From Candidatus Pacearchaeota archaeon (GTDB lineage Archaea; Nanobdellota; Nanobdellia; Pacearchaeales; GW2011-AR1): DNA of 64,000 nucleotides. The notes under the pieces were generated by a model. That model ran no database searches, had not been told where the DNA came from, and worked only from the letters and a program-made list of their open reading frames with translations. Made by a program: the position numbers and the translations under genes. Below, one piece after another: positions 1 to 64,000 of the stretch; positions within the stretch are counted from its first letter, which is position 1, and each line of letters begins with the position of its first letter. The DNA lies in NCBI GenBank assembly GCA_009694725.1, contig SICV01000002.1, forward strand, positions 26,966-90,965. The letters run 5' to 3'.

Positions 1-11
1 TTTATACTTTC

Positions 12-1544
12 TTAGAAGAACTTACTTATCTTTGTGTTCTTATTTTGTGCGTGGATTTCTTTTTGAATGGTTTCGATGGTGGTGTGCATCTTTTTTTCTT
101 TTCTGATGGATGAGTAGTGGTTAATTTCATCCCGGGTGTCCTTGGTGATGAGCATGATGAGTTTGCCGGGAGCGAGTCTCGCGGTTCTGCCCGCTCGCTG
201 GATTTTTCGGATTGCGGAAGCTACGGGTTCATAGAAGATGACCGCATTTACTTCAGGGATGTCGAGCCCTTCTTCTCCGATTGAAGTGGCTATGAGCACA
301 TTTTTTTCCAGGGCTTTGAATTGCTCGATGATTGCTTTTTGTTCTTTTTGGGAGAGTCCTCGTCCCGCTTTCTTTGCTTGACCGATGAACATGACTGGTC
401 GGGCGTGGAGTACTTTTTCTAATCGGGCTCTAATTGCCTCTGCTGTGTCTCTAAATTGGGTAAAGACAATAAGTTTTGCGTTTGTATTTTCTGTGAATTC
501 TTTTTCCGCGATTATTGCTAATTCTTCTACTTTGGGATGTTCGAATCCTTTGGCGAGGAGCTGGGTGAGGGAGAGTTGGGTTGCTCTGAATTCTGGTTGC
601 TTGACCAGTTGTTGGACTCCCTTACTTTGTTGCTCTTCTGCTTGCTTATCGAGGTTATCCAGGTATAATTTGAGCCCGGCGAGCGATTGGGTTTCTACGA
701 GTTCTATTGCATGTGCAATCTTCAGGGCTTGGGAGGTGAGAGACATACCTCGGAATTTCTGCACGCCTGCTCCTTGCATGGCGAGTCTTGCTTGGAGTGT
801 AATAAGGGTGATTCGATTGACCGGGCCGAAGAGGACGCCGAGGCCCCGGAGCTCGTCCGTTTTTTTATTATAGATTCGTGTGAGGAGCACTTTGAGCTCG
901 ATGAGTTCTGTGGGAAACGGGACTTCTACTTTTGTGAATTCTAGTTCTTTGAGGTACGGTTTGACATCCAAGGAGTCGCGGGTTCTCAGCTCTATTGTTT
1001 CGATGGCTAAGTGGTTGCAGATTTGTCTCACGATGTCAGGATCTGAGCCTGGGCTTGCAGTAAGTCCGAGAATGCGCGGATGGAGAGATTGTTGCTTGTA
1101 TGCTTGGACAACTTTGGTGTAATCGTATTGCTTGAGACAGCGATGGGCTTCATCAATAATAATGAGCGAAACATCGTGGAGTGAGTAGAGGTGTTTGGCA
1201 AGATCATTGGCAATGCATTGAGGAGTAGATAGGATTATTTCTCCCGTGTTGAAGAGTTTTTTTCGTTCAGGTGCTTTGATTTCTCCGGTAAACATGATGC
1301 GTTCGGCAAAGAGCTCAGGGAGTTGTTTGTTTACATAGTCGTAATGTTGTTCTACTAAGGGCTTGGTAGGGGCAAGAAAGAGAATCTTTGAACCGGGATG
1401 TTCTCTGAGTCGATGGATGAGGAGATGGAGTGCAATGAGGGTTTTGCCGACCCCTGTTGGTAATACGACAAGAGTGTTTTTCTCTTTGCATGATTCGAGA
1501 ATGGTTGCTTGATAGTCTCGTAATGTAAGTAGATTGGGGAGCAT
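12..1544 (-). CDS. SF2 DEAH-box helicase, Hef/FANCM-type
   Basis: 510-aa ORF. Motif I VLPTGVGKT, motif II IIDEAHRC, motif III LTASP, motif VI QRAGRTAR. TATA-like CCTTTATACC lies about 25 nt upstream of the ATG on the minus strand. Confidence 0.8.
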   Translation of the reverse strand: MLPNLLTLRDYQATILESCKEKNTLVVLPTGVGKTLIALHLLIHRLREHPGSKILFLAPTKPLVEQHYDYVNKQLPELFAERIMFTGEIKAPERKKLFNTGEIILSTPQCIANDLAKHLYSLHDVSLIIIDEAHRCLKQYDYTKVVQAYKQQSLHPRILGLTASPGSDPDIVRQICNHLAIETIELRTRDSLDVKPYLKELEFTKVEVPFPTELIELKVLLTRIYNKKTDELRGLGVLFGPVNRITLITLQARLAMQGAGVQKFRGMSLTSQALKIAHAIELVETQSLAGLKLYLDNLDKQAEEQQSKGVQQLVKQPEFRATQLSLTQLLAKGFEHPKVEELAIIAEKEFTENTNAKLIVFTQFRDTAEAIRARLEKVLHARPVMFIGQAKKAGRGLSQKEQKAIIEQFKALEKNVLIATSIGEEGLDIPEVNAVIFYEPVASAIRKIQRAGRTARLAPGKLIMLITKDTRDEINHYSSIRKEKKMHTTIETIQKEIHAQNKNTKISKFF

Positions 1545-1591
1545 ACGTTTGTTATTTTCTTCAGGTATAAAGGGTTATTGCTTGTCTCAAA

Positions 1592-1924
1592 TTATCTTTT
1601 TCTTTTCTTTTGTTGTTTTTTTATGCTTTCGTATATCTTTCCAATTCCAGTCCCGATTCCGAAAGCAATTGCCATACTACATAGAATTACTAAAATCATT
1701 AAGAGCGGTTCTATTTTATCACACGCCCCATTGTCCGCAAGGGGATTACATCCAAAAATTGAAGTAACTGTGAATGCAATTATGAGTGAAGGGATAAGGA
1801 TTACTGAAAGAATAGTGTTTAGAAAACTATTTTCTGTTGATTCATCTGAAGCGTTTAACCATATTGCACCGAGCCCAAGAAAAAAACTACCGCGATTATA
1901 CCTCCCCTCTTCCAATATGGCCAC
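1592..1924 (-). CDS. small membrane protein (hypothetical)
   Basis: 110-aa ORF with hydrophobic helices and a Lys/Arg-rich C-terminus. Same strand as its neighbours. The overlapping + strand ORFs look like antisense artefacts. Confidence 0.45.
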   Translation of the reverse strand: MAILEEGRYNRGSFFLGLGAIWLNASDESTENSFLNTILSVILIPSLIIAFTVTSIFGCNPLADNGACDKIEPLLMILVILCSMAIAFGIGTGIGKIYESIKKQQKKRKR

Positions 1925-1970
1925 TCTTTCCAGTTCATTCTTCTTCCTCTTTACTCTTCTTTAATTACTT

Positions 1971-2615
1971 TTAGAATTTTCCTGCGAGGAGGAGAGCGTA
2001 GATGACCAGGATAGTTGTGCCGAGGAGGCAGAGGGTATAGAGGACGCGTGAGCCGAAGAAGAGCTGGGTACCATCGAGCTTGGAGAATGGAATCATTGAA
2101 GCTACGGCATACCAGGCAGTCATTTGGACTAAGTATTCATGTCCTCCGAGGTAGGCGAGGAAGGCGAGAATCCAGAGTCCAAGCATACCGAGTGCTCCGA
2201 TGAGTGCGTTATGCCACTCAGTCATTGCGGCATAACTATAGAATCCAAATCGTTTTGCTGCACGATGGGTTGCTGCACGTGTTTCATAGGTGAGAAATGC
2301 AGGGAATTTAATGAGTCCCAGGGTGAAAAGCGAAAGGACAAGAGGGAATATCATTCCTGCGGGAAATCCTTGACTCAAGTAGTGATGTTTCTTGAATCCA
2401 AATCGATGAAGGGTCCAGAGTTCATGTTCAACGTCTGCATCTAAGAGGTGCGCACCTATTTTTTTGCTTGCTACTGCAACAGCGACAAGAATGAGGCTGT
2501 AGGTGAGTATTTGCGGGATGACTTCCGCTCCTTGTTCGAGGCTTGGGGCAAATGCGCTGGTGATTCCGAGGATGAGTATTGCGCCGAGTATGTGCAGGAA
2601 TTCACGTTTATTCAT
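1971..2615 (-). CDS. polytopic membrane protein, possibly degenerate M50 (site-2-protease-like)
   Basis: 214 aa with multiple TM segments. EHELW is an imperfect HExxH. IPFSKLDG resembles the M50 NxxPxxxLDG motif. Confidence 0.5.
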   Translation of the reverse strand: MNKREFLHILGAILILGITSAFAPSLEQGAEVIPQILTYSLILVAVAVASKKIGAHLLDADVEHELWTLHRFGFKKHHYLSQGFPAGMIFPLVLSLFTLGLIKFPAFLTYETRAATHRAAKRFGFYSYAAMTEWHNALIGALGMLGLWILAFLAYLGGHEYLVQMTAWYAVASMIPFSKLDGTQLFFGSRVLYTLCLLGTTILVIYALLLAGKF

Positions 2616-2727
2616 TCTTATCTACTTCTTTGGTTTTATATAAACACTCTGTTGGTGAGATGTAGTGTTTCATCATACGTGTTCTGTAAGCATAAAGTAT
2701 AAATAGTGGATTTTGAACTGCAGAGGT

Positions 2728-3021
2728 ATGTTACGAGTCAAAAAGATTAGTGAAGTTATTGGAAAGCATGTGTATACCGCTGATGGCGACTATTTTGGTC
2801 AGATTGAAGAGGTCACCTTAGTTGATAACAAAATTGAAGGGTGGCGCATTAAAGTTGGATCTGGATTGACTGCTGGTCTTGGTGGAGCTCGAGGAGTCAT
2901 TATCCCCCATCAATTTGTTCGGGCAATTGGGGATGTCTTTATTATTACGAAGGCGCAAGTGCCAAGTCGTGAAGAACCAATGGTTCCCGCTGCCGGTGGT
3001 AGCGATGATATGTTGATGTAA
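2728..3021 (+). CDS. PRC-barrel domain protein
   Basis: The sequence VIGKHVYTADGDYFGQIEEVTLVDNKIEGWRIKV is typical of a PRC barrel. The start was moved to the ATG 25 nt downstream of TATA GTATAAATA. Confidence 0.7.
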   Translation: MLRVKKISEVIGKHVYTADGDYFGQIEEVTLVDNKIEGWRIKVGSGLTAGLGGARGVIIPHQFVRAIGDVFIITKAQVPSREEPMVPAAGGSDDMLM

Positions 3022-3058
3022 GTAACGTTTTTGTTTATTTTCTTGATTATTCTTTAGG

Positions 3059-3093
3059 TATTTGATGTACGCTGAGATGTGAGGTTTAAGTAA
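3059..3093 (+). repeat. intergenic motif copy (TATTTGATGTACGC..GAGGTTTAAGTAA)
   Basis: Member of the recurrent motif family ATCTGATGTACGC-TTTGRTGAGRGGTTTAGGAAG. Lies 38 nt after the stop of the PRC-barrel gene. Confidence 0.5.
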
Positions 3094-3159
3094 TGGGTTT
3101 TTTGTTTGTTTTCATATTTTGAGCAGTATATTTATATAGGGGTTTTGGTTTTGCAGAGA

Positions 3160-3645
3160 ATGGATTTTTCCTTGTTCACGTCCTCGTTTGCACAAGCGCT
3201 GTTGGTGTTTGTATTGGTATTTGCCCTTATTTTTGCGATTTTACAGAAGACACAATTACTTGGTGCGAATAAGTCTCAGATTGATGCGCTTGTTGCGGGT
3301 TCGGCTGCATTGCTTGTTTTGAGCGCAGGGTATGCCCTTGAAATTATTCAAGGATTGATTCCGTTTTTAGCAGTTTCTCTTGTGGTGATTCTAGTGTTCT
3401 TGCTTCTTGCTGGCTTCTTTTGGAAAGAGTTTGAAGTTCCGGGTTGGATGAAGACGACTGCATTTGCACTTGCATTCGTTGCGGTTGTGATTGCGGTGTT
3501 GAATCTTACGGGGGGGTATGATCGTATTGCCGGATTCTTTAATGAATGGTCTTCTCTTTGGGGTAACGTATTACTGCTTGTTATTGTGGGTATTGCCATT
3601 GCAGTTGCACTTTCTTCGGGTAAATCCGGGGGAAAGAAAGACTAA
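3160..3645 (+). CDS. 4-TM membrane protein, tandem paralog 1
   Basis: N-terminus FALIFAILQKTQLLG matches FALVFGIMQKTKILG of the next gene. TATA TATTTATATAGG lies 25 nt upstream of this ATG. Confidence 0.6.
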   Translation: MDFSLFTSSFAQALLVFVLVFALIFAILQKTQLLGANKSQIDALVAGSAALLVLSAGYALEIIQGLIPFLAVSLVVILVFLLLAGFFWKEFEVPGWMKTTAFALAFVAVVIAVLNLTGGYDRIAGFFNEWSSLWGNVLLLVIVGIAIAVALSSGKSGGKKD

Positions 3646-3686
3646 CTAAACAGAAGATATAAAAAGAGGATTCACGAAACACAACT

Positions 3687-4169
3687 ATGGATATACAATC
3701 GATTCTGATGCAATGGCAGAGCGTTGGTGTGTTTGATTATCTTCTTCCGTTCTTATTGATTTTTGCCCTCGTATTTGGGATTATGCAAAAGACTAAGATT
3801 TTGGGTGATGAAAAAGGGATTAATGTTTTGGTGGGGATTGTTGTTTCGTTACTTGCACTTCAATTAGATCTTGTACCTCGATTTTTCCAGGAAGCCTTTC
3901 CTCGCCTGGCTGTAGGTCTTGTGGTCTTATTTTGTTTGATGATTCTTATGTATATGTTTATTGATGACAAGAGTGGCCCTGGACTTAATTATGGGCTTTT
4001 AGCTGTTGGTTTTGTCATTGCGATCGTCATCTTTAGTCAATCCTTTGAGCAATTTGGCTGGAGTGGCAGCTTTGGATATGATCAGTATGTGGGTTGGATT
4101 GTAGGGGCAGTGCTTTTGATTGGAGTGATTATCGCTATTTCCTCTTCGGGTTCAGGTAAACCGAAATAA
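3687..4169 (+). CDS. 4-TM membrane protein, tandem paralog 2
   Basis: 160 aa with the same topology and N-terminal motif as 3160..3645. Upstream TATA is GATATAAAAAG. Confidence 0.65.
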   Translation: MDIQSILMQWQSVGVFDYLLPFLLIFALVFGIMQKTKILGDEKGINVLVGIVVSLLALQLDLVPRFFQEAFPRLAVGLVVLFCLMILMYMFIDDKSGPGLNYGLLAVGFVIAIVIFSQSFEQFGWSGSFGYDQYVGWIVGAVLLIGVIIAISSSGSGKPK

Positions 4170-4175
4170 TGTCCC

Positions 4176-4670
4176 ATGGTTGTTGATATTTCTGGTCTTG
4201 GGTATTTATTGCCTATTTGGTCGTTCTTGTTAGTGTTTATTATTTCATTTGCTGTAATGGTTTCTACGAAGATTGTGGGGGAGAATAAGTTTTGGTTAGT
4301 GTTTGTGTCATTTGTGCTCGCGACGTTGTTTATTACCGCCGCTGGAGCGCGAGAATATGTTGAGACTACGGCTCCCTGGGCAATTGTGATGTTGATCGTC
4401 GGATTCTTTATTTTGATGATTACTGGCTTTCTTGGCGGTAAGGCTAAGGAAATGCAAGGACCAGTTGGTATCGCATTAGTTATTGTCTTATTACTTATCT
4501 TTTTATTTGCTGCACTTAATATGTTCAGTGATCAGTTGTGGCAGTATACGCCTGACGGGTCTTCGATGAATCCATTTCTTTCGTGGGTGTATTCAGGGCC
4601 CGTTGCAGGAATGGTTATCTTATTAGCGGTGTGCGCGTTAGTTGGCTGGGTTTTGGTTAAGGTCAAGTAA
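4176..4670 (+). CDS. 4-TM membrane protein, tandem paralog 3 (more divergent)
   Basis: 164 aa with similar length and topology. Motif FAVMVSTKIVG sits at the equivalent position. Confidence 0.6.
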   Translation: MVVDISGLGYLLPIWSFLLVFIISFAVMVSTKIVGENKFWLVFVSFVLATLFITAAGAREYVETTAPWAIVMLIVGFFILMITGFLGGKAKEMQGPVGIALVIVLLLIFLFAALNMFSDQLWQYTPDGSSMNPFLSWVYSGPVAGMVILLAVCALVGWVLVKVK

Positions 4671-4712
4671 CTTTGTTTGTGTATTGTAGGTTTGATTCTT
4701 TCGCTGTTATGT

Positions 4713-4918
4713 CAAGGAACTTGATAGAAAACCACACTCTTTAGAGTGTGGTGGTTCCTTGAGCACAAGAGAATTTTTATCTGAAATTCTCTGTGCAGCA
4801 AATCGATAGATTTGCATGCATCCAAAACACGAGTGCCTGTTTCAAACCATGTCCTAAAGGACATGGTGGCACATCGTGTTTATGATCTTGTGTATGTTTT
4901 GATGAGTGGTTTAGGGAG
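4713..4918. ncRNA. candidate structured RNA / repeat element 'A' (paralog of 25491..25700)
   Basis: Four hairpins plus conserved blocks GAGCACA, GCATCCAAAACACGAGTGCC and GGTGGCACATCGT shared with element B. Stems differ by compensatory changes. Strand is unresolved. Confidence 0.4.
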
Positions 4919-5012
4919 CGTATTGGAAGGTGTATTTTCTTGTGATGCATCTCTTTTTTGCTTTTGGGTTGTTCGGCATCTAATGTATTTTTTGATGGTC
5001 TTGTTTGCCTGA

Positions 5013-5053
5013 TATCTGATGTACGTTCTTGTGGGGTGTTGAGGGATCGTAGA
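5013..5053 (+). repeat. intergenic motif copy (TATCTGATGTACGTTCTTGTGGGGTGTTGAGGGATCG)
   Basis: Second motif copy in the 4671-5065 spacer. The first copy forms the tail of element A (4881-4918). Confidence 0.5.
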
Positions 5054-5065
5054 AATCGAATGTAT

Positions 5066-5737
5066 TTATTCTGATTGAGCTTGAGTTTGGCGTGTTCTAT
5101 TTGGTGTTTGGGCTTGTGCTTGTGTTTGTGTTTGTTGCCCTCGGGCACCCATGGATTTGACTGTCTTTTGGGTTTCGATGAGTTCTCGCTTGACATCTTC
5201 AACATTGGTGAGATAATCCCCGACGCGTTGGAGGAGAGAGAGTTGGAGTTTATCAATGATGTTTTCAATGCGCTTGAGACGTTCATCAAGTGAGCGTAGT
5301 TGCGATTCGCTTGTTCCTTTGAAGATGGAGAGTTGATTGAGGGTGTTCTCTACACGGCTCATTTTTTCTGTTACAACTTGTTCTGCTATTTCTGTAATGG
5401 TGTCTCCGCTTACTCCCCCACTTCCTCCTCCTGAAGTATACGCATATTGTTGACTCTGATCTTGATAGGCTTGATCGGCGTATTGTTGTTGTGGTTGAGG
5501 TTCGGGTTGAGGGATTGCCATGGGGGTTGTATCCTGAGAGTATCCTGTTGCGGAGAGCGAGGGTTGAAGGTCTTGCTCATTTTGAGCAGGAGCATTGACT
5601 GCGTCTCGGATTGCTGAGGTTGCAAGCGCTTCAGTCACTTCTTGTGCGCGATATCCCCTTCTTGTCAGTAATTGACTAATTACTTCATCTGATGTGCCTT
5701 GTTGGCGTAATTGATAGACTTCATCTGTGAGGGTCAT
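5066..5737 (-). CDS. coiled-coil protein with Q/P-rich linker (hypothetical)
   Basis: 223 aa. Small helical N-domain, low-complexity PQPEPQPQQQ linker, heptad-like C-terminal half. Overlaps the upstream ORF by 1 nt. Confidence 0.6.
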   Translation of the reverse strand: MTLTDEVYQLRQQGTSDEVISQLLTRRGYRAQEVTEALATSAIRDAVNAPAQNEQDLQPSLSATGYSQDTTPMAIPQPEPQPQQQYADQAYQDQSQQYAYTSGGGSGGVSGDTITEIAEQVVTEKMSRVENTLNQLSIFKGTSESQLRSLDERLKRIENIIDKLQLSLLQRVGDYLTNVEDVKRELIETQKTVKSMGARGQQTQTQAQAQTPNRTRQTQAQSE

Positions 5738-6012
5738 TATGCTCTGAGCATATCCATTTGTCTTTGGATACTAGCTACCTCCTCTTTTCGTGCACTATTA
5801 TTTGCTTGTTCAGCAAGATTACGAGTGAGTTCTTTGAGGCGTTGGGTATCACTTTGCAGAGAAACGACTATTTTTTTTGTCTCTGTCAATTCTTGAATAA
5901 GTCCGTCTCGTAATTCAACGAGGGTTTGTCCTATTAAGAGCACCCTTTCTTTGAGTAGACGCTGTCGTTCCTCTGTATCACGAATACGTGCATCTGTTAT
6001 CACCTCAGACAT
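5737..6012 (-). CDS. small coiled-coil protein (hypothetical)
   Basis: 91 aa, entirely helical/heptad-like. TATA TTTTTAAACC lies 25 nt upstream. Divergent from the pilus ATPase. Confidence 0.6.
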   Translation of the reverse strand: MSEVITDARIRDTEERQRLLKERVLLIGQTLVELRDGLIQELTETKKIVVSLQSDTQRLKELTRNLAEQANNSARKEEVASIQRQMDMLRA

Positions 6013-6095
6013 AGGACAGTATGGATGGAGGGGTTTAAAAATTGTTGTGGAGCAAACCCTTTTAATGAGAGGAGTCTAGACCGTTTTAGGTGATT

Positions 6096-8360
6096 ATGTT
6101 ATTCAAAGAAAAAGCCCTCTTGTATGCAACCGAATTGGAACGAAAACAAGGTGAAACGCTCTTGTATGTGAATTATTTACAAGCGCCCTTTGTTCCCAGC
6201 CTTATCGATGGTCCCGGGGTCATGGCACGGACAATTGATGCTTTGATTCAGCATCCCGAGGTGAGTGGTCTTGTATTTGTACAACAACGACACTATGCGT
6301 ATACCCATGCACAAGTGCGTCTTTTGAGTGAAATTGCACGTTTACACACTTTTTTAACTAAACATGAAAAGATCCTTTCTCTTGAACTTTTGAATTTGTT
6401 TGGATCGGGGGAATCTCTCTTTGCCGATATGCATTACCTTATGGATTTACTTCGACAAGACCCGATGAGTTGTTATACTGAAGTGAAACGACGAGCAGTA
6501 CAGCTACGAGTACAGGTGACAAGTGGACAGGTAGCTAATCAACAAGGACTTTTAGGGTATGTGCGTTTACTTGAGCGAATACAGGGATTATTAGAGGGAA
6601 CTACCCTCATTGGGCAGGGCATTACACGAGGAATTATTTCGGGGAAAGTTTTGTATCAAGAAGTATTTCGTCCTGCCATCTTGCCGAACTTTAGTTTTAC
6701 TCGTCTTGCTGCTCAATTTCCGTTACATTCTAAACTTGTTGATCAATATACTATTCGAAGTGGAGAGGAAGAAGCAACGGTTACTTTATTACAAGTTCCC
6801 AATGATGCAAAATATATTTATCATGTATTACCTCCTGAATACCTGTTATCTGAAGAGCACCATCTTCTTTTGATGGTTGCTCGTCAAGTATTAATTGAAC
6901 ACCGACCTAAGGCCGAAGAATTCACTGATCCTGAAAAAACGCGCTCTATCTTTATACAAGTTGCACGAGATTTGTTAATGGAGTTGGGGGGACAGCGAAA
7001 CATTGCCCTTTCTTATTCAGATCTTGAACGATTAAGTCATATTCTTGTTCGACATACTATTGGATTTGGTATTTTGGAAGTGTTGCTTTGGGATCAAAAA
7101 TTGCAAGACATTGCTTTGAATGCTCCTATTGCGCAAAATCCTATTTTTGTTCGGCATGAAACGTTTGATGCCTGTGTAACCAATGTTGTGCCGAGTTATG
7201 AAGATGCAGATTCCTGGGCAGGAAAATTACGTTTGCAATCAGGAAGACCTTTGGATGAAGCAAATCCTATTTTAGATACTGATTTAGTATTCGGAGGTAT
7301 ACGGGCGAGAGTTGCTGCTATCAAGGAACCGCTTTCTCCTGCAGGCTTGGCGTATGCATTACGTCGTCATCGTGATCAACCTTGGACACTTCCTTTGTTT
7401 ATTCAGCGTAAAATGTTGAATCCCCTTGCTGCAGGTTTATTGAGTTTCTTAATCGATGGAAGTCGTACGTTACTTGTCGCGGGTACGCGGAGTTCAGGGA
7501 AAACAAGCTTATTGGGAAGTTTATTGTTAGAAGTCATGCCCCAGCATCGTATTGTGGTTGTAGAGGATACGTTAGAATTGCCCGTTGATGCTTTGCGAGA
7601 GATAGGGTATGATATATTACGTATGAAAGTTCGTTCTGCTTTGGTTACGGGAAGTACCGAGGTGGAAGCATCTGAAGGTATTCGTACTTCGTTACGTTTA
7701 GGAGATTCGGCCCTTATTGTAGGAGAAGTACGAAGTGGAGAGGCAAAAGCATTGTATGAAGCAATGCGAGTTGGAGCTCTCGCAAATGTTGTTGCAGGGA
7801 CCATTCATGGCGATTCTCCGTATGGAGTATTTGATCGTGTGGTGAATGACTTGGGTGTGCCCACGACCAGTTTTAAGGCAACAGACATCATTGTGGTTGC
7901 CAATCCGGTACGCACACCCGATGGGCTTCACTCGGTTCGTCGCATTATGAGTATTACCGAAGTACGTAAACATTGGACAAAGGATCCGGTCGCTGAAGGG
8001 GGATTTGTTGATTTAATGCGGTATAATGTTGAAACTGATCAGCTTGAACCGACACCAGAATTATTAAATGGAGATTCTGAAATTGTGAAAGCGATAGCTG
8101 GAACGGTTAAAGGATGGGCAGGGAATTGGGATGCCGTCTGGGATAATATTTTGTTACGTGCTGATATGAATCAGGCATTAGTGGGAATTGCCGAACGATT
8201 GAAAAAGCCACTGCTTCTTGAAGCTCCGTTTCACGCTTTAGCGAATCATCATTTTCATCGCATTGCTGAACAGGTACACATTGAACGAGGATTACCTGAT
8301 AGAATCCTTGTTTTTGCTCGATGGGAAGCCTGGTTAGGACAGGCTGCGCAGGCGTTTTAG
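6096..8360 (+). CDS. type II/IV secretion-family ATPase (FlaI/ArlI-PilB-like) with ~450-aa N-terminal extension
   Basis: Walker A GTRSSGKTS, Asp box/Walker B RIVVVEDTLEL, His box VVAGTIHGDSP. ATG at 6096 chosen over GTG at 6090. Confidence 0.85.
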   Translation: MLFKEKALLYATELERKQGETLLYVNYLQAPFVPSLIDGPGVMARTIDALIQHPEVSGLVFVQQRHYAYTHAQVRLLSEIARLHTFLTKHEKILSLELLNLFGSGESLFADMHYLMDLLRQDPMSCYTEVKRRAVQLRVQVTSGQVANQQGLLGYVRLLERIQGLLEGTTLIGQGITRGIISGKVLYQEVFRPAILPNFSFTRLAAQFPLHSKLVDQYTIRSGEEEATVTLLQVPNDAKYIYHVLPPEYLLSEEHHLLLMVARQVLIEHRPKAEEFTDPEKTRSIFIQVARDLLMELGGQRNIALSYSDLERLSHILVRHTIGFGILEVLLWDQKLQDIALNAPIAQNPIFVRHETFDACVTNVVPSYEDADSWAGKLRLQSGRPLDEANPILDTDLVFGGIRARVAAIKEPLSPAGLAYALRRHRDQPWTLPLFIQRKMLNPLAAGLLSFLIDGSRTLLVAGTRSSGKTSLLGSLLLEVMPQHRIVVVEDTLELPVDALREIGYDILRMKVRSALVTGSTEVEASEGIRTSLRLGDSALIVGEVRSGEAKALYEAMRVGALANVVAGTIHGDSPYGVFDRVVNDLGVPTTSFKATDIIVVANPVRTPDGLHSVRRIMSITEVRKHWTKDPVAEGGFVDLMRYNVETDQLEPTPELLNGDSEIVKAIAGTVKGWAGNWDAVWDNILLRADMNQALVGIAERLKKPLLLEAPFHALANHHFHRIAEQVHIERGLPDRILVFARWEAWLGQAAQAF

Positions 8361-8386
8361 GTTTTCTTTTTATTTTTCTCGTCTAT

Positions 8387-8422
8387 TATCTGATGTATGT
8401 ATTTGATGAGAGGTTCAGAGAA
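8387..8422 (+). repeat. intergenic motif copy (TATCTGATGTATGTATTTGATGAGAGGTTCAGAGAA)
   Basis: Follows the T-rich tract after the ATPase stop codon. Confidence 0.5.
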
Positions 8423-8455
8423 AAAGGAGATACCTGTGAAAGATAGGGTCGTTGG

Positions 8456-8498
8456 TATCTGATGTATGATTTGAGCATCTTTTTCAGAAGGGGCTTAG
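8456..8498 (+). repeat. intergenic motif copy (TATCTGATGTATGATTTGAGCATC..GGGGCTTAG)
   Basis: Second tandem copy in the same convergent spacer. Confidence 0.45.
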
Positions 8499-8513
8499 TT
8501 GGTTTTCTCTTAT

Positions 8514-10634
8514 TTACAAATCGCTAATAACTGTAAGGGCCAGGATAGTCAGAGTGAGGGTGGCGAGGAGCGTTGTACCTATGTAGAGAGCGAGACCGGT
8601 ACGGATGTTTTGTGCGCGTTCATATTTTTCTTTGAGTTGATCTTTTCCTGCGTCAACGGTGACAAGTGCGTTGGTGAGGATGAAAATAACTTGCAAGATA
8701 TAGATTCCAATCGCGAGTTGGATGAAATAAGGTGGAATCATTTCGCTTACTTTGAAAAGATCAGTTATGTTAAGGATACTGGAAAATCCTGACTCTTGCC
8801 CACTCGGAAGGGCATCTTTGAATGCTTCGAGTTTATTGAGAATTGCAGTGATCATGACGCTTAATCCCACTACAATTCCAGATAAGAGGGGCGCGAGGAA
8901 GGTCATATTGGAACGCATATCTGATACGACTTCTGCAAGAAGGTCGTGGAGACGTTGATTTATTTTTTCTACGTTTTTAATGTATTCAGATATTGACATC
9001 AGGGATTGGGCAGCCACCTGTAATCCCTTTTTTACTGATTCAACCAGGATACGCATGCTTGATGCAATGAGATTTGAAGGGAAGTAGGTGATTGCTCCTC
9101 GACGTTTATCAAAGAGGGCTTGTTCTAAGGACATGCCTGCTTGCTGGATATTGCTATTGACTAATGCAAAGAATTCATGTGTTTGTTGATTTTGTGTGAC
9201 TTCCGCTACTTTGGCGAATGCAATTTCTGCAGGGACATTATCGCCTAATCGATTACCGAGTTGGAAGAGGGAGGTTGTAAATTCTTGTTCTAATTGTTTT
9301 GTTTGGTCTCGGGCTTTAATGAGTTCTTTTGTTTTTGTCCGATAGACGAAATAGAGATAGAGGCCCAGTGCTGCAGGGAAACAGAGCCCCAGGAGGGTTG
9401 CAATCGGGCTAAAGGGCCCTACTTGTGCCCCGTTCACATTTTTGAAATCGAACAGTTTTTGATTTTCAAAGAAGGGAATATTTAATTCTTGGAATGTATA
9501 CTCTGCTTGAAGTCCGAATGTTTGTTGCACAAACGTGAGTTGCATGATGAAGGGGAGAAGCGTGGCACAGAGTCCAAGGAAGAGAATGGGTGAATAGGTA
9601 ATCCAGGGTTTATTTGAGGCGTATTGGGGATAGGCAGGGTTCTGTTCAAGAATGGTTGTTTCTCCATACCCTCCGGGGCGTTTGAGGAGTGCTTGATTGA
9701 CTAAATATACTACAACGAATGGAATGAGGAGGTTAAATCCGAGAAAGACATGATACCATTGTATGACGCCCCCCAACAATGTTGAAGCAAGGGGGAGCAT
9801 GGCCAATCCGAGGGTAGGGAGAATGATACCCAGCATGTAGACGTTTGTTAAGGGGGCACGCACTTCTCGACTATACTTGAGCATTTTTTCGTAGACGCCA
9901 TCAAGCATGACTTGGAGTGATTTTTCTAAAATCTGGATTCTGCGTGCTTCTGCTGGTTCGTACAGACTTGATTCAATTAAATGAAATGCTTCAATGAATT
10001 CGGGAGCATCTATTCGCCAGGAATCGAGATAGGTATCAAGTGATTGTTTGAGTGTGGAATATTTTCCGACTTCAACATCATAGATTACTTTTTGGAGTTC
10101 TTTTGCTAATGGTCCTGAGAGATTGTTTGCCGTGAAGGTGATTGCGCGTTCAAAATTTGACGTGTGTTTCATATAGATAACGGTGTAGAGTATTGCTGGA
10201 ACCATTTCTGCGCTTGCGGCTAATTTCCATTCGTGTGCAAGTCGGGCAGGGTAGGAAGAGAGGTAATAATAGAGGAAGATGCCTGCGATGATCCCGAGAG
10301 AGGCGAAGAGCACGGGGATGGCGGACGTTATGAAGAAGATCCCTGTGCTGATCAGGGTGGTGAGTAGAAATGTGCCGAGGAATCCGGTGAGGGCGAGACC
10401 GAGTGCTTGAGGTGGAGTGACATTGATGTGTGCTTCTTTGAGGGCTTGGGAGACTTTGAGTTCATCTTTCGGAGAGAGTTTGAAGGCAAGGATATTGCCC
10501 AAGGATTGGGCAAGACGTTCGTATTGCGTTAGTTCAGGAGTTACATCTTGTTTAAACTGTTTATATTCGTTTGATGTCTGACTCGTTTCGAGTCGAGCAA
10601 GGTATCGTTTGGCAAGGTCAGGAGGGGCACCCAT
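8514..10634 (-). CDS. polytopic membrane platform protein (FlaJ/PilC/TadC-like, putative)
   Basis: About 700 aa with many TM segments separated by two soluble helical blocks. Convergent with the ATPase and adjacent to the pilin genes. The start was moved from 10724 to the ATG at 10634, because the longer ORF would run through the divergent TATA and ATG of 10710..10856. Confidence 0.5.
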   Translation of the reverse strand: MGAPPDLAKRYLARLETSQTSNEYKQFKQDVTPELTQYERLAQSLGNILAFKLSPKDELKVSQALKEAHINVTPPQALGLALTGFLGTFLLTTLISTGIFFITSAIPVLFASLGIIAGIFLYYYLSSYPARLAHEWKLAASAEMVPAILYTVIYMKHTSNFERAITFTANNLSGPLAKELQKVIYDVEVGKYSTLKQSLDTYLDSWRIDAPEFIEAFHLIESSLYEPAEARRIQILEKSLQVMLDGVYEKMLKYSREVRAPLTNVYMLGIILPTLGLAMLPLASTLLGGVIQWYHVFLGFNLLIPFVVVYLVNQALLKRPGGYGETTILEQNPAYPQYASNKPWITYSPILFLGLCATLLPFIMQLTFVQQTFGLQAEYTFQELNIPFFENQKLFDFKNVNGAQVGPFSPIATLLGLCFPAALGLYLYFVYRTKTKELIKARDQTKQLEQEFTTSLFQLGNRLGDNVPAEIAFAKVAEVTQNQQTHEFFALVNSNIQQAGMSLEQALFDKRRGAITYFPSNLIASSMRILVESVKKGLQVAAQSLMSISEYIKNVEKINQRLHDLLAEVVSDMRSNMTFLAPLLSGIVVGLSVMITAILNKLEAFKDALPSGQESGFSSILNITDLFKVSEMIPPYFIQLAIGIYILQVIFILTNALVTVDAGKDQLKEKYERAQNIRTGLALYIGTTLLATLTLTILALTVISDL

Positions 10635-10709
10635 CTTTTCGTAGTATGCTCTTCCGTCGTTATAAACCTTCGGGGGAATGTATTTAAGGAAGGGGAGAAT
10701 GGAAGCATT

Positions 10710-10856
10710 ATGAAAAAAGCACAAACGCAGTCTGTGATTATTGGAGTTGTTATTGCCTTACTGGTATTAGCGTTATTTTTTGGACTTTACTTAACGCTTA
10801 GTGGTAAATTAGGGGGCGTTGTTGATACACTTCGAGGGTTTGTTCGAAAACCATGA
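10710..10856 (+). CDS. minimal pilin-like protein (class III signal peptide)
   Basis: 48 aa, below the ORF-track cutoff. MKKA|QTQSVIIGVVIALLVLALFFGLYL. TATA TATTTAAGG lies 22 nt upstream. ATGA overlap with the next gene. Confidence 0.55.
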   Translation: MKKAQTQSVIIGVVIALLVLALFFGLYLTLSGKLGGVVDTLRGFVRKP

Positions 10857-11623
10857 GGGGAGCATTACCACAAGATGAGCTGGGCAAATGGACAATTGGT
10901 TTGGTCTTGCTTTGCCTTGTCGCCGTTGCGTTAGTAACGCAATACAATTCAGGCGTTTTTTCTTTTTTTCAACAGATTCCCACTAATTTAACCAGTTATG
11001 ATACGGGGGATGGATATGCATATGTGCGCTATAACCCGGCCACTTTGCAAGTTGAATATCGTCAGACAGACACATGGGTTCGGTTTGGAGATGAAAGCAG
11101 ATCGTTTACGTTGGGGAAGGTAGATGTTGTGCCGGGGGAAGTGAAAGAAACGTTTCGACGGTATTGGTTTGGAGGGGTGCGAGGGAGTAATACTTTCTAT
11201 TTCTTGCAAGGAGAATTATCTTTAGTAAATGCCCCGGCCTATGTTTCTAGTGAAGTTTCTGACGTTTCTTTGTTTCCTTGGCCTAAACAGGTATATGTTT
11301 GTGCTACTCCGTGTATTAAACGAGGGGATTTAACTGGCGCTTATTTACTTCCAGGAGGGATTTCACCAGGAGTTTTCATTCTTCGGTCAAATAATGCGAT
11401 TGAATTTGTACGGAATACAGGAAGTACCTTTACGTTGCTGCAGAAAGAGTTGGAAGAAGCAAAGAAAGTGATGCTTGCGTATCGCGATGGCTATTTGGAT
11501 ATTCCTTTGAGTTATGGCGGAAAGGCATATTGTATACAGTATCGAGTTTCGGGGAAGGAAGGACATCTGGTTATTGATGTCGCACGACCTGTGGAGGATA
11601 CGACCGTATGCGCCGGGCAGTAG
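10853..11623 (+). CDS. pilin-like protein (N-terminal MRG|A + hydrophobic helix)
   Basis: MRGALPQDELGKWTIGLVLLCLVAVALV. 256 aa. Confidence 0.55.
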   Translation: MRGALPQDELGKWTIGLVLLCLVAVALVTQYNSGVFSFFQQIPTNLTSYDTGDGYAYVRYNPATLQVEYRQTDTWVRFGDESRSFTLGKVDVVPGEVKETFRRYWFGGVRGSNTFYFLQGELSLVNAPAYVSSEVSDVSLFPWPKQVYVCATPCIKRGDLTGAYLLPGGISPGVFILRSNNAIEFVRNTGSTFTLLQKELEEAKKVMLAYRDGYLDIPLSYGGKAYCIQYRVSGKEGHLVIDVARPVEDTTVCAGQ

Positions 11624-11715
11624 GGGGGGAGTCGATTGTTGGGGTGGGGATGTGGATCTTGTTTGCACTTATTGGTTTTTTTGCTGTGCGGTACTTACTC
11701 AAGGTTCTGACGTAA
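11608..11715 (+). CDS. possible 35-aa membrane peptide
   Basis: MRRAVGGESIVGVGMWILFALIGFFAVRYLLKVLT. Overlaps the upstream gene by 16 nt. Found by eye, not in the ORF track. Confidence 0.3.
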   Translation: MRRAVGGESIVGVGMWILFALIGFFAVRYLLKVLT

Positions 11716-11746
11716 TTGTTATAAAGTGCTTTCTGCTTGCTTGGAG

Positions 11747-12778
11747 ATGAAACGAGGGGATTTAGCTGCTGGTCAGATTGTGTTAGTGGTTTTGGCGATT
11801 GCTGCGTTTCTTGTGTTGGGATTATTTTTATGGTCATTACAAAGTGCTGCGGATGGGGGAGCACAAGCATGTAAATTATCGGTGTTGACTCGTGCGTCTG
11901 TTGGGGCGACAGGAGGGCAAAGCGTTCCTTTGAGTTGTGCAACTGAAAAGATTTGTATGGGGGAGAGAGGGGCAACCTGTGCTGAAAGTATGGCGGGAGA
12001 GGATATGACTTTGGTGAAATTGCCGAAGGATGCGAAGGATGCAACTACGTTAATTGAAGCAACTACTGCTGAAGCGATGTATCGCTGTTGGGATATGATG
12101 GGTAAAGGGCAATTGGATATTTCTACCGGCTATTTGGAATCACGCGGATTTAAGGAAGGCGATCCGATGTGTGTTATCTGTTCTCGTATCGCGGTTGATC
12201 GTAACGTTTCAGAGGGGGTGCTCAAGAAATTGGACTTTAGTGAATACATGCGTACAATGAAGGTGCCTGGGACTGGTTTAACCTATTTACAAGCATTTAG
12301 TGATAAGGATGTATCTGCGTATCCGGCTACTCCTTTTTTACGCGTTCCTCCTGCTGAAGGAGTCAGTAGATTTGATGCCCGTGGACAACAGATTGCGATT
12401 GTGTTTATGCAGGTTAAGACGACTTCCTGGGGAGATGCGACACAAAATACGCTCAGTGATCTTTTTGTAGGAACGACTGCTGCCGCAGGAGGTGCTTTTT
12501 ATGTTGCTCCGGTGAGCGCCGGTTTGAATGCGGGGCGTTTAATACAAGTTATTGGTAAAAATTTGAAAGTTTTCTCTATCGGTGTAGTGGTGGTTGGAAT
12601 AGGGGTTGCGGCTACTCAATATTTTGTTACCGGAGCGAGCCAAGATCTTGCTGCTGGACACTGTGGCCTCTATGCTGGTTCAAAGAATACGCAGGGATGT
12701 TCGGTGGTGCAGGCTGTGCCGTATGATGCGAAGGCAATTAATGCGTTGTGTAAAGGTAATATTGAAGGGGTCGCGTAA
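11747..12778 (+). CDS. Cys-rich pilin-like protein
   Basis: MKRG|DLAAGQIVLVVLAIAAFLVLGLF. The extracellular part has many Cys. A second hydrophobic segment lies near the C-terminus. Confidence 0.6.
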   Translation: MKRGDLAAGQIVLVVLAIAAFLVLGLFLWSLQSAADGGAQACKLSVLTRASVGATGGQSVPLSCATEKICMGERGATCAESMAGEDMTLVKLPKDAKDATTLIEATTAEAMYRCWDMMGKGQLDISTGYLESRGFKEGDPMCVICSRIAVDRNVSEGVLKKLDFSEYMRTMKVPGTGLTYLQAFSDKDVSAYPATPFLRVPPAEGVSRFDARGQQIAIVFMQVKTTSWGDATQNTLSDLFVGTTAAAGGAFYVAPVSAGLNAGRLIQVIGKNLKVFSIGVVVVGIGVAATQYFVTGASQDLAAGHCGLYAGSKNTQGCSVVQAVPYDAKAINALCKGNIEGVA

Positions 12779-13359
12779 TGAGAAAGGGCGATTTACTTAC
12801 CGATAATTTCTTGGAGATTTTGTTGGCAGTGATTGGATTAGTATTAGTAGGATATGTTGCGTATCAGATTTATCAGGTGACGGTGAATCAGGATGTGACC
12901 ATTGCGAAAAAGATGCTTGATTCTTTGGAGGCGAAGATTAATGTGCTGAAAGTGGGAGAAGAAGGGGAGTTCAGTCTTCGTACACCTTATTCTTCGAAAG
13001 AGGCATCTAATTGGTTTATCACTGGCTGGTCAAATACCGATTTACATCGACCTGAAAAGTGTTATTTTGAGAGTTGTGTGTGTGCATGTAGAGGTATTGG
13101 TAATGGGGGCGGATGGGAAGATAATCTACGAACGCGTACTTGTCAAGAATCAGGCTATTGTCGTTTTTTTGATGATTCTTTGATAGTAGTTAAAGGGATT
13201 GACGAAGTATCAATAATTGGAAATGTAGGGACAGACCCTATTCCTACATTACAAAAGACAGGTCAAACTAAAGAAGAACCGTATATTCGTTTACAGCAAG
13301 GGCTTATGCTTTTCAAGGTGAGTAAGACTACTGAGGGAGTGACTATTCGGTCAACATGA
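12778..13359 (+). CDS. pilin-like protein
   Basis: MRKG|DLLTDNFLEILLAVIGLVLVGYV. TAATG-type overlap with the upstream gene. Confidence 0.6.
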   Translation: MRKGDLLTDNFLEILLAVIGLVLVGYVAYQIYQVTVNQDVTIAKKMLDSLEAKINVLKVGEEGEFSLRTPYSSKEASNWFITGWSNTDLHRPEKCYFESCVCACRGIGNGGGWEDNLRTRTCQESGYCRFFDDSLIVVKGIDEVSIIGNVGTDPIPTLQKTGQTKEEPYIRLQQGLMLFKVSKTTEGVTIRST

Positions 13360-13766
13360 GCATGAAACGAGGAGAGGGAAATGGCTTGTTAGAAGGGACG
13401 GTGATTTATTGGGTGATATTATTGATGTTTGCCGGTATTTTGGGGTCCTTTGTGTTGCGGCATCAGGGCACGACCGATCGATGGGAAGACTATTATGCGT
13501 TTGTGATTGCACAGACGATTGATAAAGCTCAACCAGGGGATGTGATTGTGCTTGATGTGAGTGCGCCGGTACAGATCGGTGCACGAAATAAAGTTGCCAC
13601 GGTTGATGAGATGTTTGTGTTACAAGAGGGGAGACAGGAAGTGGGAGTACGTTTGCGTGCGGGAAAAGCGCATTGGTACTCATATCTTCGTGATGTGTCT
13701 GTGAGTAATTGGCATGTTGATCGAGCAGGTGAGAAAGTAACGTTAGTGTTTGAGGTCGGAGCATGA
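13356..13766 (+). CDS. pilin-like protein
   Basis: MSMKRG|EGNGLLEGTVIYWVILLMFAGIL. 4-nt overlap with the upstream gene. Confidence 0.6.
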   Translation: MSMKRGEGNGLLEGTVIYWVILLMFAGILGSFVLRHQGTTDRWEDYYAFVIAQTIDKAQPGDVIVLDVSAPVQIGARNKVATVDEMFVLQEGRQEVGVRLRAGKAHWYSYLRDVSVSNWHVDRAGEKVTLVFEVGA

Positions 13767-14191
13767 GCGCAGGGAATCAACTTTCCTTTTTTTCATTCTT
13801 TTTGTTGTTATTGATTGTAGGGGGGGGAATTGTAGGGGGGGTGTATCTCTATTATGGCGGGGGAGCAGATTATCGTGTTACTCAGAGTGGGGCATTTGCG
13901 TATATGCTTGAACGATGTGTACAACAGGGCCTTTTTGATGGGACGTTTGGTTCGTGTGGTATCGATGAGCAGGTGGTGACGCGAGAAAAGTATATTGTTG
14001 CGGTGTGTGCCGATGATTGTTTTGGAAATGGGGGAACGACCTTATTACGCGCAGGAGATCATGTTGAGCAATGTCGATTTGGGGTGAAACAATCTGCAAC
14101 GTATCCGAAGTGTGCTGAACGTGTGTTTACTGTTGATGGAAAGAATTATCAGATTGTGGTGGGAACTACGTATCGCGGGAGAAATGCATAA
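13763..14191 (+). CDS. pilin-like protein
   Basis: MSAG|NQLSFFSFFLLLLIVGGGIVGGVY. 4-nt overlap with the upstream gene. Confidence 0.5.
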   Translation: MSAGNQLSFFSFFLLLLIVGGGIVGGVYLYYGGGADYRVTQSGAFAYMLERCVQQGLFDGTFGSCGIDEQVVTREKYIVAVCADDCFGNGGTTLLRAGDHVEQCRFGVKQSATYPKCAERVFTVDGKNYQIVVGTTYRGRNA

Positions 14192-14805
14192 TGCGTGGGC
14201 AACTAGCTAAATTGTTGGGGACTATTCCTATTTTGCTTGCAGTTGTGTTTCTCATGGGCTTGTTTCTTGTAGGGGCGAAATTACTTGCTGTGCACACTTC
14301 ACCCCCTTCTGCTTCGTTATATGTGGTACCTGAAGGTTCTTTGTTAAGTGAACACATTGTGTTTGGAGGAAGGAATAGGAGTGTGCTTGAAGTATTGTTC
14401 TTATCTTATTTTGACAAACCTTCTGAACTGGCATTTATGCAGGGTGTACGTGGACTTGCGACCGCTTCGCTCCCGAGCACGATTTACTATGATCCGTTGG
14501 CTTTGACGACATCGTTTAGTTCATCCTGTGTGTTTTTTACGATTGATGAAGTGAGTAAGGGACGGGACGGGATTCGCTATCTCTTTCGACGAACTGCGTC
14601 GGGGAATGTAGCTGAAAGTATTACGTATGCTGCGTTAGAACCTTATTCTTCTGCCGGTGCGGTGCCGTTACCTCCTTGGCAACGTTTCCGAGATGATTCT
14701 AATAACAATATTCGTCCCGCTGAACCAGTTGTGCGTGTCTTTTTGACGCGTGAAGGACAAGAATTTGAGTTGATCGCATATGCGGGGAAATGTGACCGTG
14801 CGTAG
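14191..14805 (+). CDS. pilin-like protein
   Basis: MRG|QLAKLLGTIPILLAVVFLMGLFLVG. 1-nt overlap with the upstream gene. Confidence 0.6.
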   Translation: MRGQLAKLLGTIPILLAVVFLMGLFLVGAKLLAVHTSPPSASLYVVPEGSLLSEHIVFGGRNRSVLEVLFLSYFDKPSELAFMQGVRGLATASLPSTIYYDPLALTTSFSSSCVFFTIDEVSKGRDGIRYLFRRTASGNVAESITYAALEPYSSAGAVPLPPWQRFRDDSNNNIRPAEPVVRVFLTREGQEFELIAYAGKCDRA

Positions 14806-15259
14806 AGGAGATTCACCCACCATTGGGGTGTTGCTTGTTGCGGTTTTATTGATTATTCTTGCAGGGATGGGGATGACCCGTTCTCCACAGGTGGTAAGTA
14901 ACGTTGTGATTGATGATGTGCAGTATTCTGTTGATGTATTGGAACTATTCGTACAAGAACGATTGGAACAGCTTGCTCAGGATGCATTGGTATGTACAAC
15001 TTGCACGGGGGTCGATTTGAAAGAACGTATGATCGAATTACGTCGAGAGTTGCATCTGACGAATACTAATTTTTATGGGAAGGTTCGTTCGGGTGATTTT
15101 ACTGTTGCCGTGGATGAAGAAGGATTTTTTGTTGTTCGATTTGAGGGCCTGTGGGTTACGGCACACAAAGGGGAAACCAAAGTTACTCGTACCTTTAATG
15201 GGGAGCTTGTTCTTGATGAGAATGGGCAGCTAGTGCGGAAGATTTATAAACAAAAATGA
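14780..15259 (+). CDS. pilin-like protein
   Basis: VRRG|DSPTIGVLLVAVLLIILAGMG. The true start may be GTG at 14798 rather than ATG at 14780. Confidence 0.55.
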   Translation: MRGNVTVRRGDSPTIGVLLVAVLLIILAGMGMTRSPQVVSNVVIDDVQYSVDVLELFVQERLEQLAQDALVCTTCTGVDLKERMIELRRELHLTNTNFYGKVRSGDFTVAVDEEGFFVVRFEGLWVTAHKGETKVTRTFNGELVLDENGQLVRKIYKQK

Positions 15260-15271
15260 TTGGGGGAGAGT

Positions 15272-15763
15272 ATGAAACGAGGAGGTTTGGCTGATGAGAG
15301 TGGGGGCTCTATGATTTTAACGCTTGTGCTTATTGTTGTTGTTATTGGTGGGATTTACATTGCGTATAATGCTTATCGAGGATTGGATACAGCGAATATT
15401 CCTCTTACCACTATTGTTACTACGTGTAATGCAGTTGCAGGTGTTGAACAAGGTAAGGCTGAATATTGTACCCTTGTTTCTAAAAAATATACAGAAATTG
15501 ATGGTCGTTCACGGTATGTTGATTGTGAGTTTCTGGCTAGTAAGAATCTTTTAGATTCTCCTACTCCTGTGTTCGGTGCTTGTCCAACTGTTGCTAGTGG
15601 TGAACGAGAAAAGTCATTTTGTAATGCTCTTCTTGCTCAGCGGAAGATTGCACGAGATACGTTTGTGAATAATAAAGCCTGCTTTATAGATGCAGATGCT
15701 ACTAATAATTGGTTGGGTGAAAGCTATCAAACTGCTACTGCTCGTGCCTCTCAAAAACCATAA
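15272..15763 (+). CDS. pilin-like protein
   Basis: MKRG|GLADESGGSMILTLVLIVVVIGGIY. ATG at 15272 is preceded by GGGGGAGAG. Confidence 0.6.
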   Translation: MKRGGLADESGGSMILTLVLIVVVIGGIYIAYNAYRGLDTANIPLTTIVTTCNAVAGVEQGKAEYCTLVSKKYTEIDGRSRYVDCEFLASKNLLDSPTPVFGACPTVASGEREKSFCNALLAQRKIARDTFVNNKACFIDADATNNWLGESYQTATARASQKP

Positions 15764-15771
15764 TTATTCTC

Positions 15772-15900
15772 ATGGATTACGCAGTACCTGATCGACGAAA
15801 GACCAAGAATGATAAACGTGCGAAGGGGAAGTTCACCCGATATAAGCGGGGTGGGCAACATCGAGTTGATGTAATTGTGGTTCGTTCTGAGAAGAAATGA
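15772..15900 (+). CDS. possible 42-aa basic protein
   Basis: MDYAVPDRRKTKNDKRAKGKFTRYKRGGQHRVDVIVVRSEKK. Last ORF of the operon, followed by a T-run. Confidence 0.3.
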   Translation: MDYAVPDRRKTKNDKRAKGKFTRYKRGGQHRVDVIVVRSEKK

Positions 15901-15913
15901 TTTATTTTTTTTA

Positions 15914-15939
15914 GCGCTTTTGGTGAGAGATTTAGGAAG
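15914..15939 (+). repeat. intergenic motif, 3' half only (GCGCTTTTGGTGAGAGATTTAGGAAG)
   Basis: Directly follows a T10 tract after the pilin operon. Confidence 0.45.
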
Positions 15940-16096
15940 TTGTACATAGAAAGGCAGGTTGTTTGTGGGGCTAGTCTATTATCCGATATACGTACTTGTT
16001 CTGCATTCAGATGATACCGACTTTCTGAATAATTGGCTCACCCTGGATATGAGATACTTCCGCGTATTTTATTAACTCCTTTTTAGTATACTGAGT

Positions 16097-16921
16097 ATGT
16101 TCGAAGTGGTGTTTGGATTTGTGTTGGTATTGTTGGGGTTTGCTGCGATACATGATTGGAAGACGACGTTTGTGAGTGATTGGGTGGTGTATGCATTGTT
16201 TTGTGTTGGTCTTGTCGGACTGGTGGTGCAGGGGCATGTATTGGAAGGTTTGAGTGTGACTGCGGGGCTTGCGGTACTTGCTCTTCTGTTTTATTACGGC
16301 GGGGTGTTCGCTCAAGGGGATGCGCGTTTATTGGTTGCCTTGGGACCTGTCTTGCCTGGGCTTGACCTTCTTTCTCGTGGGTGGTATGCGAGCGGATTTG
16401 TATTGACACTTCTTTTTGTTGGACTGGTATATACGTTGGCTATCAGTGGGTGGCATGCCTGGAAGAGTGCGACGTATGGGAAAGCATGTGAAGGTTTCTT
16501 TGAACAGTATGTGGTTGTTTTCTGGATATTTGTCTTTGGGGGATTGGTGAGTTCGTTTTTCCTTTCAAGTATGGCCTGGGGACTGATGTGGAGTGGGGCG
16601 TGGGTGTTATTTGGTTTATTTCTTCATGCAAAAGCGGTGGAAGAAACATGTTTCATTAGACTTACTCGTCCTGATGCATTATTGGAAGGGGATTGGCTTG
16701 TTTCCTCGGTGAAGGTGGGCTCACACACGTTCTCGCCTTCTGCTGCGGGATTGTCTCGGGCAGATATTGCATTGTTACGTCGGTATCGACGGTCTGTGGT
16801 CATTAAACAGGGGATTCCGTTTGTGCCTGTCTTTTTTATTGCGTATGGACTTATGGGATACGTCGTTTTAGGAGGATATGCTGCAGATGTGTTGAGGTTG
16901 GTGCGAGGAGTACTTTCTTAG
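16097..16921 (+). CDS. A24-family prepilin/preflagellin peptidase (PibD/FlaK-like)
   Basis: First catalytic Asp context AAIHDWKT. Second context VFAQGDARLLVALG, which resembles the GxGDxKL motif. Polytopic. TATA TTTTATTAA lies 25 nt upstream. Confidence 0.7.
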   Translation: MFEVVFGFVLVLLGFAAIHDWKTTFVSDWVVYALFCVGLVGLVVQGHVLEGLSVTAGLAVLALLFYYGGVFAQGDARLLVALGPVLPGLDLLSRGWYASGFVLTLLFVGLVYTLAISGWHAWKSATYGKACEGFFEQYVVVFWIFVFGGLVSSFFLSSMAWGLMWSGAWVLFGLFLHAKAVEETCFIRLTRPDALLEGDWLVSSVKVGSHTFSPSAAGLSRADIALLRRYRRSVVIKQGIPFVPVFFIAYGLMGYVVLGGYAADVLRLVRGVLS

Positions 16922-17483
16922 TGCGTTTTCGGGGGGAAAACGCTATTTTTGTTTGTATGTGTTTGAGTTCTTGTTCTGTTGCTTTAGTCCTTTGGGAAAG
17001 GAGAGTCTTTTTTTCTTTGTAACTGGGGATGATGTGGATGACTGCTTCTCCAAAGAGTTCTTGTGTTGCTAGTTCGATGCTCGAAGCTTTGAGATTTTTG
17101 GTGATGGTGAGGCCTATTTGTTTTGCTCGCTTAAAGAGTGCCGTGGGCATTTTGGTTGCTTTGGTGATTGCTGTGCGTGGAATGAGGAGGGTGTGCCCGG
17201 GAGATACGGGATTGATATCTAACACGGCAACTCCTTCAGGTAAGTCGGCTATCACTTGTGAAGGTATTTTTCCCGTTACAATCTTTCTAAAGATGGAACC
17301 TTGTCCTTCTTCGGCGGTTGTTTCTCGTTCTTCGCTTTGTTTGACGAGTTCTTCTAATGCTTCAGGTGAGAGTGCTTCAATTTGCTTATAGGCTTGGGCT
17401 TTCTTCTCATCAGGTAATTGGGCAACTTGTTCGCGGAGTTGGGAGCGTATTTCGTCTTGTTGTTCGGGTGTAAGGGGCATCAT
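16851..17483 (-). CDS. HIT-like protein with N-terminal helical extension and degenerate His triad
   Basis: IFRKIVTGKIPSQVIADLPEGVAVLDINPVSPGHTLLIPR is HIT-like. The HxHxH position reads AVIHIIPSY. The 3' end overlaps the peptidase gene by 71 nt. Confidence 0.55.
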   Translation of the reverse strand: MMPLTPEQQDEIRSQLREQVAQLPDEKKAQAYKQIEALSPEALEELVKQSEERETTAEEGQGSIFRKIVTGKIPSQVIADLPEGVAVLDINPVSPGHTLLIPRTAITKATKMPTALFKRAKQIGLTITKNLKASSIELATQELFGEAVIHIIPSYKEKKTLLSQRTKATEQELKHIQTKIAFSPRKRTKKVLLAPTSTHLQHILLKRRIP

Positions 17484-17510
17484 CTAGAAAGGGGAAGGGG
17501 GTTTATAGGA

Positions 17511-17846
17511 TTATTCGTTTAGAAACCAACTTACTATTGTGACAATTCCACTTATTCCAAGCACTACTAGGGCTAGTGGGAAAGTGATCTCAATTATTGC
17601 TAATGCTTTGTCCCCTGCTACACTCCTCGCTATTCCTAATCCTAGTAATAACAGAATTGTTCCACTCATTAATCCCCATTCGCCCCAACTGTTTACTTTA
17701 TTACTTTTTCCTAACTTCAAATTTAGAAGAACTACGACTAGGAGTGGAATAATTGTCCACGCTAACATTGTTCTTGGAAATGTTTGAGAAATAAATCCAA
17801 TTATTGCAAGGATACAAGAGATTATTAGAAGAATGTACTGCCTCAT
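17511..17846 (-). CDS. 4-TM membrane protein (hypothetical)
   Basis: 111 aa in an AT-rich segment. TATA AAATATATAAAG lies 25 nt upstream. Confidence 0.55.
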   Translation of the reverse strand: MRQYILLIISCILAIIGFISQTFPRTMLAWTIIPLLVVVLLNLKLGKSNKVNSWGEWGLMSGTILLLLGLGIARSVAGDKALAIIEITFPLALVVLGISGIVTIVSWFLNE

Positions 17847-17928
17847 ACCTTAGTTATTCTTTGGTTCTTTATATATTTATCCGAATGCACTTATTGCCTT
17901 TGTGCTCGTTGATGACTAAGAATTATTC

Positions 17929-18204
17929 TCACCCAAAAGCTCGACGATAATCTTCAATAGTGGCGGATGAGACGCCGGGGATTGAGGCTAATTGAGCTTC
18001 GACGGCATCAGTGCCTTTTTCTTCAGGCATATCTGTTTTGACATGGACTGACTTGAGGCCGAAGGCTATTGGTTTTTCGGTGATTGAGATATTACTTCCA
18101 CCCAAGGCTTTGATGCGTATTTCTGCTTCGTGCTTGATTGCTTCAAGATTGGTATCTGGCGCTTCAGGCATGAGTTTGGTGATGATTACTACAATTGGTG
18201 GCAT
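17929..18204 (-). CDS. ef1b: elongation factor aEF-1 beta
   Basis: 91 aa. The pattern KLMPEAPDTNLEAIK..EKPIAFGLKSV..PEEKGTDAVEAQL..IPGVSSATIEDYRR is typical of the family. Confidence 0.85.
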   Translation of the reverse strand: MPPIVVIITKLMPEAPDTNLEAIKHEAEIRIKALGGSNISITEKPIAFGLKSVHVKTDMPEEKGTDAVEAQLASIPGVSSATIEDYRRAFG

Positions 18205-18290
18205 ACCTGCCTGATTGAAAATTGGTTTATAAGGCTTCCGTATAAAAAATCCCTACTGTAAAAAAAAGTAACGGTTGCCGTGTGAAGTCA

Positions 18291-18482
18291 TTAATTGAAG
18301 GTGTCGTATAACATCTTCAAGCCAGACAAACCGACTAAGACATAGACTACCATTTCAACTCTTGGCAATCCACCGAGAAGCATACTTACTACATTCCAAT
18401 CGAATGCAGTAAGGCCCCAGTTGATTGCACCAACAATGACAAGTGTTTTGACAACATTATCTACTGTGTTCATTTTTCCCAT
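18291..18482 (-). CDS. DUF378-family small membrane protein
   Basis: MGKMNTVDNVVKTLVIVGAINWGLTAF..VYVLVGLSGL. Start trimmed to the ATG downstream of GGAGGGGG and TATA GTTTATATAG. Confidence 0.65.
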   Translation of the reverse strand: MGKMNTVDNVVKTLVIVGAINWGLTAFDWNVVSMLLGGLPRVEMVVYVLVGLSGLKMLYDTFN

Positions 18483-18592
18483 TTTCCCCCTCCTTTCACG
18501 ATGGTTATGTGGCATTTCTGCTATATAAACCCTTTGAGCTGAATTGTTCTGGTATAACAATCCTTTTATACTGTTTTGAAAATGTGAAGGGT

Positions 18593-19519
18593 ATGGATCC
18601 ATATATACAACTCTTGGAACGTATTGCACAGGCTGCAAAACTTTCTCAAGAGGAAGTTGAACGTAAAGTTGAAGCAAAACGAGCAAAGTTATCTGGTTTG
18701 GTAAGTCGTGAAGGGGCTGCGCAAATTGTTGCTGCTGAACTAGGGGTTAATTTTGATAAAGAACAATTTACTATTGCAGAATTGCCGGGTGTGAAGCGAG
18801 CCAATTTTGTTGCGCAAATTTTAGCTATTGCTCCTGTACGTAGTTATAGTAAAAATGGACGAGAAGGAAAAGTGGGTAATCTTACCTTAGGTGATGCAAG
18901 CGGAACGATTCGGTGTGTGTTGTGGGACACGGCACATATAGGGTTGGTTGAACAAGGAACGTTGCATGTAGGGGATACTTTGGAGATTAGCAATGGAATG
19001 ATGCGTAATGGGGAAGTGCATCTTTCTTCGTTTGCAGATATCAAACAAAGCTCGATGAAGTTGGCAGGTGTACAATTGACTGCGATTGTTTCTCCGAAAC
19101 GGATTGGAGAATTACAACCGGGAATGAAAGCGCACGTTCGAGCATTTATTGTGCAGGCGTTCGATCCTCGTTATTTTGAAGTATGTTCTGAATGTGGGAA
19201 GCGTTTAGGTGAGGGTGGGTGCGCAGTGCATGGTCAAGTGACTCCTAAGAAACGTGCATTACTTTCATTGGTATTGGATGATGGGACTGAATCGTGTCGT
19301 GCGGTTTTATTTCAAGATCAGCTACTTCAATTGGGGTTGCAGGAAGCAGAAATTTACTCTTTAGAAGCTTTTTTAATAAAGAAAGCTTCTTTGTTGGGAG
19401 AAGAACATTTTTTTACTGGTTCTTTTAGACAAAATACATTATATAATACGACTGAATTTATGGTTGACTCTATTGCTCCTGTCGTTCCTGTAACGTTGCT
19501 CGCTTCTTTCCAAAAGTAG
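18593..19519 (+). CDS. replication protein A-like ssDNA-binding protein (OB folds + zinc ribbon)
   Basis: N-terminus KLSQEEVERKVEAKRAKLSGLVSREGAAQIVAAELGV. OB-fold segments. CSECGKRLGEGGCAVHG zinc ribbon. TATA CTTTTATAC lies 25 nt upstream. Confidence 0.7.
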   Translation: MDPYIQLLERIAQAAKLSQEEVERKVEAKRAKLSGLVSREGAAQIVAAELGVNFDKEQFTIAELPGVKRANFVAQILAIAPVRSYSKNGREGKVGNLTLGDASGTIRCVLWDTAHIGLVEQGTLHVGDTLEISNGMMRNGEVHLSSFADIKQSSMKLAGVQLTAIVSPKRIGELQPGMKAHVRAFIVQAFDPRYFEVCSECGKRLGEGGCAVHGQVTPKKRALLSLVLDDGTESCRAVLFQDQLLQLGLQEAEIYSLEAFLIKKASLLGEEHFFTGSFRQNTLYNTTEFMVDSIAPVVPVTLLASFQK

Positions 19520-19544
19520 TATTTATTAAGGTCTGTTCTCTCTT

Positions 19545-19763
19545 TTGTATATGCCTGAGGTGATGACGCAACCTGTGCAACAACCTGTTCTGCAGGTTGC
19601 TCCGATTGTACCTCCCAGTACTCTTCCTCCCTCTTCTCTGTCTACACTTCCTGTTTCTCCACCCTCTTCTGAAGGGAGTTCGATGAAATGGTGGATTCTC
19701 GCAATGGTCCTTTTTCTTATTTTTGTAGGTATTGTTGTCTGGTATTTCAGCACTCGGCCGTAA
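19545..19763 (+). CDS. small Pro-rich protein with C-terminal TM anchor
   Basis: 72 aa. Its stop abuts the next ATG. Confidence 0.4.
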   Translation: MYMPEVMTQPVQQPVLQVAPIVPPSTLPPSSLSTLPVSPPSSEGSSMKWWILAMVLFLIFVGIVVWYFSTRP

Positions 19764-19764
19764 T

Positions 19765-20214
19765 ATGCTTGTTCGTACTCATTTTTTATTTGGCATTGTA
19801 CTTGCACTGTTCTTTTTGCCATTGGTAACCCACCCCTTTTGGTTTGTGCCTCTTGTTTTATTTACTTCTTTACTGCCTGATGTAGATAGTATGCATTCCC
19901 TTTTGGGGAGGAGTATGTGGTTTCGTCCTTTTCAGTGGTTGACTAAACATCGAGGATTTTTACACAGCCTTACTTTTTGTATTATCATTAGTTTTCTTTT
20001 GGTCTTGTTCTTTCCTCTTGTTGCCTTTCCTTTTTTCTTAGGGTATACTGGGCATTTATTGCTTGATGCATTTACCGTTGAAGGGATTCGCCCCTGGTGG
20101 CCAGGGAAGGATGAATGGAAAGGGAGCATTACTACGGGAAGCAGTATGGAAACGGGATTTTTTTATGGGCTGATTTTGATTAGTTTGGCTTTGGGTGTGG
20201 TGCGATTTTTCTGA
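19765..20214 (+). CDS. membrane-bound metal-dependent hydrolase (YdjM/DUF457-like)
   Basis: Motifs THFLFG, LLPDVDS, FLHSLTF and GHLLLDAFTVEGIRPWWP. Confidence 0.65.
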   Translation: MLVRTHFLFGIVLALFFLPLVTHPFWFVPLVLFTSLLPDVDSMHSLLGRSMWFRPFQWLTKHRGFLHSLTFCIIISFLLVLFFPLVAFPFFLGYTGHLLLDAFTVEGIRPWWPGKDEWKGSITTGSSMETGFFYGLILISLALGVVRFF

Positions 20215-20345
20215 AGTACTTTCACGATAAAGAGTTTAGAGGAGTTTGGATTATATCTCGGTATATTTCTTTTCTAACGATAGTGTTGTATTATTGTCAT
20301 CTTTAGTGCTATAATGTTTATATAGCGCTTTCCGTGTTTGTTTGT

Positions 20346-21362
20346 ATGGTTAAAGCGAGTGAAGAAAAAGAGGAGAAGAAAAGTAAAGTTGAGGGAGACG
20401 TGAGTGATGCTGAACCTGCATTAACTGATATTCCAGGGATTGGTCCCGGGATTGCTTCTAAGCTTGAAGCCGCAGGGGTGTATGATTTGATGGGGCTTGC
20501 TGTGATGAGTCCTTCTGCACTTTCTGAACTTGCTGGAGTGGGTGAAGCAGTTGCTCGTAAAGCTATTCAAGCTGCGCGTAGTATGATGAAACTAGGGTTC
20601 TCAGACGGGATTGAATTTTCTAAAAAGCGCGATGATGTGTTCTTTTTAGGAACGGGAAGCTCAAATTTGAATGGGCTCCTGGGAGGAAGAGGAATTGAAA
20701 CCAAGGCCATAACCGAGTGTTATGGCGCCTTTGGTTCAGGTAAGACGCAGCTCGGGTTAACTCTTGCGGTTCGTGTGCAGTTACCAAAAGAACAGGGTGG
20801 AGCAAATGGGAAAGCAGTTTTTATCGATACGGAGGGAACATTCCGTCCTGAACGTATTCGACAAATTGCAGAAGGTTTGGGAGCAAACCCTGAAAAAGTA
20901 CTCAAGAATATTTTGGTTGCTCGGGCGTTCAATAGTGATCATCAAATTTTATTGGCTGATAAAATTGGAGAGTTAATTAAAGGAGGAGAACCTATTCGTA
21001 TTGTTATTATTGATTCGTTAACTGCACATTTTAGAGCAGAATTTGCGGGACGAGGGCAGCTTGCAGATCGACAGCAAAAACTTAATCGATATCTTCATGG
21101 TCTTATGAAGTTGGCTGAACAACATAATCTTGCCATTTATGTGACAAATCAAGTTATGGCTAATCCTGCTATGATGTTTGGAGATCCTACGACTGCAGTT
21201 GGTGGGAATATTGTTGCACATGCAAGTACCTTTCGTCTCTATCTTCGTCGAGGGAAACAAGGGAGTCGAGTTGCCAAATTGATCGATAGCCCTAATTTGC
21301 CCGATGGAGAAGCTGTCTTTTTTGTTACCAAGAATGGTGTTGTTGATGAAGATAAGGATTGA
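20346..21362 (+). CDS. radA: DNA repair and recombination protein RadA
   Basis: HhH segment [16 protein letters not shown], Walker [10 protein letters not shown], Walker [22 protein letters not shown] lies 25 nt upstream of the ATG at 20346. Confidence 0.95.
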
Positions 21363-21428
21363 GTAGTTTTATTTTGTCTTCTTAAATCTACTCGTAATGA
21401 TTAAATAGTTCTTTTTCTTGATGTAGTT

Positions 21429-22040
21429 ATGCGAGAGACAGTGAATGACGTAGTGCTTTCTGGGGACTATGTTGCAGATAAGATGAAAGAATTTGGGAAA
21501 GGAAAACCGTTTTCTCACGTAGTATTTGATGGTTTTTTACAGAAAAAAGTTGTTGAGGGATTACTTACTGGGTTTGAGAAGGAGTTTTTTGAACAGAAAC
21601 GAGCCGATTTATTCCAGTTTTCTCAGACTTCTGATTTGCATGGGTCAAAACAGAAGGCACTTAAAGCATTTGTGCACTTTCTTGATAGTCCCGAATTCGC
21701 CGAGTATTTGATTCGGATAACTGGTGTGAAGATGAAGGCAGGGGCAAGTGACGTGTTTGGGAGTCGTTATTCTTCAACTGATTACTTGCTCTGTCATGAT
21801 GATCAGCTTGAGGGCAGGAAATTAGCCTTTATTTTTTATTTGAACACGTTGCGGGAGACCCAGGGTGGTGCGCTTGCTTTCCGGGCTGATATGAAGGGTG
21901 TACCGGGGAAGATTGTAAAGCGTATTCATCCCAAAGCCGGTCGCTTGGTCGTTTTTCCGGTTTCATCACAGAGTTGGCATGAGGTTGAGGAAATAGTGAG
22001 TGAAGTTAATCGGTATGCGATCGGGGGATGGTTACACTAA
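21429..22040 (+). CDS. 2OG-Fe(II) oxygenase, OGFOD1/Tpa1/Ofd1-like catalytic domain
   Basis: ADLFQFSQTSDL, HxD in LLCHDDQLEGRKLAFIFYLN, distal His in SWHEVEEI, RYAIGGW. Confidence 0.7.
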   Translation: MRETVNDVVLSGDYVADKMKEFGKGKPFSHVVFDGFLQKKVVEGLLTGFEKEFFEQKRADLFQFSQTSDLHGSKQKALKAFVHFLDSPEFAEYLIRITGVKMKAGASDVFGSRYSSTDYLLCHDDQLEGRKLAFIFYLNTLRETQGGALAFRADMKGVPGKIVKRIHPKAGRLVVFPVSSQSWHEVEEIVSEVNRYAIGGWLH

Positions 22041-22597
22041 TGTTGCAAGAAACGTACTTATTACTTGATACGAAAGAACAATTACGCTTGGCCTGGCAAT
22101 CTGAGGGGTACGTACAAGTTGATCATTTGCTTTCTGTTGAGGACTATATTCGTTTAGCAAAATGTGCTTGGGGAAAAGGGAAACAAGTTGAACGACCTGC
22201 GCGGTATTCTTATGGTCTTGTATCTTCTGTACCTTTAGTCTCTGCATTTAGTGGGTCGGTGCTCAGTGGCTGGTTGGGAAGTATAATGGGGGGGAAAGTG
22301 CGTATCAAAGACGTTTCTATTCGGCATTTTGGACATGGAGATTATACGTTATTACATGATGCCGTGTATACTGCGGGAGTTGCACAGTTCTTTTTCATTT
22401 TTTCAGGGATGTGGGATCCTGCGTGGGGAGGGGGATTGACAGTACATCGAGATAAAGCTTCCCCCTTACAGGTTGGGTTGAAGGGTAATCGATTCTTTTT
22501 AGTTCGTTCGCGTGATGAATGGAAACCGTTTGTGCAGTATATCAATCATCTTGCGGGAAAAGAGACTTTTGTACTCGTGCAGGGTACGATTTCGTAA
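22040..22597 (+). CDS. Ofd1/Tpa1 C-terminal (non-catalytic DSBH)-like protein
   Basis: RHFGHGDYTLLHDA and GGGLTVH. Starts at a TAATG overlap with the preceding gene. Confidence 0.5.
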   Translation: MLQETYLLLDTKEQLRLAWQSEGYVQVDHLLSVEDYIRLAKCAWGKGKQVERPARYSYGLVSSVPLVSAFSGSVLSGWLGSIMGGKVRIKDVSIRHFGHGDYTLLHDAVYTAGVAQFFFIFSGMWDPAWGGGLTVHRDKASPLQVGLKGNRFFLVRSRDEWKPFVQYINHLAGKETFVLVQGTIS

Positions 22598-22613
22598 TGT
22601 TTCTTGTTTAGAG

Positions 22614-22650
22614 TATCTGGTGTACGCTTTGATGAGGGGGGTTCAGCAAC
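22614..22650 (+). repeat. intergenic motif copy (TATCTGGTGTACGCTTTGATGAGGGGGGTTCAGCAAC)
   Basis: 17 nt after the stop at 22597. Confidence 0.5.
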
Positions 22651-22724
22651 GTTTTCTTCTTTCTTTTTCCCTTTTTGCTCGGTTACCCCATAGCTTTAAA
22701 ACCCTTTTACCTACCTTTTCTTAA

Positions 22725-22796
22725 GCCTCTATAGTTTATCGGATAGAATACAACCTTGCGGAGGTTGGGGGCGAGGTTCAATTCCTCGTAGAGGCG
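22725..22796 (+). tRNA. tRNA-Arg (anticodon GCG)
   Basis: Hand-folded cloverleaf. Acceptor GCCTCTA/TAGAGGC, anticodon arm CAACC-TTGCGGA-GGTTG, T arm CGAGG-TTCAATT-CCTCG. TATA GCTTTAAAAC lies 25 nt upstream. A T-run follows. Confidence 0.9.
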
Positions 22797-22797
22797 T

Positions 22798-23049
22798 TTA
22801 TTTTTTCTTTTTCCATTGCCAACGCGGTCTATCTCCTGTGCACCAGCATATGAGCCAGATGATAAACGTGTAGAGTGTCCAGGGGTGTAGTACGGTATAG
22901 AGTGTATCGCTTATTGAATAGGAGAAGCGATTTGCGAGTGCATACGAATAATACATTCCAATAACCCAGAGTCCGATCATGAGTTTTCCTTGCCAGGTTG
23001 CTGGTTTCCAGCCCCAGCCATAATCTTTGCGTTTGAACCAGTATTTCAC
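22798..23049 (-). CDS. small Trp-rich membrane protein (hypothetical)
   Basis: 83 aa. KDYGWGWKPATWQGK followed by two TM segments. Confidence 0.55.
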   Translation of the reverse strand: MKYWFKRKDYGWGWKPATWQGKLMIGLWVIGMYYSYALANRFSYSISDTLYTVLHPWTLYTFIIWLICWCTGDRPRWQWKKKK

Positions 23050-23081
23050 TCTTTTTTATTGTTTTTCTACTTTTTAGATGT

Positions 23082-23651
23082 TTAGAAGTGTTTATCTAAT
23101 TCTTTGGTGTACTGGTGAAGTTCAGTGTTATTGAACCAGAGAGCAATTTCTCGCTTGGCATTTTCTACGGTATCAGAGGCGTGGATGAGATTTCGTAATA
23201 CTCTTTGTTTTTTATCTGCGAGGGCATAGGACTCTAAGAGTGCGAAGTCTCCGCGGATGGTGCCGGGAGGAGATTGGCGAGGTTCAGTTGAGCCAACCAT
23301 TTTTCTGACGAGTTCGACGGCGTGGGGACCTTCAAGGACTAGGGCTACAACTGGTCCTTCACTGAGGAACGTCATATTCCAGGATTGAATGGTTTTTCCA
23401 AGGTGCATGTGATCTTTGTATTCCATTGTTTTACCTTCTTTATCGTATGAAGCTTTTGTTTTATCATAGACATTTTTTGCCCAGGTTTCATCAAGGTGAT
23501 AATGTTTCTCCGCGTGTTTCTCATCTGCCCAGACTAGTTTCATTGCGGCGATTTTGAATCCTGCTTCTTCGAATCGTTGGATAAGTCTTCCGAGGAGGTT
23601 TCGTTGGACGGCGTCATGTTTCAAAAGGACAAGTGTTTGTTCAGTAGTCAT
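23082..23651 (-). CDS. ndk: nucleoside diphosphate kinase (with internal insertion)
   Basis: EQTLVLLKHDAVQRNLLGRLIQRFEEAGFKIAAMK, GTIRGDF, NLIHASD. Confidence 0.85.
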   Translation of the reverse strand: MTTEQTLVLLKHDAVQRNLLGRLIQRFEEAGFKIAAMKLVWADEKHAEKHYHLDETWAKNVYDKTKASYDKEGKTMEYKDHMHLGKTIQSWNMTFLSEGPVVALVLEGPHAVELVRKMVGSTEPRQSPPGTIRGDFALLESYALADKKQRVLRNLIHASDTVENAKREIALWFNNTELHQYTKELDKHF

Positions 23652-23671
23652 GATTCGCTCTGGAGGGGAGG

Positions 23672-23683
23672 GGTTTTAAAGAT
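23672..23683. promoter_or_regulatory. shared bidirectional TATA box (GGTTTTAAAGAT)
   Basis: Lies about 25 nt from the ndk ATG (23651, minus strand) and about 25 nt from the udg ATG (23702, plus strand). Confidence 0.5.
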
Positions 23684-23701
23684 TACTGTATGATTTTTTG
23701 T

Positions 23702-24298
23702 ATGGACAAAACTACGTTACTTGCAGATGTTGAAGAACGTTGTAAGGCTGCGGACTTGCTGTTGAAAGTTGGTTCTACACATTTGGTTTTTGGAAAGGGG
23801 AGTGCGGATGCTTCGATTGTGTTTATTGGGGAGGCTCCGGGAGCGAAGGAAGATGAGCAAGGAATGCCGTTTGTGGGTGCGGCAGGTAAGAATCTTGACA
23901 AGTTGCTTGCAGGGGTAGGGCTTTCACTGGATCAGGTGTATGTAGCGAATGTATTGAAATATCGTCCCCCAGAGAATCGGAATCCCTCCCCTGAGGAAAT
24001 TAGAGCTCATGCTCCTTGGTTGGCTGAGCAGTTACGCGCTATACGGCCAAAAGTGGTGTGTTCGCTGGGGAATTTTGCCACGAAGTTGGTGTTGAGAGGG
24101 TTTGAGGTTGAGAAGATGGATAGTGTTGCGGGGATTACTGCTCTCCATGGTAAGGTACAGATACTTCAGTGGGAAGGAATGACGTTTACGTTGGTGCCGT
24201 TGTTTCATCCTGCGGCAATTATCTATAATCAACGGTTAAAACCGTTGTGGGAAATGGATATGGACGTCGTGAAGGGGATTGTTGCTCAACATACATGA
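23702..24298 (+). CDS. udg: uracil-DNA glycosylase, family 4
   Basis: VFIGEAPGAKEDEQGMPFVGAAGKNLDKLL and HPAAIIYN. Confidence 0.9.
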   Translation: MDKTTLLADVEERCKAADLLLKVGSTHLVFGKGSADASIVFIGEAPGAKEDEQGMPFVGAAGKNLDKLLAGVGLSLDQVYVANVLKYRPPENRNPSPEEIRAHAPWLAEQLRAIRPKVVCSLGNFATKLVLRGFEVEKMDSVAGITALHGKVQILQWEGMTFTLVPLFHPAAIIYNQRLKPLWEMDMDVVKGIVAQHT

Positions 24299-24309
24299 TT
24301 ACTCCCTTT

Positions 24310-24345
24310 TATCTGATGTACGCTTTTGGTGAGGGGTTTAGGAAG
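24310..24345 (+). repeat. intergenic motif copy, closest to consensus (TATCTGATGTACGCTTTTGGTGAGGGGTTTAGGAAG)
   Basis: 12 nt after the udg stop, in the convergent spacer with nop10. Confidence 0.55.
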
Positions 24346-24379
24346 TAAACGTATTGTAGGGGGTGAGGGGAAAAAGGAG

Positions 24380-24529
24380 TTATTTCTCAGGAAAAGGTGT
24401 GTCGTGTTTGGGGGCGGTGAGATTTTTGTATTTGTAATGTGCTGAGGATGTTGGTTTGTTACAGAGTGGACAGAGAGTCTTGAGCGTGTAGTTCTTTTTG
24501 GTGTGGTTGGGGCAGACAGCAAGGTTCAT
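24380..24529 (-). CDS. nop10: H/ACA RNP protein Nop10
   Basis: 49-aa ORF below the track cutoff, translated by hand: MNLAVCPNHTKKNYTLKTLCPLCNKPTSSAHYKYKNL... Sits at the canonical position downstream of aIF2-alpha. Confidence 0.65.
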   Translation of the reverse strand: MNLAVCPNHTKKNYTLKTLCPLCNKPTSSAHYKYKNLTAPKHDTPFPEK

Positions 24530-24533
24530 GAGG

Positions 24534-25235
24534 TTATTGTGCTTCCTTTACAACGCAGGCAATCTTCTTTTCCTTTGCTTCTTGGACGAGTTTTGTGACG
24601 ATTTGTTGAAGTTTATAGTGTGCTTTCTTGTATTCAGTGTCTTCTACGCTCAATGAGAATTGTCCTGAACCTAAATAATGGGCCTTGACTTCTTTTTTAG
24701 AAAATAGATTCCTAATATCTTCTACCCCATTTTCACTATGGGTCGTCAAGACCACCACTTGACGTACTTCTTTTTTATTTTCATCTTTAGTAGACATAGC
24801 AGCAATTATTTTCTCTGCCTCCTCTTTTCCAACAAAAGGTTTAATTGCTGCCGGATTTGCTTTCAAGGCGTCAAAAAAATCGGCTAAGGTTTGCTCGTTG
24901 AGTATCTTTTCAATAATTGTTTCTGGATTTTTAGTAATTGATTTAAGCATTGTACGAATGGTACGTTCTTTCTTTGCTTGTTCTTGCGCTTCTTCACGTT
25001 CTTTTCCAGTTACTCTTCGTCGTGAAAGTTCAAGATGGTCTTTTTTGACTGTAAGTATCTTACATATGATTTGTTTATTGACGAATACATATTCTCTGAG
25101 ATTACGAATTCTTCCTGCAGCAATTTCAGACATCACAATTGCGCCTTTCTCACCCGTATTTGTTTCCACATGTACTGAAGCACTTTCAATTGATTTTACA
25201 TGACAGGTAATAATGTCCCCTTGTTTGTGTATCAT
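24534..25235 (-). CDS. eif2a: translation initiation factor aIF2 alpha subunit
   Basis: N-terminal S1 domain with SEIAAGRIRNLREYV. Lies in the conserved S27e-aIF2alpha-Nop10 order. Confidence 0.8.
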   Translation of the reverse strand: MIHKQGDIITCHVKSIESASVHVETNTGEKGAIVMSEIAAGRIRNLREYVFVNKQIICKILTVKKDHLELSRRRVTGKEREEAQEQAKKERTIRTMLKSITKNPETIIEKILNEQTLADFFDALKANPAAIKPFVGKEEAEKIIAAMSTKDENKKEVRQVVVLTTHSENGVEDIRNLFSKKEVKAHYLGSGQFSLSVEDTEYKKAHYKLQQIVTKLVQEAKEKKIACVVKEAQ

Positions 25236-25399
25236 GCTTTAATGACTCCACTGACTTTGGCGTGCATGCGCGCTTTTCCGCCAGATGTTTTTGCAAGAAG
25301 ATGGTTACATTTAGCGCATTTAACGAGCATAGAAGGTCTGCTAAAAATAGTTTGATGGTTCTTACAGCGAGGACATACAGTTTTGAGGAATACACTCAT
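25232..25399 (-). CDS. rps27e: ribosomal protein S27e (eS27)
   Basis: 55-aa ORF below the track cutoff: MSVFLKTVCPRCKNHQTIFSRPSMLVKCAKCNHLLAKTSGGKARMHAKV (C4 zinc ribbon). ATGA overlap with aIF2alpha. TATA TCTTTAAAAC lies 25 nt upstream. Confidence 0.85.
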   Translation of the reverse strand: MSVFLKTVCPRCKNHQTIFSRPSMLVKCAKCNHLLAKTSGGKARMHAKVSGVIKA

Positions 25400-25490
25400 G
25401 AGAAAGGGTGGTTTGAGGGTGTTTTAAAGATTGTTATGTCTCGAACGTTTAAAACTTGCCTCATCAAGAATTTTAATTCTTGACCGCTAT

Positions 25491-25700
25491 CAAGGACCTG
25501 TGTCCTTTAGGTTTAAGGCAATGACGTTTGTGAGCACAGAGAATCTACCGATTCTCTGGTCAGGAAACTAACTGATAGTTTCCTGCATCCAAAGAACGAG
25601 TGCTTGTTCAAATCACGTACTTCAGTGCGTGGTGGCACATCGTTTTTCTGATGTGCCCTCTTGAACATTCGCTTGTGAATTTTTATATGAGGGGCTTATA
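25491..25700. ncRNA. candidate structured RNA / repeat element 'B' (paralog of 4713..4918)
   Basis: Shares GAGCACAGAGAAT..ATTCTCTG, GCATCCAAAGAACGAGTGC and GGTGGCACATCGT with element A. TATA-like boxes occur on both flanks (CGTTTAAAAC on +, CATATAAAAAT on -). Confidence 0.4.
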
Positions 25701-27000
25701 CGGTTATCTTTAGAGAAGATTGGAGTTCAGTAATAAAAAGTTGTTCTTTGTCTTTATCAATAAGTCCCCCCGTAGCAAAGGGCTGGCCCCCTATTTCTCC
25801 TCCTAACTTGATGATTATATTGTGTACTAGTTCATGCACATTTCTTCCTTGTTTTCCCACCATTTGTGCTGAAATTTTAATTTTATTATTTGCATATGCT
25901 AATCCGATAAGTGCAGTCCCTTCTTCAAAGGCGGGGGAAGCAGAAAGCATGCTCGTTACTGTTCCAATAATTGTATCTTTTATTTTATCTTGTGCATTGA
26001 TGATTGTATATAGGGGCCCGGTAATATGCGTATTTTCTTGGGCATATTTAAGACCCGCAATAAGATGTTGTTTATATTCAGTGTACAGACGTTCTGCTTG
26101 CTCCTTTGCTTCTTTATTTCCTAAACAAAATGAGAGAGCTAATGCAGGTTGGTCCATTCGACTACAAGCATTAATAAGTGCTGAAAGTTCTCGAGCGTCC
26201 GCTTGTTGATTAAAAAACTTGATAATATACAGATTGCCGATATTTTGTTCAAGCGTTCGTTGCGGTATACGCATGGCAATTGCAGTAATTAAACGGCCCA
26301 TTTCATTATCGGATAACTCTAACAATGATTTGAATTTATCTTGTTCTCGTACTATATGTGCATCCCTTAGGAGTTCAATAACTCCTCGATAGGAACCGGT
26401 TACATTGGGAATATATGGATTTGAACAATATTCAAGGGTCTTATCCAGAGGCCTTGTTGCGGGATAGAGTAATAATCCTCGCTTGATAACTGTTTCAGCT
26501 TCACGAAGTATTTCTTCATATTGCGGGGAGATATTTTTTTCTAATTGATTACCCACCATGCCTAAGACTGCTAGATAGGCAAGATCCTTATTTTGTGCCG
26601 CTAGAGTTCGAGCGGTGAGATAACAAATGGCTGCAGATGAGAGTGGCTCTGCTTGTACTAACTGAAGATTGATTATTGTTATGTTTTGAGGAATATCAGC
26701 ACTTATTTCATGATGATCAAAAATAAATATTTCTGTTTTCTTTTGTGCTAGGGCAGATAGGCTTTCTGAAGCTAAACCTAGGAAAATAAGAATATGCGTT
26801 TCTGGTAGTTTTGCAATAAATGATTCTTCAAGCTCTTTGATAATTTGGAGAGAATATGTTTTATGCCAGCGTTGCAGCATACGTCCAAAAATCGCTGCGG
26901 AGGTTATCCCATCGGTATCTAAATGACTGATTATTTTAATTGGCTTGGTTTTACTGAGTGTATCTATTTTTGCCAGTGCGTTACTAATTGCTTGTTGCAT
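25696..27000 (-). CDS. DHH-family RecJ-like protein (GAN/Cdc45-like)
   Basis: DHH motifs SHLDTDGITSAAI, FLGLAS and IFDHHE. Adjacent to rps15. Confidence 0.75.
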   Translation of the reverse strand: MQQAISNALAKIDTLSKTKPIKIISHLDTDGITSAAIFGRMLQRWHKTYSLQIIKELEESFIAKLPETHILIFLGLASESLSALAQKKTEIFIFDHHEISADIPQNITIINLQLVQAEPLSSAAICYLTARTLAAQNKDLAYLAVLGMVGNQLEKNISPQYEEILREAETVIKRGLLLYPATRPLDKTLEYCSNPYIPNVTGSYRGVIELLRDAHIVREQDKFKSLLELSDNEMGRLITAIAMRIPQRTLEQNIGNLYIIKFFNQQADARELSALINACSRMDQPALALSFCLGNKEAKEQAERLYTEYKQHLIAGLKYAQENTHITGPLYTIINAQDKIKDTIIGTVTSMLSASPAFEEGTALIGLAYANNKIKISAQMVGKQGRNVHELVHNIIIKLGGEIGGQPFATGGLIDKDKEQLFITELQSSLKITV

Positions 27001-27027
27001 ACCATACCTCTTTGAATATTATCTTTT

Positions 27028-27348
27028 TTATTTAAGTTTTTTAACGTGCCATAATTTCTTGGCAAGGGCCTTTTTGGCAGTGTAGTCATGTTTGTGTTGA
27101 GCAGAATGTTTTTTTACATTTTCGATACTTGCTTGATAGAGTTCTTTTTCTGTGGTGTAGGTAATTTTCCTTTCAGCAAGAATCTGGCTTACTTTTTTAC
27201 CAAGCATTTTTACTCGAGGAATGCCTTGTTGGTCCCGAAGAATAGCCCCTATTTTACTGGGAGTGTTTCCTTTTTGTGCAAGTTCAACTACTAATGCTTC
27301 AACTTCGGAAGGTTTCATTTTCATCCAATCTGTTTTTGTTTCAACCAT
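27028..27348 (-). CDS. rps15: ribosomal protein S15 (uS15)
   Basis: TPSKIGAILRDQQGIPRVK..GKKVSQIL..HKHDYTAKKAL. Confidence 0.85.
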   Translation of the reverse strand: MVETKTDWMKMKPSEVEALVVELAQKGNTPSKIGAILRDQQGIPRVKMLGKKVSQILAERKITYTTEKELYQASIENVKKHSAQHKHDYTAKKALAKKLWHVKKLK

Positions 27349-27494
27349 TCTTTCTGCTACTAAAGAGGCATTAAAAAGCTTTCTGTAGGTAAACGATAAG
27401 GTTTAAAAAGCGGTTTAGTAACGAACATTTGCGTCAATCCAACACCTTACTGGTCGGTTTGTTGGGGAGCATCTCTTATGACCTTATTCACACT

Positions 27495-27824
27495 ATGAAA
27501 TTTCCAAAGGAACTCAAACGATATTGTCCGTATTGTAAAAAGCACACTACTCAGTTGGTAACCACCGCAAAACAACGTTCTCGTTCAGCGACGCATCCTC
27601 TTTCCAGAGGGAGTCAACCTCGTGAATATTTACGTGGTGTACGTGGTGGATTTGGAAATCAAGGTAAACGTAGCAAGAAAGGGGCAAAAGATTGGAAGAG
27701 AAAGACTAAGACTACGAAACGCATTACTGTTCTTTATCGTTGTACTACTTGTAAAAAGGCAAAGGGGAGCATTACTGCCATTCGTTCTTCCCGTATTGAA
27801 GTTGGGGAGAAGGTAGCGAAGTAA
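27495..27824 (+). CDS. rpl44e: ribosomal protein L44e (eL42)
   Basis: MKFPKELKRYCPYCKKHTTQ...YRCTTCKK. Start trimmed to the internal ATG. Confidence 0.85.
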   Translation: MKFPKELKRYCPYCKKHTTQLVTTAKQRSRSATHPLSRGSQPREYLRGVRGGFGNQGKRSKKGAKDWKRKTKTTKRITVLYRCTTCKKAKGSITAIRSSRIEVGEKVAK

Positions 27825-27878
27825 TGATAATACACATATTTTCAAATACTCACAATAAGAGGTATTGTTTCGTATAAC

Positions 27879-28439
27879 ATGGCTGAACAACAAATGAAAA
27901 AACGGGATATGCGAGCATTCTTTGATGTGAAAGCACCGATGACCGGTACAAAGATTCAGTTATATGGTCAAAGTCCTGAAGCACTTGTGGGTAAAGTCAT
28001 TAAACTTGATTTAACGCGTAATCTTCGAGGGAAGGGTGCTGAATTACAGTTACGTACCCACCTTGTTGATGGGGCCCTTATTGCGAATCCTATTGCATTT
28101 ATGGTGTTTGGTTCGTATATTCGTCGTTCTATGCGTAATAATGTGAGTTATATTGAAGATTCGTTTGTAGTTAAAGCGAAAGATACTTCGGTTGTGATTA
28201 AGCCTTTCTTATTAACTCGTCGTAAAGTGTCTCGTGCATTAAAGAATGCTCTTCGTGTTGCTGCAAAAGACTATTTGACTTCTTTGTGTACGATTCGCAC
28301 GTCTCAAGAATTATTTACCGACCTTATTTCAAATAAGATTCAGAAAGAGATGAGTTTGAAATTAAAAAAATTGTACCCTCTTGCTTTGTGTGAAGTACGT
28401 ACGTTCAAATTGATTGAAGTGCTTGGGAAGAAAGCGTAA
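27879..28439 (+). CDS. rps3ae: ribosomal protein S3Ae (eS1)
   Basis: FDVKAPMTGTKIQLYGQSPEALVGKVIKLDLTRNLRGKG. 186 aa. Confidence 0.75.
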   Translation: MAEQQMKKRDMRAFFDVKAPMTGTKIQLYGQSPEALVGKVIKLDLTRNLRGKGAELQLRTHLVDGALIANPIAFMVFGSYIRRSMRNNVSYIEDSFVVKAKDTSVVIKPFLLTRRKVSRALKNALRVAAKDYLTSLCTIRTSQELFTDLISNKIQKEMSLKLKKLYPLALCEVRTFKLIEVLGKKA

Positions 28440-28451
28440 TTTTTTATTCCG

Positions 28452-28892
28452 ATGGCTTCCTATACTCTTTCCCTTGTTTCTCGACGTTCACCCGCTGGTT
28501 CTTTTATTGCAGATCCTGTTTTTTTAGCAGCTCAACAATTATTATTTACTGCTTTTCCTGATCATTCGAATGCTTTAGTTGCTGCACTTCATTCTCGTAA
28601 TCCTCAACTTTGGAATTATTCTAACGGTGCTTTGGTGGGAGCGGCAATTACGAGTCACCCTACTCCGCTTGAAGGGGAATTACATTTTTTTGCAGTTGCT
28701 CCTGAAGCTCAGAAACAAGGAGTAGGGCGTGCTTTTTATGAAGCGCTTGAAGCCCGGGCCTTTACGAATCAAGCGCGTGTTACAGCTGTGAGTTATGTAC
28801 CTGGCTTTTTTGAGCGTATTGGGTTTGTTAATAAGGGCCCCACACATACCCATGTTGGATGTCTCGATCATTATTTGATTAAGGTCAAGTAA
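28452..28892 (+). CDS. GNAT-family N-acetyltransferase
   Basis: Acetyl-CoA motif FFAVAPEAQKQGVGRAFYEALE. Confidence 0.7.
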   Translation: MASYTLSLVSRRSPAGSFIADPVFLAAQQLLFTAFPDHSNALVAALHSRNPQLWNYSNGALVGAAITSHPTPLEGELHFFAVAPEAQKQGVGRAFYEALEARAFTNQARVTAVSYVPGFFERIGFVNKGPTHTHVGCLDHYLIKVK

Positions 28893-29049
28893 CCTTTATC
28901 TTCTGAAGAAGTCCAGCTGTTTTTCTATTTGTTTAACTTCTTCTTGTAGATCATACCCTCTACTTCTTCTAAATAAGAGACTAAATGGCGCACCAGTGAT
29001 ACGTTCATAGTGCTGTTGTTCGCCTCCCTTTCTTCTCTCCTTAGAGAAT

Positions 29050-29064
29050 AAATAGCCCTGCCCG
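29050..29064. repeat. 15-bp duplicate of the tRNA-Gln 3' end (AAATAGCCCTGCCCG)
   Basis: Identical to 29121..29135, which is the last 12 nt of the tRNA plus 3 nt of trailer. The two copies are separated by a 56-nt hairpin-containing spacer. Confidence 0.7.
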
Positions 29065-29123
29065 TTGAAAAAACTTTGTAGTTTTTAGTACGGTCAGTGC
29101 TTCCCTATCTTCGATAGGAAAAA

Positions 29124-29196
29124 TAGCCCTGCCCGGATTCGAACCGGGGTCACCGGCGCCAAAGGCCAGTATACTTGACCACTATACGACAGGGCT
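29124..29196 (-). tRNA. tRNA-Gln (anticodon TTG)
   Basis: Hand-folded. Acceptor AGCCCTG/CAGGGCT, anticodon arm CTGGC-CTTTGGC-GCCGG, T arm CCCGG-TTCGAAT-CCGGG. Confidence 0.85.
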
Positions 29197-29251
29197 ATAC
29201 CGGCTAGTGGCTCGGGATGATTTATAAGGGTTTGGTTAGACTTTAGAGGAT

Positions 29252-29869
29252 ATGGCACCGAAGAAGGTCTTGGTCTTTGATTATGATGGTACGATTGTGG
29301 ACAGTTATCGAGCGTATGCTCGGCGTTTTGTTGCGATTGCAGGGAAGTATAGCCTTCAGGCTTCTGAACACTTTTTTCAATCGTTATATACCGGTAATTT
29401 TGCTGCTTCTTTACAAGATCATGCTTTAGACAAAAAGGATGTGATTGCATTAATTCATGATATTCGCGTACCGTTTAATGGGAAGCCTGAAGCGATTGAG
29501 CCATTTGAGGGGATGGTGCAGCTCATGAATACGCTTACGAAAAAGTATCGGGTGTATGTGGTGACGTCTAATCTTACTTCTGTTATCAAAGAATCTTTAG
29601 CGTATTGGAAGATATATGGGGTGAAGGAAGTGATTGGAGGGGAGATGGAATTGAGTAAAGTAAACAAACTGGTACGTATTCGTAAACGGTATCCTCGTGC
29701 TGAGTTGTTCTATATTGGGGATACAGCGGGAGATGTGCATGAAGCGAAAGAGGCAGGATATGTTGCCATTGCTGTTTCGTGGGGGTATCATACGAAGGCG
29801 CAGTTGGAAGGGGAACATCCTGATATTTTGTTGAGCAAGGTGAGCGAGTTACGGGCGTTGTTTGTTTAG
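29252..29869 (+). CDS. HAD-superfamily phosphatase (phosphoglycolate phosphatase-like)
   Basis: Motif I VFDYDGTIVDS, motif III K, motif IV YIGDTAGDVHEAKEAG. Confidence 0.8.
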   Translation: MAPKKVLVFDYDGTIVDSYRAYARRFVAIAGKYSLQASEHFFQSLYTGNFAASLQDHALDKKDVIALIHDIRVPFNGKPEAIEPFEGMVQLMNTLTKKYRVYVVTSNLTSVIKESLAYWKIYGVKEVIGGEMELSKVNKLVRIRKRYPRAELFYIGDTAGDVHEAKEAGYVAIAVSWGYHTKAQLEGEHPDILLSKVSELRALFV

Positions 29870-30525
29870 AATTGTTGTTTATATCGTCCGCGAAGTTCTA
29901 CTTTTGCTAGTTGTGTGATGATTTGTTTGTTAGTGGTTGCTTTTGTATAACTGGCGAGGAAGGTTGTCCAGAGTGTTTCAGCATGCCGGTAGTGCTTTGC
30001 TTCTAAGGCTTCTTTGAAGACATGGAGGTCAGTTGCTTTGTCTTCTATTTTATTGGATTCGTACCCGAGACCGAAGTCGATGAGTGTTAGTCTGGTATCT
30101 GATATACGTTTTGGGGAGGGGTTCAACTTCGATGGTTTCCTTGCCTTCGATACTATGGTGATGAGGATGTTGGAGGTAGTGAGGTCGCCGTGGATGAGGT
30201 TGGCGTTGTGCAGTTTTGCTATTATTTTTCCGAGTTCTTTTATTAGGGCTTGCTTGTTTGAGGCTGTGTCGAGTGTGTCGGCGAGCTTTTTTCCTTTGAT
30301 TTCTTCTAAGAGGAGGGTTGTTTCGGTTTGTTGGAGGAGTTGCGGGACTGGGATTCCTGCCTGGAGGGCTTTGGTGAGGAGACGTGCTTCGGCTCGTGTT
30401 CGCATTCTTCTTATTTTGAGGTCTAATTGTGGATGGCGATAGGTTTTTTCGATGCGGTCTTTGAGAATGCCTTCCTTTGTTTGGTAGAGTTTTGCTTCTG
30501 CGGCGTGGAAGAGGATTTTTTTCAT
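29866..30525 (-). CDS. bud32: Kae1-associated kinase Bud32 (KEOPS subunit)
   Basis: AKLHNANLIHGDLTTSNILI and LIDFGLGY. Confidence 0.8.
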   Translation of the reverse strand: MKKILFHAAEAKLYQTKEGILKDRIEKTYRHPQLDLKIRRMRTRAEARLLTKALQAGIPVPQLLQQTETTLLLEEIKGKKLADTLDTASNKQALIKELGKIIAKLHNANLIHGDLTTSNILITIVSKARKPSKLNPSPKRISDTRLTLIDFGLGYESNKIEDKATDLHVFKEALEAKHYRHAETLWTTFLASYTKATTNKQIITQLAKVELRGRYKQQF

Positions 30526-30869
30526 TTCTTTCTATATCCAAATAGTTTATCGTAGGTTGGATGATCACTTATTGTTAAGATGAAAATGAATATTTCAACC
30601 CTATTTCCTTCAATTGTATATAACATTCTCCAAAAATTAGATAATTCCACCCTATATATCTTTTTTATACCCTGTTCTTTAAACTTTTCAGGTATAAGCT
30701 CTTTTTTGATAGAGTCACCATATTGTGGGTTTGTCTTTAATAATTCAATTTTCTGATGTATAGAACGTAGCAGTGTTTGAGCTTCTTTATCGGTTCGTTG
30801 TTTAAGCATTATATAGCTTTCTTTTGCCTCTCCCTTCAATATTATACGTACCTCTTTTCCTAGAAACAT
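30522..30869 (-). CDS. RelE/ParE-superfamily-like toxin (putative)
   Basis: LKTNPQYGDSIKKELIPEKF..IYRVELSNFWRMLYTIEGNRVEIFIFILTISDHPTYDKLFGY. AT-rich. 1-nt overlap with the upstream ORF. Confidence 0.5.
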   Translation of the reverse strand: MFLGKEVRIILKGEAKESYIMLKQRTDKEAQTLLRSIHQKIELLKTNPQYGDSIKKELIPEKFKEQGIKKIYRVELSNFWRMLYTIEGNRVEIFIFILTISDHPTYDKLFGYRKK

Positions 30870-31183
30870 TATACCTCCAGACCATTTTGCAGCATTTTTT
30901 GCAAATGTTCTGGTTCAGCGTAAATCCATTGTATTCCTTTTGGACCGTATATAATTTTTCCTGATCTCCAGAGATATTCTAAAATAAGGGCAAGTGTTTG
31001 GTGCATTATTTGTTTTGGGAGTTTTCTTTTTACTTCTGCTATTTTAAGAGGTATATCTTGATTTTTTTGCAAAGTAGTTTCTACCATCAGAATTGTTTGG
31101 AGCGTGGGATATCTCTTTATTTTCCCTTTGTCCATGATTTGGAATTCTGTTTCTGTTTCTTTATTTTTTACTATCTTTTGCAT
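30869..31183 (-). CDS. winged-helix-like small protein, putative cognate antitoxin
   Basis: 104 aa, upstream of and overlapping the toxin-like ORF. AT-rich. Confidence 0.4.
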   Translation of the reverse strand: MQKIVKNKETETEFQIMDKGKIKRYPTLQTILMVETTLQKNQDIPLKIAEVKRKLPKQIMHQTLALILEYLWRSGKIIYGPKGIQWIYAEPEHLQKMLQNGLEV

Positions 31184-31258
31184 ATCAACTGATACTTTTT
31201 ATGTATATAAATGCTTGTATTTAGGAGGATTTATATTGCTTTCTTTTTTACAGGAGTT

Positions 31259-31624
31259 ATGGAATGGAATGCCTTGTGGAAGATAACGCGGATTCCTATT
31301 TTGATAGCGAGTTTATGTTGTGTAACGCCTTTGGTGTTGGTCTTAGTAGGGATTTCTACTGTGAGTTTTGCTGGTTCGCTGGCGGATACGTTATATGGCG
31401 ATTATAAGTGGGTCTTTCGATTGATGGGATTGCTTGCTCTTATTGCAAGTTTAGTTGTGTATTTCAGAAATAAAGGTATTTGCACGTTAGATCAAGTTCG
31501 TCGAAAACGGAATCAGGTAGTAAATATGATTCTCGTTGCTTTGATTGTTGCGGTTATGGGGTATGTTGTGTGGCTGTATGTGGTTGTGGAACTTATTGGG
31601 AAATTGGTCGGTATTTGGGGTTAG
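31259..31624 (+). CDS. membrane protein with MerT-like CC motif
   Basis: IASLCCVTPLVLVLVG sits in the first TM, and a further Cys occurs in GICTLD. TATA GATTTATATTG lies 25 nt upstream. Confidence 0.4.
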   Translation: MEWNALWKITRIPILIASLCCVTPLVLVLVGISTVSFAGSLADTLYGDYKWVFRLMGLLALIASLVVYFRNKGICTLDQVRRKRNQVVNMILVALIVAVMGYVVWLYVVVELIGKLVGIWG

Positions 31625-32976
31625 ACCTTCATCTTTTTGCCGAACTTCTTGGCAAGTTTCATCATGGCTTTTTGATCAAGGGGTTTGCCTTCAAGCGATG
31701 ATTGGGATTTGAGCATGTCTTTGAGCATGTCGTATTGTTTCAGAAGGGCTTTAATTTCTGCATTTGATGTGCCTGATCCTTTTGCAATTCTTCCAATCCG
31801 TCCTGGTTCTGTATCAATGAGCTCTGGATGTTCAATTTCATTTTTTGTCATGGAGTTAATAGCATGCTTCCAGCGTTTGACTTTTGCTTGTTGTTCTTCT
31901 AATGCTGCTTGCGGGATTTTTGCTTTGCCTAAGCCTGGAATCATGCCTATCAGTTTGTCCATGCCCCCCATTGATTCCATACTCTCTAATTGCGTTTGGA
32001 GATCACGGAGGGTGAATTTTCCTTCTTCTAGGCGTTTTTGTTGCGCTTCGATGGTATCTTTATCTATAACGGAATGAATTTTTTCTATGAGTGATGTAAG
32101 ATCACCCATACCTAGTAATCTACTGAGAAATGCATCGGGGTCAAATGTTTCAAGATCTGCGGGTTTTTCTCCGGTACCAATAAAGAGAATTGGTGCTTTG
32201 ACTTCTGCACAAGCGGTGAGTGCTCCGCCTGCTTTTGCGGCGGAGTCCATCTTTGTGATGATGACTCCAGTGATCTGGGCAGTTTCTGTGAATGCCTGGG
32301 CTTGTTTCTTGGCTGTTTGTCCGATATCTGCAGCCATAACCAGGAATGCTTCGGTTGGTTTGGTGAGTTTGACGACTGTTTTAAGTTCGGTGATGAGGTC
32401 TTCAGATAATGCATCACGTCCTGCAGTGTCGATGAGCACGAGATCAAATGATTTGAGATCGTTTTGAAAGTGTTTGTATATTTTTGAGGGGTTTTTTTCT
32501 TCTGGAAGGATGAAACAAGGAACTTTGAGTTTGTCGGAGAGTTGTTTGAGTTGCAAGGCAGCGGCGGGGCGATGGACGTCTAATGAAAGCGTACAGACTT
32601 TTTTGCCGCGTTTGGTGTAATAGCTGGCGAGTTTGCCGATGGTCGTTGTTTTTCCTTGCCCATACAGACCAAGGACGATCCAGACGTTTTTTTCTTGAAG
32701 TTCTAAGGTGCGTTTTTCTCCTAAGAGCGCACGCAGTTCATCATGGAGGAGCTTGATGAGATGTTCTTTCTTTTCGATACCGGAGATGCGTTCGTCCAAG
32801 GCGGTCTGTTTTATTTTCTTTGTGATTTCGAGGACGAGTTTGACGTTGACGTCTGCCTCTAAGAGTGCACGTTGAAGGTCCTTGACCATTTGATCTACGA
32901 GGTTCTTATCAAGAAAGAGGGCGTTTGCTATCTTGTCTGTTGTTTTCTTGAGTGTTTCAGAGAGCTTTTCAAGCAT
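31621..32976 (-). CDS. srp54: signal recognition particle protein SRP54
   Basis: GLYGQGKTTTIGKLA, DTAGRD, Met-rich M domain. Confidence 0.95.
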   Translation of the reverse strand: MLEKLSETLKKTTDKIANALFLDKNLVDQMVKDLQRALLEADVNVKLVLEITKKIKQTALDERISGIEKKEHLIKLLHDELRALLGEKRTLELQEKNVWIVLGLYGQGKTTTIGKLASYYTKRGKKVCTLSLDVHRPAAALQLKQLSDKLKVPCFILPEEKNPSKIYKHFQNDLKSFDLVLIDTAGRDALSEDLITELKTVVKLTKPTEAFLVMAADIGQTAKKQAQAFTETAQITGVIITKMDSAAKAGGALTACAEVKAPILFIGTGEKPADLETFDPDAFLSRLLGMGDLTSLIEKIHSVIDKDTIEAQQKRLEEGKFTLRDLQTQLESMESMGGMDKLIGMIPGLGKAKIPQAALEEQQAKVKRWKHAINSMTKNEIEHPELIDTEPGRIGRIAKGSGTSNAEIKALLKQYDMLKDMLKSQSSLEGKPLDQKAMMKLAKKFGKKMKV

Positions 32977-33193
32977 AGGATTTGGAGTTTGGGGAAGGTA
33001 TTAAACATTATGGGTTAAGGATATTATCCTATCCCAATTATTCCTCGATACCATCCACACCAACGTACGGGCCCGTCTGGGCCCATTGTGGATGAACATT
33101 GATAGAAGGGAACTATTCCCTTTATCCATAATAGGCCATATATTAAGATAATAACTACGGTAATTATTACACTTTTTTTAATTATTCTTTGGT

Positions 33194-33559
33194 TCATTTG
33201 ACAAACTCCACATTTTCTAGTTCTTCAAACTCTTTGTCTCCAGTGAGGAAGGGGATGCTGAGCTTCTTTGCCATTATGTATCCTACGCAATCAGTAATCG
33301 ATACTCCTCTGTCTTTCCATTTGAGACGAAATTGCATCGCCTCTTCTATCCATTCAGGTTTGACTGATGAAATATGTTTTGCATATTTTTTGATTTGTTC
33401 TTTTGCTTGCTTATATTTATCTCGATACAGTACGTAACATATTTCTGAGAAAATGAAGTTATTAATAATTATTTCACTTTCTTGATATGATTCATATGCA
33501 GGATTGCCCTCGATTAATTCCATTATCGCATATGTGTCAAAAAGATACTTAGATGTCAT
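33194..33559 (-). CDS. vapC: PIN-domain toxin VapC
   Basis: YLFDTYAIMELIEGN...FLTGDKEF. 121 aa. Confidence 0.8.
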   Translation of the reverse strand: MTSKYLFDTYAIMELIEGNPAYESYQESEIIINNFIFSEICYVLYRDKYKQAKEQIKKYAKHISSVKPEWIEEAMQFRLKWKDRGVSITDCVGYIMAKKLSIPFLTGDKEFEELENVEFVK

Positions 33560-33770
33560 ATAGTTCTTTGTCCACTTCTTTCATGAGCTTTGCTATCGGT
33601 TTTGAAAACTTATGTGTACCAAATGTTTCTCTGAGGACATTGCTCTTTTTGATAATGATCGCTTCTATTTCTTCTCCTTCTTTGAGGTTCTTGCTTTCCA
33701 TAATTGCTTGCGGGATGATGAGGCCGTAGGAGTTACCCCACTTGCGTACTTTCGTTATTAGTTCTGGCAT
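33549..33770 (-). CDS. vapB: AbrB/SpoVT-type antitoxin VapB
   Basis: VRKWGNSYGLIIPQAIMESKNLKEGEEIE. Overlaps vapC. Confidence 0.8.
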   Translation of the reverse strand: MPELITKVRKWGNSYGLIIPQAIMESKNLKEGEEIEAIIIKKSNVLRETFGTHKFSKPIAKLMKEVDKELYDI

Positions 33771-33808
33771 GTTTAAACGGTATATACGGCGGTATAAATA
33801 GATTTCGG

Positions 33809-34597
33809 TTAGACCTCTCGTTGTTCAGTAAGCCAGCGTGCTCCATCTTCAGGTGCATGTTTGAGGATCGTTGCTTTCCAGAAATCGTACTGAGGGAGAC
33901 CAGTTGGTTGGGTGAGTGATTGAGAGGTGTGAGGTTTTTGCGTCTTGAGTAATGACTCGACGTCTGGTTTCGAGAAAGGGGGAAGAAACGGATGCTTTTT
34001 TGCGAAGAAGGGGGAGATGAGCGTATACTTTTCTACTAGTTCTGCAACATTCGTGCCTGCGTAGGGTGGGCGTTTTCGTTCGGCACGCCAATTATGATGA
34101 AACTGGTTGTTTCCTGCGTACAATTCGTGCAATGATTCACATAGTGCACTACATTTGTCAAGGTAGCTCAGCACTTGTGTTTCGATGGTTGCTTTCTTTT
34201 TTGCTTCTTCAAGAAGAGATTGATAATTATATCCTTGCACTGTTTGTGGCCAGCGTGCAAGAAGCGTTTTGATTGCTTCGCTTTCTTCTTGTTCAAGTTG
34301 TACTAATTCTTGTGGAGACATATTGAGTTTTACATTGAGTTCTACATCTCCGTTTTTGCTCACTATTTCCGGATCATCATGTACTAATGCAATGATTCCT
34401 GCTCGTTCAAAATTGAATCCTGGAAGGGTCTGGCGTATATGGGGGGCAACGGCTTCAAGGAGGTAGCGTAGTTCGAGGGTGTGCATTTCTAAATCGTGTC
34501 GGTACCAGGCAGGTGAGAATGATTTCCAGCGCTTGATGGAACGTAATCCTGCAATTCTTCCTTGAAAGCCCTGTGCTTCGATTGCTTCATGGTACAT
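33809..34597 (-). CDS. HD-domain phosphohydrolase (putative)
   Basis: MHTLELRY...IIALVHDDPEIVSKNGDV. Confidence 0.5.
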   Translation of the reverse strand: MYHEAIEAQGFQGRIAGLRSIKRWKSFSPAWYRHDLEMHTLELRYLLEAVAPHIRQTLPGFNFERAGIIALVHDDPEIVSKNGDVELNVKLNMSPQELVQLEQEESEAIKTLLARWPQTVQGYNYQSLLEEAKKKATIETQVLSYLDKCSALCESLHELYAGNNQFHHNWRAERKRPPYAGTNVAELVEKYTLISPFFAKKHPFLPPFSKPDVESLLKTQKPHTSQSLTQPTGLPQYDFWKATILKHAPEDGARWLTEQREV

Positions 34598-34636
34598 GGT
34601 GAAAGAGTTGTGAGGGGCTTTTTATTGATTTGGGGA

Positions 34637-35722
34637 TTATAGGCCTAAGTTCTTTATCACTGTCTTTTTCGTGAAGGGGAGGAGGTCTTCGTATTTTTGG
34701 CCGGTGCCGAGGAAGTAAATGGGCTTGTTGGTGATGTGGGCAATGGAAAGAATAGTGCCTGCTTTTTCATCAATGTCTGCTTTCGTGAGGATGGAACCGT
34801 CGATTCCTGCGGTTTCGTTGAAAGTACGTGCTTGCTCAAGAGCGTCGTTCCCGGTGATTGATTCTCCGACGAAGAGTTTGAGGTTGGGCTTACTAATACG
34901 GATTATTTTTTCCATTTCTTTCATGAGATTTGTTTTGGTGTACATTCTTCCTGCCGTATCTATCAGTACCACTTGAATCTTGTGGGCTTTTGCGTATTCT
35001 ATGGCATTGAATGCGATGCTTGCAGGATCTGCTTCGTATGTGCCCTTGATGCAGGGGACGTTGAGGGCTTTGGCGTGATGGTCCAGTTGTTCAATTGAGG
35101 CTGCACGGAAGGTATCGCCGGCTGCGAGTACGACTGAGATATTGTTTTGTGTGAGATAGTGTGCCACCTTTGCGATACTGGTTGTTTTACCCGTGCCGTT
35201 AATACCAAAAAAAAGAATCACATAGGGTTGGGCAGTGGTCACTTGTTTGAGGAATGCGGGAGGTTCTTGTAAGATGGAGAGGATTGCGCCCTGGAGAGAC
35301 GCAAGGATTTTTTGTTGTGCTTCGTTTTTTTTACAATTGAGTCCTACCAGATCTTTTTGGAGCGATGATTTGATTGCGTCTATTGCTTCAACCGCTGTAT
35401 TGTTTTCGAGGAGGGTGATTTCAAGGTCTTCAAATGCTTCATTGAAATCTGCTTCTGAGAGTTGGGAGGTAGTGAGCTTTCTGACCAATTTTGAGAAGAA
35501 TGATTCTTTTGGTTGTTCTGCATATGTTTCTTCTTTTGTTTCGGGAGTGAGAAGGGTTTCTATTTCTTGTTCGGTTTGTTGTTCTGCTTTTGTTTGAGTC
35601 TTCTTAGAGGGTTTTGTTTTTTGCTCTTTTTTCTTGGTATTCTTGCTTTCTTTCTTCTTCGTGGGCTTTGTTTCTTTGGTTCCTACCCAGGATTTGATTG
35701 TTTTTTTGAGGAAATCGAACAT
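34637..35722 (-). CDS. ftsY: SRP receptor FtsY
   Basis: Lys/Glu-rich N-terminus, GINGTGKTTSIAKVA, DTAGRM, TKADID. Confidence 0.9.
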   Translation of the reverse strand: MFDFLKKTIKSWVGTKETKPTKKKESKNTKKKEQKTKPSKKTQTKAEQQTEQEIETLLTPETKEETYAEQPKESFFSKLVRKLTTSQLSEADFNEAFEDLEITLLENNTAVEAIDAIKSSLQKDLVGLNCKKNEAQQKILASLQGAILSILQEPPAFLKQVTTAQPYVILFFGINGTGKTTSIAKVAHYLTQNNISVVLAAGDTFRAASIEQLDHHAKALNVPCIKGTYEADPASIAFNAIEYAKAHKIQVVLIDTAGRMYTKTNLMKEMEKIIRISKPNLKLFVGESITGNDALEQARTFNETAGIDGSILTKADIDEKAGTILSIAHITNKPIYFLGTGQKYEDLLPFTKKTVIKNLGL

Positions 35723-35814
35723 GTTTCTTTGAGAGTAGCGACGGTATTTAATCGTACTGGTTTCTTCATTCCAGTATACTCATTTTTATATAGCTCGGAG
35801 GGGGTTCTTTACGT

Positions 35815-36369
35815 ATGCTGAGCTATACTGACTTGTATGAAGTGGTACGAAAAGAGAAATATGGGGATGTGTTACAAAATTTACCTAAAGAGTTCTTAGG
35901 AGATATCACTGCCTTTTTACAGGAGAAGCGAGGACAGGCTCCGAAGGATGATGGGTTGTTTCAAGAAGAAGTAGTGAAGCAACGGAAGCAATTAGATAAT
36001 TCATTGGCTTTATTTAAAGAATTGATGCGTTTGCGTCGTAAGAAACTATTACAATTAGTGCATATTGCGACTGAAACGGGCATTATGAAACGCGATTATG
36101 AGAATATGCTTTCGTTTGAGCGCACTATGTTTGACGCGTTTGTACAGGCTGCTGAACGAGCAGAGAAAGAGATGCAGAAAGTATTGCATAGTCCTGCGCT
36201 TGCTGTACCCACTCAAAAACTTATTTTATTTACGCAGCCCGTTGAACCATTTGTCAGTATGAGTGGGGAGATGTTGGGCCCCTATGTCACGGGAGAATTA
36301 GCGAATTTAGATGGGCAGATTACAGATGTATTGGTACAGGGTGGAAAAGCTACGTATGTTGATCAGTAA
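35815..36369 (+). CDS. GINS subunit (Gins51-like), putative
   Basis: N-terminus SYTDLYEVVRKEKYGDVLQNLPKEFLGDITAFLQE is typical of archaeal GINS. 184 aa. Confidence 0.45.
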   Translation: MLSYTDLYEVVRKEKYGDVLQNLPKEFLGDITAFLQEKRGQAPKDDGLFQEEVVKQRKQLDNSLALFKELMRLRRKKLLQLVHIATETGIMKRDYENMLSFERTMFDAFVQAAERAEKEMQKVLHSPALAVPTQKLILFTQPVEPFVSMSGEMLGPYVTGELANLDGQITDVLVQGGKATYVDQ

Positions 36370-36372
36370 TTG

Positions 36373-36579
36373 TTATACTGGAAAGATACTTCTTATTTCT
36401 CGTGTTATGTTTTTTCCAAGATAAGTCTGTGAACTTCCTGAATCGTATATTGCTGGAGCAGTGAGCATCCAGTTTGTTGCTTCTTCGTCGTCAGTGCATT
36501 CTTTTGTCTCAAATAGTTCTCTTCCCGTTCCTGTGAGTGTTTTACCATCTGGGTATTGACATTCAGTACGTACGAGCAT
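36373..36579 (-). CDS. small hypothetical protein
   Basis: 68 aa. TATA-like TTCTTTTAAAC upstream. Confidence 0.35.
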   Translation of the reverse strand: MLVRTECQYPDGKTLTGTGRELFETKECTDDEEATNWMLTAPAIYDSGSSQTYLGKNITREIRSIFPV

Positions 36580-36633
36580 ATATTTAATACTTTTTGGTTT
36601 ATTAGTTCGTTTAAAAGAATTATTGTGGTTTCT

Positions 36634-37140
36634 TTAGATCCATCGCATGAGCTTATTGGGGACTCGTCCGGTGTCGTTACAGTGATAGACCTTATGGAGT
36701 GATTGGCCGAGGGGGCCACTTATGCCATAGCTTTTTTTGAGCCAGGCTGCATTTTCTGAAGAGAGGGCGAGTCGGGGTGCTTTGAACAGGGCAGGTGTTT
36801 GATTGAAACAGTCTTGGAATGCTTTGATCCCTGGTTGGAGATAAGATTCATTTCTGAGTGTATCAAATTCATTATAGGTATGGTGAATGCCATGAAGGCC
36901 GAGGGTTTTGTTTAAGGAGAGGATTTCTGCACACCATGTTTTGTTAGTGGCGATGCTTTCATCGTTGAAGAAGGGGACGATCCAGAGTACGTCTACTTTG
37001 TTGAGGAGTGCTTCTTCACAGGGGATGCCGGGGGTGACGTCATCTATTTCTTGAGGGGAGAGGCTACGAATAAGGAAGAAGATGAACAGAAGACACCCCA
37101 CGGTTTGGAGACTTCTTTTTACGAGCTTTGCTTTGTGCAT
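36634..37140 (-). CDS. signal-anchored secreted protein (DUF2334/deacetylase-like?)
   Basis: N-terminal TM, LGLHGIHHTYNEF. The ATG lies 5 nt downstream of the tRNA-Thr 3' end. Confidence 0.55.
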   Translation of the reverse strand: MHKAKLVKRSLQTVGCLLFIFFLIRSLSPQEIDDVTPGIPCEEALLNKVDVLWIVPFFNDESIATNKTWCAEILSLNKTLGLHGIHHTYNEFDTLRNESYLQPGIKAFQDCFNQTPALFKAPRLALSSENAAWLKKSYGISGPLGQSLHKVYHCNDTGRVPNKLMRWI

Positions 37141-37145
37141 TGGTA

Positions 37146-37269
37146 AGCCTCCAGGGGGAATCGAACCCCCGACCCTTAGTTTTTCTGCGTGTTCACCGTT
37201 TGGGTGAAGCGTGAGGGGTGAAACCCCTACGCTACAAAACTAATGCTCTGCCAACTGAGCTATGGAGGC
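37146..37269 (-). tRNA. tRNA-Thr (anticodon TGT) with 51-nt intron at 37/38
   Basis: Hand-folded. Acceptor GCCTCCA/TGGAGGC, D arm GCTC-AGTTGGCA-GAGC, anticodon stem TTAGT/ACTAA with loop TTTGTA[intron]A, T arm GGGGG-TTCGATT-CCCCC. Confidence 0.85.
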
Positions 37270-37286
37270 ATTCTAGAACCAAGGTT

Positions 37287-37395
37287 CTATAACTCCTTTC
37301 TCTCCTTTGAAAAGAAAAGGGGAACCAGGCCCTATAACTCCTTTCTCTCCTTTGAAAAGAAAAGGGGAACCAGGCCCTATAACTCCTTTCTCTCC
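37287..37395. repeat. 45-bp tandem repeat, 2.4 copies
   Basis: Unit CTATAACTCCTTTCTCTCCTTTGAAAAGAAAAGGGGAACCAGGCC at 37287, 37332 and 37377 (partial). The copies are perfect. Each unit carries GGAGTTATAG (minus sense), a TATA-like box facing tRNA-Thr. Confidence 0.9.
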
Positions 37396-37501
37396 AGATA
37401 TGGAAAGAATCTTGTCTGTATTGGGTGATTTTGAGCGTTCAAAAAGCTTTGTTTTTCTTCTAACGGTACGCTTAAATAGGGTTTTTTATATTGTTTTTTA
37501 C

Positions 37502-37573
37502 GGTCCTGTCGTCTAACGGTTATGACACATCTTTGACGTGGATGGGGCCCCAGTTCAATTCTGGGCAGGACCA
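37502..37573 (+). tRNA. tRNA-Val (anticodon GAC)
   Basis: Acceptor GGTCCTG/CAGGACC, anticodon arm CATCT-TTGACGT-GGATG, T arm CCCAG-TTCAATT-CTGGG. TATA GCTTAAATAGG upstream. Confidence 0.8.
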
Positions 37574-37617
37574 CTTCTTTCTACATTTTTCCTTCCTTTG
37601 TTGTCTGTGTGATTTTA

Positions 37618-37662
37618 CTTACTAAGTAAGATAGTAAGTAAGTTACTAATAAGTTTTATATA
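37618..37662 (+). promoter_or_regulatory. two TTACT/AGTAA palindromes abutting a TATA box
   Basis: CTTACTAAGTAAG (37618-37630, perfect palindrome), AGTAAGTAAGTTACT (37634-37648), then TTTTATATA (37654-37662). Confidence 0.45.
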
Positions 37663-37694
37663 GTAGGGTAGAGTGTGGATGCAGAGGAGAGAGG

Positions 37695-37829
37695 ATGAAG
37701 AAATACTTACTATTAGTTGAGGATGAGCGCATATGGGAGCAGTTTAAGAAAGTGATTAGCCAGGATTTGAATACAGAGATTTTGCAGTTAATTCGCGAGA
37801 AGGTGGGGGTATCACATGGGAAAAAATAG
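37695..37829 (+). CDS. 44-aa protein, possibly RHH-type regulator
   Basis: MKKYLLLVEDERIWEQFKKVISQDLNTEILQLIREKVGVSHGKK. Preceded by GGAGGAGAGAGG. Overlaps the next ORF by 14 nt. Confidence 0.4.
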   Translation: MKKYLLLVEDERIWEQFKKVISQDLNTEILQLIREKVGVSHGKK

Positions 37830-39639
37830 GGGGCAGACGGTCACGCTCTTTGTTATCATTGCGTTGGTCTTTGTGGGTGGTATTGCTGGATATTTTGCGG
37901 TGCAGAAGGGATTGTTAGGTACTCAAGACACTGAATCATTTAGTGCGGTGTATCAGTATTATGATCAGTGTGTACAACAAGCCCTTCAGGAAGGGGTTGA
38001 GCTTGCAGGATTGCAAGGGGGATGGATATATGTCCCGGATTATATTGAAGGAAGTACGCGGTATCCAAGTGGATCGCAGCTTTCTTTCTTAGGACAAGGC
38101 ATTCCCTATTGGTTATATGTTTCTGGAAATGGACAATTAGTTGAGCAGGTACCGACTAAAACGCAGATGGAACAAGGTATTGCGCGCTATATCAAAGAGG
38201 AAGTTGCTTTGTGTGATTTTGGTCCTTTATACGTACAAGAGTATGAAATTGGATCAACGGTTGACACGGTGACGGTCAGGGTTGGTGAAGGAACGGTTGA
38301 TGCTGTGGTAAAGGGAGAACTTTTGGTTGCGCGCGATGGACAGGAAGCACGAGTTTCTTCTCGTAGTTATTCAGAAGCAAGTCAGTTAGGTGCACTGTAT
38401 CTTCAAGCACTTGCCTGGTATCAGTCTGAAAAAGAAAGTGCTCTTTTGGAAAATTATACTCGTGATGTGTTGGTTAATTATGCTCCGGTTGATGGGGTTG
38501 AAGTGAAGTGTGGTCCGCAGGTATGGGAAACACGAAAGGTAGTGGATACACTTCGTGAAGGAATAAGTGCTAATCTGGGGGCATTGTCTTCCGAACGAAC
38601 AGGGTATTTCAAAGTAGTTGGAGAAGGAACGGCTCCGGTTCGTTTTATGAGTGATTCTTCCTGGCCAGGGCGAGTTGAAATTTATGGGGAGGGCGTTTCT
38701 CAGGAAGTGATGCTTGCACAGCCCATTGGTACACAACAGGGATTAGGGGCACTTGGCTTTTGTTATGTGCCGTATCATTTTGTGTATGATATTGTTCATC
38801 CAGTGCTAGTACAATTTGGAGAAGGAGATGGTGATCTTTTTCAATTTCCGTTGATTCTTGTTATTGATAAAAACCTTCCTCGTCAGGGATTGAGTGGAGA
38901 GATTGAGCAAGGGCCTTCTCAGGATTTGTGTTTACAGCTAACTGAGGAACTTTCTATTCGTGTTTCAGATGTTGCTTTAGAACCTGTCCTCAATGTAACT
39001 GTTTCTTATTCTTGTTTTGATCAGGAGTGTCGGGTTGGAGAAGGGAATGGCGTTGTGCAGGGTAAGGCACCAGGATGTGTGAATGGACAGCTCGTTGTTC
39101 GTGCTCCCGGTTATCAGGAGAAATCACTTTTGTTTTCTTCTACTGAGGAAGAAGAAGCAGATATTATTCTTGATAAAACGTATCCTGTTCGAGTAGCATT
39201 GTTTGCGGGGGGGAAGGAAGTTGGGGAGACAGGGATTGTTTCGTTCCACGGTACTGCACAGTCTACTGCAGTTGTTCCTTCTCAAACCGAGGTTTCTTTG
39301 GTTGAAGGTTTGTATAATGTGAGTGTATTGGTGTATGGGAATACGAGTATTCAGCTTGAAGCTTCAACAACTCAGCAGTGTGTGGATGTACCTATTGGAG
39401 GGATCGGGGGACTCTTTGGGGGAACAAAGGAGCAGTGCTTTAGTGTGACTATTCCTGCAAGTACGGTTGAGTATGCATTATTGGGTGGAGGAGAGAGTAC
39501 CGTGTATTTGTTCCCTGCAGATTTAGAAGATGGACAAGTGCGTATTGATATCCCTGCTCTTCAGAAACCAACCTCTTTGACTCAGTTACAAACCTTTTAT
39601 GATCAATTTACTACTCAATCTGCGATGGTGACTCCATGA
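37816..39639 (+). CDS. 607-aa surface protein with pilin-type class III signal
   Basis: MGKNRG|QTVTLFVIIALVFVGGIAGYF. No recognisable domain in the remainder. ATGA overlap with the giant gene. Confidence 0.7.
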   Translation: MGKNRGQTVTLFVIIALVFVGGIAGYFAVQKGLLGTQDTESFSAVYQYYDQCVQQALQEGVELAGLQGGWIYVPDYIEGSTRYPSGSQLSFLGQGIPYWLYVSGNGQLVEQVPTKTQMEQGIARYIKEEVALCDFGPLYVQEYEIGSTVDTVTVRVGEGTVDAVVKGELLVARDGQEARVSSRSYSEASQLGALYLQALAWYQSEKESALLENYTRDVLVNYAPVDGVEVKCGPQVWETRKVVDTLREGISANLGALSSERTGYFKVVGEGTAPVRFMSDSSWPGRVEIYGEGVSQEVMLAQPIGTQQGLGALGFCYVPYHFVYDIVHPVLVQFGEGDGDLFQFPLILVIDKNLPRQGLSGEIEQGPSQDLCLQLTEELSIRVSDVALEPVLNVTVSYSCFDQECRVGEGNGVVQGKAPGCVNGQLVVRAPGYQEKSLLFSSTEEEEADIILDKTYPVRVALFAGGKEVGETGIVSFHGTAQSTAVVPSQTEVSLVEGLYNVSVLVYGNTSIQLEASTTQQCVDVPIGGIGGLFGGTKEQCFSVTIPASTVEYALLGGGESTVYLFPADLEDGQVRIDIPALQKPTSLTQLQTFYDQFTTQSAMVTP

Positions 39640-42600
39640 GATATTGGCTTTTTCTTTTTGCTTGTCTGTTTGTGTTGCCCTCTGTGTATGCTGGATCTGC
39701 GTCATTTGTTACGAATCAGTATACGCAGCCTAGTTTCAATACGTATTATGGGGGGAGTATTGGCACGTATTGGCCTATTTTGGATGAGAAAGAGCAATGT
39801 TTGGCTCGGCAAGATGTCTTGATGCAGGTTGCTCCTGCAGGCTGTCAACCGTCGGTTGTGCGGAGTGATCTTCTTGCTGAACAAAATGTGCCCGTGTTCT
39901 GTCAATTGAATGCGTTACAGATTAATCCGTTAGTGACTATTAAGGAACTTGAAAGCATACGATTCACCGGGAATTATCCGAAAGAAGTGAGCAGTGTCGG
40001 GTTCCACCCTGCTCGTGCAGCATTACGAACACGAGACCAATTATTGGGAGATCCGTTACTGAATAATGTAGGGTATGTCGTGATTGTATTAAAGAAACAA
40101 CCGAAAGAATCAGAGTTGCCCAGTTCAGTGAAGCTGATGCTTTCTGCAAACATCAAATATGATGCGGGGAATGCACGCGGGGTAGGAAAATCTGAATTTT
40201 TATTGACTGAACAGAGCGATGAGGAATGGACGCAAGCACAAAAAGAGGGGAGACAGGGATTTTTCAATGGTAAGTATCAGGTTCGACTTGAAGATGCAGA
40301 TGTGCGCGGAGCGACAGTCGGTATTTATTCAGGAGTACGTAAACTTGGAGAAGCACAGGTTGAGCAAGGGAAACAATCTTCTGAAATCTTTTTACCCGGT
40401 AGTTATTGTCGTGCAGGCGTACGTGCTGAATTGCTGGGCTATGAGATTGGTAAAGAACGAGCAACCTTACGTATTACTGGAACATACGGGACTGAAACTG
40501 TTGATGTGTACCAAGGGAGTAGTTTCTTACAGGGGCAGTGTCGCTTGACCCGGTTAGTGATTGATAATCGTACGGGGAGAACGGGAGAAGTGGAGATTAA
40601 ATGTGCGAGTGCTAAAGCGTTCAAATTGAAATTATTGCCGAATGCAGGGGTGTATGAGGTCTTTACTCTTGATGATGGTTCGTTGATTACTCCTTCTCAA
40701 ACAGGGGAGATTGATTTCGGACAACGAACTCCTGCTTATACCTCAGGGAGATTTCGTCTGAGCAGCATTGGAGCATTGCAACATTATAATCAAACAGCTC
40801 AAGGACAGGGATGGGTGAATCTCTCTTTGACTGGTTCTGGAGAACAGGTTCTCTGGTATCGAGCTTTGTTGGTTGGTTTGCAAGAGCATCTGAAACAACA
40901 GAAAACACAGAATACTCCCACTCCGAAGGTATTACGTGAAAAGAGTTATGCTTCAGATATTGAAGCAAACTTTAGCGCCACCATTGCTTCATATCGTGCG
41001 GTTGCGCAGCAGTATCCGGGAGAGAAAGGAACTGACTTGGAAGGTATTGAAACGTATGGGGAGCAAGCCTTGTACCGTGCGGCACAGCTTGCAGGTTCAT
41101 ATGGAAAACAAAGTACACAAGCGACGTTATTACAAGAGTTACTGACTACGTACCCCGACTCTGTATCCTTTATTCGTTATCAACAAGAATTGACTCAGTT
41201 AAGTGAGATTGATGGGTCTGAATCAAGTGCCGTACTTTCTCTGCAAAATGTGTATCGTACGATTACGCTGACGAGCTTGATTCGTCCTGCTCAAACTGCC
41301 TCCGTTCGATTACAGATTAATAATGAGCCGGTGATTTTACACGTTGGGGAAAATTGGACACGAGATTCTGGGTTTATTCGATTGTCTCGTTTAGAAGCAG
41401 ACCGGGTTTTACTTGAAACAAATTGTGCGTTTAATGTGCGTCGTGCTGAAACTTCCTTTGTTCAAGTAGAAGAACGTTCAGGAAGGGGAGGGGTACGAAC
41501 GGTAACAATGGGTGAAAATGATGATGGGACGATTTGTGGGCGGGGAGTACGTATTGCTGAAATTGATAGTGAGAAACTTGCACGTATTCGATTGACGACG
41601 AGTGCTGAACGTACTGAGACGACTACGAATGTGTCTGTGCAGATAGGGATTGAAAAACGTGCAATTCAATTATCTCCCGCGAAAACTGCGGAACGTATTG
41701 GAAACTTGAATAAAAGCATTCAGAAATGGGATCAATTGAACAAAAATGTGGGGAAGGTTGTTACGACCATGAAAGCAGCCTGTTTTGCTACGGCTGGGGT
41801 GTTGACGGTGAAGAATTTCTTTGCTGGTTTAAGCGGGAAAGGATTCGCGCGGAAAGAAGCGATGAACGGAGCGAATGGGTGGACTGAATTCTGTCGGAAA
41901 CAGGTTGGTGCTGGAACAGATGGTTTGCGGACGTTTGATCAGTGTTATCTCAAGTATGCTCCCGATATCGATGCAGATGTAGCGAAGCGAGATGCTGCGG
42001 TGAAACAAGTAAATGCACGTATTACGGCCATTCAAAAACAGGACGGGGTGAAGACTTCGGAAGGGTTCTTTGGTGATTCTGTGAATACTGATGAAGCTGC
42101 GAAGCGGTATCGTACGGAGTTACAAAATACCTATGGCGATACATTAAAGGGTGTTTCTCTTGAACATGCAAGTTACACTGAATTACGTGAATTAGATATG
42201 AATCTCTTACTCCAACAGCAGGGAGGAGGGAGTGAGCAATTACAGAAAGATGCGCGTGTCAAATTAGAAGGTATTCAGAAGAGTGCGGCTGGTCAAGCTC
42301 TTCTTGCTCAACAGCTTAAAGCGGATGCAGAAGTTGCACAACGGGGAGATATTCGAGGGTTGGTTGTTGCTCCAAATTCTCAATTACCTCGACAAGCAGC
42401 GATTATTTCTCAAGCTGCGGTGAATACGACTGGAGCACTGTATTATGCAGGAGACTTCAAGTATTATACAAAAGTTATTGCAACAGGTTCGTCTGATGCT
42501 CAAGGTAATACCTATGGTTCTGATACCTATGGATTAGGACTTGCTAAGCAATCTGACGGCACGTATGTTGTACAAGAAGTCTTTCAATCAGATGGCACTC

Positions 42601-45600
42601 CCTTACCTGCTGGTGAACGAGAACGCTTTATTACGCAGTATAATGTTGGCTCCTTCAAAGATAGTGCCTCTTCGAATTGGGAGAAGTACAAGTGGGATAA
42701 GCCAGTTATCCAGTATTATGAGACTGATCCGTATAAAGGGTTGCCTGCATTAGTGCCAGTTGATCCTGATCATGGGTGGTATGCAGCAACGAAACAAACC
42801 TTGCCTGCCTTTGGAGGGCTTGCAGGGTGGGAGAGTTCAGGCAGAGTAGCGAGCTTTTACTTATGTAATGTGGGAGAGAATCGAAAACCTGATGTGTTCA
42901 ATGGGTATAATGATGATAGTTGTACGTTGATTAATCTTGCTTCTGGCCAAGCAGCTGATAAAGTGCCCGGTGTTTCAGAAACACGTGCACAACAGTTAGT
43001 GAAACAAGCTCGTGAAGCATTAGAAGAAGCTGCTCGGGCGCATAAGCAGGGAGCAAAGAGCCTACGACTGCAAGGAAGTCAGCATAAAACGCCTTATGCA
43101 GTTGAGAAACCTGCTGTTTCGGTGCCGGGTGTGCAATGTCAAGACTTTATGAGTCCAACCGAATGTAATTTGTTGTTTAATGTGTGTGATCCGGTGATTT
43201 GCCCGGCGAGTCGGTGTGATTTTGGAGGGAAATATCCTGTCCAGGATGTTATCCAATCAGGTATTATTGGAAGTACGTTGTTGTGTATGCCTAATTTCCC
43301 TGAAGTGAAGATACCGGTGTGTTTGAGCGGTATTCATGCAGGGATTGATGCGTATACGAAGATTTTGCAAGCGCATCGGGATTGTTTACAGGAAAGTTTG
43401 ACATCGGGACGAATGGTGGGCATTTGTGATCAAATTTATTCGATTTATAGCTGTGAATTCTTCTGGCGGCAACTTAGTCCGATTGCTAATTTAGTGGTAC
43501 CTAAATTATTTGAACAAGCTCAAGGGCAGGGAGCACGAGGAGGGGGAGAATATTTGACGGTTCAGAATGCTTGGACAAACACAAAGCAAAGTACGGATTA
43601 TTTGACTACTGTATATGGGGTGAATGCGTTTAAAGCATTCCAGGCACGAAGTACCGAGGAAGTTGGTGGGGAAGTGTGTAAAGGGTTTATATCTGGTACC
43701 TTCCCTGGGAGTTTCAAAAGTTTAGTACAACCCGATAGTCCAGTGCAATTTAATGCTTTTTTCAGCACTATTAAGTATACGGATGCAACGGTACCGGCGA
43801 CCTCCCAGTATAAGGTGTTTTATCATATTTATGCGGGGAAGGATCAGGGCATTAGTTATCGTGTGTTTTTGAAGAATCCCCCTGCAACGAGTTATTATGC
43901 TTCTCAGCCCACTATTCAAGTGAGCTCGGGTTTCATTGGGAAAGGATTGTTTAAAGATGAGACCAAAGACTTCACGGCTCCGGAAGGATACCAAGAATTA
44001 TGTGTCGTCATTAATGGGGATGAACGGTGCGGATTCAAACAAGTGTCTACTTCCTTTGCGGTGAATCAATTGCGGGATGCAGTGGTGGCAGATGAATTGA
44101 AGAATACCAATATTGCGAGTGAACAAGCGTGTATTTCAGGTACGGTGAGTGCGGCTGCTTTGTTGAATCCTAATTTGAATCAAATGGCTGATGAAGCTGC
44201 TGATCCGGCGATCTATCGCCGCGGGATCATTCGAGTGTGTTCGAGTGGGAACCCAGGTCAAACAACTGATCCGAGTCGGTTTGCGGATGTGGGATATTGT
44301 GGGGATATGAAATTGCGGTGTTGGTTAGATCGACAAAGCGTGCAGAATGCTATCACTGATGTCAATAAAGGGGTTAAGAATGAAACCTATCAGTGGTTTG
44401 CGAATCAAACTCTTGCCAATCTTCAGAAAGATGGGAAAGTATTAGGTGCTGATGCGGGCTTTTCGGAATTGACGCGTCTTGAGGGTGTGGTGAGTGGCCT
44501 TGAGAATTATCAAGGGCAGAAATCGAGGTTATCTGCTGATCAGTCTACTCGTCTGGGATTGTTATTCCTTGAATTTGGACAGACGAAAGAAGCGTTGTTC
44601 TTTAATCATCATCGTGCACGTTTGGGGTGGTTAGTGGGACGAGCACAGGAAGTCTTGTTTAAACATACGTTTGCGGCACGGGCGGACGATACTAGACAGA
44701 CTGGGCAATTGGATAAGGGGATATTGGTACGTGAGAATGGGCGTGTGTGGGAAATTCGTTTTGATCGATCGCAACCGTGGGAGTCTTTTGATTCATTCTT
44801 GTCTAGTAACGATTATGCTCAACAATTAAGTGCATTCCAGAGAGCATTGGTTGATTATCTTCAGATTACTGATCCTGAAGAAGCACATATTACGTTACTT
44901 GGAGGTTCGGGCAGGGCGCAAGGAGTTACGGTAACTTCGACAAATGAGACTGAACAAGCATATTACTATATCCCCTTTGGTGATTCGCCGAGTTCTTCTG
45001 ATGTGGGGACGAATGGTAATCCTGCGGTTGCTGCTCAAGATGCTGCTGGTGCGGGTTCTTCTGGAACGGCGGGAGTTGGTGGCGCTCAGGGAGTTACACC
45101 CGTTATCTCAGTTTCTCGTATTATTTGTACGTTAGCTACGACGAGTGAACTTGATGCTCCTGCGGTTCATTTTGGCTTTAATACGGTGATCAGTAAATGG
45201 GAATGGTCTTTCGACAAAAAGAATTGGAATGCATTGACTGAAATATATGGAATACACGAAGACACCGACCAATCTTTTCAATTGTCTGGGAATGCTTCTT
45301 TAGTTGCTCAAGCATTGCAGTCTACGTCTTCCTTTGCTGTTGGAAAAATTGATTTACAGAAGTATGGGGCGACGGGAGAATGTCTTACTGCTTCGACACC
45401 TGTTGTAGCCGGAACAACTTCTCCTTCTGGAATAGCTGCGGGTTCTTCTCTTTCTGGAGAGTTATTTTTACATTTCACTTCTCAAGGAGTATGGAAGGTT
45501 TCTTTGCGAAGTGCAACTGGCATAGCTTATTCTCTTGACGCTTTCAATGAGCTTTTCTTGGGTTCCGCAGGTCTTTCTCTTGAATATCTTCCCCTTCTTG

Positions 45601-46226
45601 AATCACTCAAAGAAACAACGTCTTATTTAGAAGCCCAATCGATTTTACGTAGTGAATGGGAACCTCGAGGATTTACTATTCAAGAACGTAGTTCAGACAA
45701 TCTTTTTGCGATTACGTATGGTAATGCTCCTGTTGTCTCCCCTACGTCTGGGGTTACCCCTTCGGGAGCTACCCCTCATACTCCTCGTACTTCTAACGTT
45801 GCTAAGCCTTTAGGCGCATTTCGTTTAGATACCTCTTTGCCTCGCATGGGCGCTGAGGAAAATCGCATTTCGGCGATAAGTTCTACCAAGAAACTTATTG
45901 ATACTTCTTTTTATATTGTTAAGAAAGGGACGTTGTTTACGGTGAAATATCGTGCGACGGTATCAGGGGCTAATTGGTTTGGAAGAGATTTGGAAGTTGG
46001 GCGAGCATTTATTGGGACAGAGGGCGGAACGGGAGATGGGGGAGTGCTTGAAGTTACGTTACAACCGGTGTTGAGTCGTATTCCAAGTGCTGAACGAACT
46101 GATGCGGTGAAGTATGCACGATTATTACATGAAGGAATTATTGATGGGGTTGAGATTTACTCTCAAGATGCATTACCACAAGAACAGACAATTACTGGTG
46201 GAAAAACTGGCGGAAAAGGGTTCTGA
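39636..46226 (+). CDS. giant secreted protein (2196 aa), function unknown
   Basis: Uninterrupted 6.6-kb ORF. Sec-type signal MRYWLFLFACLFVLPSVYA|GS. Cys-rich block CQDFMSPTECNLLFNVCDPVICPASRCDFGG. Ala/Gly/Ser-rich linker. No C-terminal TM. Confidence 0.85.
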   Translation: MRYWLFLFACLFVLPSVYAGSASFVTNQYTQPSFNTYYGGSIGTYWPILDEKEQCLARQDVLMQVAPAGCQPSVVRSDLLAEQNVPVFCQLNALQINPLVTIKELESIRFTGNYPKEVSSVGFHPARAALRTRDQLLGDPLLNNVGYVVIVLKKQPKESELPSSVKLMLSANIKYDAGNARGVGKSEFLLTEQSDEEWTQAQKEGRQGFFNGKYQVRLEDADVRGATVGIYSGVRKLGEAQVEQGKQSSEIFLPGSYCRAGVRAELLGYEIGKERATLRITGTYGTETVDVYQGSSFLQGQCRLTRLVIDNRTGRTGEVEIKCASAKAFKLKLLPNAGVYEVFTLDDGSLITPSQTGEIDFGQRTPAYTSGRFRLSSIGALQHYNQTAQGQGWVNLSLTGSGEQVLWYRALLVGLQEHLKQQKTQNTPTPKVLREKSYASDIEANFSATIASYRAVAQQYPGEKGTDLEGIETYGEQALYRAAQLAGSYGKQSTQATLLQELLTTYPDSVSFIRYQQELTQLSEIDGSESSAVLSLQNVYRTITLTSLIRPAQTASVRLQINNEPVILHVGENWTRDSGFIRLSRLEADRVLLETNCAFNVRRAETSFVQVEERSGRGGVRTVTMGENDDGTICGRGVRIAEIDSEKLARIRLTTSAERTETTTNVSVQIGIEKRAIQLSPAKTAERIGNLNKSIQKWDQLNKNVGKVVTTMKAACFATAGVLTVKNFFAGLSGKGFARKEAMNGANGWTEFCRKQVGAGTDGLRTFDQCYLKYAPDIDADVAKRDAAVKQVNARITAIQKQDGVKTSEGFFGDSVNTDEAAKRYRTELQNTYGDTLKGVSLEHASYTELRELDMNLLLQQQGGGSEQLQKDARVKLEGIQKSAAGQALLAQQLKADAEVAQRGDIRGLVVAPNSQLPRQAAIISQAAVNTTGALYYAGDFKYYTKVIATGSSDAQGNTYGSDTYGLGLAKQSDGTYVVQEVFQSDGTPLPAGERERFITQYNVGSFKDSASSNWEKYKWDKPVIQYYETDPYKGLPALVPVDPDHGWYAATKQTLPAFGGLAGWESSGRVASFYLCNVGENRKPDVFNGYNDDSCTLINLASGQAADKVPGVSETRAQQLVKQAREALEEAARAHKQGAKSLRLQGSQHKTPYAVEKPAVSVPGVQCQDFMSPTECNLLFNVCDPVICPASRCDFGGKYPVQDVIQSGIIGSTLLCMPNFPEVKIPVCLSGIHAGIDAYTKILQAHRDCLQESLTSGRMVGICDQIYSIYSCEFFWRQLSPIANLVVPKLFEQAQGQGARGGGEYLTVQNAWTNTKQSTDYLTTVYGVNAFKAFQARSTEEVGGEVCKGFISGTFPGSFKSLVQPDSPVQFNAFFSTIKYTDATVPATSQYKVFYHIYAGKDQGISYRVFLKNPPATSYYASQPTIQVSSGFIGKGLFKDETKDFTAPEGYQELCVVINGDERCGFKQVSTSFAVNQLRDAVVADELKNTNIASEQACISGTVSAAALLNPNLNQMADEAADPAIYRRGIIRVCSSGNPGQTTDPSRFADVGYCGDMKLRCWLDRQSVQNAITDVNKGVKNETYQWFANQTLANLQKDGKVLGADAGFSELTRLEGVVSGLENYQGQKSRLSADQSTRLGLLFLEFGQTKEALFFNHHRARLGWLVGRAQEVLFKHTFAARADDTRQTGQLDKGILVRENGRVWEIRFDRSQPWESFDSFLSSNDYAQQLSAFQRALVDYLQITDPEEAHITLLGGSGRAQGVTVTSTNETEQAYYYIPFGDSPSSSDVGTNGNPAVAAQDAAGAGSSGTAGVGGAQGVTPVISVSRIICTLATTSELDAPAVHFGFNTVISKWEWSFDKKNWNALTEIYGIHEDTDQSFQLSGNASLVAQALQSTSSFAVGKIDLQKYGATGECLTASTPVVAGTTSPSGIAAGSSLSGELFLHFTSQGVWKVSLRSATGIAYSLDAFNELFLGSAGLSLEYLPLLESLKETTSYLEAQSILRSEWEPRGFTIQERSSDNLFAITYGNAPVVSPTSGVTPSGATPHTPRTSNVAKPLGAFRLDTSLPRMGAEENRISAISSTKKLIDTSFYIVKKGTLFTVKYRATVSGANWFGRDLEVGRAFIGTEGGTGDGGVLEVTLQPVLSRIPSAERTDAVKYARLLHEGIIDGVEIYSQDALPQEQTITGGKTGGKGF

Positions 46227-46233
46227 TTAAAGA

Positions 46234-47058
46234 TTATAATCCGCGACCAGTTGATGCTGGAGGGTTGGTTGTAGGTACTTGGTTTGTACGCGCGAAGTAT
46301 TTTTCTTGAGGGATTGTAACTGCGCGGTATACGATTGCATTTGTGCCTTTTCGTTGCATACGCATGATTCCTTCAGGGGAATAGGTTTGTTGTGCATCTG
46401 TTTTAATGAGCGCAAAGGGTACTGCGTTTGTTGCAGGGAGTGCTTCTGATTGCTTGGTAAGGTCATTGTCAACATGATAGGGTGTGCCGTTGAGTGTCGC
46501 AATTTCAAGTGTGCGATTCATACGTACTTTAAGACCTTGTGCTGTCCCGGAGTGTTTGGCATTAAGGTTTGTATTGAGATAGGTTCGGGTTGCAGAGAGT
46601 TTGTCTGATCCGTTGGTGGGGAATTGCCAGCCTTTGATTGGTTCACCGTTTGCAGTGTAGTTAACCGGAACGAAGACGTAGAGAGGGCTATCAATAAGAG
46701 CGGTGTTAGTACCGTTGTTCAGGACAAGGGTGCTGTTATTGAGTGCTTGGAGCGTGAAATCAAGTTCTCCTGCGTGGGGGCGATCATTCGTATTAACTAC
46801 ATAGGGCTTTCCTTCCCACATGAAGAGACGCGCGTTTACTTTTTGTGTGGTGTGGTCTTGATGGAATCCTACTGAAGATTCAAGAGAAGAGGGTACGTTA
46901 TAGGTATTGGTATGTGTGTGTGTTACGATTGCAGGTTGTGCTTGAGATTGAGGTTGCGAACTTTCAGGTGTAGATGATTTCTTACAGGATGCTGCACCTA
47001 CAATTGCACCGACAACAGTCAGTCCAAGTATCGTTGGTATTGCGTTTCTTATAGCCAT
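46234..47058 (-). CDS. putative lipoprotein
   Basis: Lipobox-like LTVVGAIVGAASC followed by an S/Q/P-rich linker. 274 aa. Confidence 0.6.
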   Translation of the reverse strand: MAIRNAIPTILGLTVVGAIVGAASCKKSSTPESSQPQSQAQPAIVTHTHTNTYNVPSSLESSVGFHQDHTTQKVNARLFMWEGKPYVVNTNDRPHAGELDFTLQALNNSTLVLNNGTNTALIDSPLYVFVPVNYTANGEPIKGWQFPTNGSDKLSATRTYLNTNLNAKHSGTAQGLKVRMNRTLEIATLNGTPYHVDNDLTKQSEALPATNAVPFALIKTDAQQTYSPEGIMRMQRKGTNAIVYRAVTIPQEKYFARTNQVPTTNPPASTGRGL

Positions 47059-47081
47059 ATGTTTTTTTACTTCTCCACCTA

Positions 47082-47132
47082 TTTAAATCTATCTCTTGTT
47101 GTATCTTTTAAGGAGTTACAGATAGATTTAAA
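47082..47132. promoter_or_regulatory. 13-bp perfect inverted repeat carrying two divergent TATA boxes
   Basis: TTTAAATCTATCT (47082-47094) and AGATAGATTTAAA (47120-47132). Each TATA lies 24-33 nt from the start of the lipoprotein gene or of tRNA-Leu. Confidence 0.55.
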
Positions 47133-47158
47133 GGGAGATTTTGTGAGCTTCTTATAAC

Positions 47159-47242
47159 GCGGGGATGCCGGAGCGGTCTAACGGGCTTGGCTTAGGACCA
47201 AGTGGCTTAGTGCCTTCGGAGGTTCGAATCCTCCTCCCCGCA
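47159..47242 (+). tRNA. tRNA-Leu (anticodon TAG)
   Basis: Acceptor GCGGGGA/TCCCCGC, anticodon arm CTTGG-CTTAGGA-CCAAG, long variable arm, T arm GGAGG-TTCGAAT-CCTCC. Confidence 0.9.
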
Positions 47243-47358
47243 TATTCTTTTCAGAATAAGGGTGAGGAGATAGATTCTCACCTTACCAACTCTGTCGAGT
47301 TGTAAGCACTCATGAACTGATCGTTCCTGGTGGCATGCAAAACAAGATGTTTTGCAGC

Positions 47359-47380
47359 GTTCGAATCCTCCTCCCCGCAT
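47359..47380 (+). repeat. 22-bp duplicate of the tRNA-Leu 3' end (GTTCGAATCCTCCTCCCCGCAT)
   Basis: Identical to 47222..47243. It lacks the 5' T-stem strand, so it is not a tRNA. The spacer is 115 nt and contains hairpins. Confidence 0.8.
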
Positions 47381-47422
47381 TTCATCATAACTTATATAAA
47401 GTAAGGAAATTCTTACTTTACT

Positions 47423-47656
47423 ATGGAAACTAAAATTATTCGCGTTACAGATAAAGGGCAGATTTCTTTACCGGTGAGTATACGAGATTCTTTATCTATT
47501 AAGCAAGGAGACGAATTACTTATTACTGCTGGTACAGAAACGGTTGTATTGCGGAAAGTGCGTAAAGAAGATTTTTCTGATTTATTGAAGCATTCTGAAA
47601 AGGTTGCAAGGAAGTTGTGGGATAATACCGAGGATGACGTTTGGAATGAAGTATAA
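47423..47656 (+). CDS. mazE: AbrB/MazE-type antitoxin
   Basis: IIRVTDKGQISLPVSIRDSLSIKQGDELLI. The palindrome GTAAGGAAATTCTTAC lies between the TATA and the ATG. Confidence 0.8.
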   Translation: METKIIRVTDKGQISLPVSIRDSLSIKQGDELLITAGTETVVLRKVRKEDFSDLLKHSEKVARKLWDNTEDDVWNEV

Positions 47657-47981
47657 GCAAGGAGATATTCTCATCGTACCTTTCCCCTTTTCTGATTTGA
47701 GTAGTTTTAAACAACGACCTGTTTTGGTTCTCTCAAAGACGGAAGATAACGAAAAATCTGAAGATCTTATTACCTGCGGTATTACCTCTCGTTTAAAGGA
47801 ATCTTCATACGGTATTGTTATTGATTCTTTATCTTTATCTGAAGGTAGTATCCCCGGGCGTAGTAGGGTTAAAGTTGATAAATTGTTTACTCTTAGTAAG
47901 GATATCGTTATTAAAAAAGTTGCACGAGTTAATCAAGCAACTTTTGCCTTAGTGAAAACGGCATTCACGCAATTGGTATAA
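47646..47981 (+). CDS. mazF: MazF/PemK-family toxin
   Basis: MKYKQGDILIVPFPFSDLSSFKQRPVLVLS. Overlaps mazE by 11 nt. Confidence 0.8.
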   Translation: MKYKQGDILIVPFPFSDLSSFKQRPVLVLSKTEDNEKSEDLITCGITSRLKESSYGIVIDSLSLSEGSIPGRSRVKVDKLFTLSKDIVIKKVARVNQATFALVKTAFTQLV

Positions 47982-47985
47982 TTCT

Positions 47986-48921
47986 TCATTTCTTACTGGC
48001 TTTTTCAGCAGACGCGAGGACTTTTGCTTTTAATTTGTCCTCGAGTTTGAGACGATCAATGAGCTCTTTGTATCTGTTTCTGATGGTGACTTCAGTGATG
48101 CCTGCGACATCTGCTACTTCACGTTGGGTCTTTTTTTCATCGTTGAGGAGGGCGGCTACGTAGAGGGCAGCTGCGGCGATGCCTGCTGGTCCGCGTCCTG
48201 AGGTGAGTTCGGAGATATCAGCACGTTTGAGGATTTTGAGAGCTTCATTCTGGGCTTTTGGTGAGAGATGGAGGATGGATGAAAATCGTGAGATATAGTC
48301 TTTGGGAGAGCTCGGTGTGACTTTTATTTTGAGCTTGCGTACGATGAAACGGTAGGTTCGTCCGATTTCTTTGCGCTCCACATCTGAGGCATTTGCAATT
48401 TCATCAAGGGTGCGAGGAATGTTGTAGGAACGACAGGCTGCGTAAATACAGGCTGCAATGACTGATTCCATACTTCTGCCACGGACGAGACCACGTTGGA
48501 GGACATAATTGTATACTCGTGAGGATTCATCCCGCACTACTGAAGGTAAGTTGAGGAAACTGGCGACACGGCGAAGTTCGGACATGGCTAATCGAAGGTT
48601 ACGTTCAATACTGGTGGAGACACGTTCTTGCCATTTTTTTAACCGAAGGAATTTTCGGGTTTGACCTGATTCAAGACGATAGATATCTGAAATTTCTCCG
48701 ACGTTCGTGGTCAGACCTTTGTCGAATTTCTGCATCGAGATGGGTGCTCCCCCTCGTCCTTTCTTTTCGTTTTTATCAAATGAACCCCCTGGATCGTGAC
48801 CTGTGTCGACCATTTTATCTTCTACAATTAATCCACAATCGTTACAGATAAGTTCGCCCCGATGATCGTCATACGTAAGCGACGTACTGTTACACTCGGG
48901 GCAGCGTTTTTGGTGACTCAT
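47986..48921 (-). CDS. tfb: transcription initiation factor TFB
   Basis: Zn ribbon CPECNS..CNDCG, two cyclin-fold repeats, C-terminal HTH VADVAGITEVTIRNRYKEL. Confidence 0.95.
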   Translation of the reverse strand: MSHQKRCPECNSTSLTYDDHRGELICNDCGLIVEDKMVDTGHDPGGSFDKNEKKGRGGAPISMQKFDKGLTTNVGEISDIYRLESGQTRKFLRLKKWQERVSTSIERNLRLAMSELRRVASFLNLPSVVRDESSRVYNYVLQRGLVRGRSMESVIAACIYAACRSYNIPRTLDEIANASDVERKEIGRTYRFIVRKLKIKVTPSSPKDYISRFSSILHLSPKAQNEALKILKRADISELTSGRGPAGIAAAALYVAALLNDEKKTQREVADVAGITEVTIRNRYKELIDRLKLEDKLKAKVLASAEKASKK

Positions 48922-48957
48922 GAAGGAAAAGGTTTAAGTAGCTTATCGTTGATCCTT

Positions 48958-49443
48958 TTATAAAGCTTTGTATTGGTCTCGACGAGAAGGGAGGAGGAGC
49001 GGGAGAAGCCCGGCAAGTGAGGTTATGATGTGTTGTGGTTGCTCATATTCGTTTTCTGGCTCTTCTGTTGCATAGACTCCGTCTCTGAGCCAGATGGTGG
49101 TGCATCCAGCTTTTCTAAAGGGGGGAAAATTACGTATACGGTCATCGACTACCCAGCATTCTATGCCTCCCACTTGTAACCCTTTGAGTGCGGCAGCGAC
49201 GACTTCTTCGTTTTTTTCACGGCAGGTTTGGATGTGTTGGAAATAGCAGGCGAAAGGGAGTGCTTGGAGCTCATGGATACGTGCATCAGGATTTTTTGTT
49301 TTTGAGATAACGCCGAGGCGATAGTGTTGTGCGAGTTTTGTGATAATGTGTTTTGCTTCTGGCCGGACTATATTGGCTGATTCATCTGCTTTCGCGGTTA
49401 ATGTTCCGACATAATCGCAGAGGCCTGCTTGATAGACGATCAT
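48958..49443 (-). CDS. HAD-like protein with degenerate motif I
   Basis: CDYVGTL in place of DxDGTL. VVDDRIRN. Confidence 0.45.
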   Translation of the reverse strand: MIVYQAGLCDYVGTLTAKADESANIVRPEAKHIITKLAQHYRLGVISKTKNPDARIHELQALPFACYFQHIQTCREKNEEVVAAALKGLQVGGIECWVVDDRIRNFPPFRKAGCTTIWLRDGVYATEEPENEYEQPQHIITSLAGLLPLLLPSRRDQYKAL

Positions 49444-49484
49444 ACATTTTGCTTGAAGAGGCTCTTTTAAAAGAATATGGTGAC

Positions 49485-49844
49485 TTATTGTACTAAGACT
49501 GCGTTCACTTGGCCTTCTTGACCTGGACGATTGGTAATGCGAGCTTTACCTGCTTCTGTTGTGATTACTGCGCCTTTCATTAAACGATTTTGACGAGCAT
49601 AGAATCGATTTGCAGGGGTTTCTTCCACATTGGTGATTTTGACTTGTTTGATTTTACCTTTGACAACGACATTAGCGATGTCAGTCTTGAGTGTGATTGT
49701 TTTCATACTTCCACCACGGATTCTTAATTGTTTGACTTTTGTTTCACCTAAGAGTGTGTGACGTTCAGGATTATGAAGTTCATACTTCTTACTCTTGCGT
49801 TGTTTGTGATAGCGTCCGCCTGAAATCTTTCGACCATATGCCAT
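49485..49844 (-). CDS. rps8e: ribosomal protein S8e (eS8)
   Basis: GRKISGGRYHKQRKSKKYE...RIRGGSMK. Confidence 0.85.
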   Translation of the reverse strand: MAYGRKISGGRYHKQRKSKKYELHNPERHTLLGETKVKQLRIRGGSMKTITLKTDIANVVVKGKIKQVKITNVEETPANRFYARQNRLMKGAVITTEAGKARITNRPGQEGQVNAVLVQ

Positions 49845-49971
49845 GATTATCGTTGGATTTCAATGCTTTATAAAGATTTGTTTCAAGAATTTATTTCTTT
49901 TTCTCCCAACAGTACGTTCCTTTCCTTTTTTATTACGATATCTTTATATAGGAACTTTTGAAGGGGACTAT

Positions 49972-50217
49972 ATGGCTACCAAAATTGAACGACCTTTGGA
50001 CCTCTTGAATGCCTCTCGAGGAAAAGAAGTGTTGGTTCAGCTGAAGGGCGACAAGCAATATGTCGGAACGCTGTTGGCGTTTGACATCCACATAAACGTT
50101 GTCTTAGACAACGCAAAGGAATTGCTTGACGGTCAGGTAAAGAAAAGTATTGGAATCACGTTCCTACGTGGCGATACGATTATCTTTATCTCACCTGCTT
50201 CTACTGCTGCTAAATAA
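49972..50217 (+). CDS. Sm-like archaeal protein (SmAP/LSm)
   Basis: PLDLLNASRGKEVLVQLKGDKQYVGTLLAFDIHINVVLDNA..FLRGDTIIFI. TATA TCTTTATATAGG lies 25 nt upstream of this ATG. Confidence 0.9.
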   Translation: MATKIERPLDLLNASRGKEVLVQLKGDKQYVGTLLAFDIHINVVLDNAKELLDGQVKKSIGITFLRGDTIIFISPASTAAK

Positions 50218-50297
50218 TTAGGGTTTATTTTGATTTACCAGAAAGCGGCGTTTCGGATTGAAACGAAGTAGTGGGAGCTTTCTCGGTTATTTTTTGT

Positions 50298-50338
50298 TCT
50301 GATATCGTGTGCACGTTTTGGTGTGATGGTTTAGGAAG
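50298..50338 (+). repeat. intergenic motif copy (TTCTGATATCGTGTGCACGTTTTGGTGTGATGGTTTAGGAAG)
   Basis: Lies in the convergent spacer between SmAP and RNase Z, after a hairpin (GAAAGC...GCTTTC) and a T-run. Confidence 0.45.
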
Positions 50339-50359
50339 ATAAGGGATACTCTTTTTTAT

Positions 50360-51259
50360 CTACAACGTCAGCACATCAAAGTCATTCGCTGCTTTAACGT
50401 TCTTGAAGACTTTCTTTGCTTCTTTGATGAGAAGGTCGGTGCGATGTTCATAGCGTTGAGAAATGTGCGTGAGCATGAGTGCTTTGGCTTTTGCTTGTTT
50501 TGCTATTTGTGCAGCTTGTGCAGCTGTAAGATGATGGTATTCTTTGGCTTTTTCTGTTTCTTCTTGTGCGAAACTTGCTTCAGTAATTAAGAGGTTTGCA
50601 TCTTGGGCATGTTTGGCAAGGTGAGGGTGGAATCCTGTATCTAAGATAATAGTTACTTTTCTTCCTGGCTCTTGGTAGGTGACTTGGGATGGTTTGATTG
50701 TTTTACCATTGATAGTAATTGTTTTCCCTGCGGCTAATTGCCCCAGTTGCGGGGTATTGGGGAGCTTGAGTTTTTTGAGTTTTGCTTTATCTAATCGCGT
50801 TTTCTCTTTAATGATAAATGAGTAGCCGAGTGCGGGGCAGTCATGGTGGACTGAAAATGCCTCTACGCTCCATTCAGGCGTTTCCATGATTACTCCTGGA
50901 TTGATTTCATGCACTTCGAGTTTGATAGGCATGCCAGTCATGAGTTGAGTAATTGCGTGCATGAAATGATTGCTTCCTTTAGGGCCATAGAGATGGAGGG
51001 TTTTTGCATAGTCTGACATGCCTAGACTTTGGAGTAATCCGGGAAGTCCGAGTATATGGTCGCCATGCCAGTGAGTTATACAGATGTGGGTTATCTTATG
51101 AGGGCTGAGTGATGCTTGAGGAAATTGGCGTTGGGTGCCTTCTCCACAATCTACCAAAAGTCCAAGGTTTTTGTAGGTAAGTAGCATTGATGTATGGTTA
51201 CGCTGAGGGGTGGGAATTGCGTTTCCCGTACCGAGAAAGGTGAGCGTGATTGGTTCCAT
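50360..51259 (-). CDS. rnz: ribonuclease Z (tRNA 3' endonuclease)
   Basis: Metallo-beta-lactamase motif ITHWHGDHILGLPGLL. Start trimmed to MEPITLTFLGTGNA, 25-30 nt downstream of TATA CATATTAAAAC. Confidence 0.85.
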   Translation of the reverse strand: MEPITLTFLGTGNAIPTPQRNHTSMLLTYKNLGLLVDCGEGTQRQFPQASLSPHKITHICITHWHGDHILGLPGLLQSLGMSDYAKTLHLYGPKGSNHFMHAITQLMTGMPIKLEVHEINPGVIMETPEWSVEAFSVHHDCPALGYSFIIKEKTRLDKAKLKKLKLPNTPQLGQLAAGKTITINGKTIKPSQVTYQEPGRKVTIILDTGFHPHLAKHAQDANLLITEASFAQEETEKAKEYHHLTAAQAAQIAKQAKAKALMLTHISQRYEHRTDLLIKEAKKVFKNVKAANDFDVLTL

Positions 51260-51310
51260 TTTGTAGGGAGACAAGGAAGGTTTTAATATGTTCGTGCTTC
51301 TTTCTTTGGT

Positions 51311-51901
51311 ATGAGAGTTGCACTGATTGTTTCTGTACTTCTTTTTTTGATAGTGGGGACTGGATTTTATGCAGGGATGCATGTTGCTTCATTTACTGGT
51401 CATGTGGTGAGTGATGAATATCGAGTGTTCGACAGCGTTACTAGTAATGCGGGAACAAAGGCGCGTATTGTCAGTATTGTTGGAGGAGATGAACGTGTGT
51501 TGATTACTTTGGAAGTGCAGGATCTAGTTCTTCGTGAACATAGCATGACCTTTGTTAGTGTGTTCTCTGTTGCAGGAGAAGAAGTTGGGCGAGCTACTGA
51601 AGAAGTGCTTGTGCCGTATAGTGCTATAACCCTTGTAGCCCTTTCTGTACCTGTGCGTCCACTTACCGGACAGGAAGCCACGCTTCGTATCGAGGGCACA
51701 GATGATTTGGGTACGTTATATATCGAAGGAACAACCAGTCTTACGGTTACTTCTGTCTCCTATACTCGATTATGGTGGGGATTTGGAGGTTTTTTTGTAT
51801 TACTCGTTCTTATTTTCTTAGTCGTTCGCCATTTATTGACCCGTGCGAACGTTGCCTCTTTTGCACAAGTACATTCTGATGGCTTGATACACTTACGTTA
51901 G
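51311..51901 (+). CDS. membrane-anchored protein (hypothetical)
   Basis: N-terminal and C-terminal TM segments. Shares the bidirectional TATA with rnz. Confidence 0.55.
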   Translation: MRVALIVSVLLFLIVGTGFYAGMHVASFTGHVVSDEYRVFDSVTSNAGTKARIVSIVGGDERVLITLEVQDLVLREHSMTFVSVFSVAGEEVGRATEEVLVPYSAITLVALSVPVRPLTGQEATLRIEGTDDLGTLYIEGTTSLTVTSVSYTRLWWGFGGFFVLLVLIFLVVRHLLTRANVASFAQVHSDGLIHLR

Positions 51902-51931
51902 TCTTAAAAAGAAGGTTTTGGTAGAGTTTCT

Positions 51932-52474
51932 ATGGGTGAAGTGAAAGTGACCTCTGAGTCGCTCCGCGCTGCAGAAATTAGTTTACAATTAGATATGTAT
52001 GATGATATCTTTTCTGATTTCGATCCTCGCCCTTTTTCACAACGAGCGCTCTCTGATGATTTTTTATTGGAAGCTCGGCGTGCAAGTAGGGATAAACCAA
52101 ACGGGGCCTTTGAAATACGTTTTATGATGCCCAAAGAAGATCGTAATCCTGCGGAAGAACAACTCATTAAACGTCGATTGAAAGATCATTTTCATAAACA
52201 TTATGTAGAAACGGTCGGGAAGACAACTGCCGTTACCCGAAAAGGATATACCTTAATTATTCTGGGTATTTTCGTTGCTTTGGGCGGAGGGTATATTGCG
52301 TTATATGAACATTCTTTTTTTGCGAAGGTTGCGATTATTGTATTAGAACCCGCGAGCTGGTTTTGTATTTGGAGTGGGTTTGATCATTTAGTCTTTAATG
52401 GGAAAGAATATGAAGAGGATCTTGTATTTTACGAGAAAATGCGTAACGCTGATATTTTATTTGAAGGATATTAA
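51932..52474 (+). CDS. hypothetical protein with two C-terminal TM helices
   Basis: 180-aa ORF. Confidence 0.55.
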   Translation: MGEVKVTSESLRAAEISLQLDMYDDIFSDFDPRPFSQRALSDDFLLEARRASRDKPNGAFEIRFMMPKEDRNPAEEQLIKRRLKDHFHKHYVETVGKTTAVTRKGYTLIILGIFVALGGGYIALYEHSFFAKVAIIVLEPASWFCIWSGFDHLVFNGKEYEEDLVFYEKMRNADILFEGY

Positions 52475-52845
52475 TCATCTTGATCAATAATGAATTCATT
52501 GCCATCTGGGTCTGCAATAACTGCGTTCCATCCACCCCAGAATTGTTGTACTGGTTGCACACTGATTGTTACGTTTAGTTTTTTGCATTTCGCTATGAAT
52601 TGTTTGATATTTGAGACGCGTATCACCGCTGAGGACCTTCCCCCTATGTTAAACTCTTCTTCAAATCCCTTTGCTCGCTTTGGGTTTTTTGTTTCAATAT
52701 AAAATGTATTTTTCCCCAAAGTCATTTCTAAGAATTCAGGTGGACGGCATTCGACAGTTTTCATTCCAAAGACTTTAGTGTACCATACTTTTGCTTTGGT
52801 GATATCTTTTACTCCAATGAGGTTTGCACCCAATTCAATTTTCAT
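52471..52845 (-). CDS. VOC-family (glyoxalase/bleomycin-resistance) protein
   Basis: NLIGVKDITKAKVWYTKVFGM and ADPDGNEFII. Confidence 0.75.
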   Translation of the reverse strand: MKIELGANLIGVKDITKAKVWYTKVFGMKTVECRPPEFLEMTLGKNTFYIETKNPKRAKGFEEEFNIGGRSSAVIRVSNIKQFIAKCKKLNVTISVQPVQQFWGGWNAVIADPDGNEFIIDQDD

Positions 52846-52917
52846 TCTTTAGCTCATGGTTTCTTATTTAAGTAGTTTTAGAAACGTTTATAGAGCTTCT
52901 CCTTGTCTTTTGTCTAT

Positions 52918-53008
52918 GCCCTCGTAGCTCAGCTTGGATAGAGCAGCGGACTTCTATTACCTCATAGGGGGAATCCGCAGGTCGCAGGTTCAAATCCTGT
53001 CGGGGGCG
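52918..53008 (+). tRNA. tRNA-Arg (anticodon TCT) with 16-nt intron at 37/38
   Basis: Acceptor GCCCTCG/CGGGGGC, D arm GCTC..GAGC, anticodon stem GCGGA/TCCGC with loop CTTCTA[TTACCTCATAGGGGGA]A, T arm GCAGG-TTCAAAT-CCTGT. TATA CGTTTATAGAG lies 25 nt upstream. Confidence 0.85.
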
Positions 53009-53071
53009 TGTAGGATTTGAACATCCAGAGAATGTTCTATTCTCTGTCCCTTCGGTTAGTAAACCTTCAGG

Positions 53072-53099
53072 AATCCTGTCGGGGGCGTGTAGGATTTGA
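53072..53099 (+). repeat. 28-bp duplicate of the tRNA-Arg(TCT) 3' end plus trailer
   Basis: AATCCTGTCGGGGGCGTGTAGGATTTGA is identical to 52993..53020. The 51-nt spacer contains the hairpin CAGAGAAT-GTTCT-ATTCTCTG. Confidence 0.85.
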
Positions 53100-53271
53100 T
53101 TACCCATTTTTTATAAAGTCTCTTTTTAGTATATCCTTATGAGGGTGCTTTCTCTTGCTTGATTATTTCTCGGGTGTTCTTTAGTTGGGGTGTGATGTTT
53201 TTCCTCTCCGTGTTTCTTCAGGCGTTGCTCCACGAGTGAGTGATGTTTCTATTGCACAGGAATGAGGACAT

Positions 53272-53532
53272 ATGGGAATTGCCCATGTCTGGTCTGATCC
53301 TGCAGGGTATGGTCGAGTAGGGAGTTATACGCTTGTTGATTGGAGTGATGATCATGTGATTGATGAAGTATGGAAAGGGACGGGTGCCTCACGTAAGGTT
53401 TTTGCGCCTTCTGCTCCTGAATTTAAGGAAGTTGCACCTTATTTTGAGAGTATTCTTGCTCGAGCACCTCGCGATCGGGAGTATTGGCCAGAAGATGCGC
53501 CTTCTCGCGGATATATGGAGTTTCTTGCTTGA
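53272..53532 (+). CDS. hypothetical protein
   Basis: 86-aa ORF preceded by AGGAATGAGGA. Confidence 0.45.
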   Translation: MGIAHVWSDPAGYGRVGSYTLVDWSDDHVIDEVWKGTGASRKVFAPSAPEFKEVAPYFESILARAPRDREYWPEDAPSRGYMEFLA

Positions 53533-53560
53533 CAAAACGTATTAAAATAGGCTTGCTTCT

Positions 53561-53998
53561 CTATTCTTCAGCGTAGTTCGTATGTTCTATTTTGTAGGTT
53601 CCCGTTATGAGATCAAGGTAGAGTGTAGTGAGACCATCATCCGTGCCCCAGTCTATATGTGTTGCTTTTTGAGGAAGCTTTTTTTTGAGTATTTTTCCAA
53701 GATAGCTTCTACTTTTTTTTGTTGCTTGATCAATGGTTTGATCTTGGAGTTTGGGATCATATGAACCTCCAGTTACGATTGCTTGTAGTTGTTTTCTTGT
53801 TCCGTATGTTTGGGCTGTGGTAAGCATTGCTTCAAGTGCTTCATGTTCGATCATAGGGGTATGGATGAGCCACCCTATTTTCAGGTGAGGGAAGTAAAGG
53901 CCAAGACCAATACAGTTTGCAAGACCTCGTGTCCAGAGCATGCACTCGTTTCCTTGGACCCACCCTTCACATTGTTCTACTTCTCGTTCTTTTCCCAT
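53561..53998 (-). CDS. hypothetical protein, weak CheD-like pattern
   Basis: TRGLANCIGLGLYFPHLKIGWLIHTP resembles the T.LGSCV..LyD...G..H segment of CheD. No chemotaxis genes are nearby. Confidence 0.4.
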   Translation of the reverse strand: MGKEREVEQCEGWVQGNECMLWTRGLANCIGLGLYFPHLKIGWLIHTPMIEHEALEAMLTTAQTYGTRKQLQAIVTGGSYDPKLQDQTIDQATKKSRSYLGKILKKKLPQKATHIDWGTDDGLTTLYLDLITGTYKIEHTNYAEE

Positions 53999-54095
53999 CT
54001 TTTTATCTTTCGAGGTCAGTATAAAAGGGTATCCCTTTTCTTGGAAAGAGAGATTATAGCTATGTTTAAAAGTCTCTTTCTGTGGTGAGCATGGT

Positions 54096-54168
54096 GCGCA
54101 CGTGGCACAGCGGTTACTGCGGTCGCCTGCAGAGCGACTTTTCCCCGGTTCAAATCCGGGCGTGCGCT
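54096..54168 (+). tRNA. tRNA-Cys (anticodon GCA)
   Basis: Acceptor GCGCACG/CGTGCGC, anticodon arm GTCGC-CTGCAGA-GCGAC, T arm CCCGG-TTCAAAT-CCGGG. TATA TGTTTAAAAG lies 30 nt upstream. Confidence 0.9.
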
Positions 54169-54176
54169 TTCTCTTC

Positions 54177-54917
54177 TTAGGTTTTTTGTATCTTGGTAAT
54201 GTCTAAAAGGTGTTTTGTTTTTTTGTTTCCTGCTTGTATCAGCGTTTGTTTTTTATGCAACATATGTAGGGGTTTTATGACTCGTATTGTATTGCCCAGG
54301 GATAGTTGCATAGAGGTGGTAATCATTGTTTCTTTTGGAAAGAGGAGCGCATCCTCTAATGAATAATATCCTTCTTCTCTTCTTTCATACATATGAATGT
54401 GTAAATGATTAACAGGGCTATTGCCCACCATTATTTGATCGTCTCTGATTTGGAGAAGTATTGGATTTCTGTTAGGACGAAGATCGTATACTAATTGATG
54501 CGGGTTAATTGGTTCAAGTAATTCTTGTTTTGTATCTGATCCGGGAAGTAATTTCCAACTTGCTTTACGTTCAAACCAATAATATCCTCTTTTTTCTGCT
54601 TGTTCAGTCATTTTATTGATGAGTGAAGGATTGCGCATTACCCCAATGTCGAGGTTTGTATGTGTTCGATCATACCCGCATTGTAAGGATATGCTTGGGG
54701 CACCTGAAAACCACCAACCGTTTAACTCTTTCCACCAGGAAGCGATTTCACTCATTTGTTCTTCTAACATGCGCAGATTTTGTTGTGGAGGATGTTTGTA
54801 TCCTTTTTCTTCTGCGAGATAATAGTTTTGTATTGGCCTTCGTTTTCCCGTTACTACATCTAATTGCCATTTCACTCGCTTATGGGCAAGTCCCCAAAGA
54901 ATTGAATCTTCAGTCAT
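54177..54917 (-). CDS. hypothetical protein, possible nucleotidyltransferase fold
   Basis: 246 aa. SGAPSISLQCGYDRTHTNLDIGV resembles a GS..D.D NTase motif. Confidence 0.45.
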   Translation of the reverse strand: MTEDSILWGLAHKRVKWQLDVVTGKRRPIQNYYLAEEKGYKHPPQQNLRMLEEQMSEIASWWKELNGWWFSGAPSISLQCGYDRTHTNLDIGVMRNPSLINKMTEQAEKRGYYWFERKASWKLLPGSDTKQELLEPINPHQLVYDLRPNRNPILLQIRDDQIMVGNSPVNHLHIHMYERREEGYYSLEDALLFPKETMITTSMQLSLGNTIRVIKPLHMLHKKQTLIQAGNKKTKHLLDITKIQKT

Positions 54918-55004
54918 CTCTTTTTTGAAGAGGTTCGGTTCTTAAGCTTTTTTGTGGTAGAGTAGGGTTTAAAAGGAGAATTTCCTCAAGAGATATGGGA
55001 GGAA

Positions 55005-55157
55005 ATGATGGCAACACAAGGATATTGCGTAAAGTGTAAGAAGAAAGTTGACATACAAGGAGCAAAAGAGTCGCTTACTTCAAAAGGCACAAAAATCGCA
55101 AAAGGTTCATGTCCAAACTGCAAGACTACGGTCTGTAGAATGGGCGGTTTGAAATAA
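55005..55157 (+). CDS. DUF5679-like small zinc-ribbon protein
   Basis: 50-aa ORF below the track cutoff: MMATQGYCVKCKKKVDIQGAKESLTSKGTKIAKGSCPNCKTTVCRMGGLK. TATA GGTTTAAAAGG lies 27 nt upstream. Confidence 0.7.
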   Translation: MMATQGYCVKCKKKVDIQGAKESLTSKGTKIAKGSCPNCKTTVCRMGGLK

Positions 55158-55212
55158 GTATTTTATTTCTCATCCGTATCTTTTATATACCCTGAGCGTA
55201 GCCTAGCTTGGT

Positions 55213-56682
55213 ATGGTTAGTTCTGCTTTGACGATTGATGAACTTGCACAGTTTTGCAAGCGTAAAGGGTTTATCTTTCGTTCGAGTGATATCTATGGGG
55301 GATTTTCTGGTTTTTGGGATTATGGGCCACTCGGGGTTGAATTGTTTCAGAAGGTCAAACAGGACTTCTGGCGATGGTTTGTAGCTCGGGATGATATGGC
55401 CGGTATTGAAGCGAGCGTGATTAGTCATCCGATGACCTGGCAGGCTTCAGGACATATTGCTTCATTTTCTGATGTTGCTGTTGTGTGTACAAAGTGTAAG
55501 CAAGCAACAAAATTGGACAAGAGTGAAGTGGGCAAAGTGACGTGTGCGTGTGGGGGAGCGTACGACGTGCAGGGCGAGTTTAGTTTAATGTTTAAAACAC
55601 ATGTGGGCGCGTTGAAGCCGACGGAAGCGTATTTGCGAGGGGAGACTGCTCAGGCCATGTTTATGGATTTCAAATTGGTGCAAGAAACTGCTCGTAAACA
55701 GTTGCCGTTTGGGATTGCTCAAGTCGGGCGCTGTTTCCGAAATGAAATTGCCCCTCGTGATTTTATCTTCAGATGCCGAGAATTTACGATTGGAGAATTT
55801 GAGTTCTTTATTCATCCCGATGAAAAGATGTGTGCATTGTTGGACAAGGCACATACGAAGGTGAAGGTACGTTTGTTGGATGCGGAGACTCAGGTGAAAG
55901 GAAAAGAAACGTTGAGTGAGACGACGATTGGAGAGATGGTGAAAGAAGGGCGATTAGATGAGTGGCATGCGTATTGGTTAGCGGAACAATTATTGTGGTT
56001 TGATTCTCTTGGACTTGCTGATAAGATTAAGATTCGAGAACATATGAAAACTGAATTGAGTCATTATTCGTCTGCTACCTTTGATTTAGACTTTGAATAT
56101 CCGTTCGGAAGTAAAGAAGTTGGAGGGAATGCGAACCGGGGACAATATGATTTGGGGCAGCATGCACAATTCTCGAAACAGAAGTTGGAATTGTTTGATG
56201 AAAAGACAAAGCAAAAAGTAGTTCCTCGTGTGATTGAACCTACCTTTGGGATAGATCGTATCGTGATGGCATTATTATGTAACGCGTACGATCATGATAC
56301 CGCACGGGATAATGTTATCTTACATTTACCTGCTCGGCTTGCTCCTGCTCAAGTTGCAGTTTTTCCTTTAACTGGAAAAGGGAAGGAAGAAAGTATTGCT
56401 CGTGATCTGGTCAAAGCGTTGCGTACTGAAGGATGGGGTGTGGTGTATGATGAGAGTGGAAGTATTGGGAAACGATATGCTCGGCAAGATGAAAGTGGAA
56501 CCCCTCTCTGTATTACCATTGATCCTGAGACCGAAAAGACTTCGAAAGTGACTGTGCGAGATCGAGACAGTACGAAGCAGGTGACGATTAAGGTTGATGA
56601 AGTTGTGGATGTGGTCCGGAAGGTTATTCGGGGAGAGTCATTGGTAAAGTTAGGGAAAGCGGTTGAGACGCGTGTAAAATGA
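55213..56682 (+). CDS. glyS: glycyl-tRNA synthetase (class II, archaeal/eukaryotic type)
   Basis: KRKGFIFRSSDIYGGFSGFWDYGPLGVEL, FRNEIAPRDFIFRCREF, GIDRIV. Confidence 0.9.
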   Translation: MVSSALTIDELAQFCKRKGFIFRSSDIYGGFSGFWDYGPLGVELFQKVKQDFWRWFVARDDMAGIEASVISHPMTWQASGHIASFSDVAVVCTKCKQATKLDKSEVGKVTCACGGAYDVQGEFSLMFKTHVGALKPTEAYLRGETAQAMFMDFKLVQETARKQLPFGIAQVGRCFRNEIAPRDFIFRCREFTIGEFEFFIHPDEKMCALLDKAHTKVKVRLLDAETQVKGKETLSETTIGEMVKEGRLDEWHAYWLAEQLLWFDSLGLADKIKIREHMKTELSHYSSATFDLDFEYPFGSKEVGGNANRGQYDLGQHAQFSKQKLELFDEKTKQKVVPRVIEPTFGIDRIVMALLCNAYDHDTARDNVILHLPARLAPAQVAVFPLTGKGKEESIARDLVKALRTEGWGVVYDESGSIGKRYARQDESGTPLCITIDPETEKTSKVTVRDRDSTKQVTIKVDEVVDVVRKVIRGESLVKLGKAVETRVK

Positions 56683-56755
56683 GTTTGTTAGTTGCAGATA
56701 TTAGAATGGAGGCCCAAGCATTAGGGGTCGCTAGAGACGAACTTTTGAAATAAAT

Positions 56756-57619
56756 ATGATAACAAAAATATACAAATTCATACTACTTACACTGCTCGCG
56801 CTATTTGTCTTCGCTCCGAGTCTTGCCTCCGCACATCAACCTCGAATTACAGAGGAGAGACTTACATCAGTTACTGATCCCGAAGTTTCCAAAGCATATT
56901 ATGGCAAGCTCACTGGCGTGCAGGATGTATATACTATAGAGTCGAAGGAAGCATTTAATCTGTATGTTGGAGTCTTGGTGCCAGATATAGCAGGGCAAAA
57001 GAAAGACGTCTCGGTTGTGATAATGAAAGATGGCAAGCAAATAGTTGTGCTCGATGGCGCGACATTTACCTGGAAACAGGTTTTTGAACCATTCGGCCAT
57101 GACACCTACTGGCAAGGGCCGGAGTATAAAGCGCGTGCTGATGCAGGCATCTACGAGATCCGTGTGACAAGCCCCAAGAACGACAGCAAGTACTCGCTCG
57201 CCACTGGTGAGATAGAGAAGTTTGACGGCAAAGAAGGCATGAATGCGCTGATCCTCATCCCCCAAATAAAAAAGAACTTTTTTAACGAATCGCCAATCGG
57301 CTTTATCTTCTCTCCCTTCGGCTGGGGGCTTATTGTTATTATGTATATTCTCGCGTTCATCGCGGGCTTTATCTATCGCACAATTTTGAAAAAGTTTGCC
57401 CAAAATTCTCCCCGCGGCTTTGCCAAAAACATCGGCAAACCTGACCGTTTACTTCGCCTAGCTATCGGCGTAGCATTACTATTGTGGGCTATCACTACCA
57501 CCTGGAGCCCCATCCTCCTCTTCTTCTCCGGCTTCGCATTTTTTGAAGCGATATTTAGCTGGTGTGGCTTCTATGCCGCGATGGGTAAAAACACCTTCTT
57601 GTGGAGTAAAAATTTATGA
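56756..57619 (+). CDS. secreted domain with predicted N-terminal His, fused to a DUF2892-like membrane domain
   Basis: Signal peptide ...APSLASA|HQPRI. Beta-rich domain of about 150 aa. C-terminal LLRLAIGVALLLWAI...FFEAIFSWCGFY is YgaP/DUF2892-like. Confidence 0.6.
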   Translation: MITKIYKFILLTLLALFVFAPSLASAHQPRITEERLTSVTDPEVSKAYYGKLTGVQDVYTIESKEAFNLYVGVLVPDIAGQKKDVSVVIMKDGKQIVVLDGATFTWKQVFEPFGHDTYWQGPEYKARADAGIYEIRVTSPKNDSKYSLATGEIEKFDGKEGMNALILIPQIKKNFFNESPIGFIFSPFGWGLIVIMYILAFIAGFIYRTILKKFAQNSPRGFAKNIGKPDRLLRLAIGVALLLWAITTTWSPILLFFSGFAFFEAIFSWCGFYAAMGKNTFLWSKNL

Positions 57620-57724
57620 CCCAAGTATCTTTTGCCACTGAAGGCCGAGGTTCGCAAAAAGGAGGGAATAGTAGCTCGGGAGAAAATAAAGTCTATAATA
57701 GAAGTAAGGACTGAAGAGAAATAA

Positions 57725-57991
57725 ATGGATACTATAACCATACACACGATTGCCGTCATTGCATTTATTATCTGGAGTTTTCCTTTGGGATTGTTTCGCA
57801 GTCGATTTAGGAAGATGATATATAAAACTGATAGCTGGTGGATTAATGTAAAGCCCGTTTTTTGGGAGGAGATCAAAGTGCTTTTTGGCTTTCATCAGCG
57901 CACGGACAGGGCAGAGTTGCGGGTGATTAATTTCTATCGTTTTTATCTGATCGTATACTTCGCTATTTTAACTTTAATACTATCAACCTGA
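57725..57991 (+). CDS. small membrane protein (hypothetical)
   Basis: 88 aa with 2-3 TM segments. Confidence 0.45.
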   Translation: MDTITIHTIAVIAFIIWSFPLGLFRSRFRKMIYKTDSWWINVKPVFWEEIKVLFGFHQRTDRAELRVINFYRFYLIVYFAILTLILST

Positions 57992-57994
57992 TCA

Positions 57995-59455
57995 ATGAAT
58001 ACTATGAAAGAAGCAACATTAGTCTATCCTCATCAACTTTTTATAAAATCACCAGCTATACAAAAAGGACGGATTATTTTTTTGATTGAAGAGTCATTGA
58101 TTCTGTCGCGGAACCCGATTCATTATCAAAAGCTAATTTTTCACAAATTAAGTATGAGTGCATATGGTGAGCTTTTGAAAAAAGAGGGTTACAAAGTAAA
58201 ATGTCTGACGATTGAACAGTATCCGAAGACTGAAGATATTTTTGATTATTTAAAAAAAGAAGGAATACAAGAAATTCATATTGTCGATACTACTGACTTC
58301 TATTTGGAGCGGATTATAACCGCTTCCAAGATAAAGCGAGTTTGGTATGAGTCACCACTTTTTATTTTGCCAAAGGAGGAATCAATAGCAAGATACAAAA
58401 GCTCAAAGAAAAATATGGCGATGTTCTACAAGAAAATTCGAGAGGACTTGGGTATCATGATGGACGGATATAGAAAGCCCAGAGGGGGCGCGTGGAGCTT
58501 TGATGCAGATAATCGAAAAAAACTTGCTCGAGATACAACTCTACCCAAGGATATTGTTTTTGAAAATGATTTTGATGTATCAAAAATGAGGAAGTGGCTT
58601 GATACAGTACAAGCTGAAAAATATGGAGAGATAGCGTGCTGGCTACCATGTACACACAAGGATGCCAAAAAATTTTTGCAGGTATTTTTAGAAGATCGCT
58701 TTGTACATTTTGGTGTGTATGAGGACGCGCTTTCTACGAAAAGCGTAAGGCTCTTTCATTCTACATTGTCACCCCTCATAAATATTGGATTGCTCGAACC
58801 GAGACAGGTAATCGATATGGCAATAGTGTATGCAGATACTCACGCTATACCTATAAATTCGCTCGAAGGTTTTGTACGACAGATTATTGGGTGGCGTGAG
58901 TTTATGCGCGCTTCCTATGAGTGTGATGGTGTTGTCATGCGCACTAAGAATTTTTGGAAACATTCCCGTAGCTTGCCAATAGGATTTTGGACTGGAGATA
59001 CTGGTATTGCTCCGGTCGACAGTGCTATCAAGAAAGCTTTGCACTATGGATACAATCATCACATCGAGCGATTAATGGTTCTCGGTAACTTTATGTTGCT
59101 TTCTCAAGTTAATCCCGATTATGTGTATCGGTGGTTTATGGCAATGTACGTGGATGCGTATGATTGGGTAATGGTACCAAATGTATATGGGATGAGTCAG
59201 TTCGCTGATGGTGGTATTTTTGCCACCAAACCATATATCTCGGGTAGCAATTACATTAAAAAAATGTCAGATTATCTTGGTGGTGATTGGGAAGAAAAGT
59301 GGACTGCACTGTATTGGAATTTCATAGCTAATCACCGTGACTTTTTCACAAGTAATCATCGACTATCGATGATGCCGAGACTTTTTGATAAGATGGAAAA
59401 GAAGAAAAAAGAAAATTATTTAAAAATTGCAAAGGAGTATCTGTCTAAAAAATAA
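57995..59455 (+). CDS. cryptochrome/photolyase-related protein (COG3046-like)
   Basis: FVRQIIGWREFMRASYE, HHIERLMVLGNFMLL, PNVYGMSQFADGGIFATKPYISGSNYIKKMSDY. The Cys cluster expected in FeS-BCP members after MSDY is not present. Confidence 0.8.
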   Translation: MNTMKEATLVYPHQLFIKSPAIQKGRIIFLIEESLILSRNPIHYQKLIFHKLSMSAYGELLKKEGYKVKCLTIEQYPKTEDIFDYLKKEGIQEIHIVDTTDFYLERIITASKIKRVWYESPLFILPKEESIARYKSSKKNMAMFYKKIREDLGIMMDGYRKPRGGAWSFDADNRKKLARDTTLPKDIVFENDFDVSKMRKWLDTVQAEKYGEIACWLPCTHKDAKKFLQVFLEDRFVHFGVYEDALSTKSVRLFHSTLSPLINIGLLEPRQVIDMAIVYADTHAIPINSLEGFVRQIIGWREFMRASYECDGVVMRTKNFWKHSRSLPIGFWTGDTGIAPVDSAIKKALHYGYNHHIERLMVLGNFMLLSQVNPDYVYRWFMAMYVDAYDWVMVPNVYGMSQFADGGIFATKPYISGSNYIKKMSDYLGGDWEEKWTALYWNFIANHRDFFTSNHRLSMMPRLFDKMEKKKKENYLKIAKEYLSKK

Positions 59456-59564
59456 TTTCATATACACCGGTTACTCACAACTTATCAAAGCATGAGTGTG
59501 GGGGTGTATACCGCGAGGGGTAAAAAAACCTGCCCGGTGGAATAAAAAATGGTATACTAATTGT

Positions 59565-60056
59565 ATGGACATTATCTCTCATGGATTATATGGGGGTGTG
59601 GCATTTGGTCGCATGCGCAGGCGGGATTATGTGACTGCATTTCTCTTTGGTATAGGGCCAGACCTCTTGGCGTTCGCGCCTCTTTTTATAATAAATATAG
59701 TTTCTGGTGGCACGATGGGTCGGCCAAGCTTAGAAACGATTCCGCCGCACGTCTTCACAGTCTACGGTATCACTCATAGCTTTGTCGTTTACGCAGTATT
59801 CTTTGTATTTCTCTGGTTTCTTGGCAAGAAGCATTTTGCCAAGCTTACACTCGCGTGGCCACTTCATATTTTAGTTGATATACCTACACACGATGCTACC
59901 TTTTTCCCAACGCCTTTTTTGTGGCCGATTTCAGACTTCCACATCAATGGAATATCCTGGGGTCAACCAATCATATTTATTCCGAATGTCATCCTTATCC
60001 TTTCGCTCTATGTGTACTGGTATATGAAGCAAAGAAAAACTCGAAGCCAACGCTAA
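59565..60056 (+). CDS. membrane-bound metal-dependent hydrolase-like protein (DUF457-like)
   Basis: MDIISHGLYGG, ITHSFVVY, HILVDIPTHD. Start trimmed to the internal ATG. Confidence 0.5.
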   Translation: MDIISHGLYGGVAFGRMRRRDYVTAFLFGIGPDLLAFAPLFIINIVSGGTMGRPSLETIPPHVFTVYGITHSFVVYAVFFVFLWFLGKKHFAKLTLAWPLHILVDIPTHDATFFPTPFLWPISDFHINGISWGQPIIFIPNVILILSLYVYWYMKQRKTRSQR

Positions 60057-60089
60057 GTAAAATGAGTCCGATAATGCTAAAATAAATGT

Positions 60090-60467
60090 ATGAATACCTA
60101 CAACTGGTACTCAACTTTAATCAAACCCGCATGGGCACCATCGAGTTGGCTCTTTGGGCCGGTGTGGACTGGGTATGCTATTATCGCTGTTTCTTTTGGC
60201 ACGGTGTTTTATAAGGCATTTACCAAGCAGATTCCTTGGGTTGTCGCCTTACCTTTTGCTCTCAATCTCGTTTTCAACTTCGCTTTCACACCAATACCCT
60301 TTGGACTCAAAAATAATCTCCTCGCCTCGCTCGATATCTTGCTCGTCTTCGGCACACTCATCTGGGCACTCTACACCGTTTGGCAAGCATCGCTCGAACT
60401 CCGCTGGGTCGTCTATGCCAATATCCCGTATCTCTTGTGGGGGTATTTGCTACTTGTTTATAATTAA
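60090..60467 (+). CDS. tspO: TspO/MBR-family protein, short (lacks TM1)
   Basis: WYSTLIKPAWAPSSWLFGPVWT, NLVFNFAFTPIPFG, IPYLLW. 125 aa, against about 150-160 aa as I recall for the family. Confidence 0.7.
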   Translation: MNTYNWYSTLIKPAWAPSSWLFGPVWTGYAIIAVSFGTVFYKAFTKQIPWVVALPFALNLVFNFAFTPIPFGLKNNLLASLDILLVFGTLIWALYTVWQASLELRWVVYANIPYLLWGYLLLVYN

Positions 60468-60504
60468 CCACAGCTTTTATAAATAAAGAATATAGGACAT
60501 TTAT

Positions 60505-61083
60505 ATGTCATTAAATATCAAAATAATTTTAGCAAGCGTGAGAGAGGGCAGATTTGGCGACAAGCCCGCAGAGTGGATTACTATGATTGCCAAAGAAAAA
60601 GAAGGACTTGCTGTAGAGCTGCTGGACCTAAAAGAGTATCAACTGCCTGTTTTCGCAGAGGCAGTTTCACCACTCCAAATTAAAGGAGAGTATAGAACTC
60701 CGGAAATAAATCGCTGGGCAAAAAAAATTGCTGAGGCAGATGCTTTTATTATCGTTGCTCCCGAATATAATCACGGCTACCCATCCTCCTTAAAAAATAA
60801 TATCGATTATCTATATAAGGAATGGAGCAATAAACCAGTTTGCTTTGTCGGTTACGGTTCAACAGGCGGCGCTCGTGTGATTCAGCAATTACGCCAAGTT
60901 TTTACCGAACTACAAATGGCCCCTATTAGAAATAGTGTGCATATTATGTCTCCGTGGTCTTTGACCGAGACCGACGGCACCCTGAAAGCTGGAGTGTTCG
61001 ATGTTCATGTGAAGCCGGCTGAAAGTATGTTGATGCAACTCATATGGTGGGCCAACGCCTTAAAAAAGGCTAGAAAACAATAA
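60505..61083 (+). CDS. NAD(P)H-dependent FMN reductase family oxidoreductase
   Basis: ILASVREGRFGDKPAEWI and FIIVAPEYNHGYPSSLKNNIDYL. Confidence 0.85.
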   Translation: MSLNIKIILASVREGRFGDKPAEWITMIAKEKEGLAVELLDLKEYQLPVFAEAVSPLQIKGEYRTPEINRWAKKIAEADAFIIVAPEYNHGYPSSLKNNIDYLYKEWSNKPVCFVGYGSTGGARVIQQLRQVFTELQMAPIRNSVHIMSPWSLTETDGTLKAGVFDVHVKPAESMLMQLIWWANALKKARKQ

Positions 61084-61180
61084 GATGAATACAAAACTAT
61101 AAACTGAGGCTTTTAGTGTCTAATCAATACAAATAAAAAAAACTCTAACAAAAGTTAAAGTTTTTTATTTGTAAGGGTAT

Positions 61181-61582
61181 TTATTTTGGCATCAATACTG
61201 AGTCGATGACATGGATTATTCCGTTTGAACATTCGATGTCTGCTTTTACTACTTTGACATTATTTATCATAACCCCATTTACAGTATTGATTTTAATTTC
61301 ACCGCTTTGTACTGTCTTTGCAAAAGTTAGACCCATTATATCAGAAGCCATTACTTTTCCTGCCACCACATGGTAAGTAAGTATAGTTGTTAACTTCGCT
61401 TTATCCGCGAGTACTGCATCGAGAGTTTCTTTTGGAATTTTGGCGAAAGCCTCATCTGTCGGAGCAAATACAGTGAATGGCCCTGCCCTAGATAGAGTGT
61501 CTACTAATCCTACTGCTTGTACTGCAGTGACCAGTGTTTTAAATAATCCTGCTGCGACAGCTGTTTCTACTATATTTTTCAT
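61181..61582 (-). CDS. fasciclin (FAS1) domain protein
   Basis: [23 protein letters not shown] and [13 protein letters not shown]. Confidence 0.9.
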
Positions 61583-61688
61583 ATATTTATATTAATTATT
61601 GTTAATGCATATACAAACGAGTATTGCATAGTTAGTATAATGGGAGATATTATATACTGATAGAGACCAATTATCTGTGCATAAACCT

Positions 61689-62327
61689 ATGATCAAGATT
61701 TTTATCGCCCTCGTTATACTTATTGGACTCTGGTCTATCTTGGGATTTTTCAGCTCTCGTGTGGAGCAGGCAGACTATACTGTGATAAAGAAAATGAAGG
61801 GATATGAAATACGAGAATATCCGGCGCATATCATCGCACAGACTACGGTAAAGGGTTCTTATGGAGAATCTATGAATAATGGTTTTAGAATTGTGGCTGG
61901 GTATATCTTTGGCGGGAATACAAAAAAAGAAAGTATAGCCATGACCGCTCCAGTCGTCTCGCAAAGTGGCAAAGGTGAAAAAATATCAGAAAGCATAGCC
62001 ATGACTGCGCCGGTAGTGGTGACTGCTGAGGGCGAATCGCAAATAATATCTTTTGGTATGCCTCGATCTTATACGCTTGAGACGCTGCCTACACCAAATG
62101 ATCCTCGAGTAAAAATTGTGATGATTCCCACCAAGAAATATGCAGTACTGCAGTTCTCAGGGTATCGCTCGGATGCTCGGGTAAAAAAAATGCAAGAAAA
62201 ATTAGCTTCATCACTTGTTCGTGATGGAGTGTCGACAGAGGGAAGCACTGCATACGCTGGATACAATGCACCGTGGACTCCACCGTGGATGAATCGTAAT
62301 GAAGTATTGGTGGAGGTTATTAATTAA
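61689..62327 (+). CDS. SOUL heme-binding family protein
   Basis: YEIREYPAHIIAQT, IAMTAPV (twice), GYNAPWTPPWMNRNEV. Start trimmed to the ATG at 61689. Confidence 0.85.
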   Translation: MIKIFIALVILIGLWSILGFFSSRVEQADYTVIKKMKGYEIREYPAHIIAQTTVKGSYGESMNNGFRIVAGYIFGGNTKKESIAMTAPVVSQSGKGEKISESIAMTAPVVVTAEGESQIISFGMPRSYTLETLPTPNDPRVKIVMIPTKKYAVLQFSGYRSDARVKKMQEKLASSLVRDGVSTEGSTAYAGYNAPWTPPWMNRNEVLVEVIN

Positions 62328-62338
62328 TCTTATTTTTT

Positions 62339-62734
62339 ATGTTCATAAAACTTTATGCAATCGCATTATCTGTTTTCTTTGCCATCGATATGATCTGGCT
62401 TGGGCTAGTGGCTAAGGATTTTTATCGCGCACAAATTGGCATGCTCTTGAAGCCGGATGTAAATTGGACGGCAGCCATACTCTTCTATCTTTTATTTATT
62501 ATTGGTCTTGTGGTATTTGTCATCACTCCGGCCATGGAAAAAGGCTCATGGGTGCACGCGCTTATTTTTGGCGCGCTATTTGGCCTCGTTTGTTATGCCA
62601 CTTATGATCTGACCAATTTGGCGGTTGCCAAGCACTGGACACTTTTGGTAACAGTTGTTGATTTAGCTTGGGGCGCAGTCTTGTCGGCTTCTGTATCTAC
62701 TATTACTTACTTTATTGCAAGTAAATTCAGCTAA
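62339..62734 (+). CDS. DUF2177-family membrane protein
   Basis: 131 aa, 4 TM. DMIWLGLVAKDFYRAQIG and ATYDLTN. Confidence 0.65.
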   Translation: MFIKLYAIALSVFFAIDMIWLGLVAKDFYRAQIGMLLKPDVNWTAAILFYLLFIIGLVVFVITPAMEKGSWVHALIFGALFGLVCYATYDLTNLAVAKHWTLLVTVVDLAWGAVLSASVSTITYFIASKFS

Positions 62735-63501
62735 TGAATTATTTTCTAACTCTCATTTTAATATTGTTCGCATACATGAGCATGTGGTTCATTGCCTCTT
62801 TGATCAAAAAGAGGAATGATGTGGCCGATGTGGCGTGGGGGCTTGGTTTTGTGCTCATGACCTGGGCGTCTTATGTTCTTTCAGATGATTCTGGTGTGCG
62901 AGGAATACTGGTAGGTATTTTAGTAAGTGTTTGGGGCTTGCGTCTGTCGTGGCATATACACACACGCAACAAGGGGAAGGCAGAGGACTATCGCTATCTC
63001 GCATGGCGCAAAGAATGGGGCCAGTGGTTTTATATCCGTACTTATTTTCAGGTGTATCTTTTGCAAGGTCTGTTTTTGTTTCTCATAGTCTTGCCCGTGT
63101 TGCTTATTAATAAAAGCGCGGGAGTCCAGCTTGGCATTCTTGATTTTGTCGGTATCGTAGTTTGGCTTGTTGGTTTTTATTTTGAAGCTGTTGGGGATGC
63201 GCAACTTGCACGGTTTATTAAAAATCCAGAGAACAAAGGCAAACTTATGCAAAGTGGTCTCTGGGCATATACTCGCCACCCGAATTATTTTGGAGAAGTT
63301 ACACAGTGGTTGGGCATTTGGCTTGTCGCGCTTTCCGTGCCGAGCGGAGTACTTGCAATAATTAGTCCGATTACAATTACCTTTTTAATATTGAAAGTTT
63401 CAGGCATTCCGATGTTGGAAAAGAAAATGGCAGAGCACTCAGATTTTGCGGATTATAAAAGACGGGTTAGTGTTCTTATACCCTTGTTATCTAAAAAGTA
63501 G
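62734..63501 (+). CDS. DUF1295 / steroid 5-alpha-reductase-like membrane protein
   Basis: DVAWGLGFV, EDYRY, GLWAYTRHPNYFGEVTQWLGIW. TAATG overlap with the upstream gene. Confidence 0.8.
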   Translation: MNYFLTLILILFAYMSMWFIASLIKKRNDVADVAWGLGFVLMTWASYVLSDDSGVRGILVGILVSVWGLRLSWHIHTRNKGKAEDYRYLAWRKEWGQWFYIRTYFQVYLLQGLFLFLIVLPVLLINKSAGVQLGILDFVGIVVWLVGFYFEAVGDAQLARFIKNPENKGKLMQSGLWAYTRHPNYFGEVTQWLGIWLVALSVPSGVLAIISPITITFLILKVSGIPMLEKKMAEHSDFADYKRRVSVLIPLLSKK

Positions 63502-63547
63502 TATAATAAAAATGTCGATAAATTATATTAATTAATTAAAAAAATAT

Positions 63548-63691
63548 ATGAAAAATTATTTTATTATAAGTGCTGGTCTTTCCCTTTTATTTGCTGCATA
63601 TTTGTGGTTTAATGGCCAAACCGATCAAGGTTTGTTTGTCGGTCTTTGGGTTCCTTCCATCCTTTCGCTTGGTGTTCTTTTAATAAAATAG
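63548..63691 (+). CDS. possible 47-aa two-TM peptide
   Basis: MKNYFIISAGLSLLFAAYLWFNGQTDQGLFVGLWVPSILSLGVLLIK. Found by eye. Confidence 0.35.
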   Translation: MKNYFIISAGLSLLFAAYLWFNGQTDQGLFVGLWVPSILSLGVLLIK

Positions 63692-64000
63692 AAATTATGC
63701 CAAGACGTATATTTTTATTGTTGGAATAATAATCACAGCAATAGTCCTTTTTGGTATCTAAAAGAACAGATAATCTATTATTTTAGATTTTGTTGGATTT
63801 TTCTGAGGCTCGCAAAGTGGTGCATCATTTTCAATTGGAACGCCGTCAGGCCGTGTTGAATCCAGGTTTACGTATTGTTGGTTGGCCGCGTTTGTATGAT
63901 TGGATTTAAAATAGTTTTATAAAATTTTTATTATTAGCATAGGTATGATGGATAGTTTATTCTGGTTTCCCTTTATGGCCGTAGGCTTTGGAGCAATGAT

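Follow-up and report, generated by a model that had tools for sequence, protein, structure and literature searches.

The DNA analysed here (hereafter the window) is a stretch of 64,000 nucleotides from a Candidatus Pacearchaeota contig, and two related elements, A and B, lie on its + strand, which is the top strand of both. Element A is located in a 395-nt gap separating convergent genes. It is a long-form miniature transposon copy of 176 nt (4711–4886) that looks intact, as judged from a covariance-model match, a family alignment, and DNA and RNA folds. The covariance model matched 4709–4886 (123 bits, E = 1e-26), and the alignment with 29 copies of other genomes together with this model placed the left limit at 4709/4711 and the right limit at 4886. 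The tetranucleotide TTAT at 4707–4710 belongs to the host DNA outside the element and, according to the left-flank statistics of 105 unique sites, represents the target and putative left cleavage site. The left end (4713–4761), which was defined by compensatory changes in helices 1 and 2 and by guide/cleavage statistics, comprises the outer helix CAAGGAAC/GTTCCTTG, the predicted guide AAAA (4728–4731), and the left subterminal hairpin CCACACTC-TTTA-GAGTGTGG (4732–4751). It is followed by a long-form module (4763–4817), inserted in comparison with the short form of 120 nt, with two additional hairpins, GCACAAGAGAAT..ATTCTCTGTGC and GCAAATC-GATA-GATTTGC. The right end (4820–4886), which was defined by helices 3 and 4 and by guide/end statistics, comprises the long helix ATCCAAAACACGAGTGCC/GGCAC(A)TCGTGTTTATGAT, the predicted guide CAAA (4843–4846), the right subterminal hairpin CCATGTCC-TAAA-GGACATGG (4847–4866), and the putative cleavage site TGAT (4883–4886).

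Element B (25438–25652, 215 nt) is a long-form copy with a damaged left end, and the closest member in the family alignment was copy L139. This alignment placed its limits at 25436/25438 and 25652. The covariance model matched only the right two-thirds of B (25557–25652, 72 bits) because it misaligned the left end; the true left end is ATGTCTCGAACGTT at 25436, the same as that of L139. The adjacent target and putative left cleavage tetranucleotide TTAT (25434–25437) was assigned from the sequence and the left-flank consensus of the family. Alignment of B with L139 and the family also revealed a 50-nt insertion (25462–25511) containing two mini-hairpins and a CAAGGA block in the loop of the left hairpin, whose halves are ACTTGCCT (25454–25461) and AGGCAATG (25516–25523). 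Similar hairpin modules (TCAAG..CTTGA) were also observed within copy L138 (7034–7257). The right end of B (25588–25652), recognized from the sequence, the family alignment, and the covariance model, contains the long helix, the predicted guide CAAA (25609–25612), the right hairpin TCACGTAC-TTCA-GTGCGTGG (25613–25632), and the putative cleavage site TGAT (25649–25652). The G-T wobble pairs of this hairpin exist only on the + strand and become A-C mismatches if read on the − strand. With the insertion in its left hairpin, B is probably dead and no longer mobile. Relatives having the same RecJ–S27e gene order carried no element at the B site, and a synteny search through RecJ/DHH homologues and their contigs gave no more copies.

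The original prediction described A and B as two homologous structured intergenic elements at 4713–4918 and 25491–25700. Their homology was borne out by a pairwise alignment, in which they had the GAGCACA(A)GAGAAT hairpin in common and two hairpins replaced. A conserved block of approximately 30 nt (with one indel) was found at only two sites in the window, and no shuffle gave two matches. The 13-mer GGTGGCACATCGT was likewise confined to A and B in the window, but it was not clearly above chance, as 18 of 100 shuffles gave two matches at two mismatches. The proposed long-range pairing ACACGAGTGCC/GGCAC(A)TCGTGT was present in A, with compensating changes in B, and both elements were structured compared with shuffled sequence (fold z = −10.4 for A and −5.4 for B). 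On the other hand, the predicted limits were wrong and were corrected to 4711–4886 and 25438–25652 using the family alignment and, for A, the covariance model. The tails of A (4887–4918) and B (25653–25700), which had been included in the elements and match the recurrent intergenic motif, are flanking DNA: the family ends at TGAT, beyond which the sequences of more than 100 copies are unrelated, and the motif also occurs at 22617–22639, where no element is present. Similarly, the CAAGGA block of B (starting at 25491) is not the homologue of CAAGGAAC in A but part of the 50-nt insertion. Neither A nor B matched an Rfam family; only tRNAs passed the gathering thresholds in the window, and at permissive thresholds (E up to 10), the best matches over A and B had E ≥ 0.44, far under the gathering scores.

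A and B are not a pair peculiar to the window but members of a large family. Pattern scans and the covariance model identified more than 100 independently inserted copies in assemblies of Pacearchaeota, Woesearchaeota, and Nanoarchaeota. Genome and metagenome scans followed by covariance-model searches yielded 108 unique insertion sites, and the site statistics below refer to the 105 that start and finish in AT. The 5' end was ATGTC in 103 and the 3' end TGAT in 102 of the 108 copies. Their flanks were unrelated, with no conserved upstream promoter. The copies were 83–223 nt long (net length 83–222 nt, mode 120 nt), which is too short to encode a transposase. The long-form module was found only in A, B, L130, L134, L139, L143, L161, L162, and a few metagenome copies, and most copies were without it. 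Terminal inverted repeats were absent: when ATGTCAAGGAAC, at the 5' end, was compared with the reverse-complemented 3' end, ATCAAAAA(N)ACGATG, only AT..CAA was common to both, and this applied to more than 100 copies. At least nine copies were present in a single genome and five were located inside 10 kb; many contigs ended within a copy. On viral contigs, a strict pattern had no match, and a loose two-block pattern was of no use as it gave 119 chance matches.

Each copy contains two similar subterminal hairpins of the form CC-N5-6-TTTA-N5-6-GG. Including the foot, both can be written as (A)AAA/CAAA-CC-N5-6-TTT(T)A(A)-N5-6-GG(T), and the left and right hairpins were identical in copy L153. Covariation of the helices was strong: 97% of the cells were paired, double changes were found in 20 of 40 pairs, and none of 500 shuffles reached the observed score, while pairing dropped to approximately 40% in a slid control. 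Compensatory changes occurred in 5/7 pairs of helix 1 and 7/8 pairs of helix 2 at the left end; for the left and right hairpins, the figures were 7/8 and 6/9, respectively. The consensus structure also includes one bulged A as well as small internal loops. Hence, the signature noted originally, namely conserved blocks combined with stems that are replaced but still pair, was strongly confirmed, and the elements are not simply recent duplicates lacking covariation. The fold of A gave z values of approximately −10 to −12 as DNA and RNA. The two DNA strands of A were equally stable when folded because its stems are all perfect Watson–Crick pairs; therefore, the strand assignment rests on B and the family. 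In the 31-copy alignment, 20 G-T wobble cells were counted against 8 A-C cells, and the covariance-model scores were 100–147 bits in the forward direction and 16–34 bits on the reverse strand.

The left flank showed a clear preference, with T at −2 in 100 of 105 sites and T at −1 in 80 of 105, followed by AT. Copies are thus inserted 3' of T(95%)-T(76%)-A-T, and the preference of the right flank is weaker. AT was present at both junctions in 105 of the 108 copies, a pattern that also fits a 2-bp AT target duplication. In IS608, the left and right cleavage sites (CL and CR) and guides (GL and GR) are CL TTAC/GL AAAG and CR TCAA/GR GAAT; each guide occupies the 4 nt on the 5' side of the hairpin foot, CL precedes the foot by 19 nt, and pairing follows the rule G1:C2, G2:C1, and G4:C4, with A at G3 (PMC3201880, PMC5934647). 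When this rule was applied to the family, GL AAAA paired with the flanking TTAT in 57 of 69 copies, and GR CAAA paired with the terminal TGAT in 86 of 96. The distance from CL to the foot had a mode of 20 nt. Furthermore, where the left guide started with C, 4 of 6 copies had G at the flank position paired with it, compared with 6 of 81 other copies (Fisher p = 0.0013). On the right, the hairpin foot and the putative cleavage site are 16 nt apart, compared with 10 nt in IS608 and in DPANN IS200-like elements, and this site is paired within a long helix that the IS608 model does not need.

Although the majority of copies were intergenic, at least seven protein-coding genes were interrupted by copies in either orientation. 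When the element was removed in silico and exactly one AT was kept, the reading frame was restored in all seven genes, a result for which a 2-bp AT duplication would leave the same sequence. In six of the seven, a Pfam match then extended across the junction (tRNA_bind, MtN3/PQ-loop, HepT, NikR_C, His_Phos_1, and DDE transposase). In the DHQ synthase gene, the junction precedes the Pfam DHQ_synthase match, and intact orthologues aligned gap-free with the N-terminus of the restored protein. Two of eight in-gene copies, L146 (tRNA_bind) and L126 (NikR_C), were antisense to the host gene. A BLAST search of the joined flanks against all fetched loci detected no empty-site allele, and the restored DHQ synthase used as a protein query retrieved, besides the interrupted allele, only orthologues with 59% identity or less, with no empty allele of the same strain. 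In-frame insertion, as with Rickettsia palindromic elements, was also considered as several size classes are multiples of three. This idea was rejected because copies hold in-frame stops in the host frame and because only 4 of approximately 10 size classes are multiples of three.

The orientation of copies was strongly biased. Co-located copies had the same orientation in all 22 pairs counted; one opposite-orientation pair (L145) is outside this number, having been removed by deduplication. The top strand was the G-rich strand in 68 cases versus 24 (n = 92, p = 5e-6) and at 36 of 45 loci with strong skew. A and B are both on the + strand of the window, whose GC skew is positive all along. IS200/IS605 elements are biased toward the lagging-strand template (PMC5027513), and the G-rich strand would correspond to this template, with the direction of replication represented here by GC skew as a proxy and the skew of the 8-kb flanks being confounded by gene orientation.

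Contig L211 carries two copies and one IS200-like Y1_Tnp gene (Pfam E = 1.6e-21), which is flanked by hairpins of the same type as those of the element, CTACCAGCC-TTTA-GGCTGGAG and CCGCACCC-TTTA-GGGTGTCGG. The tetranucleotides of this IS200-like element are TTAA/TCAT, not TTAT/TGAT, and it is without the outer helix and the long helix. Approximately 1000 homologues of the L211 Y1 transposase were found, and those inspected were in archaeal gene contexts. Elements of this type obeyed the same guide/cleavage code with covariation of their own: GR GAAA accompanied TCAT and GAAG accompanied TCAC, with the right site 10 nt from the foot, and GL AAAT accompanied TTAA. The L211 gene was the only Y1 transposase gene in approximately 0.89 Mb of copy-flanking DNA. 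A TnpA probe of IS608 had no match in the first 32 loci and one real match, confirmed by Pfam, in the metagenome loci. The window contained no Y1 transposase gene, and Pfam analysis of 30 window proteins indicated no transposase or nuclease partner near A and B. A crude screen for ORFs of 300–650 aa with a C-terminal CxxC..CxxC pattern detected no credible TnpB-like zinc-ribbon gene beside copies or in the flanks of approximately 0.89 Mb.

By summarizing the above results, we consider it very probable that A and B are copies of a non-autonomous, MITE-like, palindrome-associated transposable element (PATE) of the IS200/IS605 type that has spread through Pacearchaeota-like DPANN archaea. The element is a new family of an already known kind of transposon and not a new RNA gene. 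In the proposed mechanism, it would move as single-stranded DNA by a peel-and-paste route. A Y1 (HUH) transposase acting in trans would bind both subterminal hairpins of the top strand, and the tetranucleotides adjoining the 5' side of each hairpin foot would act as guides, the left guide AAAA pairing with the flanking target TTAT and the right guide CAAA with the last four element bases, TGAT. The top strand would then be cut after TTAT and after TGAT and depart as a circle carrying the right-end/left-end junction CGTNTTTTTGAT|GTCAAGGAAC (..TTTTGAT|GTCAAGG..), and the donor site would be resealed exactly. For reinsertion, the circle would use the 3' side of another TTAT in DNA exposed as a single strand, which is most likely the template of the lagging strand. 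Transposases of the L211 type presumably mobilize the element.

Two readings had been offered originally, a structured RNA family and a structured mobile element; the latter is favored here, and the former fails on genomic context. A family of stand-alone RNA genes with their own promoters and functional single-stranded blocks would account for the very strong covariation and thermodynamic stability, the excess of G-U over A-C cells on the + strand, the T-run after the last helix, the position of A between convergent genes, and a core that varies less than the hairpin stems. However, the T-run itself forms one side of a helix in which compensatory changes occur, and Rfam gave no family match. 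This reading is disfavored because the element has exact ends in unrelated flanks with no conserved promoter, because copies lie inside at least seven protein-coding genes in both orientations (two of them antisense), because there is a specific target tetranucleotide, and because the covarying stems are the subterminal hairpins used in single-strand transposition of IS200/IS605-type elements. The guide/cleavage code, the nine or more copies in one genome, the five within 10 kb, the assembly breaks at copies, and the close relatives without B also argue against RNA genes, which we regard as highly improbable. A classical cut-and-paste MITE, moved as double-stranded DNA by a DDE transposase with 2-bp AT target duplication, has a little more probability, albeit a very low one. 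It would explain AT at both junctions, and one copy-bearing genome (L145) does encode an ISC1217/IS4-like DDE transposase, but that gene is itself interrupted by a copy. Moreover, the ends share no inverted repeat beyond AT..CAA, the target preference is asymmetric, orientation is strongly biased, and the structure is strand-specific; such a mechanism also has no role for guide–cleavage complementarity, including the shift of the flank from T to G with the change of the left guide from A to C.

Insertion of a non-autonomous IS607-type or other serine-recombinase element by crossover at the common AT is less likely again than the RNA genes. The identical dinucleotide at both junctions and the absence of inverted terminal repeats agree with it, whereas the covarying hairpins and guide code would be left unexplained, and the sole transposase found beside copies is a Y1 enzyme. 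In addition, the crossover could not set the observed orientation bias because AT is its own reverse complement. The lowest probability falls to an intron acting at the RNA level, of the archaeal bulge-helix-bulge or the self-splicing type, whose removal from transcripts would make in-gene insertions harmless. Its attraction is that at least seven copies lie in otherwise intact genes of small genomes, that exact removal restores the frame, and that the host lineage has tRNAs with introns. Nevertheless, most copies are intergenic, and among the eight in-gene copies, L146 and L126 run antisense to the gene; the ends are without the bulge-helix-bulge geometry (a 4-bp helix between two 3-nt bulges), any pairing partners on the exon side would have to come from unrelated flanks, and the element is much too small for group I or II.

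Sequence conservation in the element is highest outside the transposase-type hairpins, namely in GAGCATCC, in the helix ACGAGYGCC/GGCRC(A)TCGT, which encloses the right hairpin and reaches as far as the right cleavage site, in TGTCACAAA, and in the outer helix surrounding the left hairpin; these parts vary less than the hairpins and are missing from the IS200-like transposons of the lineage. It is conceivable, but unlikely, that the element does more than ride along passively and that this core specifies a functional top-strand RNA, such as an omega-RNA-like guide or a mobile terminator/regulator, or a second DNA-level recognition system. An omega-RNA-like candidate could have a 3' end running into the flank and serve an RNA-guided nuclease encoded elsewhere.

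For the annotation of DPANN genomes, these results dispose of a tempting but false lead, namely a new family of structured RNA, and indicate that covariation alone cannot tell RNA genes from the ends of single-strand DNA transposons. The covariance model and the exact boundary rules obtained here (TTAT|GTC...TGAT|) can be used to mask the repeat, mend split gene calls (e.g., those of DHQ synthase, tRNA-binding protein, SemiSWEET, and HepT), and account for the contig breaks of Pacearchaeota assemblies. In archaeal genomes of the symbiont type, which are very small, a single-strand transposon is expanding and still inactivating genes. Furthermore, distant archaeal elements obey the guide/cleavage rule established for Helicobacter IS608 and show covariation of their own.

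The omega-RNA is the right-end RNA of IS200/IS605 elements with TnpB/IscB (PMC8612924, PMC10055086). A structured RNA could similarly be read from the right end of the present element; such an RNA would extend as far as the right cleavage site of the element and run on into the flank as a guide. Unlike in omega-RNA systems, the crude screen found no tnpB-like gene beside copies or in their flanks, no Rfam family matched, and the conserved right-end segment is only approximately 70 nt. REP/BIME sequences of bacteria are high-copy palindromic repeats thought to be spread in trans by RAYT (TnpA-REP) Y1 transposases (PMC2817692, PMC8266576). The element resembles them as a palindromic high-copy repeat with single-stranded hairpins, a conserved adjacent tetranucleotide, and a putative single Y1 HUH enzyme acting in trans. 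However, REPs are single hairpins of approximately 20–40 nt, often in inverted pairs flanking the RAYT gene, whereas each unit here is approximately 120 nt and two-ended, its left end differing from its right end, and has a defined target, and the linked L211 Y1 gene looks like that of an ordinary IS200-type element rather than a domesticated RAYT.

The PATEs of haloarchaea (Haloquadratum walsbyi) are non-autonomous derivatives of IS605-type transposons (PMC3119063). The present family differs from them in its DPANN/Pacearchaeota host, with no sequence relation to the haloarchaeal families, and in its extra, highly conserved helices, namely the outer helix of the left end and one of 16 bp that includes the right cleavage site. 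A parental full-length, autonomous element with the family's own ends (ATGTC..., GAGCATCC..., the ACGAGYGCC/GGCRCATCGT helix, and TTAT/TGAT) was not found. Like PATEs (PMC3119063), it has neither inverted terminal repeats nor a target duplication, although a 2-bp AT duplication would look alike here. The two also share near-terminal palindromes that are alike at both ends and resemble those of IS200/IS605-type transposons of the same lineage, a short targeting oligonucleotide on the 5' side, no room for a transposase, and an excess over autonomous elements (PMC3119063). Small repeats insert into the palindromes of PATEs (PMC3119063), comparable to the insertion in the left hairpin of B.

Compared with IS608, the element carries neither tnpA nor tnpB, its tetranucleotides are TTAT/TGAT rather than TTAC/TCAA, its right cleavage site starts 16 nt rather than 10 nt from the foot, and this site and the upstream A-run form a long Watson–Crick helix. 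As in IS608/IS200 (PMC3201880, PMC5934647, PMC5027513), the subterminal hairpins are on one active strand; the orientation bias toward one replication strand, for which GC skew is the proxy here, may also be shared. In common with IS608, the predicted left cleavage site is formed by the target tetranucleotide in the flank, approximately 19–20 nt from the hairpin foot on its 5' side, and the predicted right site coincides with the final four bases of the element. The 4-nt guides follow the same position rule in both, with A at guide position 3 and at cleavage position 3.

Elements A (4711–4886, + strand) and B (25438–25652, + strand) were clearly homologous by pairwise alignment, and each folded far more stably than shuffled sequence. 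The conserved block GCATCCAAA..ACGAGTGC.TG occurred in the window at A and B only, and no shuffle gave two matches. The 13-mer GGTGGCACATCGT was also confined to A and B; 18 of 100 shuffles likewise gave two matches with two mismatches allowed. The observation behind the original prediction, a pair of paralogous structured elements, was real and well above chance. No Rfam family matched either element, including with hits of E up to 10 admitted, and tRNAs were the sole family matches when the whole window was searched at this threshold. The host belongs to the Pacearchaeota-type DPANN archaea, and the RecJ-like, aIF2-alpha, S15, and S27e genes around B had their best relatives in Pacearchaeota/Nanoarchaeota assemblies. 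Intron-bearing tRNA genes were present, namely 37146–37269 (− strand, 53-nt intron), missed by ARAGORN, and 52918–53008 (+ strand, 18-nt intron), mis-read by it; both introns lie at the canonical position.

The conserved block, searched against one genome per species, gave 32 matches in Pacearchaeota, Woesearchaeota, and Nanoarchaeota MAGs, with up to eight in one MAG, and 11 chance matches in bacteria. Thirty-one copies were aligned to build a covariance model, and searching with it recovered copies missed by the pattern. With a second scan of metagenome contigs, in which a looser pattern was followed by the covariance model, the total reached 108 unique insertion sites. The element started with ATGTC in 103 and ended with TGAT in 102 of the 108 copies, AT was found at both start and end in 105, and the DNA beyond the ends was unrelated between copies. 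Many contigs terminated within a copy, as expected for a repeat. The common form added 120 nt. Long forms, among them A and B, had a further two hairpins inserted between GAGCA and GCATCC, and minimal forms (83–97 nt) lacked the left hairpin.

The family consensus comprised four helices: an outer helix (CAAGGAAC/GTTCCTTG) around a left hairpin, and a long helix (ATCCAAAANACGAGYGCC / GGCRC(A)TCGTNTTTTTGAT) around a right hairpin. In the consensus pairs, 97% of cells were paired vs about 40% when the partners were slid, and both-sided changes were seen in 20 of 40 pairs, a level of covariation reached by none of 500 shuffles. Both hairpins had the design CC-N5-6-TTT(T)A(A)-N5-6-GG; their stems varied freely between genomes, and the left and right hairpins of some copies (e.g., L153) were identical. 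Wobble pairing favoured the strand shown, with 20 G-T vs 8 A-C cells, and the covariance model scored 100–147 bits forward and 16–34 bits in reverse. The two strands of A fold equally because its pairs are all Watson-Crick.

When the element was deleted in silico and one AT was kept, two half-genes became one open frame for eight copies, and seven of these frames matched a known protein family. The Pfam match spanned the junction in six restored proteins: a tRNA-binding domain, SemiSWEET/PQ-loop, HepT, the NikR C-terminal domain, a histidine phosphatase, and a DDE transposase. In the seventh, 3-dehydroquinate synthase, the junction, at residue 36, preceded the stretch matched by Pfam DHQ_synthase, and the restored N-terminus aligned without gaps to intact Pacearchaeota orthologues. 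This exact restoration fixed the boundaries to the base. A spliced intron and a translated in-frame insert were excluded by two in-gene copies antisense to the interrupted gene and by stop codons inside the element in the host reading frame. The majority of copies were intergenic, as expected under selection against disruptive insertions. At L137:6214–6327, on a contig from another genome, the element supplied an in-frame ATG, and the frame stayed open across its right end, so that the interrupted 3-dehydroquinate synthase (P0241) was annotated as 323 aa with its first ~28 residues encoded by the element; such starts could yield mis-annotated N-termini in these MAGs. The copy in the DDE transposase gene (ISC1217/DDE-type; L145:4765–4886) was located near the 3' end of that gene, one mobile element having been hit by another.

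The flanks were constrained mainly on one side. On the left, T was found at −2 in 100 and at −1 in 80 of 105 sites, followed by AT, and the right flank was far less constrained; the element is therefore placed 3' of T-T-A-T, with T-G-A-T as its own end. The IS608 transposase binds to subterminal hairpins of a single strand; cleavage on the left takes place at the flanking target TTAC, located 19 nt 5' of the hairpin foot, and on the right at TCAA, with which the element ends (PMC3201880, PMC5934647). The guides AAAG (left) and GAAT (right), four bases 5' of the foot, base-pair with these sites: guide position 1 with cleavage position 2, 2 with 1, and 4 with 4, the A at guide position 3 going into the protein (PMC3201880, PMC5934647). 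This rule fitted the A/B family at every position, including A at guide 3 and cleavage 3. The left guide AAAA was accompanied by a TTAT flank in 57 of 69 such copies and the right guide CAAA by a TGAT end in 86 of 96; the left cleavage-to-foot distance had a mode of 20 nt. Where the left guide started with C, G occupied the paired flank position in 4/6 copies vs 6/81 otherwise (Fisher p = 0.0013), the shift to be expected for a target chosen by the guide.

All 22 co-located pairs counted (15 loci with at least two copies) had the same orientation; one opposite-orientation pair, on contig L145, lay outside this count, having been removed by deduplication. The top strand, on which the element reads ATGTC...TGAT, was the G-rich strand of the flanks in 68/92 copies (p = 5e-6) and in 36/45 among loci with strong skew. 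Both window copies are on the + strand, which is G-rich throughout irrespective of gene orientation. IS200/IS605 elements are excised from and inserted into the lagging-strand template and have a comparable orientation bias in genomes (PMC5027513), and the G-rich strand is presumably this template. Across all 2-kb bins of 1–64000, the GC skew of the + strand was +0.01 to +0.35; its AT skew was negative (T-rich) in all bins but three, again irrespective of gene orientation. The strand asymmetry is unusually strong and suggests that the whole window lies on one replichore.

We found no transposase between the family's own ends. A Y1 transposase probe of about 0.58 Mb of metagenome loci detected one gene (Pfam Y1_Tnp, E = 1.6e-21). 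Contig L211, which carries it, has a copy on either side of the gene, both oriented as the gene is. Hairpins of the same design as in the copies stood upstream (CTACCAGCC-TTTA-GGCTGGAG) and at the 3' end (CCGCACCC-TTTA-GGGTGTCGG), with stems similar to the left and right hairpins of the copies on this contig. The gene (tnpA, 3350–3817) belongs to a 667-bp, tnpA-only IS200-like element (L211:3169–3835) with flank TTAA, left guide AAAT, right guide GAAA, and the end TCAT 10 nt after the right hairpin. The transposase had about a thousand homologues, mostly on ~1-kb contigs; those on longer contigs had archaeal neighbours, e.g., RFC, aIF2-gamma, RIO1, and SRP54. In these IS200-like elements, whose ends were defined by comparing insertion sites, the left guide AAAT went with flank TTAA, the same code as in the A/B family, and the right guide and end covaried 10 nt from the foot, GAAA with TCAT or GAAG with TCAC (the latter in relatives L276–L282). 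From this code and covariation, the lineage would have active IS200-type elements with a transposase recognizing hairpins of the A/B type, and an L211-type enzyme may move the miniature elements. Unlike the A/B family, the L211-type elements rely on different tetranucleotides and have neither an outer nor a long helix.

Of the two window copies, A is intact and B damaged, and the covariance model found no further copies in the window. The family alignment placed the true start of B at 25436, with the sequence ATGTCTCGAACGTT. The CAAGGA block of B does not correspond to that of A, with which it was previously equated; it sits in a 50-nt insertion (25462–25511) within the left-hairpin loop of B, and the proposed tails (4887–4918 and 25653–25700) are flanking DNA. 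Two mini-hairpins make up the insertion, CAAGAAT-TTTA-ATTCTTG and AAGGAC-CTGT-GTCCTT, and another copy (L138:7034–7257) contains hairpin modules of a similar kind, TCAAG..CTTGA. B is antisense to both neighbouring genes, and the element was absent from this site in relatives retaining the RecJ-S27e-aIF2alpha gene order. The ribosomal protein S27e gene (MSVFLKTVCPRCKNHQ..., about 25232–25399, − strand) lies between aIF2-alpha and B, whose left end is a few bases from the S27e TATA-like box CTTTAAAAC, placing the insertion just upstream of the S27e promoter. The recurrent intergenic motif assigned to the tails, CTTGTGNATNTTTNNATGAGNGG, did recur (3 occurrences vs 0.16 expected) but outside the elements: directly after A (4887–4909), 20 nt after B (25672–25694), and upstream of tRNA-Arg, where there is no element (22617–22639). 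It resembles the element's 3' terminus, ..GTG(C/T)TTTTGAT, and could therefore be either the remnant of a solo right end or a site at which the element prefers to land.

Just upstream of A, three consecutive paralogous genes (3106–4670, + strand) encode small membrane proteins of 179, 160, and 164 aa without a Pfam match. The trio adjoins a type IV pilus/archaellum-like cluster with a T2SSE ATPase (6090–8360) and a T2SSF-like gene (8514–10724). Elsewhere, a 2196-aa ORF (39636–46226, + strand) directly follows a 607-aa ORF (37816–39639, + strand) without a Pfam match.

We concluded that A and B are non-autonomous IS200/IS605-type transposons and belong to a new family within an established class of mobile elements. 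The original prediction had offered two readings; the structured mobile element held, and the functional structured RNA gene did not. Covarying helices are common to both, and an RNA gene fits worse beside the restored genes and the guide code; the family does not represent a novel gene for a structured RNA. A MITE of the DDE type would account for the terminal ATs as a duplication; it also fits worse, and the element ends are not inverted repeats of one another. An intron and an element moved by a serine recombinase fit worse as well. Sequence conservation was highest in parts not common to the IS200-like elements, namely GAGCATCC, the ACGAGYGCC/GGCRCATCGT helix reaching the right cleavage site, TGTCACAAA, and the outer left helix, which leaves room for an added function. 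We consider such a function improbable, whether it were additional recognition by proteins, regulation of how the cleavage site is reached, or a role as RNA comparable to an omega-RNA guide.

Among described classes, the haloarchaeal PATEs come closest: they have no inverted repeats or target duplication, the palindromes near their termini are related to IS605-type transposons, and their length leaves no room for a transposase gene (PMC3119063). The A/B family agreed with PATEs in every sequence-level feature that could be compared. PATE palindromes are often struck by other small repeats, and the insertion in B recalls those aimed at them in Haloquadratum (PMC3119063).

Follow-up and report, generated by a model that had tools for sequence, protein, structure and literature searches.

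A probable type IV filament assembly machine with ten pilin-like genes, syntenic across an archaeal order, in a Pacearchaeota-type DPANN archaeon

The window analysed here is the whole stretch of 64,000 nt from Candidatus Pacearchaeota archaeon (GCA_009694725.1, SICV01000002.1:26966-90965), and positions are counted from its first letter. The region 6096-16921 contains four core parts, namely a secretion ATPase, a platform protein, an A24 prepilin peptidase, and an operon of ten pilin-like ORFs. Every ORF proposed by a sequence-only reading of this DNA was found in place; its count of nine pilin-like genes was one short, the 35-aa ORF at 11608-11715 having been missed. The features are as follows, with the grounds for each in brackets and a slash at the putative cleavage site:

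5066..5737, - strand, u223, 223-aa soluble protein with a coiled-coil C-terminus, divergent from the ATPase gene (synteny)
5737..6012, - strand, u91, 91-aa coiled-coil protein, gene adjacent to that of the ATPase on the upstream side and divergent from it (synteny)
6096..8360, + strand, secretion ATPase of the PilB/GspE/TadA/FlaI superfamily, 754 aa (Pfam T2SSE, PDB relatives, invariant motifs)
8514..10634, - strand, polytopic platform protein, 706 aa, with predicted T2SSF-like cytoplasmic domain(s) (T2SSF, AF2/Foldseek, hydrophobic segments)
10710..10856, + strand, p48, prepilin-like, MKKA/QTQS..., first operon gene, predicted mature protein of about 44 aa (leader; family in 51 loci)
10853..11623, + strand, p256, prepilin-like, MRG/ALPQ... 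(leader; family in 30 loci)
11608..11715, + strand, p35, tenth prepilin-like ORF, 35 aa, MRRA/VGGESIVGVGMWILFALIGFFAVRYLLKVLT (MRRA/VGGES...) (leader; positional homologs)
11747..12778, + strand, p343, prepilin-like, Cys-rich, MKRG/DLAAGQ... (leader; best-conserved pilin-like protein)
12778..13359, + strand, p193, prepilin-like, MRKG/DLLT... (leader; family in 46 loci)
13356..13766, + strand, p136, prepilin-like, MSMKRG/EGNG... (leader; family in 43 loci)
13763..14191, + strand, p142, prepilin-like, MSAG/NQLS, atypical leader (family in 42 loci)
14191..14805, + strand, p204, prepilin-like, MRG/QLAK... (leader; family in 22 loci)
14780..15259, + strand, p159, prepilin-like, ...VRRG/DSPT... (leader; family in 37 loci)
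15272..15763, + strand, p167, prepilin-like, MKRG/GLADES..., candidate major pilin (leader)
15772..15900, + strand, p42, small, very basic, non-membrane protein, last operon gene (position kept in 30 loci)
16097..16921, + strand, class III signal (prepilin) peptidase, A24 family, FlaK/PibD-like, 274 aa (Pfam, FlaK profile)
37816..39639, + strand, 607-aa protein with the class III-like N-terminus MGKNRG/QTVTLFVII..., distant candidate substrate

The ATPase matches Pfam T2SSE (E = 1.5e-14), and among solved structures it is related to afGspE (2oap, 2e-27) and CpaF (9e-25), FlaI being less close (1e-15) in the same structure-sequence search. Its top NCBIfam matches, TadA (TIGR03819, 131.6 bits) and FlaI (NF058587, 119.4 bits), both lie far under their cut-offs of 373 and 550 bits, respectively. 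The Walker A (GTRSSGKT, residues 463-470) and His (TIHG, residues 569-572) boxes and the Asp box (VVVEDTLEL), all three already picked out by the sequence-only reading, as well as the Walker B motif (IVGEVR), show no variation among 12 homologs. The N-terminal extension of about 450 aa that had been attributed to the enzyme proved too long. That is, the part beyond an afGspE-like enzyme amounts to only about 185-200 aa, because the afGspE alignment begins at query residue 207 and chain residue 23. Residues 1-207 have no sequence relative in Pfam or the PDB and are conserved within the family; this stretch of about 200 aa at the N-terminus is specific to the family.

The platform protein starts at the ATG at 10634, in agreement with an identical database protein (P0121), and has nine hydrophobic segments. 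In its C-terminal half (residues 488-601 of a 736-aa reading), the Pfam T2SSF score is 23.8 bits and so just short of the cut-off of 25.2, and in the divergent relatives P0395 and P0384 the same family was found above the cut-off in the N-terminal half (residues about 138-270). No match was obtained against PDB sequences, nor did hhalign find an internal repeat. In the AF2 model (pLDDT 77), domains resembled the cytoplasmic domains of EpsF, OutF and PilC by Foldseek, with probabilities of 0.98-0.99 and TM-scores on the target of 0.67-0.72, these local values being good while the E-values for the whole model were poor. Taken together, the near-threshold match of the protein itself, the sequences of the relatives and the model are evidence that it may carry T2SSF-like domains in both halves, and the lack of a T2SSF-like fold, which would have spoken against the sequence-only reading, is not what these results indicate. 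A single platform gene, as in the window, was detected in 40 of the 47 loci with sufficient downstream flank. Some platform homologs are tagged TadB in JGI annotations.

The peptidase scored 29.4 bits with Pfam Peptidase_A24 (cut-off 26.5), and its profile aligned with FlaK (3s0x) at E = 2.5e-12 with both Asp motifs in register. The two catalytic Asp residues, on which the assignment of this product had been made to depend, are D20 (HDWK) and D75 (QGDARL), and both are unchanged in 12 orthologs.

The operon (10710-15900) is preceded by a TATA-like TATTTAAG at 10681-10688, upstream of p48, and followed by a T8 run at 15905-15912 after the last stop codon. Neighbouring genes either overlap, by 1, 4, 16 or 26 nt, or lie 0-31 nt apart, the p48/p256 junction being an ATGA overlap. 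Two products are very short: p48 is without a globular domain, and mature p35 would be essentially a single helix. Homologs of p35 (35-62 aa) occur at the identical operon position in 37 loci, and the HMM of this family matches the window ORF at 7.8e-13. At the other extreme, p343 has ten Cys residues, mostly invariant, and in its AF2 model a long N-terminal helix (residues 8-33 and 37-59) is followed by an alpha/beta domain for which Foldseek found no relative in the PDB. The Cys richness of p343 had been seen before; the second transmembrane segment then ascribed to it is not established, the stretch 265-283 being weak (KD 1.72) and of low pLDDT. The family of p167 is the only one present in 1-3 tandem copies per locus, and its members are 15-23% identical, with a conserved NKKGQE.S..T.I.IVLG N-terminus and four invariant Cys. 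Finally, p42 matches no known family in Pfam or NCBIfam, has a median identity of 42% among loci, and may have a part in the machine.

All ten pilin-like ORFs begin with a short leader ending in G or A and followed by a long hydrophobic helix, and the leader is basic in all but p142. The common signature described in the sequence-only reading thus holds save for MSAG/N of p142, which is without K or R at -2; the consensus of the p142 family is N-[KR]-[KR]-[GA]. This N-[KR]-[KR]-[GA] motif is conserved in each of the ten orthologous families. [KR][GA] stands just before the helix in 84-89% of 411 family members from 82 related loci, as compared with 13-15% of 390 control ORFs having an N-terminal transmembrane helix, an approximately six-fold enrichment. 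In several of the ORFs, 2-10 polar or acidic residues lie between leader and helix. The families are orthologous across loci and fast-evolving (16-29% identity), and alignment between families by hhalign revealed similarity confined to the first 30-50 columns (probability 60-97% for most pairs). A common N-terminal module is thus joined to divergent C-terminal domains, as one would expect of type IV pilin-like proteins. The ORFs matched no pilin family in Pfam or NCBIfam and no PDB sequence, and, as noted above, p343 has no Foldseek relative; what justifies the label 'pilin' is thus the N-terminal module together with the genomic context.

That context is a near-universal syntenic feature of the archaeal order to which the organism belongs. 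The entire gene order, p48-p256-p35-p343-p193-p136-p142-p204-p159-p167(x1-3)-p42-peptidase, is repeated in the genomes of dozens of relatives, each labelled Pacearchaeota, Woesearchaeota or Nanoarchaeota; in these genomes the pilin-like genes are strictly co-located and co-oriented with those for the ATPase, platform and A24 peptidase. The ATPase is present in at least 570 species genomes, and the platform family comprises 1164 clusters at 50% identity. The locus seen by the sequence-only reading is real but no peculiarity of a single genome, an ordinariness that had been overlooked.

Synteny extends upstream of the ATPase. Among the 42 related loci having at least 7 kb of upstream sequence, a u223 homolog lies upstream of the ATPase in 41, as does u91 in 41, mostly 50-300 bp from the ATPase start, whereas the helicase beyond u223 is retained in just 23. 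Neither protein belongs to a Pfam or NCBIfam family; from their synteny they are candidate accessory components. Elsewhere in the window, position 37816 is the only further ORF start with a class III-like N-terminus (longest ORFs of at least 30 aa). This is the additional protein that had been reported beside a giant gene: the 3′ end of its gene overlaps the start of a gene for a 2196-aa secreted protein by 4 nt. The 607-aa product has no Pfam family.

Four of the features that define a type IV filament (TFF) system are found here: an ATPase with the diagnostic motifs, a platform with predicted GspF/PilC/TadC-type (T2SSF) helical domains, an A24 peptidase with two Asp residues, and substrates bearing a class III signal (a short basic leader with G/A at -1, ahead of a hydrophobic helix some 20 residues long); a fifth, the cutting of the leaders and the polymerisation of the subunits into a filament, is predicted from them. 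We therefore read 6096-16921 as the complete TFF assembly machine of a tiny Pacearchaeota-type DPANN archaeon, with a probability of about 0.88. The ten operon products would enter the membrane via their N-terminal helix, and the A24 aspartyl peptidase (D20/D75) would cut the basic leader after G/A at the cytoplasmic face. A hexameric ATPase docked on the platform could then use ATP to lift mature subunits from the bilayer and build them, by way of the hydrophobic N-terminal helices, into a polymeric surface filament. The bulk subunit might come from one or two families, the candidates being p167 (duplicated, hypervariable, with four Cys) or p48 (the first gene, without a globular domain), and the remaining single-copy families of fixed order would provide minor pilins with priming, capping or adhesive functions. 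A contact or uptake function, the idea of the sequence-only reading, may apply; most likely, the filament would serve for attachment to surfaces or to a host cell.

A different product of the same machinery is conceivable, namely a short pseudopilus. It could serve for uptake of DNA or other macromolecules, along the lines of pilus-dependent natural transformation, or else surface proteins could be exported and displayed by it; precedents are the T2SS/Com systems of bacteria and the Sulfolobus bindosome. In that case the numerous conserved single-copy pilin-like proteins would make up a defined piston or tip complex, and nine or ten fixed-order single-copy families do look more like a set of minor pilins or pseudopilins than like the operon of a simple pilus, with p48 and p35 scarcely more than a helix. 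Many biosynthetic pathways are missing from DPANN archaea, which depend on imported building blocks, and this would suit uptake, and the 607-aa leader-bearing protein beside the giant secreted protein could be displayed cargo. Nevertheless, neither a ComEC-like gene for DNA translocation nor a substrate-binding protein carrying a class III leader turned up in a Pfam scan of about 6 kb upstream and about 7 kb downstream, BasE, the model for the bindosome ATPase, gave only 52.6 bits against a cut-off of 1000, and p167 is duplicated and hypervariable, as expected of an exposed major filament subunit. We consider a pseudopilus unlikely, if worth keeping in mind. Far less probable is that the small ORFs encode ordinary, uncleaved signal-anchored membrane proteins lying between ATPase and peptidase by chance and forming no filament. 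The polar spacers after the putative cleavage site and the lack of sequence or fold matches with known pilins could be taken in this sense, but [KR][GA] occurs at the same position in ten families, about six-fold over other anchors, the N-terminal module is homologous between families, and the co-location and co-orientation with the three machine genes are strict; the N-termini are thus unlikely to be those of common anchors. An archaellum, the rotary swimming organelle, has homologous ATPase, platform and peptidase, and some JGI annotations name the ATPase homologs FlaI, with which the enzyme does align, but this reading is rejected as hardly credible, since the FlaI equivalog score is far under its cut-off, afGspE and CpaF are closer, none of the 114 pilin-like ORFs matches a Pfam archaellin or archaeal pilin family, and genes for a FlaH/KaiC-like ATPase, FlaF/G and FlaC/D/E/X are absent from the locus and flanks (the absence of FlaF/G/H-type genes, remarked on earlier by eye, extends to the gene tables of related loci L001 and L002).

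The filament system proposed here has the core of archaeal type IV pili and other TFF systems, in that a VirB11/GspE-family ATPase and a TadC/FlaJ-like platform are combined with an A24 peptidase and with pilins bearing class III leaders. In such systems ATPase N-terminal domains are variable and pilins fast-evolving (Makarova, Koonin & Albers 2016, PMC4858521; Sivabalasarma & Albers 2026, bioRxiv 10.64898/2026.04.22.720090). The present locus differs from catalogued archaeal TFF in that its ten pilin-like families have no Pfam match, and it is not described in the available portions of these two papers. Diverse pilins have been predicted among the products of DPANN 'dark matter' islands beside FlaI/TadC genes (Makarova, Wolf & Koonin 2019, PMC6393860, Fig. 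2A), and, as far as the available part of that paper goes, this is the same kind of locus, with unannotated small signal-peptide proteins encoded around ATPase and platform genes that can be recognised. The present analysis goes beyond that general example by defining ten orthologous families and the fixed order of their genes, together with a conserved cleavage motif, a cognate peptidase and the order-wide distribution. DPANN loci with unrecognisable pilins are thus already in the literature, and the Pacearchaeota locus adds a lineage-specific member to a family of machines that is well known.

Among characterised systems, the Epd pilus of Methanococcus maripaludis (TFF system 1, which has been reported in some DPANN) likewise has a long operon with many pilin-like genes, its own peptidase, and some short pilins without a globular domain. 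In the present locus, p48 and p35 have the architecture of its short major pilin, EpdE. System 1 has two platform genes and a dedicated peptidase, EpdA (arCOG02300; the 9-TM form according to Makarova 2016, PMC4858521), whereas in the present locus there is one platform gene, for the 706-aa protein, and the 274-aa peptidase is FlaK-like. The bacterial Tad/Flp pilus shares an operon opening with a very short pilin gene, and TadA/CpaF are among the closest relatives of the ATPase. However, TadB and TadC are not present as separate proteins in the locus, and TadZ, a secretin and the G/xxxxEY Flp motif are missing; with the TadA score well below its cut-off, these accessory genes absent and a different leader consensus, membership of the Tad/Flp group is rejected.

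A purely functional analogy is offered by the type IV pili with which CPR bacteria (Saccharibacteria) drive episymbiosis (PMC9894109, PMC11623550), these bacteria also being ultrasmall, host-dependent cells with conserved pilus loci. The CPR pili are bacterial T4aP with PilT-type retraction, homology to the Pacearchaeota locus being limited to the TFF core. An adhesion or host-contact role would be in line with the reading favoured here, and the locus supplies candidate genes for the attachment of uncultured Pacearchaeota-type cells to surfaces or hosts.

Nine ORFs on the + strand of the pilin-like operon encode a short basic leader followed by G or A and then a helix of ~20 residues, and every ORF named in the sequence-only reading, made by a model, was present. 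That reading had counted at least nine genes with a class III signal; the nine were confirmed, and a tenth that it had missed, p35 (11608-11715, 35 aa, MRRA/VGGESIVGVGMWILFALIGFFAVRYLLKVLT, the slash marking the leader cleavage site), was added. Orthologs of p35, 35-62 aa long, occupy the same operon place in other genomes. The main features, in window positions, are:

3106-4670 (+), three small multi-TM proteins, u179, u160 and u164 (179, 160 and 164 aa)
5066-5737 (-), u223, a coiled-coil protein of 223 aa
5737-6012 (-), u91, a coiled-coil protein of 91 aa
6096-8360 (+), secretion ATPase, 754 aa
8514-10634 (-), platform protein, 706 aa
10710-15900 (+), operon of pilin-like genes, whose products are named by length (p48 to p343)
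15772-15900 (+), p42, last gene of the operon
16097-16921 (+), prepilin peptidase
37816-39639 (+), 607-aa protein with a class III-like leader, followed directly 3' by a gene for a 2196-aa protein

The genes of the operon lie close together, with a TATA-like element upstream and a T8 run after p42. In every pilin-like family the consensus N-[KR]-[KR]-[GA] directly precedes the helix, and the cleavage motif was found in 84-89% of 411 family members but in only 13-15% of a comparison set of 390 further N-terminally anchored ORFs from the same loci. Moreover, an acidic residue lies at most 6 residues past the site in 79% of the pilin-like family members. Profile-profile comparison linked the families solely through their first 30-50 columns, and likeness confined to this region is a hallmark of type IV pilin-like proteins. 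Among 114 pilin-like ORFs from 12 genomes no match to the archaeal pilin or archaellin families of Pfam was found, and the p167 and p343 family profiles gave only noise against the PDB. In its model, p343 starts with a long helix and continues with an alpha/beta, disulfide-rich domain, for which a Foldseek search of the PDB returned no match with a probability >0.15. A second TM had been proposed for this Cys-rich protein; residues 265-283 are weakly hydrophobic and poorly modelled, and the segment is therefore not taken as shown. The p42 product (MDYAVPDRRKTKNDKRAKGKF...) is a highly basic, non-membrane protein of 42 aa with the motifs DY...ERRK.KNDKRAK...YK.GG..R; in 30 loci its gene is conserved at the end of the operon, and the protein matched no known family in Pfam or NCBIfam.

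The product of 16097-16921 exceeds the Pfam A24 cut-off. D20 (QDLKxRE context) and D75 (GGDxKL context) were invariant in an alignment of 12 peptidase orthologs, and the peptidase profile matched FlaK 3s0x at 2.5e-12 with both Asp motifs aligned; both catalytic Asp are present, in agreement with the initial assignment of an A24-type prepilin peptidase. The copy in the window is unusually divergent (26-35% identity to its orthologs), reading HDWK and QGDAR where the orthologs have QDLK and GGDAK. In this same genome the leader of the pilin-like protein p142 (MSAG/N) has lost its basic residue, the p142 orthologs having N-[KR]-[KR]-[GA].

The product of 6096-8360 belongs to the secretion ATPases and matches Pfam T2SSE at E = 1.5e-14. 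In NCBIfam it scores highest against TadA (131.6 bits) and FlaI (119.4 bits), in each case far under the equivalog cut-off. Among solved structures it is nearest to A. fulgidus GspE (2e-27), followed by CpaF (9e-25) and FlaI (1e-15). The Walker A, Asp box, Walker B and His box showed no variation among the homologs. The alignment with A. fulgidus GspE starts at residue 207, so that the part without counterpart is ~185-200 aa long, rather than the N-terminal extension of about 450 aa proposed at first. This region is conserved within the ATPase family, and for the N-terminal 207 aa no relative was found in Pfam or among PDB sequences. Some ATPase orthologs from outside the window (P0080 and P0109) are ~1280 aa long and contain intein and LAGLIDADG domains (PF14890, PF14528); the window copy has no intein.

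The platform protein, encoded convergently, has nine hydrophobic segments. Its C-terminal half matches Pfam T2SSF slightly under the cut-off, and divergent members of its family match T2SSF above the cut-off in the N-terminal half, which points to one predicted T2SSF-like domain per half. The AF2 model is all helical (pLDDT 77, pTM 0.72), and Foldseek matched it to the cytoplasmic domains of EpsF, OutF and PilC at probabilities of 0.98-0.99, with target TM-scores of 0.67-0.72 and rmsd of 3.0-3.4 Å. Because of the T2SSF matches of divergent members, the helical model and the Foldseek matches, we regard the protein as a PilC/GspF/TadC-type platform, and the T2SSF-like fold expected of it was recovered in the model at the level of domains. 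The bridge to the FlaJ/TadC families runs via Pfam scans of divergent members: no match to PDB sequences was obtained with either the single sequence or a 28-sequence profile, hhalign of the N-terminal against the C-terminal half gave no repeat signal on an alignment of low diversity, and in a profile search of 1.84 billion representatives the best 150 matches were all full-length family members, with no FlaJ/TadC bridge among them. The family comprises 1164 clusters at 50% identity, and most homologs of the protein are annotated as "hypothetical". A start at TTG 10724 was rejected, as it would overlap p48 and an identical database protein begins at ATG 10634.

Iterated HMMs over 82 related loci recovered ten orthologous pilin-like families in the conserved order p48-p256-p35-p343-p193-p136-p142-p204-p159-p167-p42-peptidase, the sole common variant placing p193 ahead of p35. 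Copy number varies, from 1 to 3, for p167 only. About half of the related loci have a convergent platform gene, the others a co-directional one. Identity to the window copies is 16-29% for the pilin-like proteins and ~57-65% for the core proteins. At least 570 species-level genomes carry an ATPase homolog with 57-71% identity over the full length, and every one of them bears a Pacearchaeota, Woesearchaeota or Nanoarchaeota label. Within Pacearchaeota the locus is nearly universal and strongly syntenic, and most of its products are annotated as "hypothetical". The u91/u223 pair, divergent from the ATPase gene, adjoins it in 41 of 42 related loci and is retained there more often than the other neighbours are. 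No family was found for u91 or u223 in Pfam or NCBIfam; from synteny only, the two may serve the pilus machine as a cytoplasmic accessory module. Further upstream, u179, u160 and u164 are syntenic in 29-38 of 42 genomes, and they too matched no Pfam or NCBIfam family.

Type IV pilus genes have previously been reported in DPANN, and Makarova et al. 2019 (PMC6393860) described unrecognisable signal-peptide proteins beside FlaI/TadC in DPANN islands as probable pilins. It is therefore well supported that the locus is a lineage-specific representative of an established class of machines, the type IV filament (TFF) machines. The texts consulted of two archaeal TFF surveys (PMC4858521; bioRxiv 10.64898/2026.04.22.720090) do not describe it. 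The standard TFF cycle is the best-supported account of how its components would work: the prepilins would be inserted in the membrane, their leaders removed by the A24 peptidase, and the ATPase and platform would power subunit extraction and helical polymerisation. The first candidate for the major subunit is p167, given its duplication, its hypervariability and its four invariant Cys; p48, as the first gene and one without a globular domain, is an alternative, and the conserved single-copy families would be minor pilins. For such a filament in a DPANN archaeon, adhesion or host contact is a plausible role.

A pseudopilus for uptake or display is a conceivable alternative product of the locus. 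Rather unlikely, in our estimate, is the joint reading of the ten-family operon as a dedicated Pacearchaeales host-interaction organelle and not an ordinary adhesion pilus. In that case a fixed multi-subunit tip or pseudopilus complex, confined to Pacearchaeales, would make the host-cell contact and might take up DNA or metabolites through it, u91/u223, together with the ATPase's novel N-domain of 200 aa, would be its cytoplasmic control module, and the cargo on display might be the 607-aa class III protein with the neighbouring 2196-aa secreted protein. Membership of known systems was rejected for the archaellum (the FlaI equivalog test failed and no FlaH, FlaF/G or archaellin was found in the locus), for Epd / system 1, which by its description is unlike this locus with its one platform gene and FlaK-like peptidase, and for bacterial Tad, no Tad-specific accessory being present. 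The earlier remark, that no FlaF/G/H-type accessory genes were recognised, also holds for the flanks scanned with Pfam.

The 607-aa protein (MGKNRG/QTVT...) is, among the longest ORFs of at least 30 aa, the only other one in the window whose start has such an N-terminus, and it does adjoin the giant gene as first described: the two genes share 4 nt, at the 3' end of the first and the start of the second (37816-46226, +). The 2196-aa protein has a Sec-type signal peptide. Neither protein matched a Pfam family or had a homolog in the flanks of 82 related loci, and NCBIfam gave no family for the 607-aa protein; the two could be a pilus-associated adhesin pair. The window is archaeal, with housekeeping neighbours that include RadA, EF-1beta and a DEAD helicase. 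Two tRNA genes, at 37146-37269 (-) and 52917-53009 (+), are longer than normal (Rfam spans of 124 and 91 nt), and ARAGORN gives the latter an odd 4-base anticodon, consistent with archaeal tRNA introns in both. On the + strand, GC skew stays between +0.1 and +0.35 across all 2-kb bins, a very strong asymmetry; at third codon positions GC skew is +0.47 in both gene orientations and AT skew is -0.20 to -0.26. This points to a mutational bias, probably replication-linked, with the whole window on one replichore, and the bias seems large by archaeal standards.

The Pacearchaeota, abundant and ultrasmall but uncultured archaea, may be free-living or host-attached. He et al. 2020 (bioRxiv 10.1101/2020.05.14.094862) took piliated ultrasmall groundwater cells to be CPR bacteria, reasoning that DPANN genomes have no type IV pilus components; the wide distribution of the locus speaks against ruling out DPANN because cells are piliated. 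What is added here is detail (ten families, a cleavage motif, a peptidase and their distribution) and no new principle, and the understanding of how TFF machines work is unchanged. The locus would represent a surface machine of Pacearchaeota that has been overlooked so far. The families, the motif and the cognate peptidase are targets for metaproteomics, for filament identification by antibodies or cryo-ET and for heterologous cleavage assays, and the defined families would improve the automated annotation of DPANN genomes.

Follow-up and report, generated by a model that had tools for sequence, protein, structure and literature searches.

Class III (type IV pilin-like) signals in archaea occur on pilus subunits and also on non-pilus surface proteins, such as the sugar-binding proteins of the Sulfolobus "bindosome". 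At the tip of bacterial type IV pili, minor pilins form a complex with a large Sec-secreted adhesin, PilY1/PilC, that is not itself a pilin. Another two-protein arrangement is SlaA/SlaB of the Sulfolobales (PDB 8qox), an operon for a large anchorless outer protein and a smaller, beta-sandwich-rich protein held in the membrane by a C-terminal transmembrane segment. Giant surface proteins are also known from Nanohaloarchaeota, where they are termed SPEARE proteins. In Pace- and Woesearchaeota, an SLT-domain family, fam00969, has members of as many as 3,000 aa (Castelle et al. 2021, PMC8204110).

The operon described here invites comparison with all of these. It is found in a Candidatus Pacearchaeota archaeon (assembly GCA_009694725.1, contig SICV01000002.1), within a 64,000-nt stretch at positions 26,966–90,965 of that contig, hereafter the window, whose own numbering is used for all features. 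As a preliminary description of this DNA had stated, three overlapping forward-strand ORFs encode proteins of 44 aa (37695..37829), 607 aa (37816..39639; the partner) and 2196 aa (39636..46226; the giant). The first two ORFs overlap by 14 nt and the second and third meet at an ATGA (39636–39639), and such overlapping stop and start codons would couple translation of the three cistrons. The small-ORF–partner junction overlaps in 56 of 69 loci, the partner–giant overlap is −4 nt in 46 of 75, and the giant gene lies directly 3′ of the partner gene in all 79 related loci with room for it. The link drawn earlier between these two genes thus proved to be that of an obligate, translationally coupled pair, whose co-occurrence is kept throughout, and the 44-aa gene stands 5′ of the pair in 69 of 82 loci. 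Three independent assemblies (contigs of 28.6, 56 and 109.5 kb) carry the giant ORF intact at the same length of 2196 aa, so it is genuine rather than an assembly artefact.

The operon belongs to the conserved core genome of DPANN archaea of the Pace-/Woesearchaeota type and is present in hundreds of uncultured genomes, with the partner encoded on at least 564 species-representative genome contigs. It is syntenic with the core genes Gins, FtsY, TFIIB and S8e, and no relative was found on viral contigs. There is about an even chance that this lineage-specific, regulated and translationally coupled operon builds a two-protein cell-surface complex, in which a pilin-like anchor would hold a giant scaffold that ends in a variable distal tail. 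Such an assembly would probably be a main cell-surface or host-contact complex. Physical association of partner and giant is suggested indirectly, by gene adjacency and translational coupling.

The partner begins MGKNRGQTVTLFVIIALVFVGG, which comprises a leader, MGKNRG (aa 1–6), a putative cleavage site between G and Q, and a hydrophobic helix, QTVTLFVIIALVFVGGIAGYFAV (aa 7–29); leader and helix occupy 37816..37902 on the forward strand. This arrangement is like that of archaeal class III signal substrates, in that a short basic leader ends in [KR][GA], Gln occupies position +1, a hydrophobic helix of ~20 residues follows at once, and the genome encodes an A24 peptidase. The class III signature noted earlier turned out to be conserved family-wide, with [KR][GA]Q ahead of a hydrophobic stretch in 107 of 120 partner homologs; G−1 and Q+1 are retained while leader length ranges from 3 to 38 residues. 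Within the window, a class-III-like N-terminus is confined to 9 of the 133 ORFs that reach 80 aa, and these are seven ORFs of a pilus locus, the partner, and one spurious antisense ORF. The candidate processing enzyme is a Peptidase_A24 protein of the prepilin/preflagellin peptidase family (Pfam PF01478, E 1.2e-6, above the gathering score), encoded 21 kb upstream of the operon (16097..16921, forward strand). Following export, this peptidase would cleave the partner between G and Q in type IV pilin-like fashion, and the N-terminal hydrophobic helix would keep the mature protein attached to the membrane or to the end of a pilus.

Homologs of the partner (621 in all) share ~40% identity across its full length. 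The ectodomain, of 570 aa with 10 invariant Cys, is large and globular and unlike a shaft pilin, a trait shared with the non-pilus class III substrates of the Sulfolobus bindosome. An AF2 model (pLDDT 85.6) comprises helices at residues 5–32 and 40–66, alpha/beta domains, and beta-sandwiches at 377–565. Foldseek matched it only to multi-beta-sandwich adhesins, SlaB and transthyretin-like domains. None of its matches was a type IV pilin fold, and those to sortase pilins of Gram-positive bacteria reflect generic Ig-like domains (TM 0.11–0.2). Unlike known class III substrates, the partner has an ectodomain without sequence or fold homology to any of them, and its gene stands in one operon between those for a small regulator and for a giant protein secreted through Sec.

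The first model for this locus was display at a pilus tip, whereby the partner would be a minor or tip pilin, built in by the type IV pilus machinery of the window and presenting the giant, by analogy with the bacterial minor pilins that present PilY1/PilC. The conserved class III signal speaks for this, as does the pilus locus at 6–17 kb of the window, with its pilus ATPase, PilC-like protein and seven pilin-like ORFs in addition to the A24 peptidase. An ectodomain over-large for a shaft pilin would also suit a tip subunit, and here as in PilY1/PilC systems the gene for a pilin-signal protein adjoins that for a large, anchorless protein with a Sec signal, which may likewise rely on its pilin-like partner for surface display. 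However, only 1 of 82 loci has a PilB-like gene within 10 kb, so the operon is unlinked to pilus or bindosome assembly genes, and as far as gene neighbourhoods go it does not co-occur with pilus genes as expected. Class III signals, moreover, are not confined to pili, Foldseek matched the partner to no type IV pilin fold, and the giant contains no PilY1/PilC beta-propeller domain. The operon also differs from PilY1/PilC systems in having no minor-pilin set, in lying outside the pilus gene cluster and in being archaeal, and the giant is cysteine-rich and twice the size of PilY1/PilC. Pilus-tip display is thus unlikely, and what stands of the earlier surface-display interpretation is the coupled pair, the class III signal and the anchorless secreted giant, whereas the linkage to pilus machinery does not.

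Export of the giant itself would be through Sec. It begins with MRYWLFLFACLFVLPSVYA followed by GS, a Sec-type signal peptide read from the sequence (39636..39692, forward strand) with V at −3 and A at −1, where cleavage is predicted. A hydrophobic N-terminal signal is present in 110 of 120 giant homologs and the class III motif in none. The protein had been described as anchorless, and indeed the window giant has neither a C-terminal nor an internal transmembrane segment; among the 120 homologs, internal transmembrane segments and PGF-CTERM are absent and a hydrophobic C-terminus occurs once. Because the giant has no anchor of its own, the partner would be what holds it on the cell. A word-indexed search of 5.8 billion proteins, with scoring limited to the 8,000 candidates that shared most words, returned 577 homologs at E ≤ 1e-3, and 1176 representatives of 50%-identity clusters also matched (E ≤ 1e-3). 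No domain had been recognised in the giant by eye, and none was found by searching; Pfam, NCBIfam, PHROGs, PADLOC, PDB and BFVD gave no match by sequence or by fold, and known families of enzymes or S-layer proteins showed no homology to it.

Conservation in the giant is concentrated in a core of aa 38–1661 (39747..44618, forward strand), delimited by its conservation profile and invariant columns. The core has 30 family-invariant Cys, and its most conserved modules are aa 51–300, 651–780 and 1001–1600; at 238 positions, identity among 120 homologs is 95% or higher. The sequence features quoted in the preliminary description are all present, namely the Cys cluster CQDFMSPTECNLLFNVCDPVICPASRCDFGG at aa 1168–1198, the weakly hydrophobic segment AACFATAGVLTVKNFFAGL at aa 714–732, and the A/G/S-rich stretch near aa 1795–1830. 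The Cys cluster belongs to a mostly helical, Cys-dense centre (aa 1168–1273; 43137..43454, forward strand) that has 10 invariant Cys and the motif NVCDPVICPxSRCDFGG. Conservation is highest here, yet modelling is worst: AF2 pLDDT is 30–50 at segment residues 551–588 and 647–721 (full-length aa 1190–1227 and 1286–1360), stretches that flank and partly overlap the centre. The giant may well contain disulfide bonds, and would fold as a disulfide-rich conserved scaffold of 1,600 residues. Across 120 homologs, aa 1151–1500 show 60–66% identity to the query, as compared with 58% for FtsY and 59% for S8e. The core is conserved like these housekeeping proteins and beyond what would be expected of a mere adhesin, which hints at a mechanistic or enzymatic role.

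It is also conceivable that the operon encodes a two-component S-layer or envelope scaffold, in the manner of SlaA/SlaB, with the giant as outer canopy and the anchored, beta-sandwich-rich partner as stalk. Near-universal presence, almost always in an apparently single copy per genome and at a fixed core-genome position, would fit such a role, as would a strong consensus BRE/TATA promoter, the pairing of a large anchorless protein with a smaller anchored one, and a variable outward region of the kind that many S-layer proteins have. In Foldseek the partner also partially matched SlaB (8qox_B, E 4.8e-4, prob 0.96), but the TM-scores are only 0.13 and 0.17. Moreover, the partner's anchor is N-terminal with a class III signal, whereas that of SlaB is a C-terminal transmembrane segment, and relative to SlaA/SlaB the DPANN operon has a reversed gene order and a dedicated regulator. 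A small regulator of its own, with an operator, suggests that the operon is expressed conditionally and not constitutively. The giant does not resemble SlaA, it matched the fold of none of the solved S-layer proteins, and its 30 invariant Cys and large helical regions are atypical of S-layer proteins. N-glycosylation sequons are not enriched in it, other surface-layer signatures are likewise absent, and its charge balance is near-neutral. An S-layer role is accordingly doubtful.

Beyond the core lies a fast-evolving tail (aa 1662–2196; 44619..46223, forward strand), recognised by alignment occupancy and rate comparison, which includes the A/G/S-rich linker. Alignment occupancy here is 0.2–0.5 and identity ~5%; everything beyond ~aa 1800 is absent from even the 75%-identical relative, and a search for homologs of the tail found none. 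Tails range from ~114 to 1093 aa in homologs with an intact C-terminus, and they diverge several-fold faster than cores. Pairs with 90–94% core identity have tails at a median of 61% identity, while at 60–70% core identity the tails are undetectable in 1108 of 1208 pairs. Some relatives carry accessory Trypsin_2 or TSP_3 domains in their tails. Such rapid change fits an exposed recognition module; in the two-protein surface complex favoured here, the tail would be oriented outward and give each lineage its own means of recognising a host cell, surface or substrate; a trypsin-like protease or TSP3 repeats form part of the tail in some relatives.

The contrast in rate between core and tail also recalls polymorphic toxins of the CdiA/Rhs type, and the giant could be pictured as a secreted effector or enzyme whose core is a delivery or enzymatic module and whose exchangeable C-terminus, for example a protease, is released or injected into hosts or competitors. 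A trypsin-like peptidase in the tail of one relative and the many invariant polar residues of the core, including H1397, D1403, E1305 and D1445, would agree with this. However, at 80% core identity or above the tails of all 35 pairs still align (median coverage 0.91–1.02), so that close relatives usually have diverged homologs rather than swapped cassettes. There is no immunity-like gene downstream on the same strand, the next gene being convergent and not conserved in sequence; Pfam, NCBIfam and PADLOC yielded no toxin, pre-toxin or enzyme domain; and the locus is core-genome rather than mobile. All told, an effector of this kind is very improbable.

For a surface complex, the nearest parallels in scale are the SPEARE and fam00969 proteins. 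Like them, the giant is very large and extracellular, takes up ~1% of a tiny genome, belongs to putative episymbionts, and is proposed to act in host contact. It differs in having no homology to either and no detectable protease, adhesin, nuclease or lytic-transglycosylase domain, and in that its family is paired with a constant pilin-signal partner and has a conserved operator-like tract.

This tract, an AGTAAG/CTTACT repeat array upstream of the operon's TATA box, is the new finding at this locus. It was detected by 6-mer enrichment and a TATA-anchored consensus at 37618..37653 (no strand assigned), consists of AGTAAG, CTTACT and TTACTAA repeats arranged as CTTACTAAGTAAG-AT-AGTAAGTAAGTTACTAA-TAAG, and contains a 13-bp palindrome, CTTACTaAGTAAG. 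The tract is ~35 bp long, sits immediately 5′ of the TATA box, and is kept across species. Its 6-mers are 30- to 40-fold enriched in 70 orthologous upstream regions, its consensus persists across 58 loci aligned at the TATA box, and the repeat cluster is unique in the window (7 hits per 70 nt versus at most 2 elsewhere). The tract occurs in 65 of 69 loci that have the 44-aa gene and in 1 of 13 that lack it, although it could merely be that gene's promoter region, and the 13 loci may be a single clade. Its persistence across species, together with its co-variation with the 44-aa gene, makes it a likely operator for that gene's product.

The 44-aa product, a cytoplasmic protein with a basic tail (MKKYLLLVEDERIWEQFKKVISQDLNTEILQLIREKV...), has orthologs at a median of 59% identity (69 of 82 loci) with invariant residues M1 K2 Y4 L5 L6 L7 E9 W14 F17 K18 N26. 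It had been suggested to be a ribbon-helix-helix (RHH) regulator; the conserved operator-like tract supports a DNA-binding regulator, while PDB-profile and Pfam searches matched neither RHH nor any other DNA-binding family. The protein is probably a DNA-binding regulator of its own operon. Its closest kind may be the RHH autoregulators (CopG/Arc/MetJ type), a comparison drawn solely from sequence pattern and the co-varying DNA tract. Like these, the product is ~45 aa long and has near its N-terminus a strand-like hydrophobic segment, KKYLLLIED, with two helix-like segments after it; its gene comes first in the operon that it would regulate, and inverted and tandem repeats overlap the gene's own promoter. 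It is unlike them in having no RHH profile or structure match.

Transcription would start from a canonical BRE/TATA promoter, in which the TATA-box-like TTTTATATA (37654..37662, forward strand) is preceded by a purine-rich, BRE-like TAAG. TTTWWATA is found at a median of 44 nt ahead of the small-ORF ATG in 58 of 69 loci. A Shine-Dalgarno-like GGAGAGAGG (37686..37694, forward strand), read from the sequence as was the TATA element, abuts the first ATG, and AAGAGG-type motifs stand at the equivalent place in the orthologous loci inspected.

On the + strand of the window, a 44-aa ORF (37695–37829), a 607-aa "partner" ORF (37816–39639) and a 2196-aa "giant" ORF (39636–46226) follow one another as a chain of overlapping genes. 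The first two share 14 nt, while partner and giant are joined by an ATGA overlap at 39636–39639, just as the preliminary description had read them; the sequence details quoted there (both N-termini, the Cys cluster, the hydrophobic segment and the linker) were likewise all found. The giant ORF, whose interruption in raw reads had been named as the sign of a false assembly, occurs uninterrupted at 2196 aa in three independent assemblies (contigs of 28.6, 56 and 109.5 kb) and is therefore no assembly artefact. Scans of Pfam, NCBIfam, PHROGs and PADLOC gave no family match for any of the three products, in keeping with the earlier remark that the giant has no recognizable domain. Relatives found by homolog search numbered 577 for the giant and 621 for the partner among the 8,000 candidates scored, and the source names given for them are all "hypothetical protein". 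An exhaustive search with aa 640–1640 of the giant matched 1176 representatives of 50%-identity clusters, with E ≤ 1e-30 for 936, and a scan in which each GTDB species was represented by a single genome placed the partner on at least 564 contigs. The only domain annotations in the family were Trypsin, Trypsin_2 or TSP_3, in the tails of a few giant homologs. The closest relatives come from MAGs labelled Pacearchaeota, Woesearchaeota or Nanoarchaeota, and the window itself comes from a Pacearchaeota-type DPANN archaeon.

Gene order was compared across 82 orthologous loci (L001–L082) with flanks of up to 10 kb. One MAG, CAZVKQ01 (SRP269290_co4_219), supplied two partner-encoding contigs, L024 and L066, pointing to an uncommon duplication or else to a bin that is mixed in strain or contaminated; apart from these two, every genome-scan locus (78 more among L003–L082) comes from a MAG of its own. 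The N-terminus of the giant lies directly 3′ of the partner in 79 loci, and the remaining three have less than 40 nt of contig left, so that the proposed coupling of the two genes is borne out wherever there is room to see it. Their junction is −4 nt in 46 of 75 loci and mostly −11, −8 or −1 in the rest. The 44-aa ORF stands directly upstream of the partner in 69 of the 82 loci, with an overlapping junction in 56 of these 69. In the window the operon is preceded by genes for SRP54 (31621–32976, −), FtsY (34637–35722, −), a Gins51-like protein (35815–36369) and tRNA-Val (37502–37574, +), and is followed by those for TFIIB (47986–48921, −), S8e (49485–49844, −), LSM (49843–50217) and an RNase Z-like protein (50360–51382, −). 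Gins, TFIIB and FtsY recur nearby in 41, 36 and 32 of the 82 loci, respectively. This conserved synteny with housekeeping genes, together with the lack of any partner relative on viral contigs, rules out a mobile or viral origin. The trio has a fixed place in the core genome as one translationally coupled operon, physically unlinked to pilus genes.

The partner begins with MGKNRG, after which the predicted cut leaves QTVTLFVIIALVFVGG. A [KR][GA]Q motif running at once into a hydrophobic stretch is found in 107 of 120 partner homologs, with the consensus Q-[VLI]-[TAS]-I-F-[VI]-I-[IV]-A-[IL]-V-[IL]-V after the site. The G at −1 and the Q at +1 are kept at leader lengths of 3 to 38 residues, or even with a non-basic −2 residue, as expected of a class III (prepilin-peptidase) site, whereas a plain signal-anchor would have no reason to keep them. 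Only nine of the window's 133 ORFs of 80 aa or longer have class-III-like N-termini: seven in the pilus locus, the partner, and one spurious antisense ORF. The pilin-type signal previously ascribed to the partner is thus well founded, with its charged leader, [KR][GA], Q at +1 and hydrophobic helix of about 20 residues. A matching enzyme, a prepilin-type Peptidase_A24 (16097–16921; Pfam PF01478, E 1.2e-6, above the gathering score), is also encoded in the window.

The peptidase belongs to a complete type IV pilus-like locus (6090–16921) that further comprises a PilB-like ATPase of 756 aa (6090–8360), a PilC-like platform protein of 736 aa (8514–10724, −) and seven pilin-like ORFs between 10853 and 15763. 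These seven have no Pfam or NCBIfam matches, and their class-III-like N-termini mostly read KRG[DE], versus RGQ in the partner. The "pilin operon" of the preliminary description is therefore real, but it lies 21 kb from the trio. That description proposed that the giant may be displayed on, or tethered by, the pilus-like machinery through its partner, perhaps as an adhesin or host-interaction module; display at a pilus tip would fit the class III signal and the bacterial precedent of minor pilins with PilY1. Its expectation that trio and pilus genes would travel together fails at the level of gene neighbourhood, with a PilB-like gene within 10 kb in only 1 of the 82 loci. AlphaFold2 (AF2) places helices at residues 5–32 and 40–66 of the partner, and Foldseek of the model against PDB returned no type IV pilin. 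The C-terminal beta-propeller of PilY1/PilC was not found in the giant (Pfam at E ≤ 1; Foldseek of aa 640–1640). We regard pilus-tip display as unlikely.

The AF2 model of the partner (mean pLDDT 85.6) consists of helix 5–32, a low-confidence break at 32–37, helix 40–66, alpha/beta domains, and beta-sandwiches at 377–565. In Foldseek searches against PDB it drew only generic matches: multi-sandwich adhesins such as TIE, SdrD, SpaC and PitA, transthyretin/CarboxypepD_reg-like domains, and a partial match to SlaB (8qox_B; E 4.8e-4, TM 0.13 and 0.17). Whole-chain TM for the multi-domain matches is only about 0.1–0.2, and target-normalised TM is high only with single beta-sandwich domains of about 80 residues, so no specific family is indicated. 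Profiles of 50–51 homologs gave nothing against PDB beyond noise at E > 0.7. The family has 10 invariant cysteines, and none of 120 partners has a C-terminal TM helix, the anchor being N-terminal. Comparison of partner with giant by hhalign revealed no common domain (probability 2%).

The giant opens with the signal MRYWLFLFACLFVLPSVYA, followed by GS. An N-terminal Sec-type signal, as first noticed in the window protein, is present in 110 of 120 family members, and the other ten look N-terminally truncated. The absence of a C-terminal anchor also extends to the family: no member has an internal TM helix or PGF-CTERM, and only 1 of 120 has a hydrophobic C-terminus. A membrane-spanning giant can be dismissed, since the family-averaged hydropathy peaks at 1.43 (aa 1215–1233), below TM level. 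Landmarks of the chain are a weakly hydrophobic segment at aa 714–732, a Cys cluster at aa 1168–1198 and an A/G/S-rich linker at about aa 1795–1830. Conservation is concentrated in modules at aa 51–300, 451–550, 651–780 and 1001–1600, with aa 1151–1500 being 60–66% identical to the query in 120 homologs; aa 301–450, 551–650 and 851–1000 are variable, and everything beyond about aa 1660 is essentially unalignable. The family has 30 invariant cysteines, and 238 positions reach 95% identity or more in the 120 homologs. Median identities between window proteins and the 82 loci were 87.5% for TFIIB, 73% for LSM, 59% for S8e and for the 44-aa ORF, 58% for FtsY, 52% for the RNase Z-like protein, 47% for Gins, 44% for giant aa 640–1640 and 41% for the partner. 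By this yardstick, the core domain of the giant is constrained about as strongly as a housekeeping protein.

AF2 modelling of aa 640–1640 (pLDDT 71) gives, in chain order, a helical bundle of about 220 aa (681–902), beta-rich domains, a helical Cys-rich centre and an Ig-like sandwich. The "weakly hydrophobic" segment falls inside a long helix of the bundle, and the Cys-rich centre is modelled at a pLDDT of only 30–50 yet is the best-conserved part. Foldseek of this region against PDB and BFVD returned only a generic Ig/ApaG-like sandwich and nothing at E ≤ 1e-3, and a profile search against PDB (50–51 homologs) gave no significant match. Clear homology to a known enzyme or S-layer family, which the preliminary description had named as evidence against its reading, was thus not found in these searches, and as far as these libraries go the fold is an orphan.

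The pairing of one anchored with one anchorless protein recalls the two-component S-layer of SlaA and SlaB. The universality of the operon, its strong promoter and the weak SlaB match of the partner all speak for such a layer. In SlaA/SlaB, however, the stalk is anchored by a C-terminal TM helix, whereas the partner is held at its N-terminus by a pilin-type anchor, and PDB offers nothing similar to the giant in sequence or fold except the generic Ig-like sandwich. Its 30 invariant cysteines and helical domains, the lack of sequon enrichment and the apparently dedicated regulator also sit poorly with an S-layer, and we doubt that the trio forms one.

Past A1661, the tail of the giant measures about 114–1093 aa, with a median of 298, in the 118 homologs whose C-terminus is complete, the other two of the 120 being cut off there. 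Where cores are 90–94% identical, tails are 36–80% identical (median 61%); at 60–70% core identity, 1108 of 1208 pairs show no detectable tail similarity. Between close relatives, most tails are homologs that have diverged, not swapped cassettes. The part of the window tail past about aa 1800 is absent even from a 75%-identical relative, and Trypsin_2 or TSP_3 domains occur occasionally in the tails of relatives. A homolog search with aa 1790–2196 came back empty, a weak negative in that the protein itself was not recovered either. The picture suggested by these comparisons is one of a conserved scaffold carrying a rapidly evolving distal module.

A variable C-terminus is shared with polymorphic toxins of the CdiA/Rhs kind and, with the protease domains of some relatives, might suggest an effector or enzyme. 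Against this stand the core-genome location, the lack of toxin or pre-toxin family matches in the giant, and the absence of a same-strand, immunity-like gene. The gene downstream (46234–47058, −; 274 aa) is convergent, ending 7 nt past the giant stop codon, and its sequence is conserved in none of the 82 loci by tblastn. An effector of this kind is thus very improbable. The 274-aa product has a lipoprotein-like start (...VGAASCKKSS), and in locus L002 the same position is taken by a gene whose 267-aa product begins in a similar way (AIGCESQQ).

The best-supported reading, to which we give even chances, is that the trio encodes a regulated two-protein surface complex. The partner would be exported, cut between G and Q by the A24 peptidase and then held by its pilin-like helix. 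The giant would be exported through Sec, stabilized by up to 15 disulfides and retained via the partner, because it lacks an anchor of its own and its gene is inseparable from that of the partner and translationally coupled to it. Its conserved core could be the scaffold or working part, with the variable tail facing outward. A bolder version is put forward only tentatively and is less likely than not: the operon might be a hitherto unrecognized, orphan-fold envelope machine that defines Pace- and Woesearchaeota. In it, a giant scaffold, pilin-anchored and locked by disulfides, would perform host-contact chemistry (membrane attachment, bridging, or nutrient or lipid capture) with its conserved Cys-rich helical core and set host specificity with its fast-evolving tail, while a new family of 44-aa DNA-binding proteins would switch expression from an operator of tetranucleotide-like repeats.

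Few uncultured archaea are as widespread as Pacearchaeota and Woesearchaeota, which have tiny genomes and a presumed life attached to other cells; to our knowledge, neither their hosts nor their attachment apparatus have been established. In this setting, a single secreted protein that takes up about 1% of the genome, in an operon found in hundreds of species at a fixed chromosomal position and wholly unannotated, is a candidate for a main surface or host-contact structure. The core of the giant could serve as a lineage marker or as an antigen for enrichment, and its tail could read out host or niche specificity.

The 44-aa protein and its upstream DNA may represent a new archaeal regulator–operator pair. 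The family consensus is MKKYLLLIEDEKLWEKFKxxIxKDINSEIxELIKEKV plus a basic tail, with 11 invariant positions. The suggestion that it is an RHH regulator stands only in part: a strand-helix-helix-like pattern fits, but membership is unsupported, as a profile search against PDB gave nothing significant and only 1 of 33 members touched a Pfam family, Arc, at E 0.2. A candidate repeat operator of the sort sought for RHH-type regulators is nonetheless present, in the form of a conserved tract that abuts the TATA-box and co-varies with the 44-aa gene. The TATA-box, TTTTATATA, lies at 37654–37662, and just upstream (37618–37653) is a tract of AGTAAG/CTTACT/TTACTAA repeats that includes the palindrome CTTACTaAGTAAG. 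This repeat cluster is unique in the 64-kb window. Its 6-mers are enriched 30- to 40-fold in 70 orthologous upstream regions, and the TATA-anchored consensus of 58 loci reads ...TTAcTtA.TtA.TTA.TAA.TtA.TaAgTTAATAAGaAAGaTTTATATA. The retention of about 45 bp of intergenic DNA across species with proteins 40–60% identical points to strong selection. Furthermore, the tract is present in 65 of 69 loci with the 44-aa gene versus 1 of 13 loci without it, and background regions never exceed three hits per 70 nt. The simplest reading is that the tract is a putative operator of the 44-aa protein, which would then regulate its own operon. The tract may, alternatively, be just the promoter region of the 44-aa gene; it may also be that the loci with neither of the two belong to a single clade. 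In loci of this kind, such as L001 (7086–8148), the partner is preceded by two small secreted or membrane proteins, one of 167 aa and one of 195 aa that has a signal and a TM helix at its C-terminus. This suggests that the operon of one sub-lineage has a different head.

Searches of the literature turned up no account of the operon, the partner or the operator. Castelle et al. 2021 (PMC8204110) describe 51 protein families, mostly of unknown function, as a module specific to Pacearchaeota and Woesearchaeota, and they draw attention to another family of giants, which has a lytic-transglycosylase domain. Identity of the present giant with those SLT-domain giants (fam00969), as far as the accessible text describes them, is unsupported, since an SLT match is absent both from the window protein and from the precomputed Pfam annotation of the 120 listed homologs. 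Overall, the trio resembles known surface proteins with class III signals and two-component surface assemblies; what is new is the orphan-fold giant subunit and the regulator–operator candidate.

Several smaller features of the region deserve mention. Both SRP components, SRP54 and FtsY, are encoded no more than 6 kb upstream of the gene for the giant, the largest secreted protein of the genome; this may be plain synteny. The tRNA-Val gene sits directly upstream of the repeat tract, and tRNA 3′ ends fall at the same position upstream of L002, L005, L012, L022, L029, L043 and L053, so the tRNA–operon junction is itself syntenic. Between a 168-aa ORF and the operon, Rfam identifies a further tRNA of 124 nt (37146–37269, −; 58 bits) that was missed by ARAGORN and presumably contains an intron. 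The two tRNA genes are separated by a perfect 45-bp tandem repeat of 2.4 copies, CTATAACTCCTTTCTCTCCTTTGAAAAGAAAAGGGGAACCAGGCC (37287–37395), each unit bearing the inverted repeat CTCCTTT...AAAGGGG. At 52917–53009 (+), ARAGORN lists a "tRNA-???" of 93 nt whose anticodon has four bases (tcta), probably another intron-containing tRNA. Finally, all 2-kb bins of 1–64000 have a positive GC skew (0.01–0.35) regardless of the coding strand, and AT skew is mostly negative across the window.
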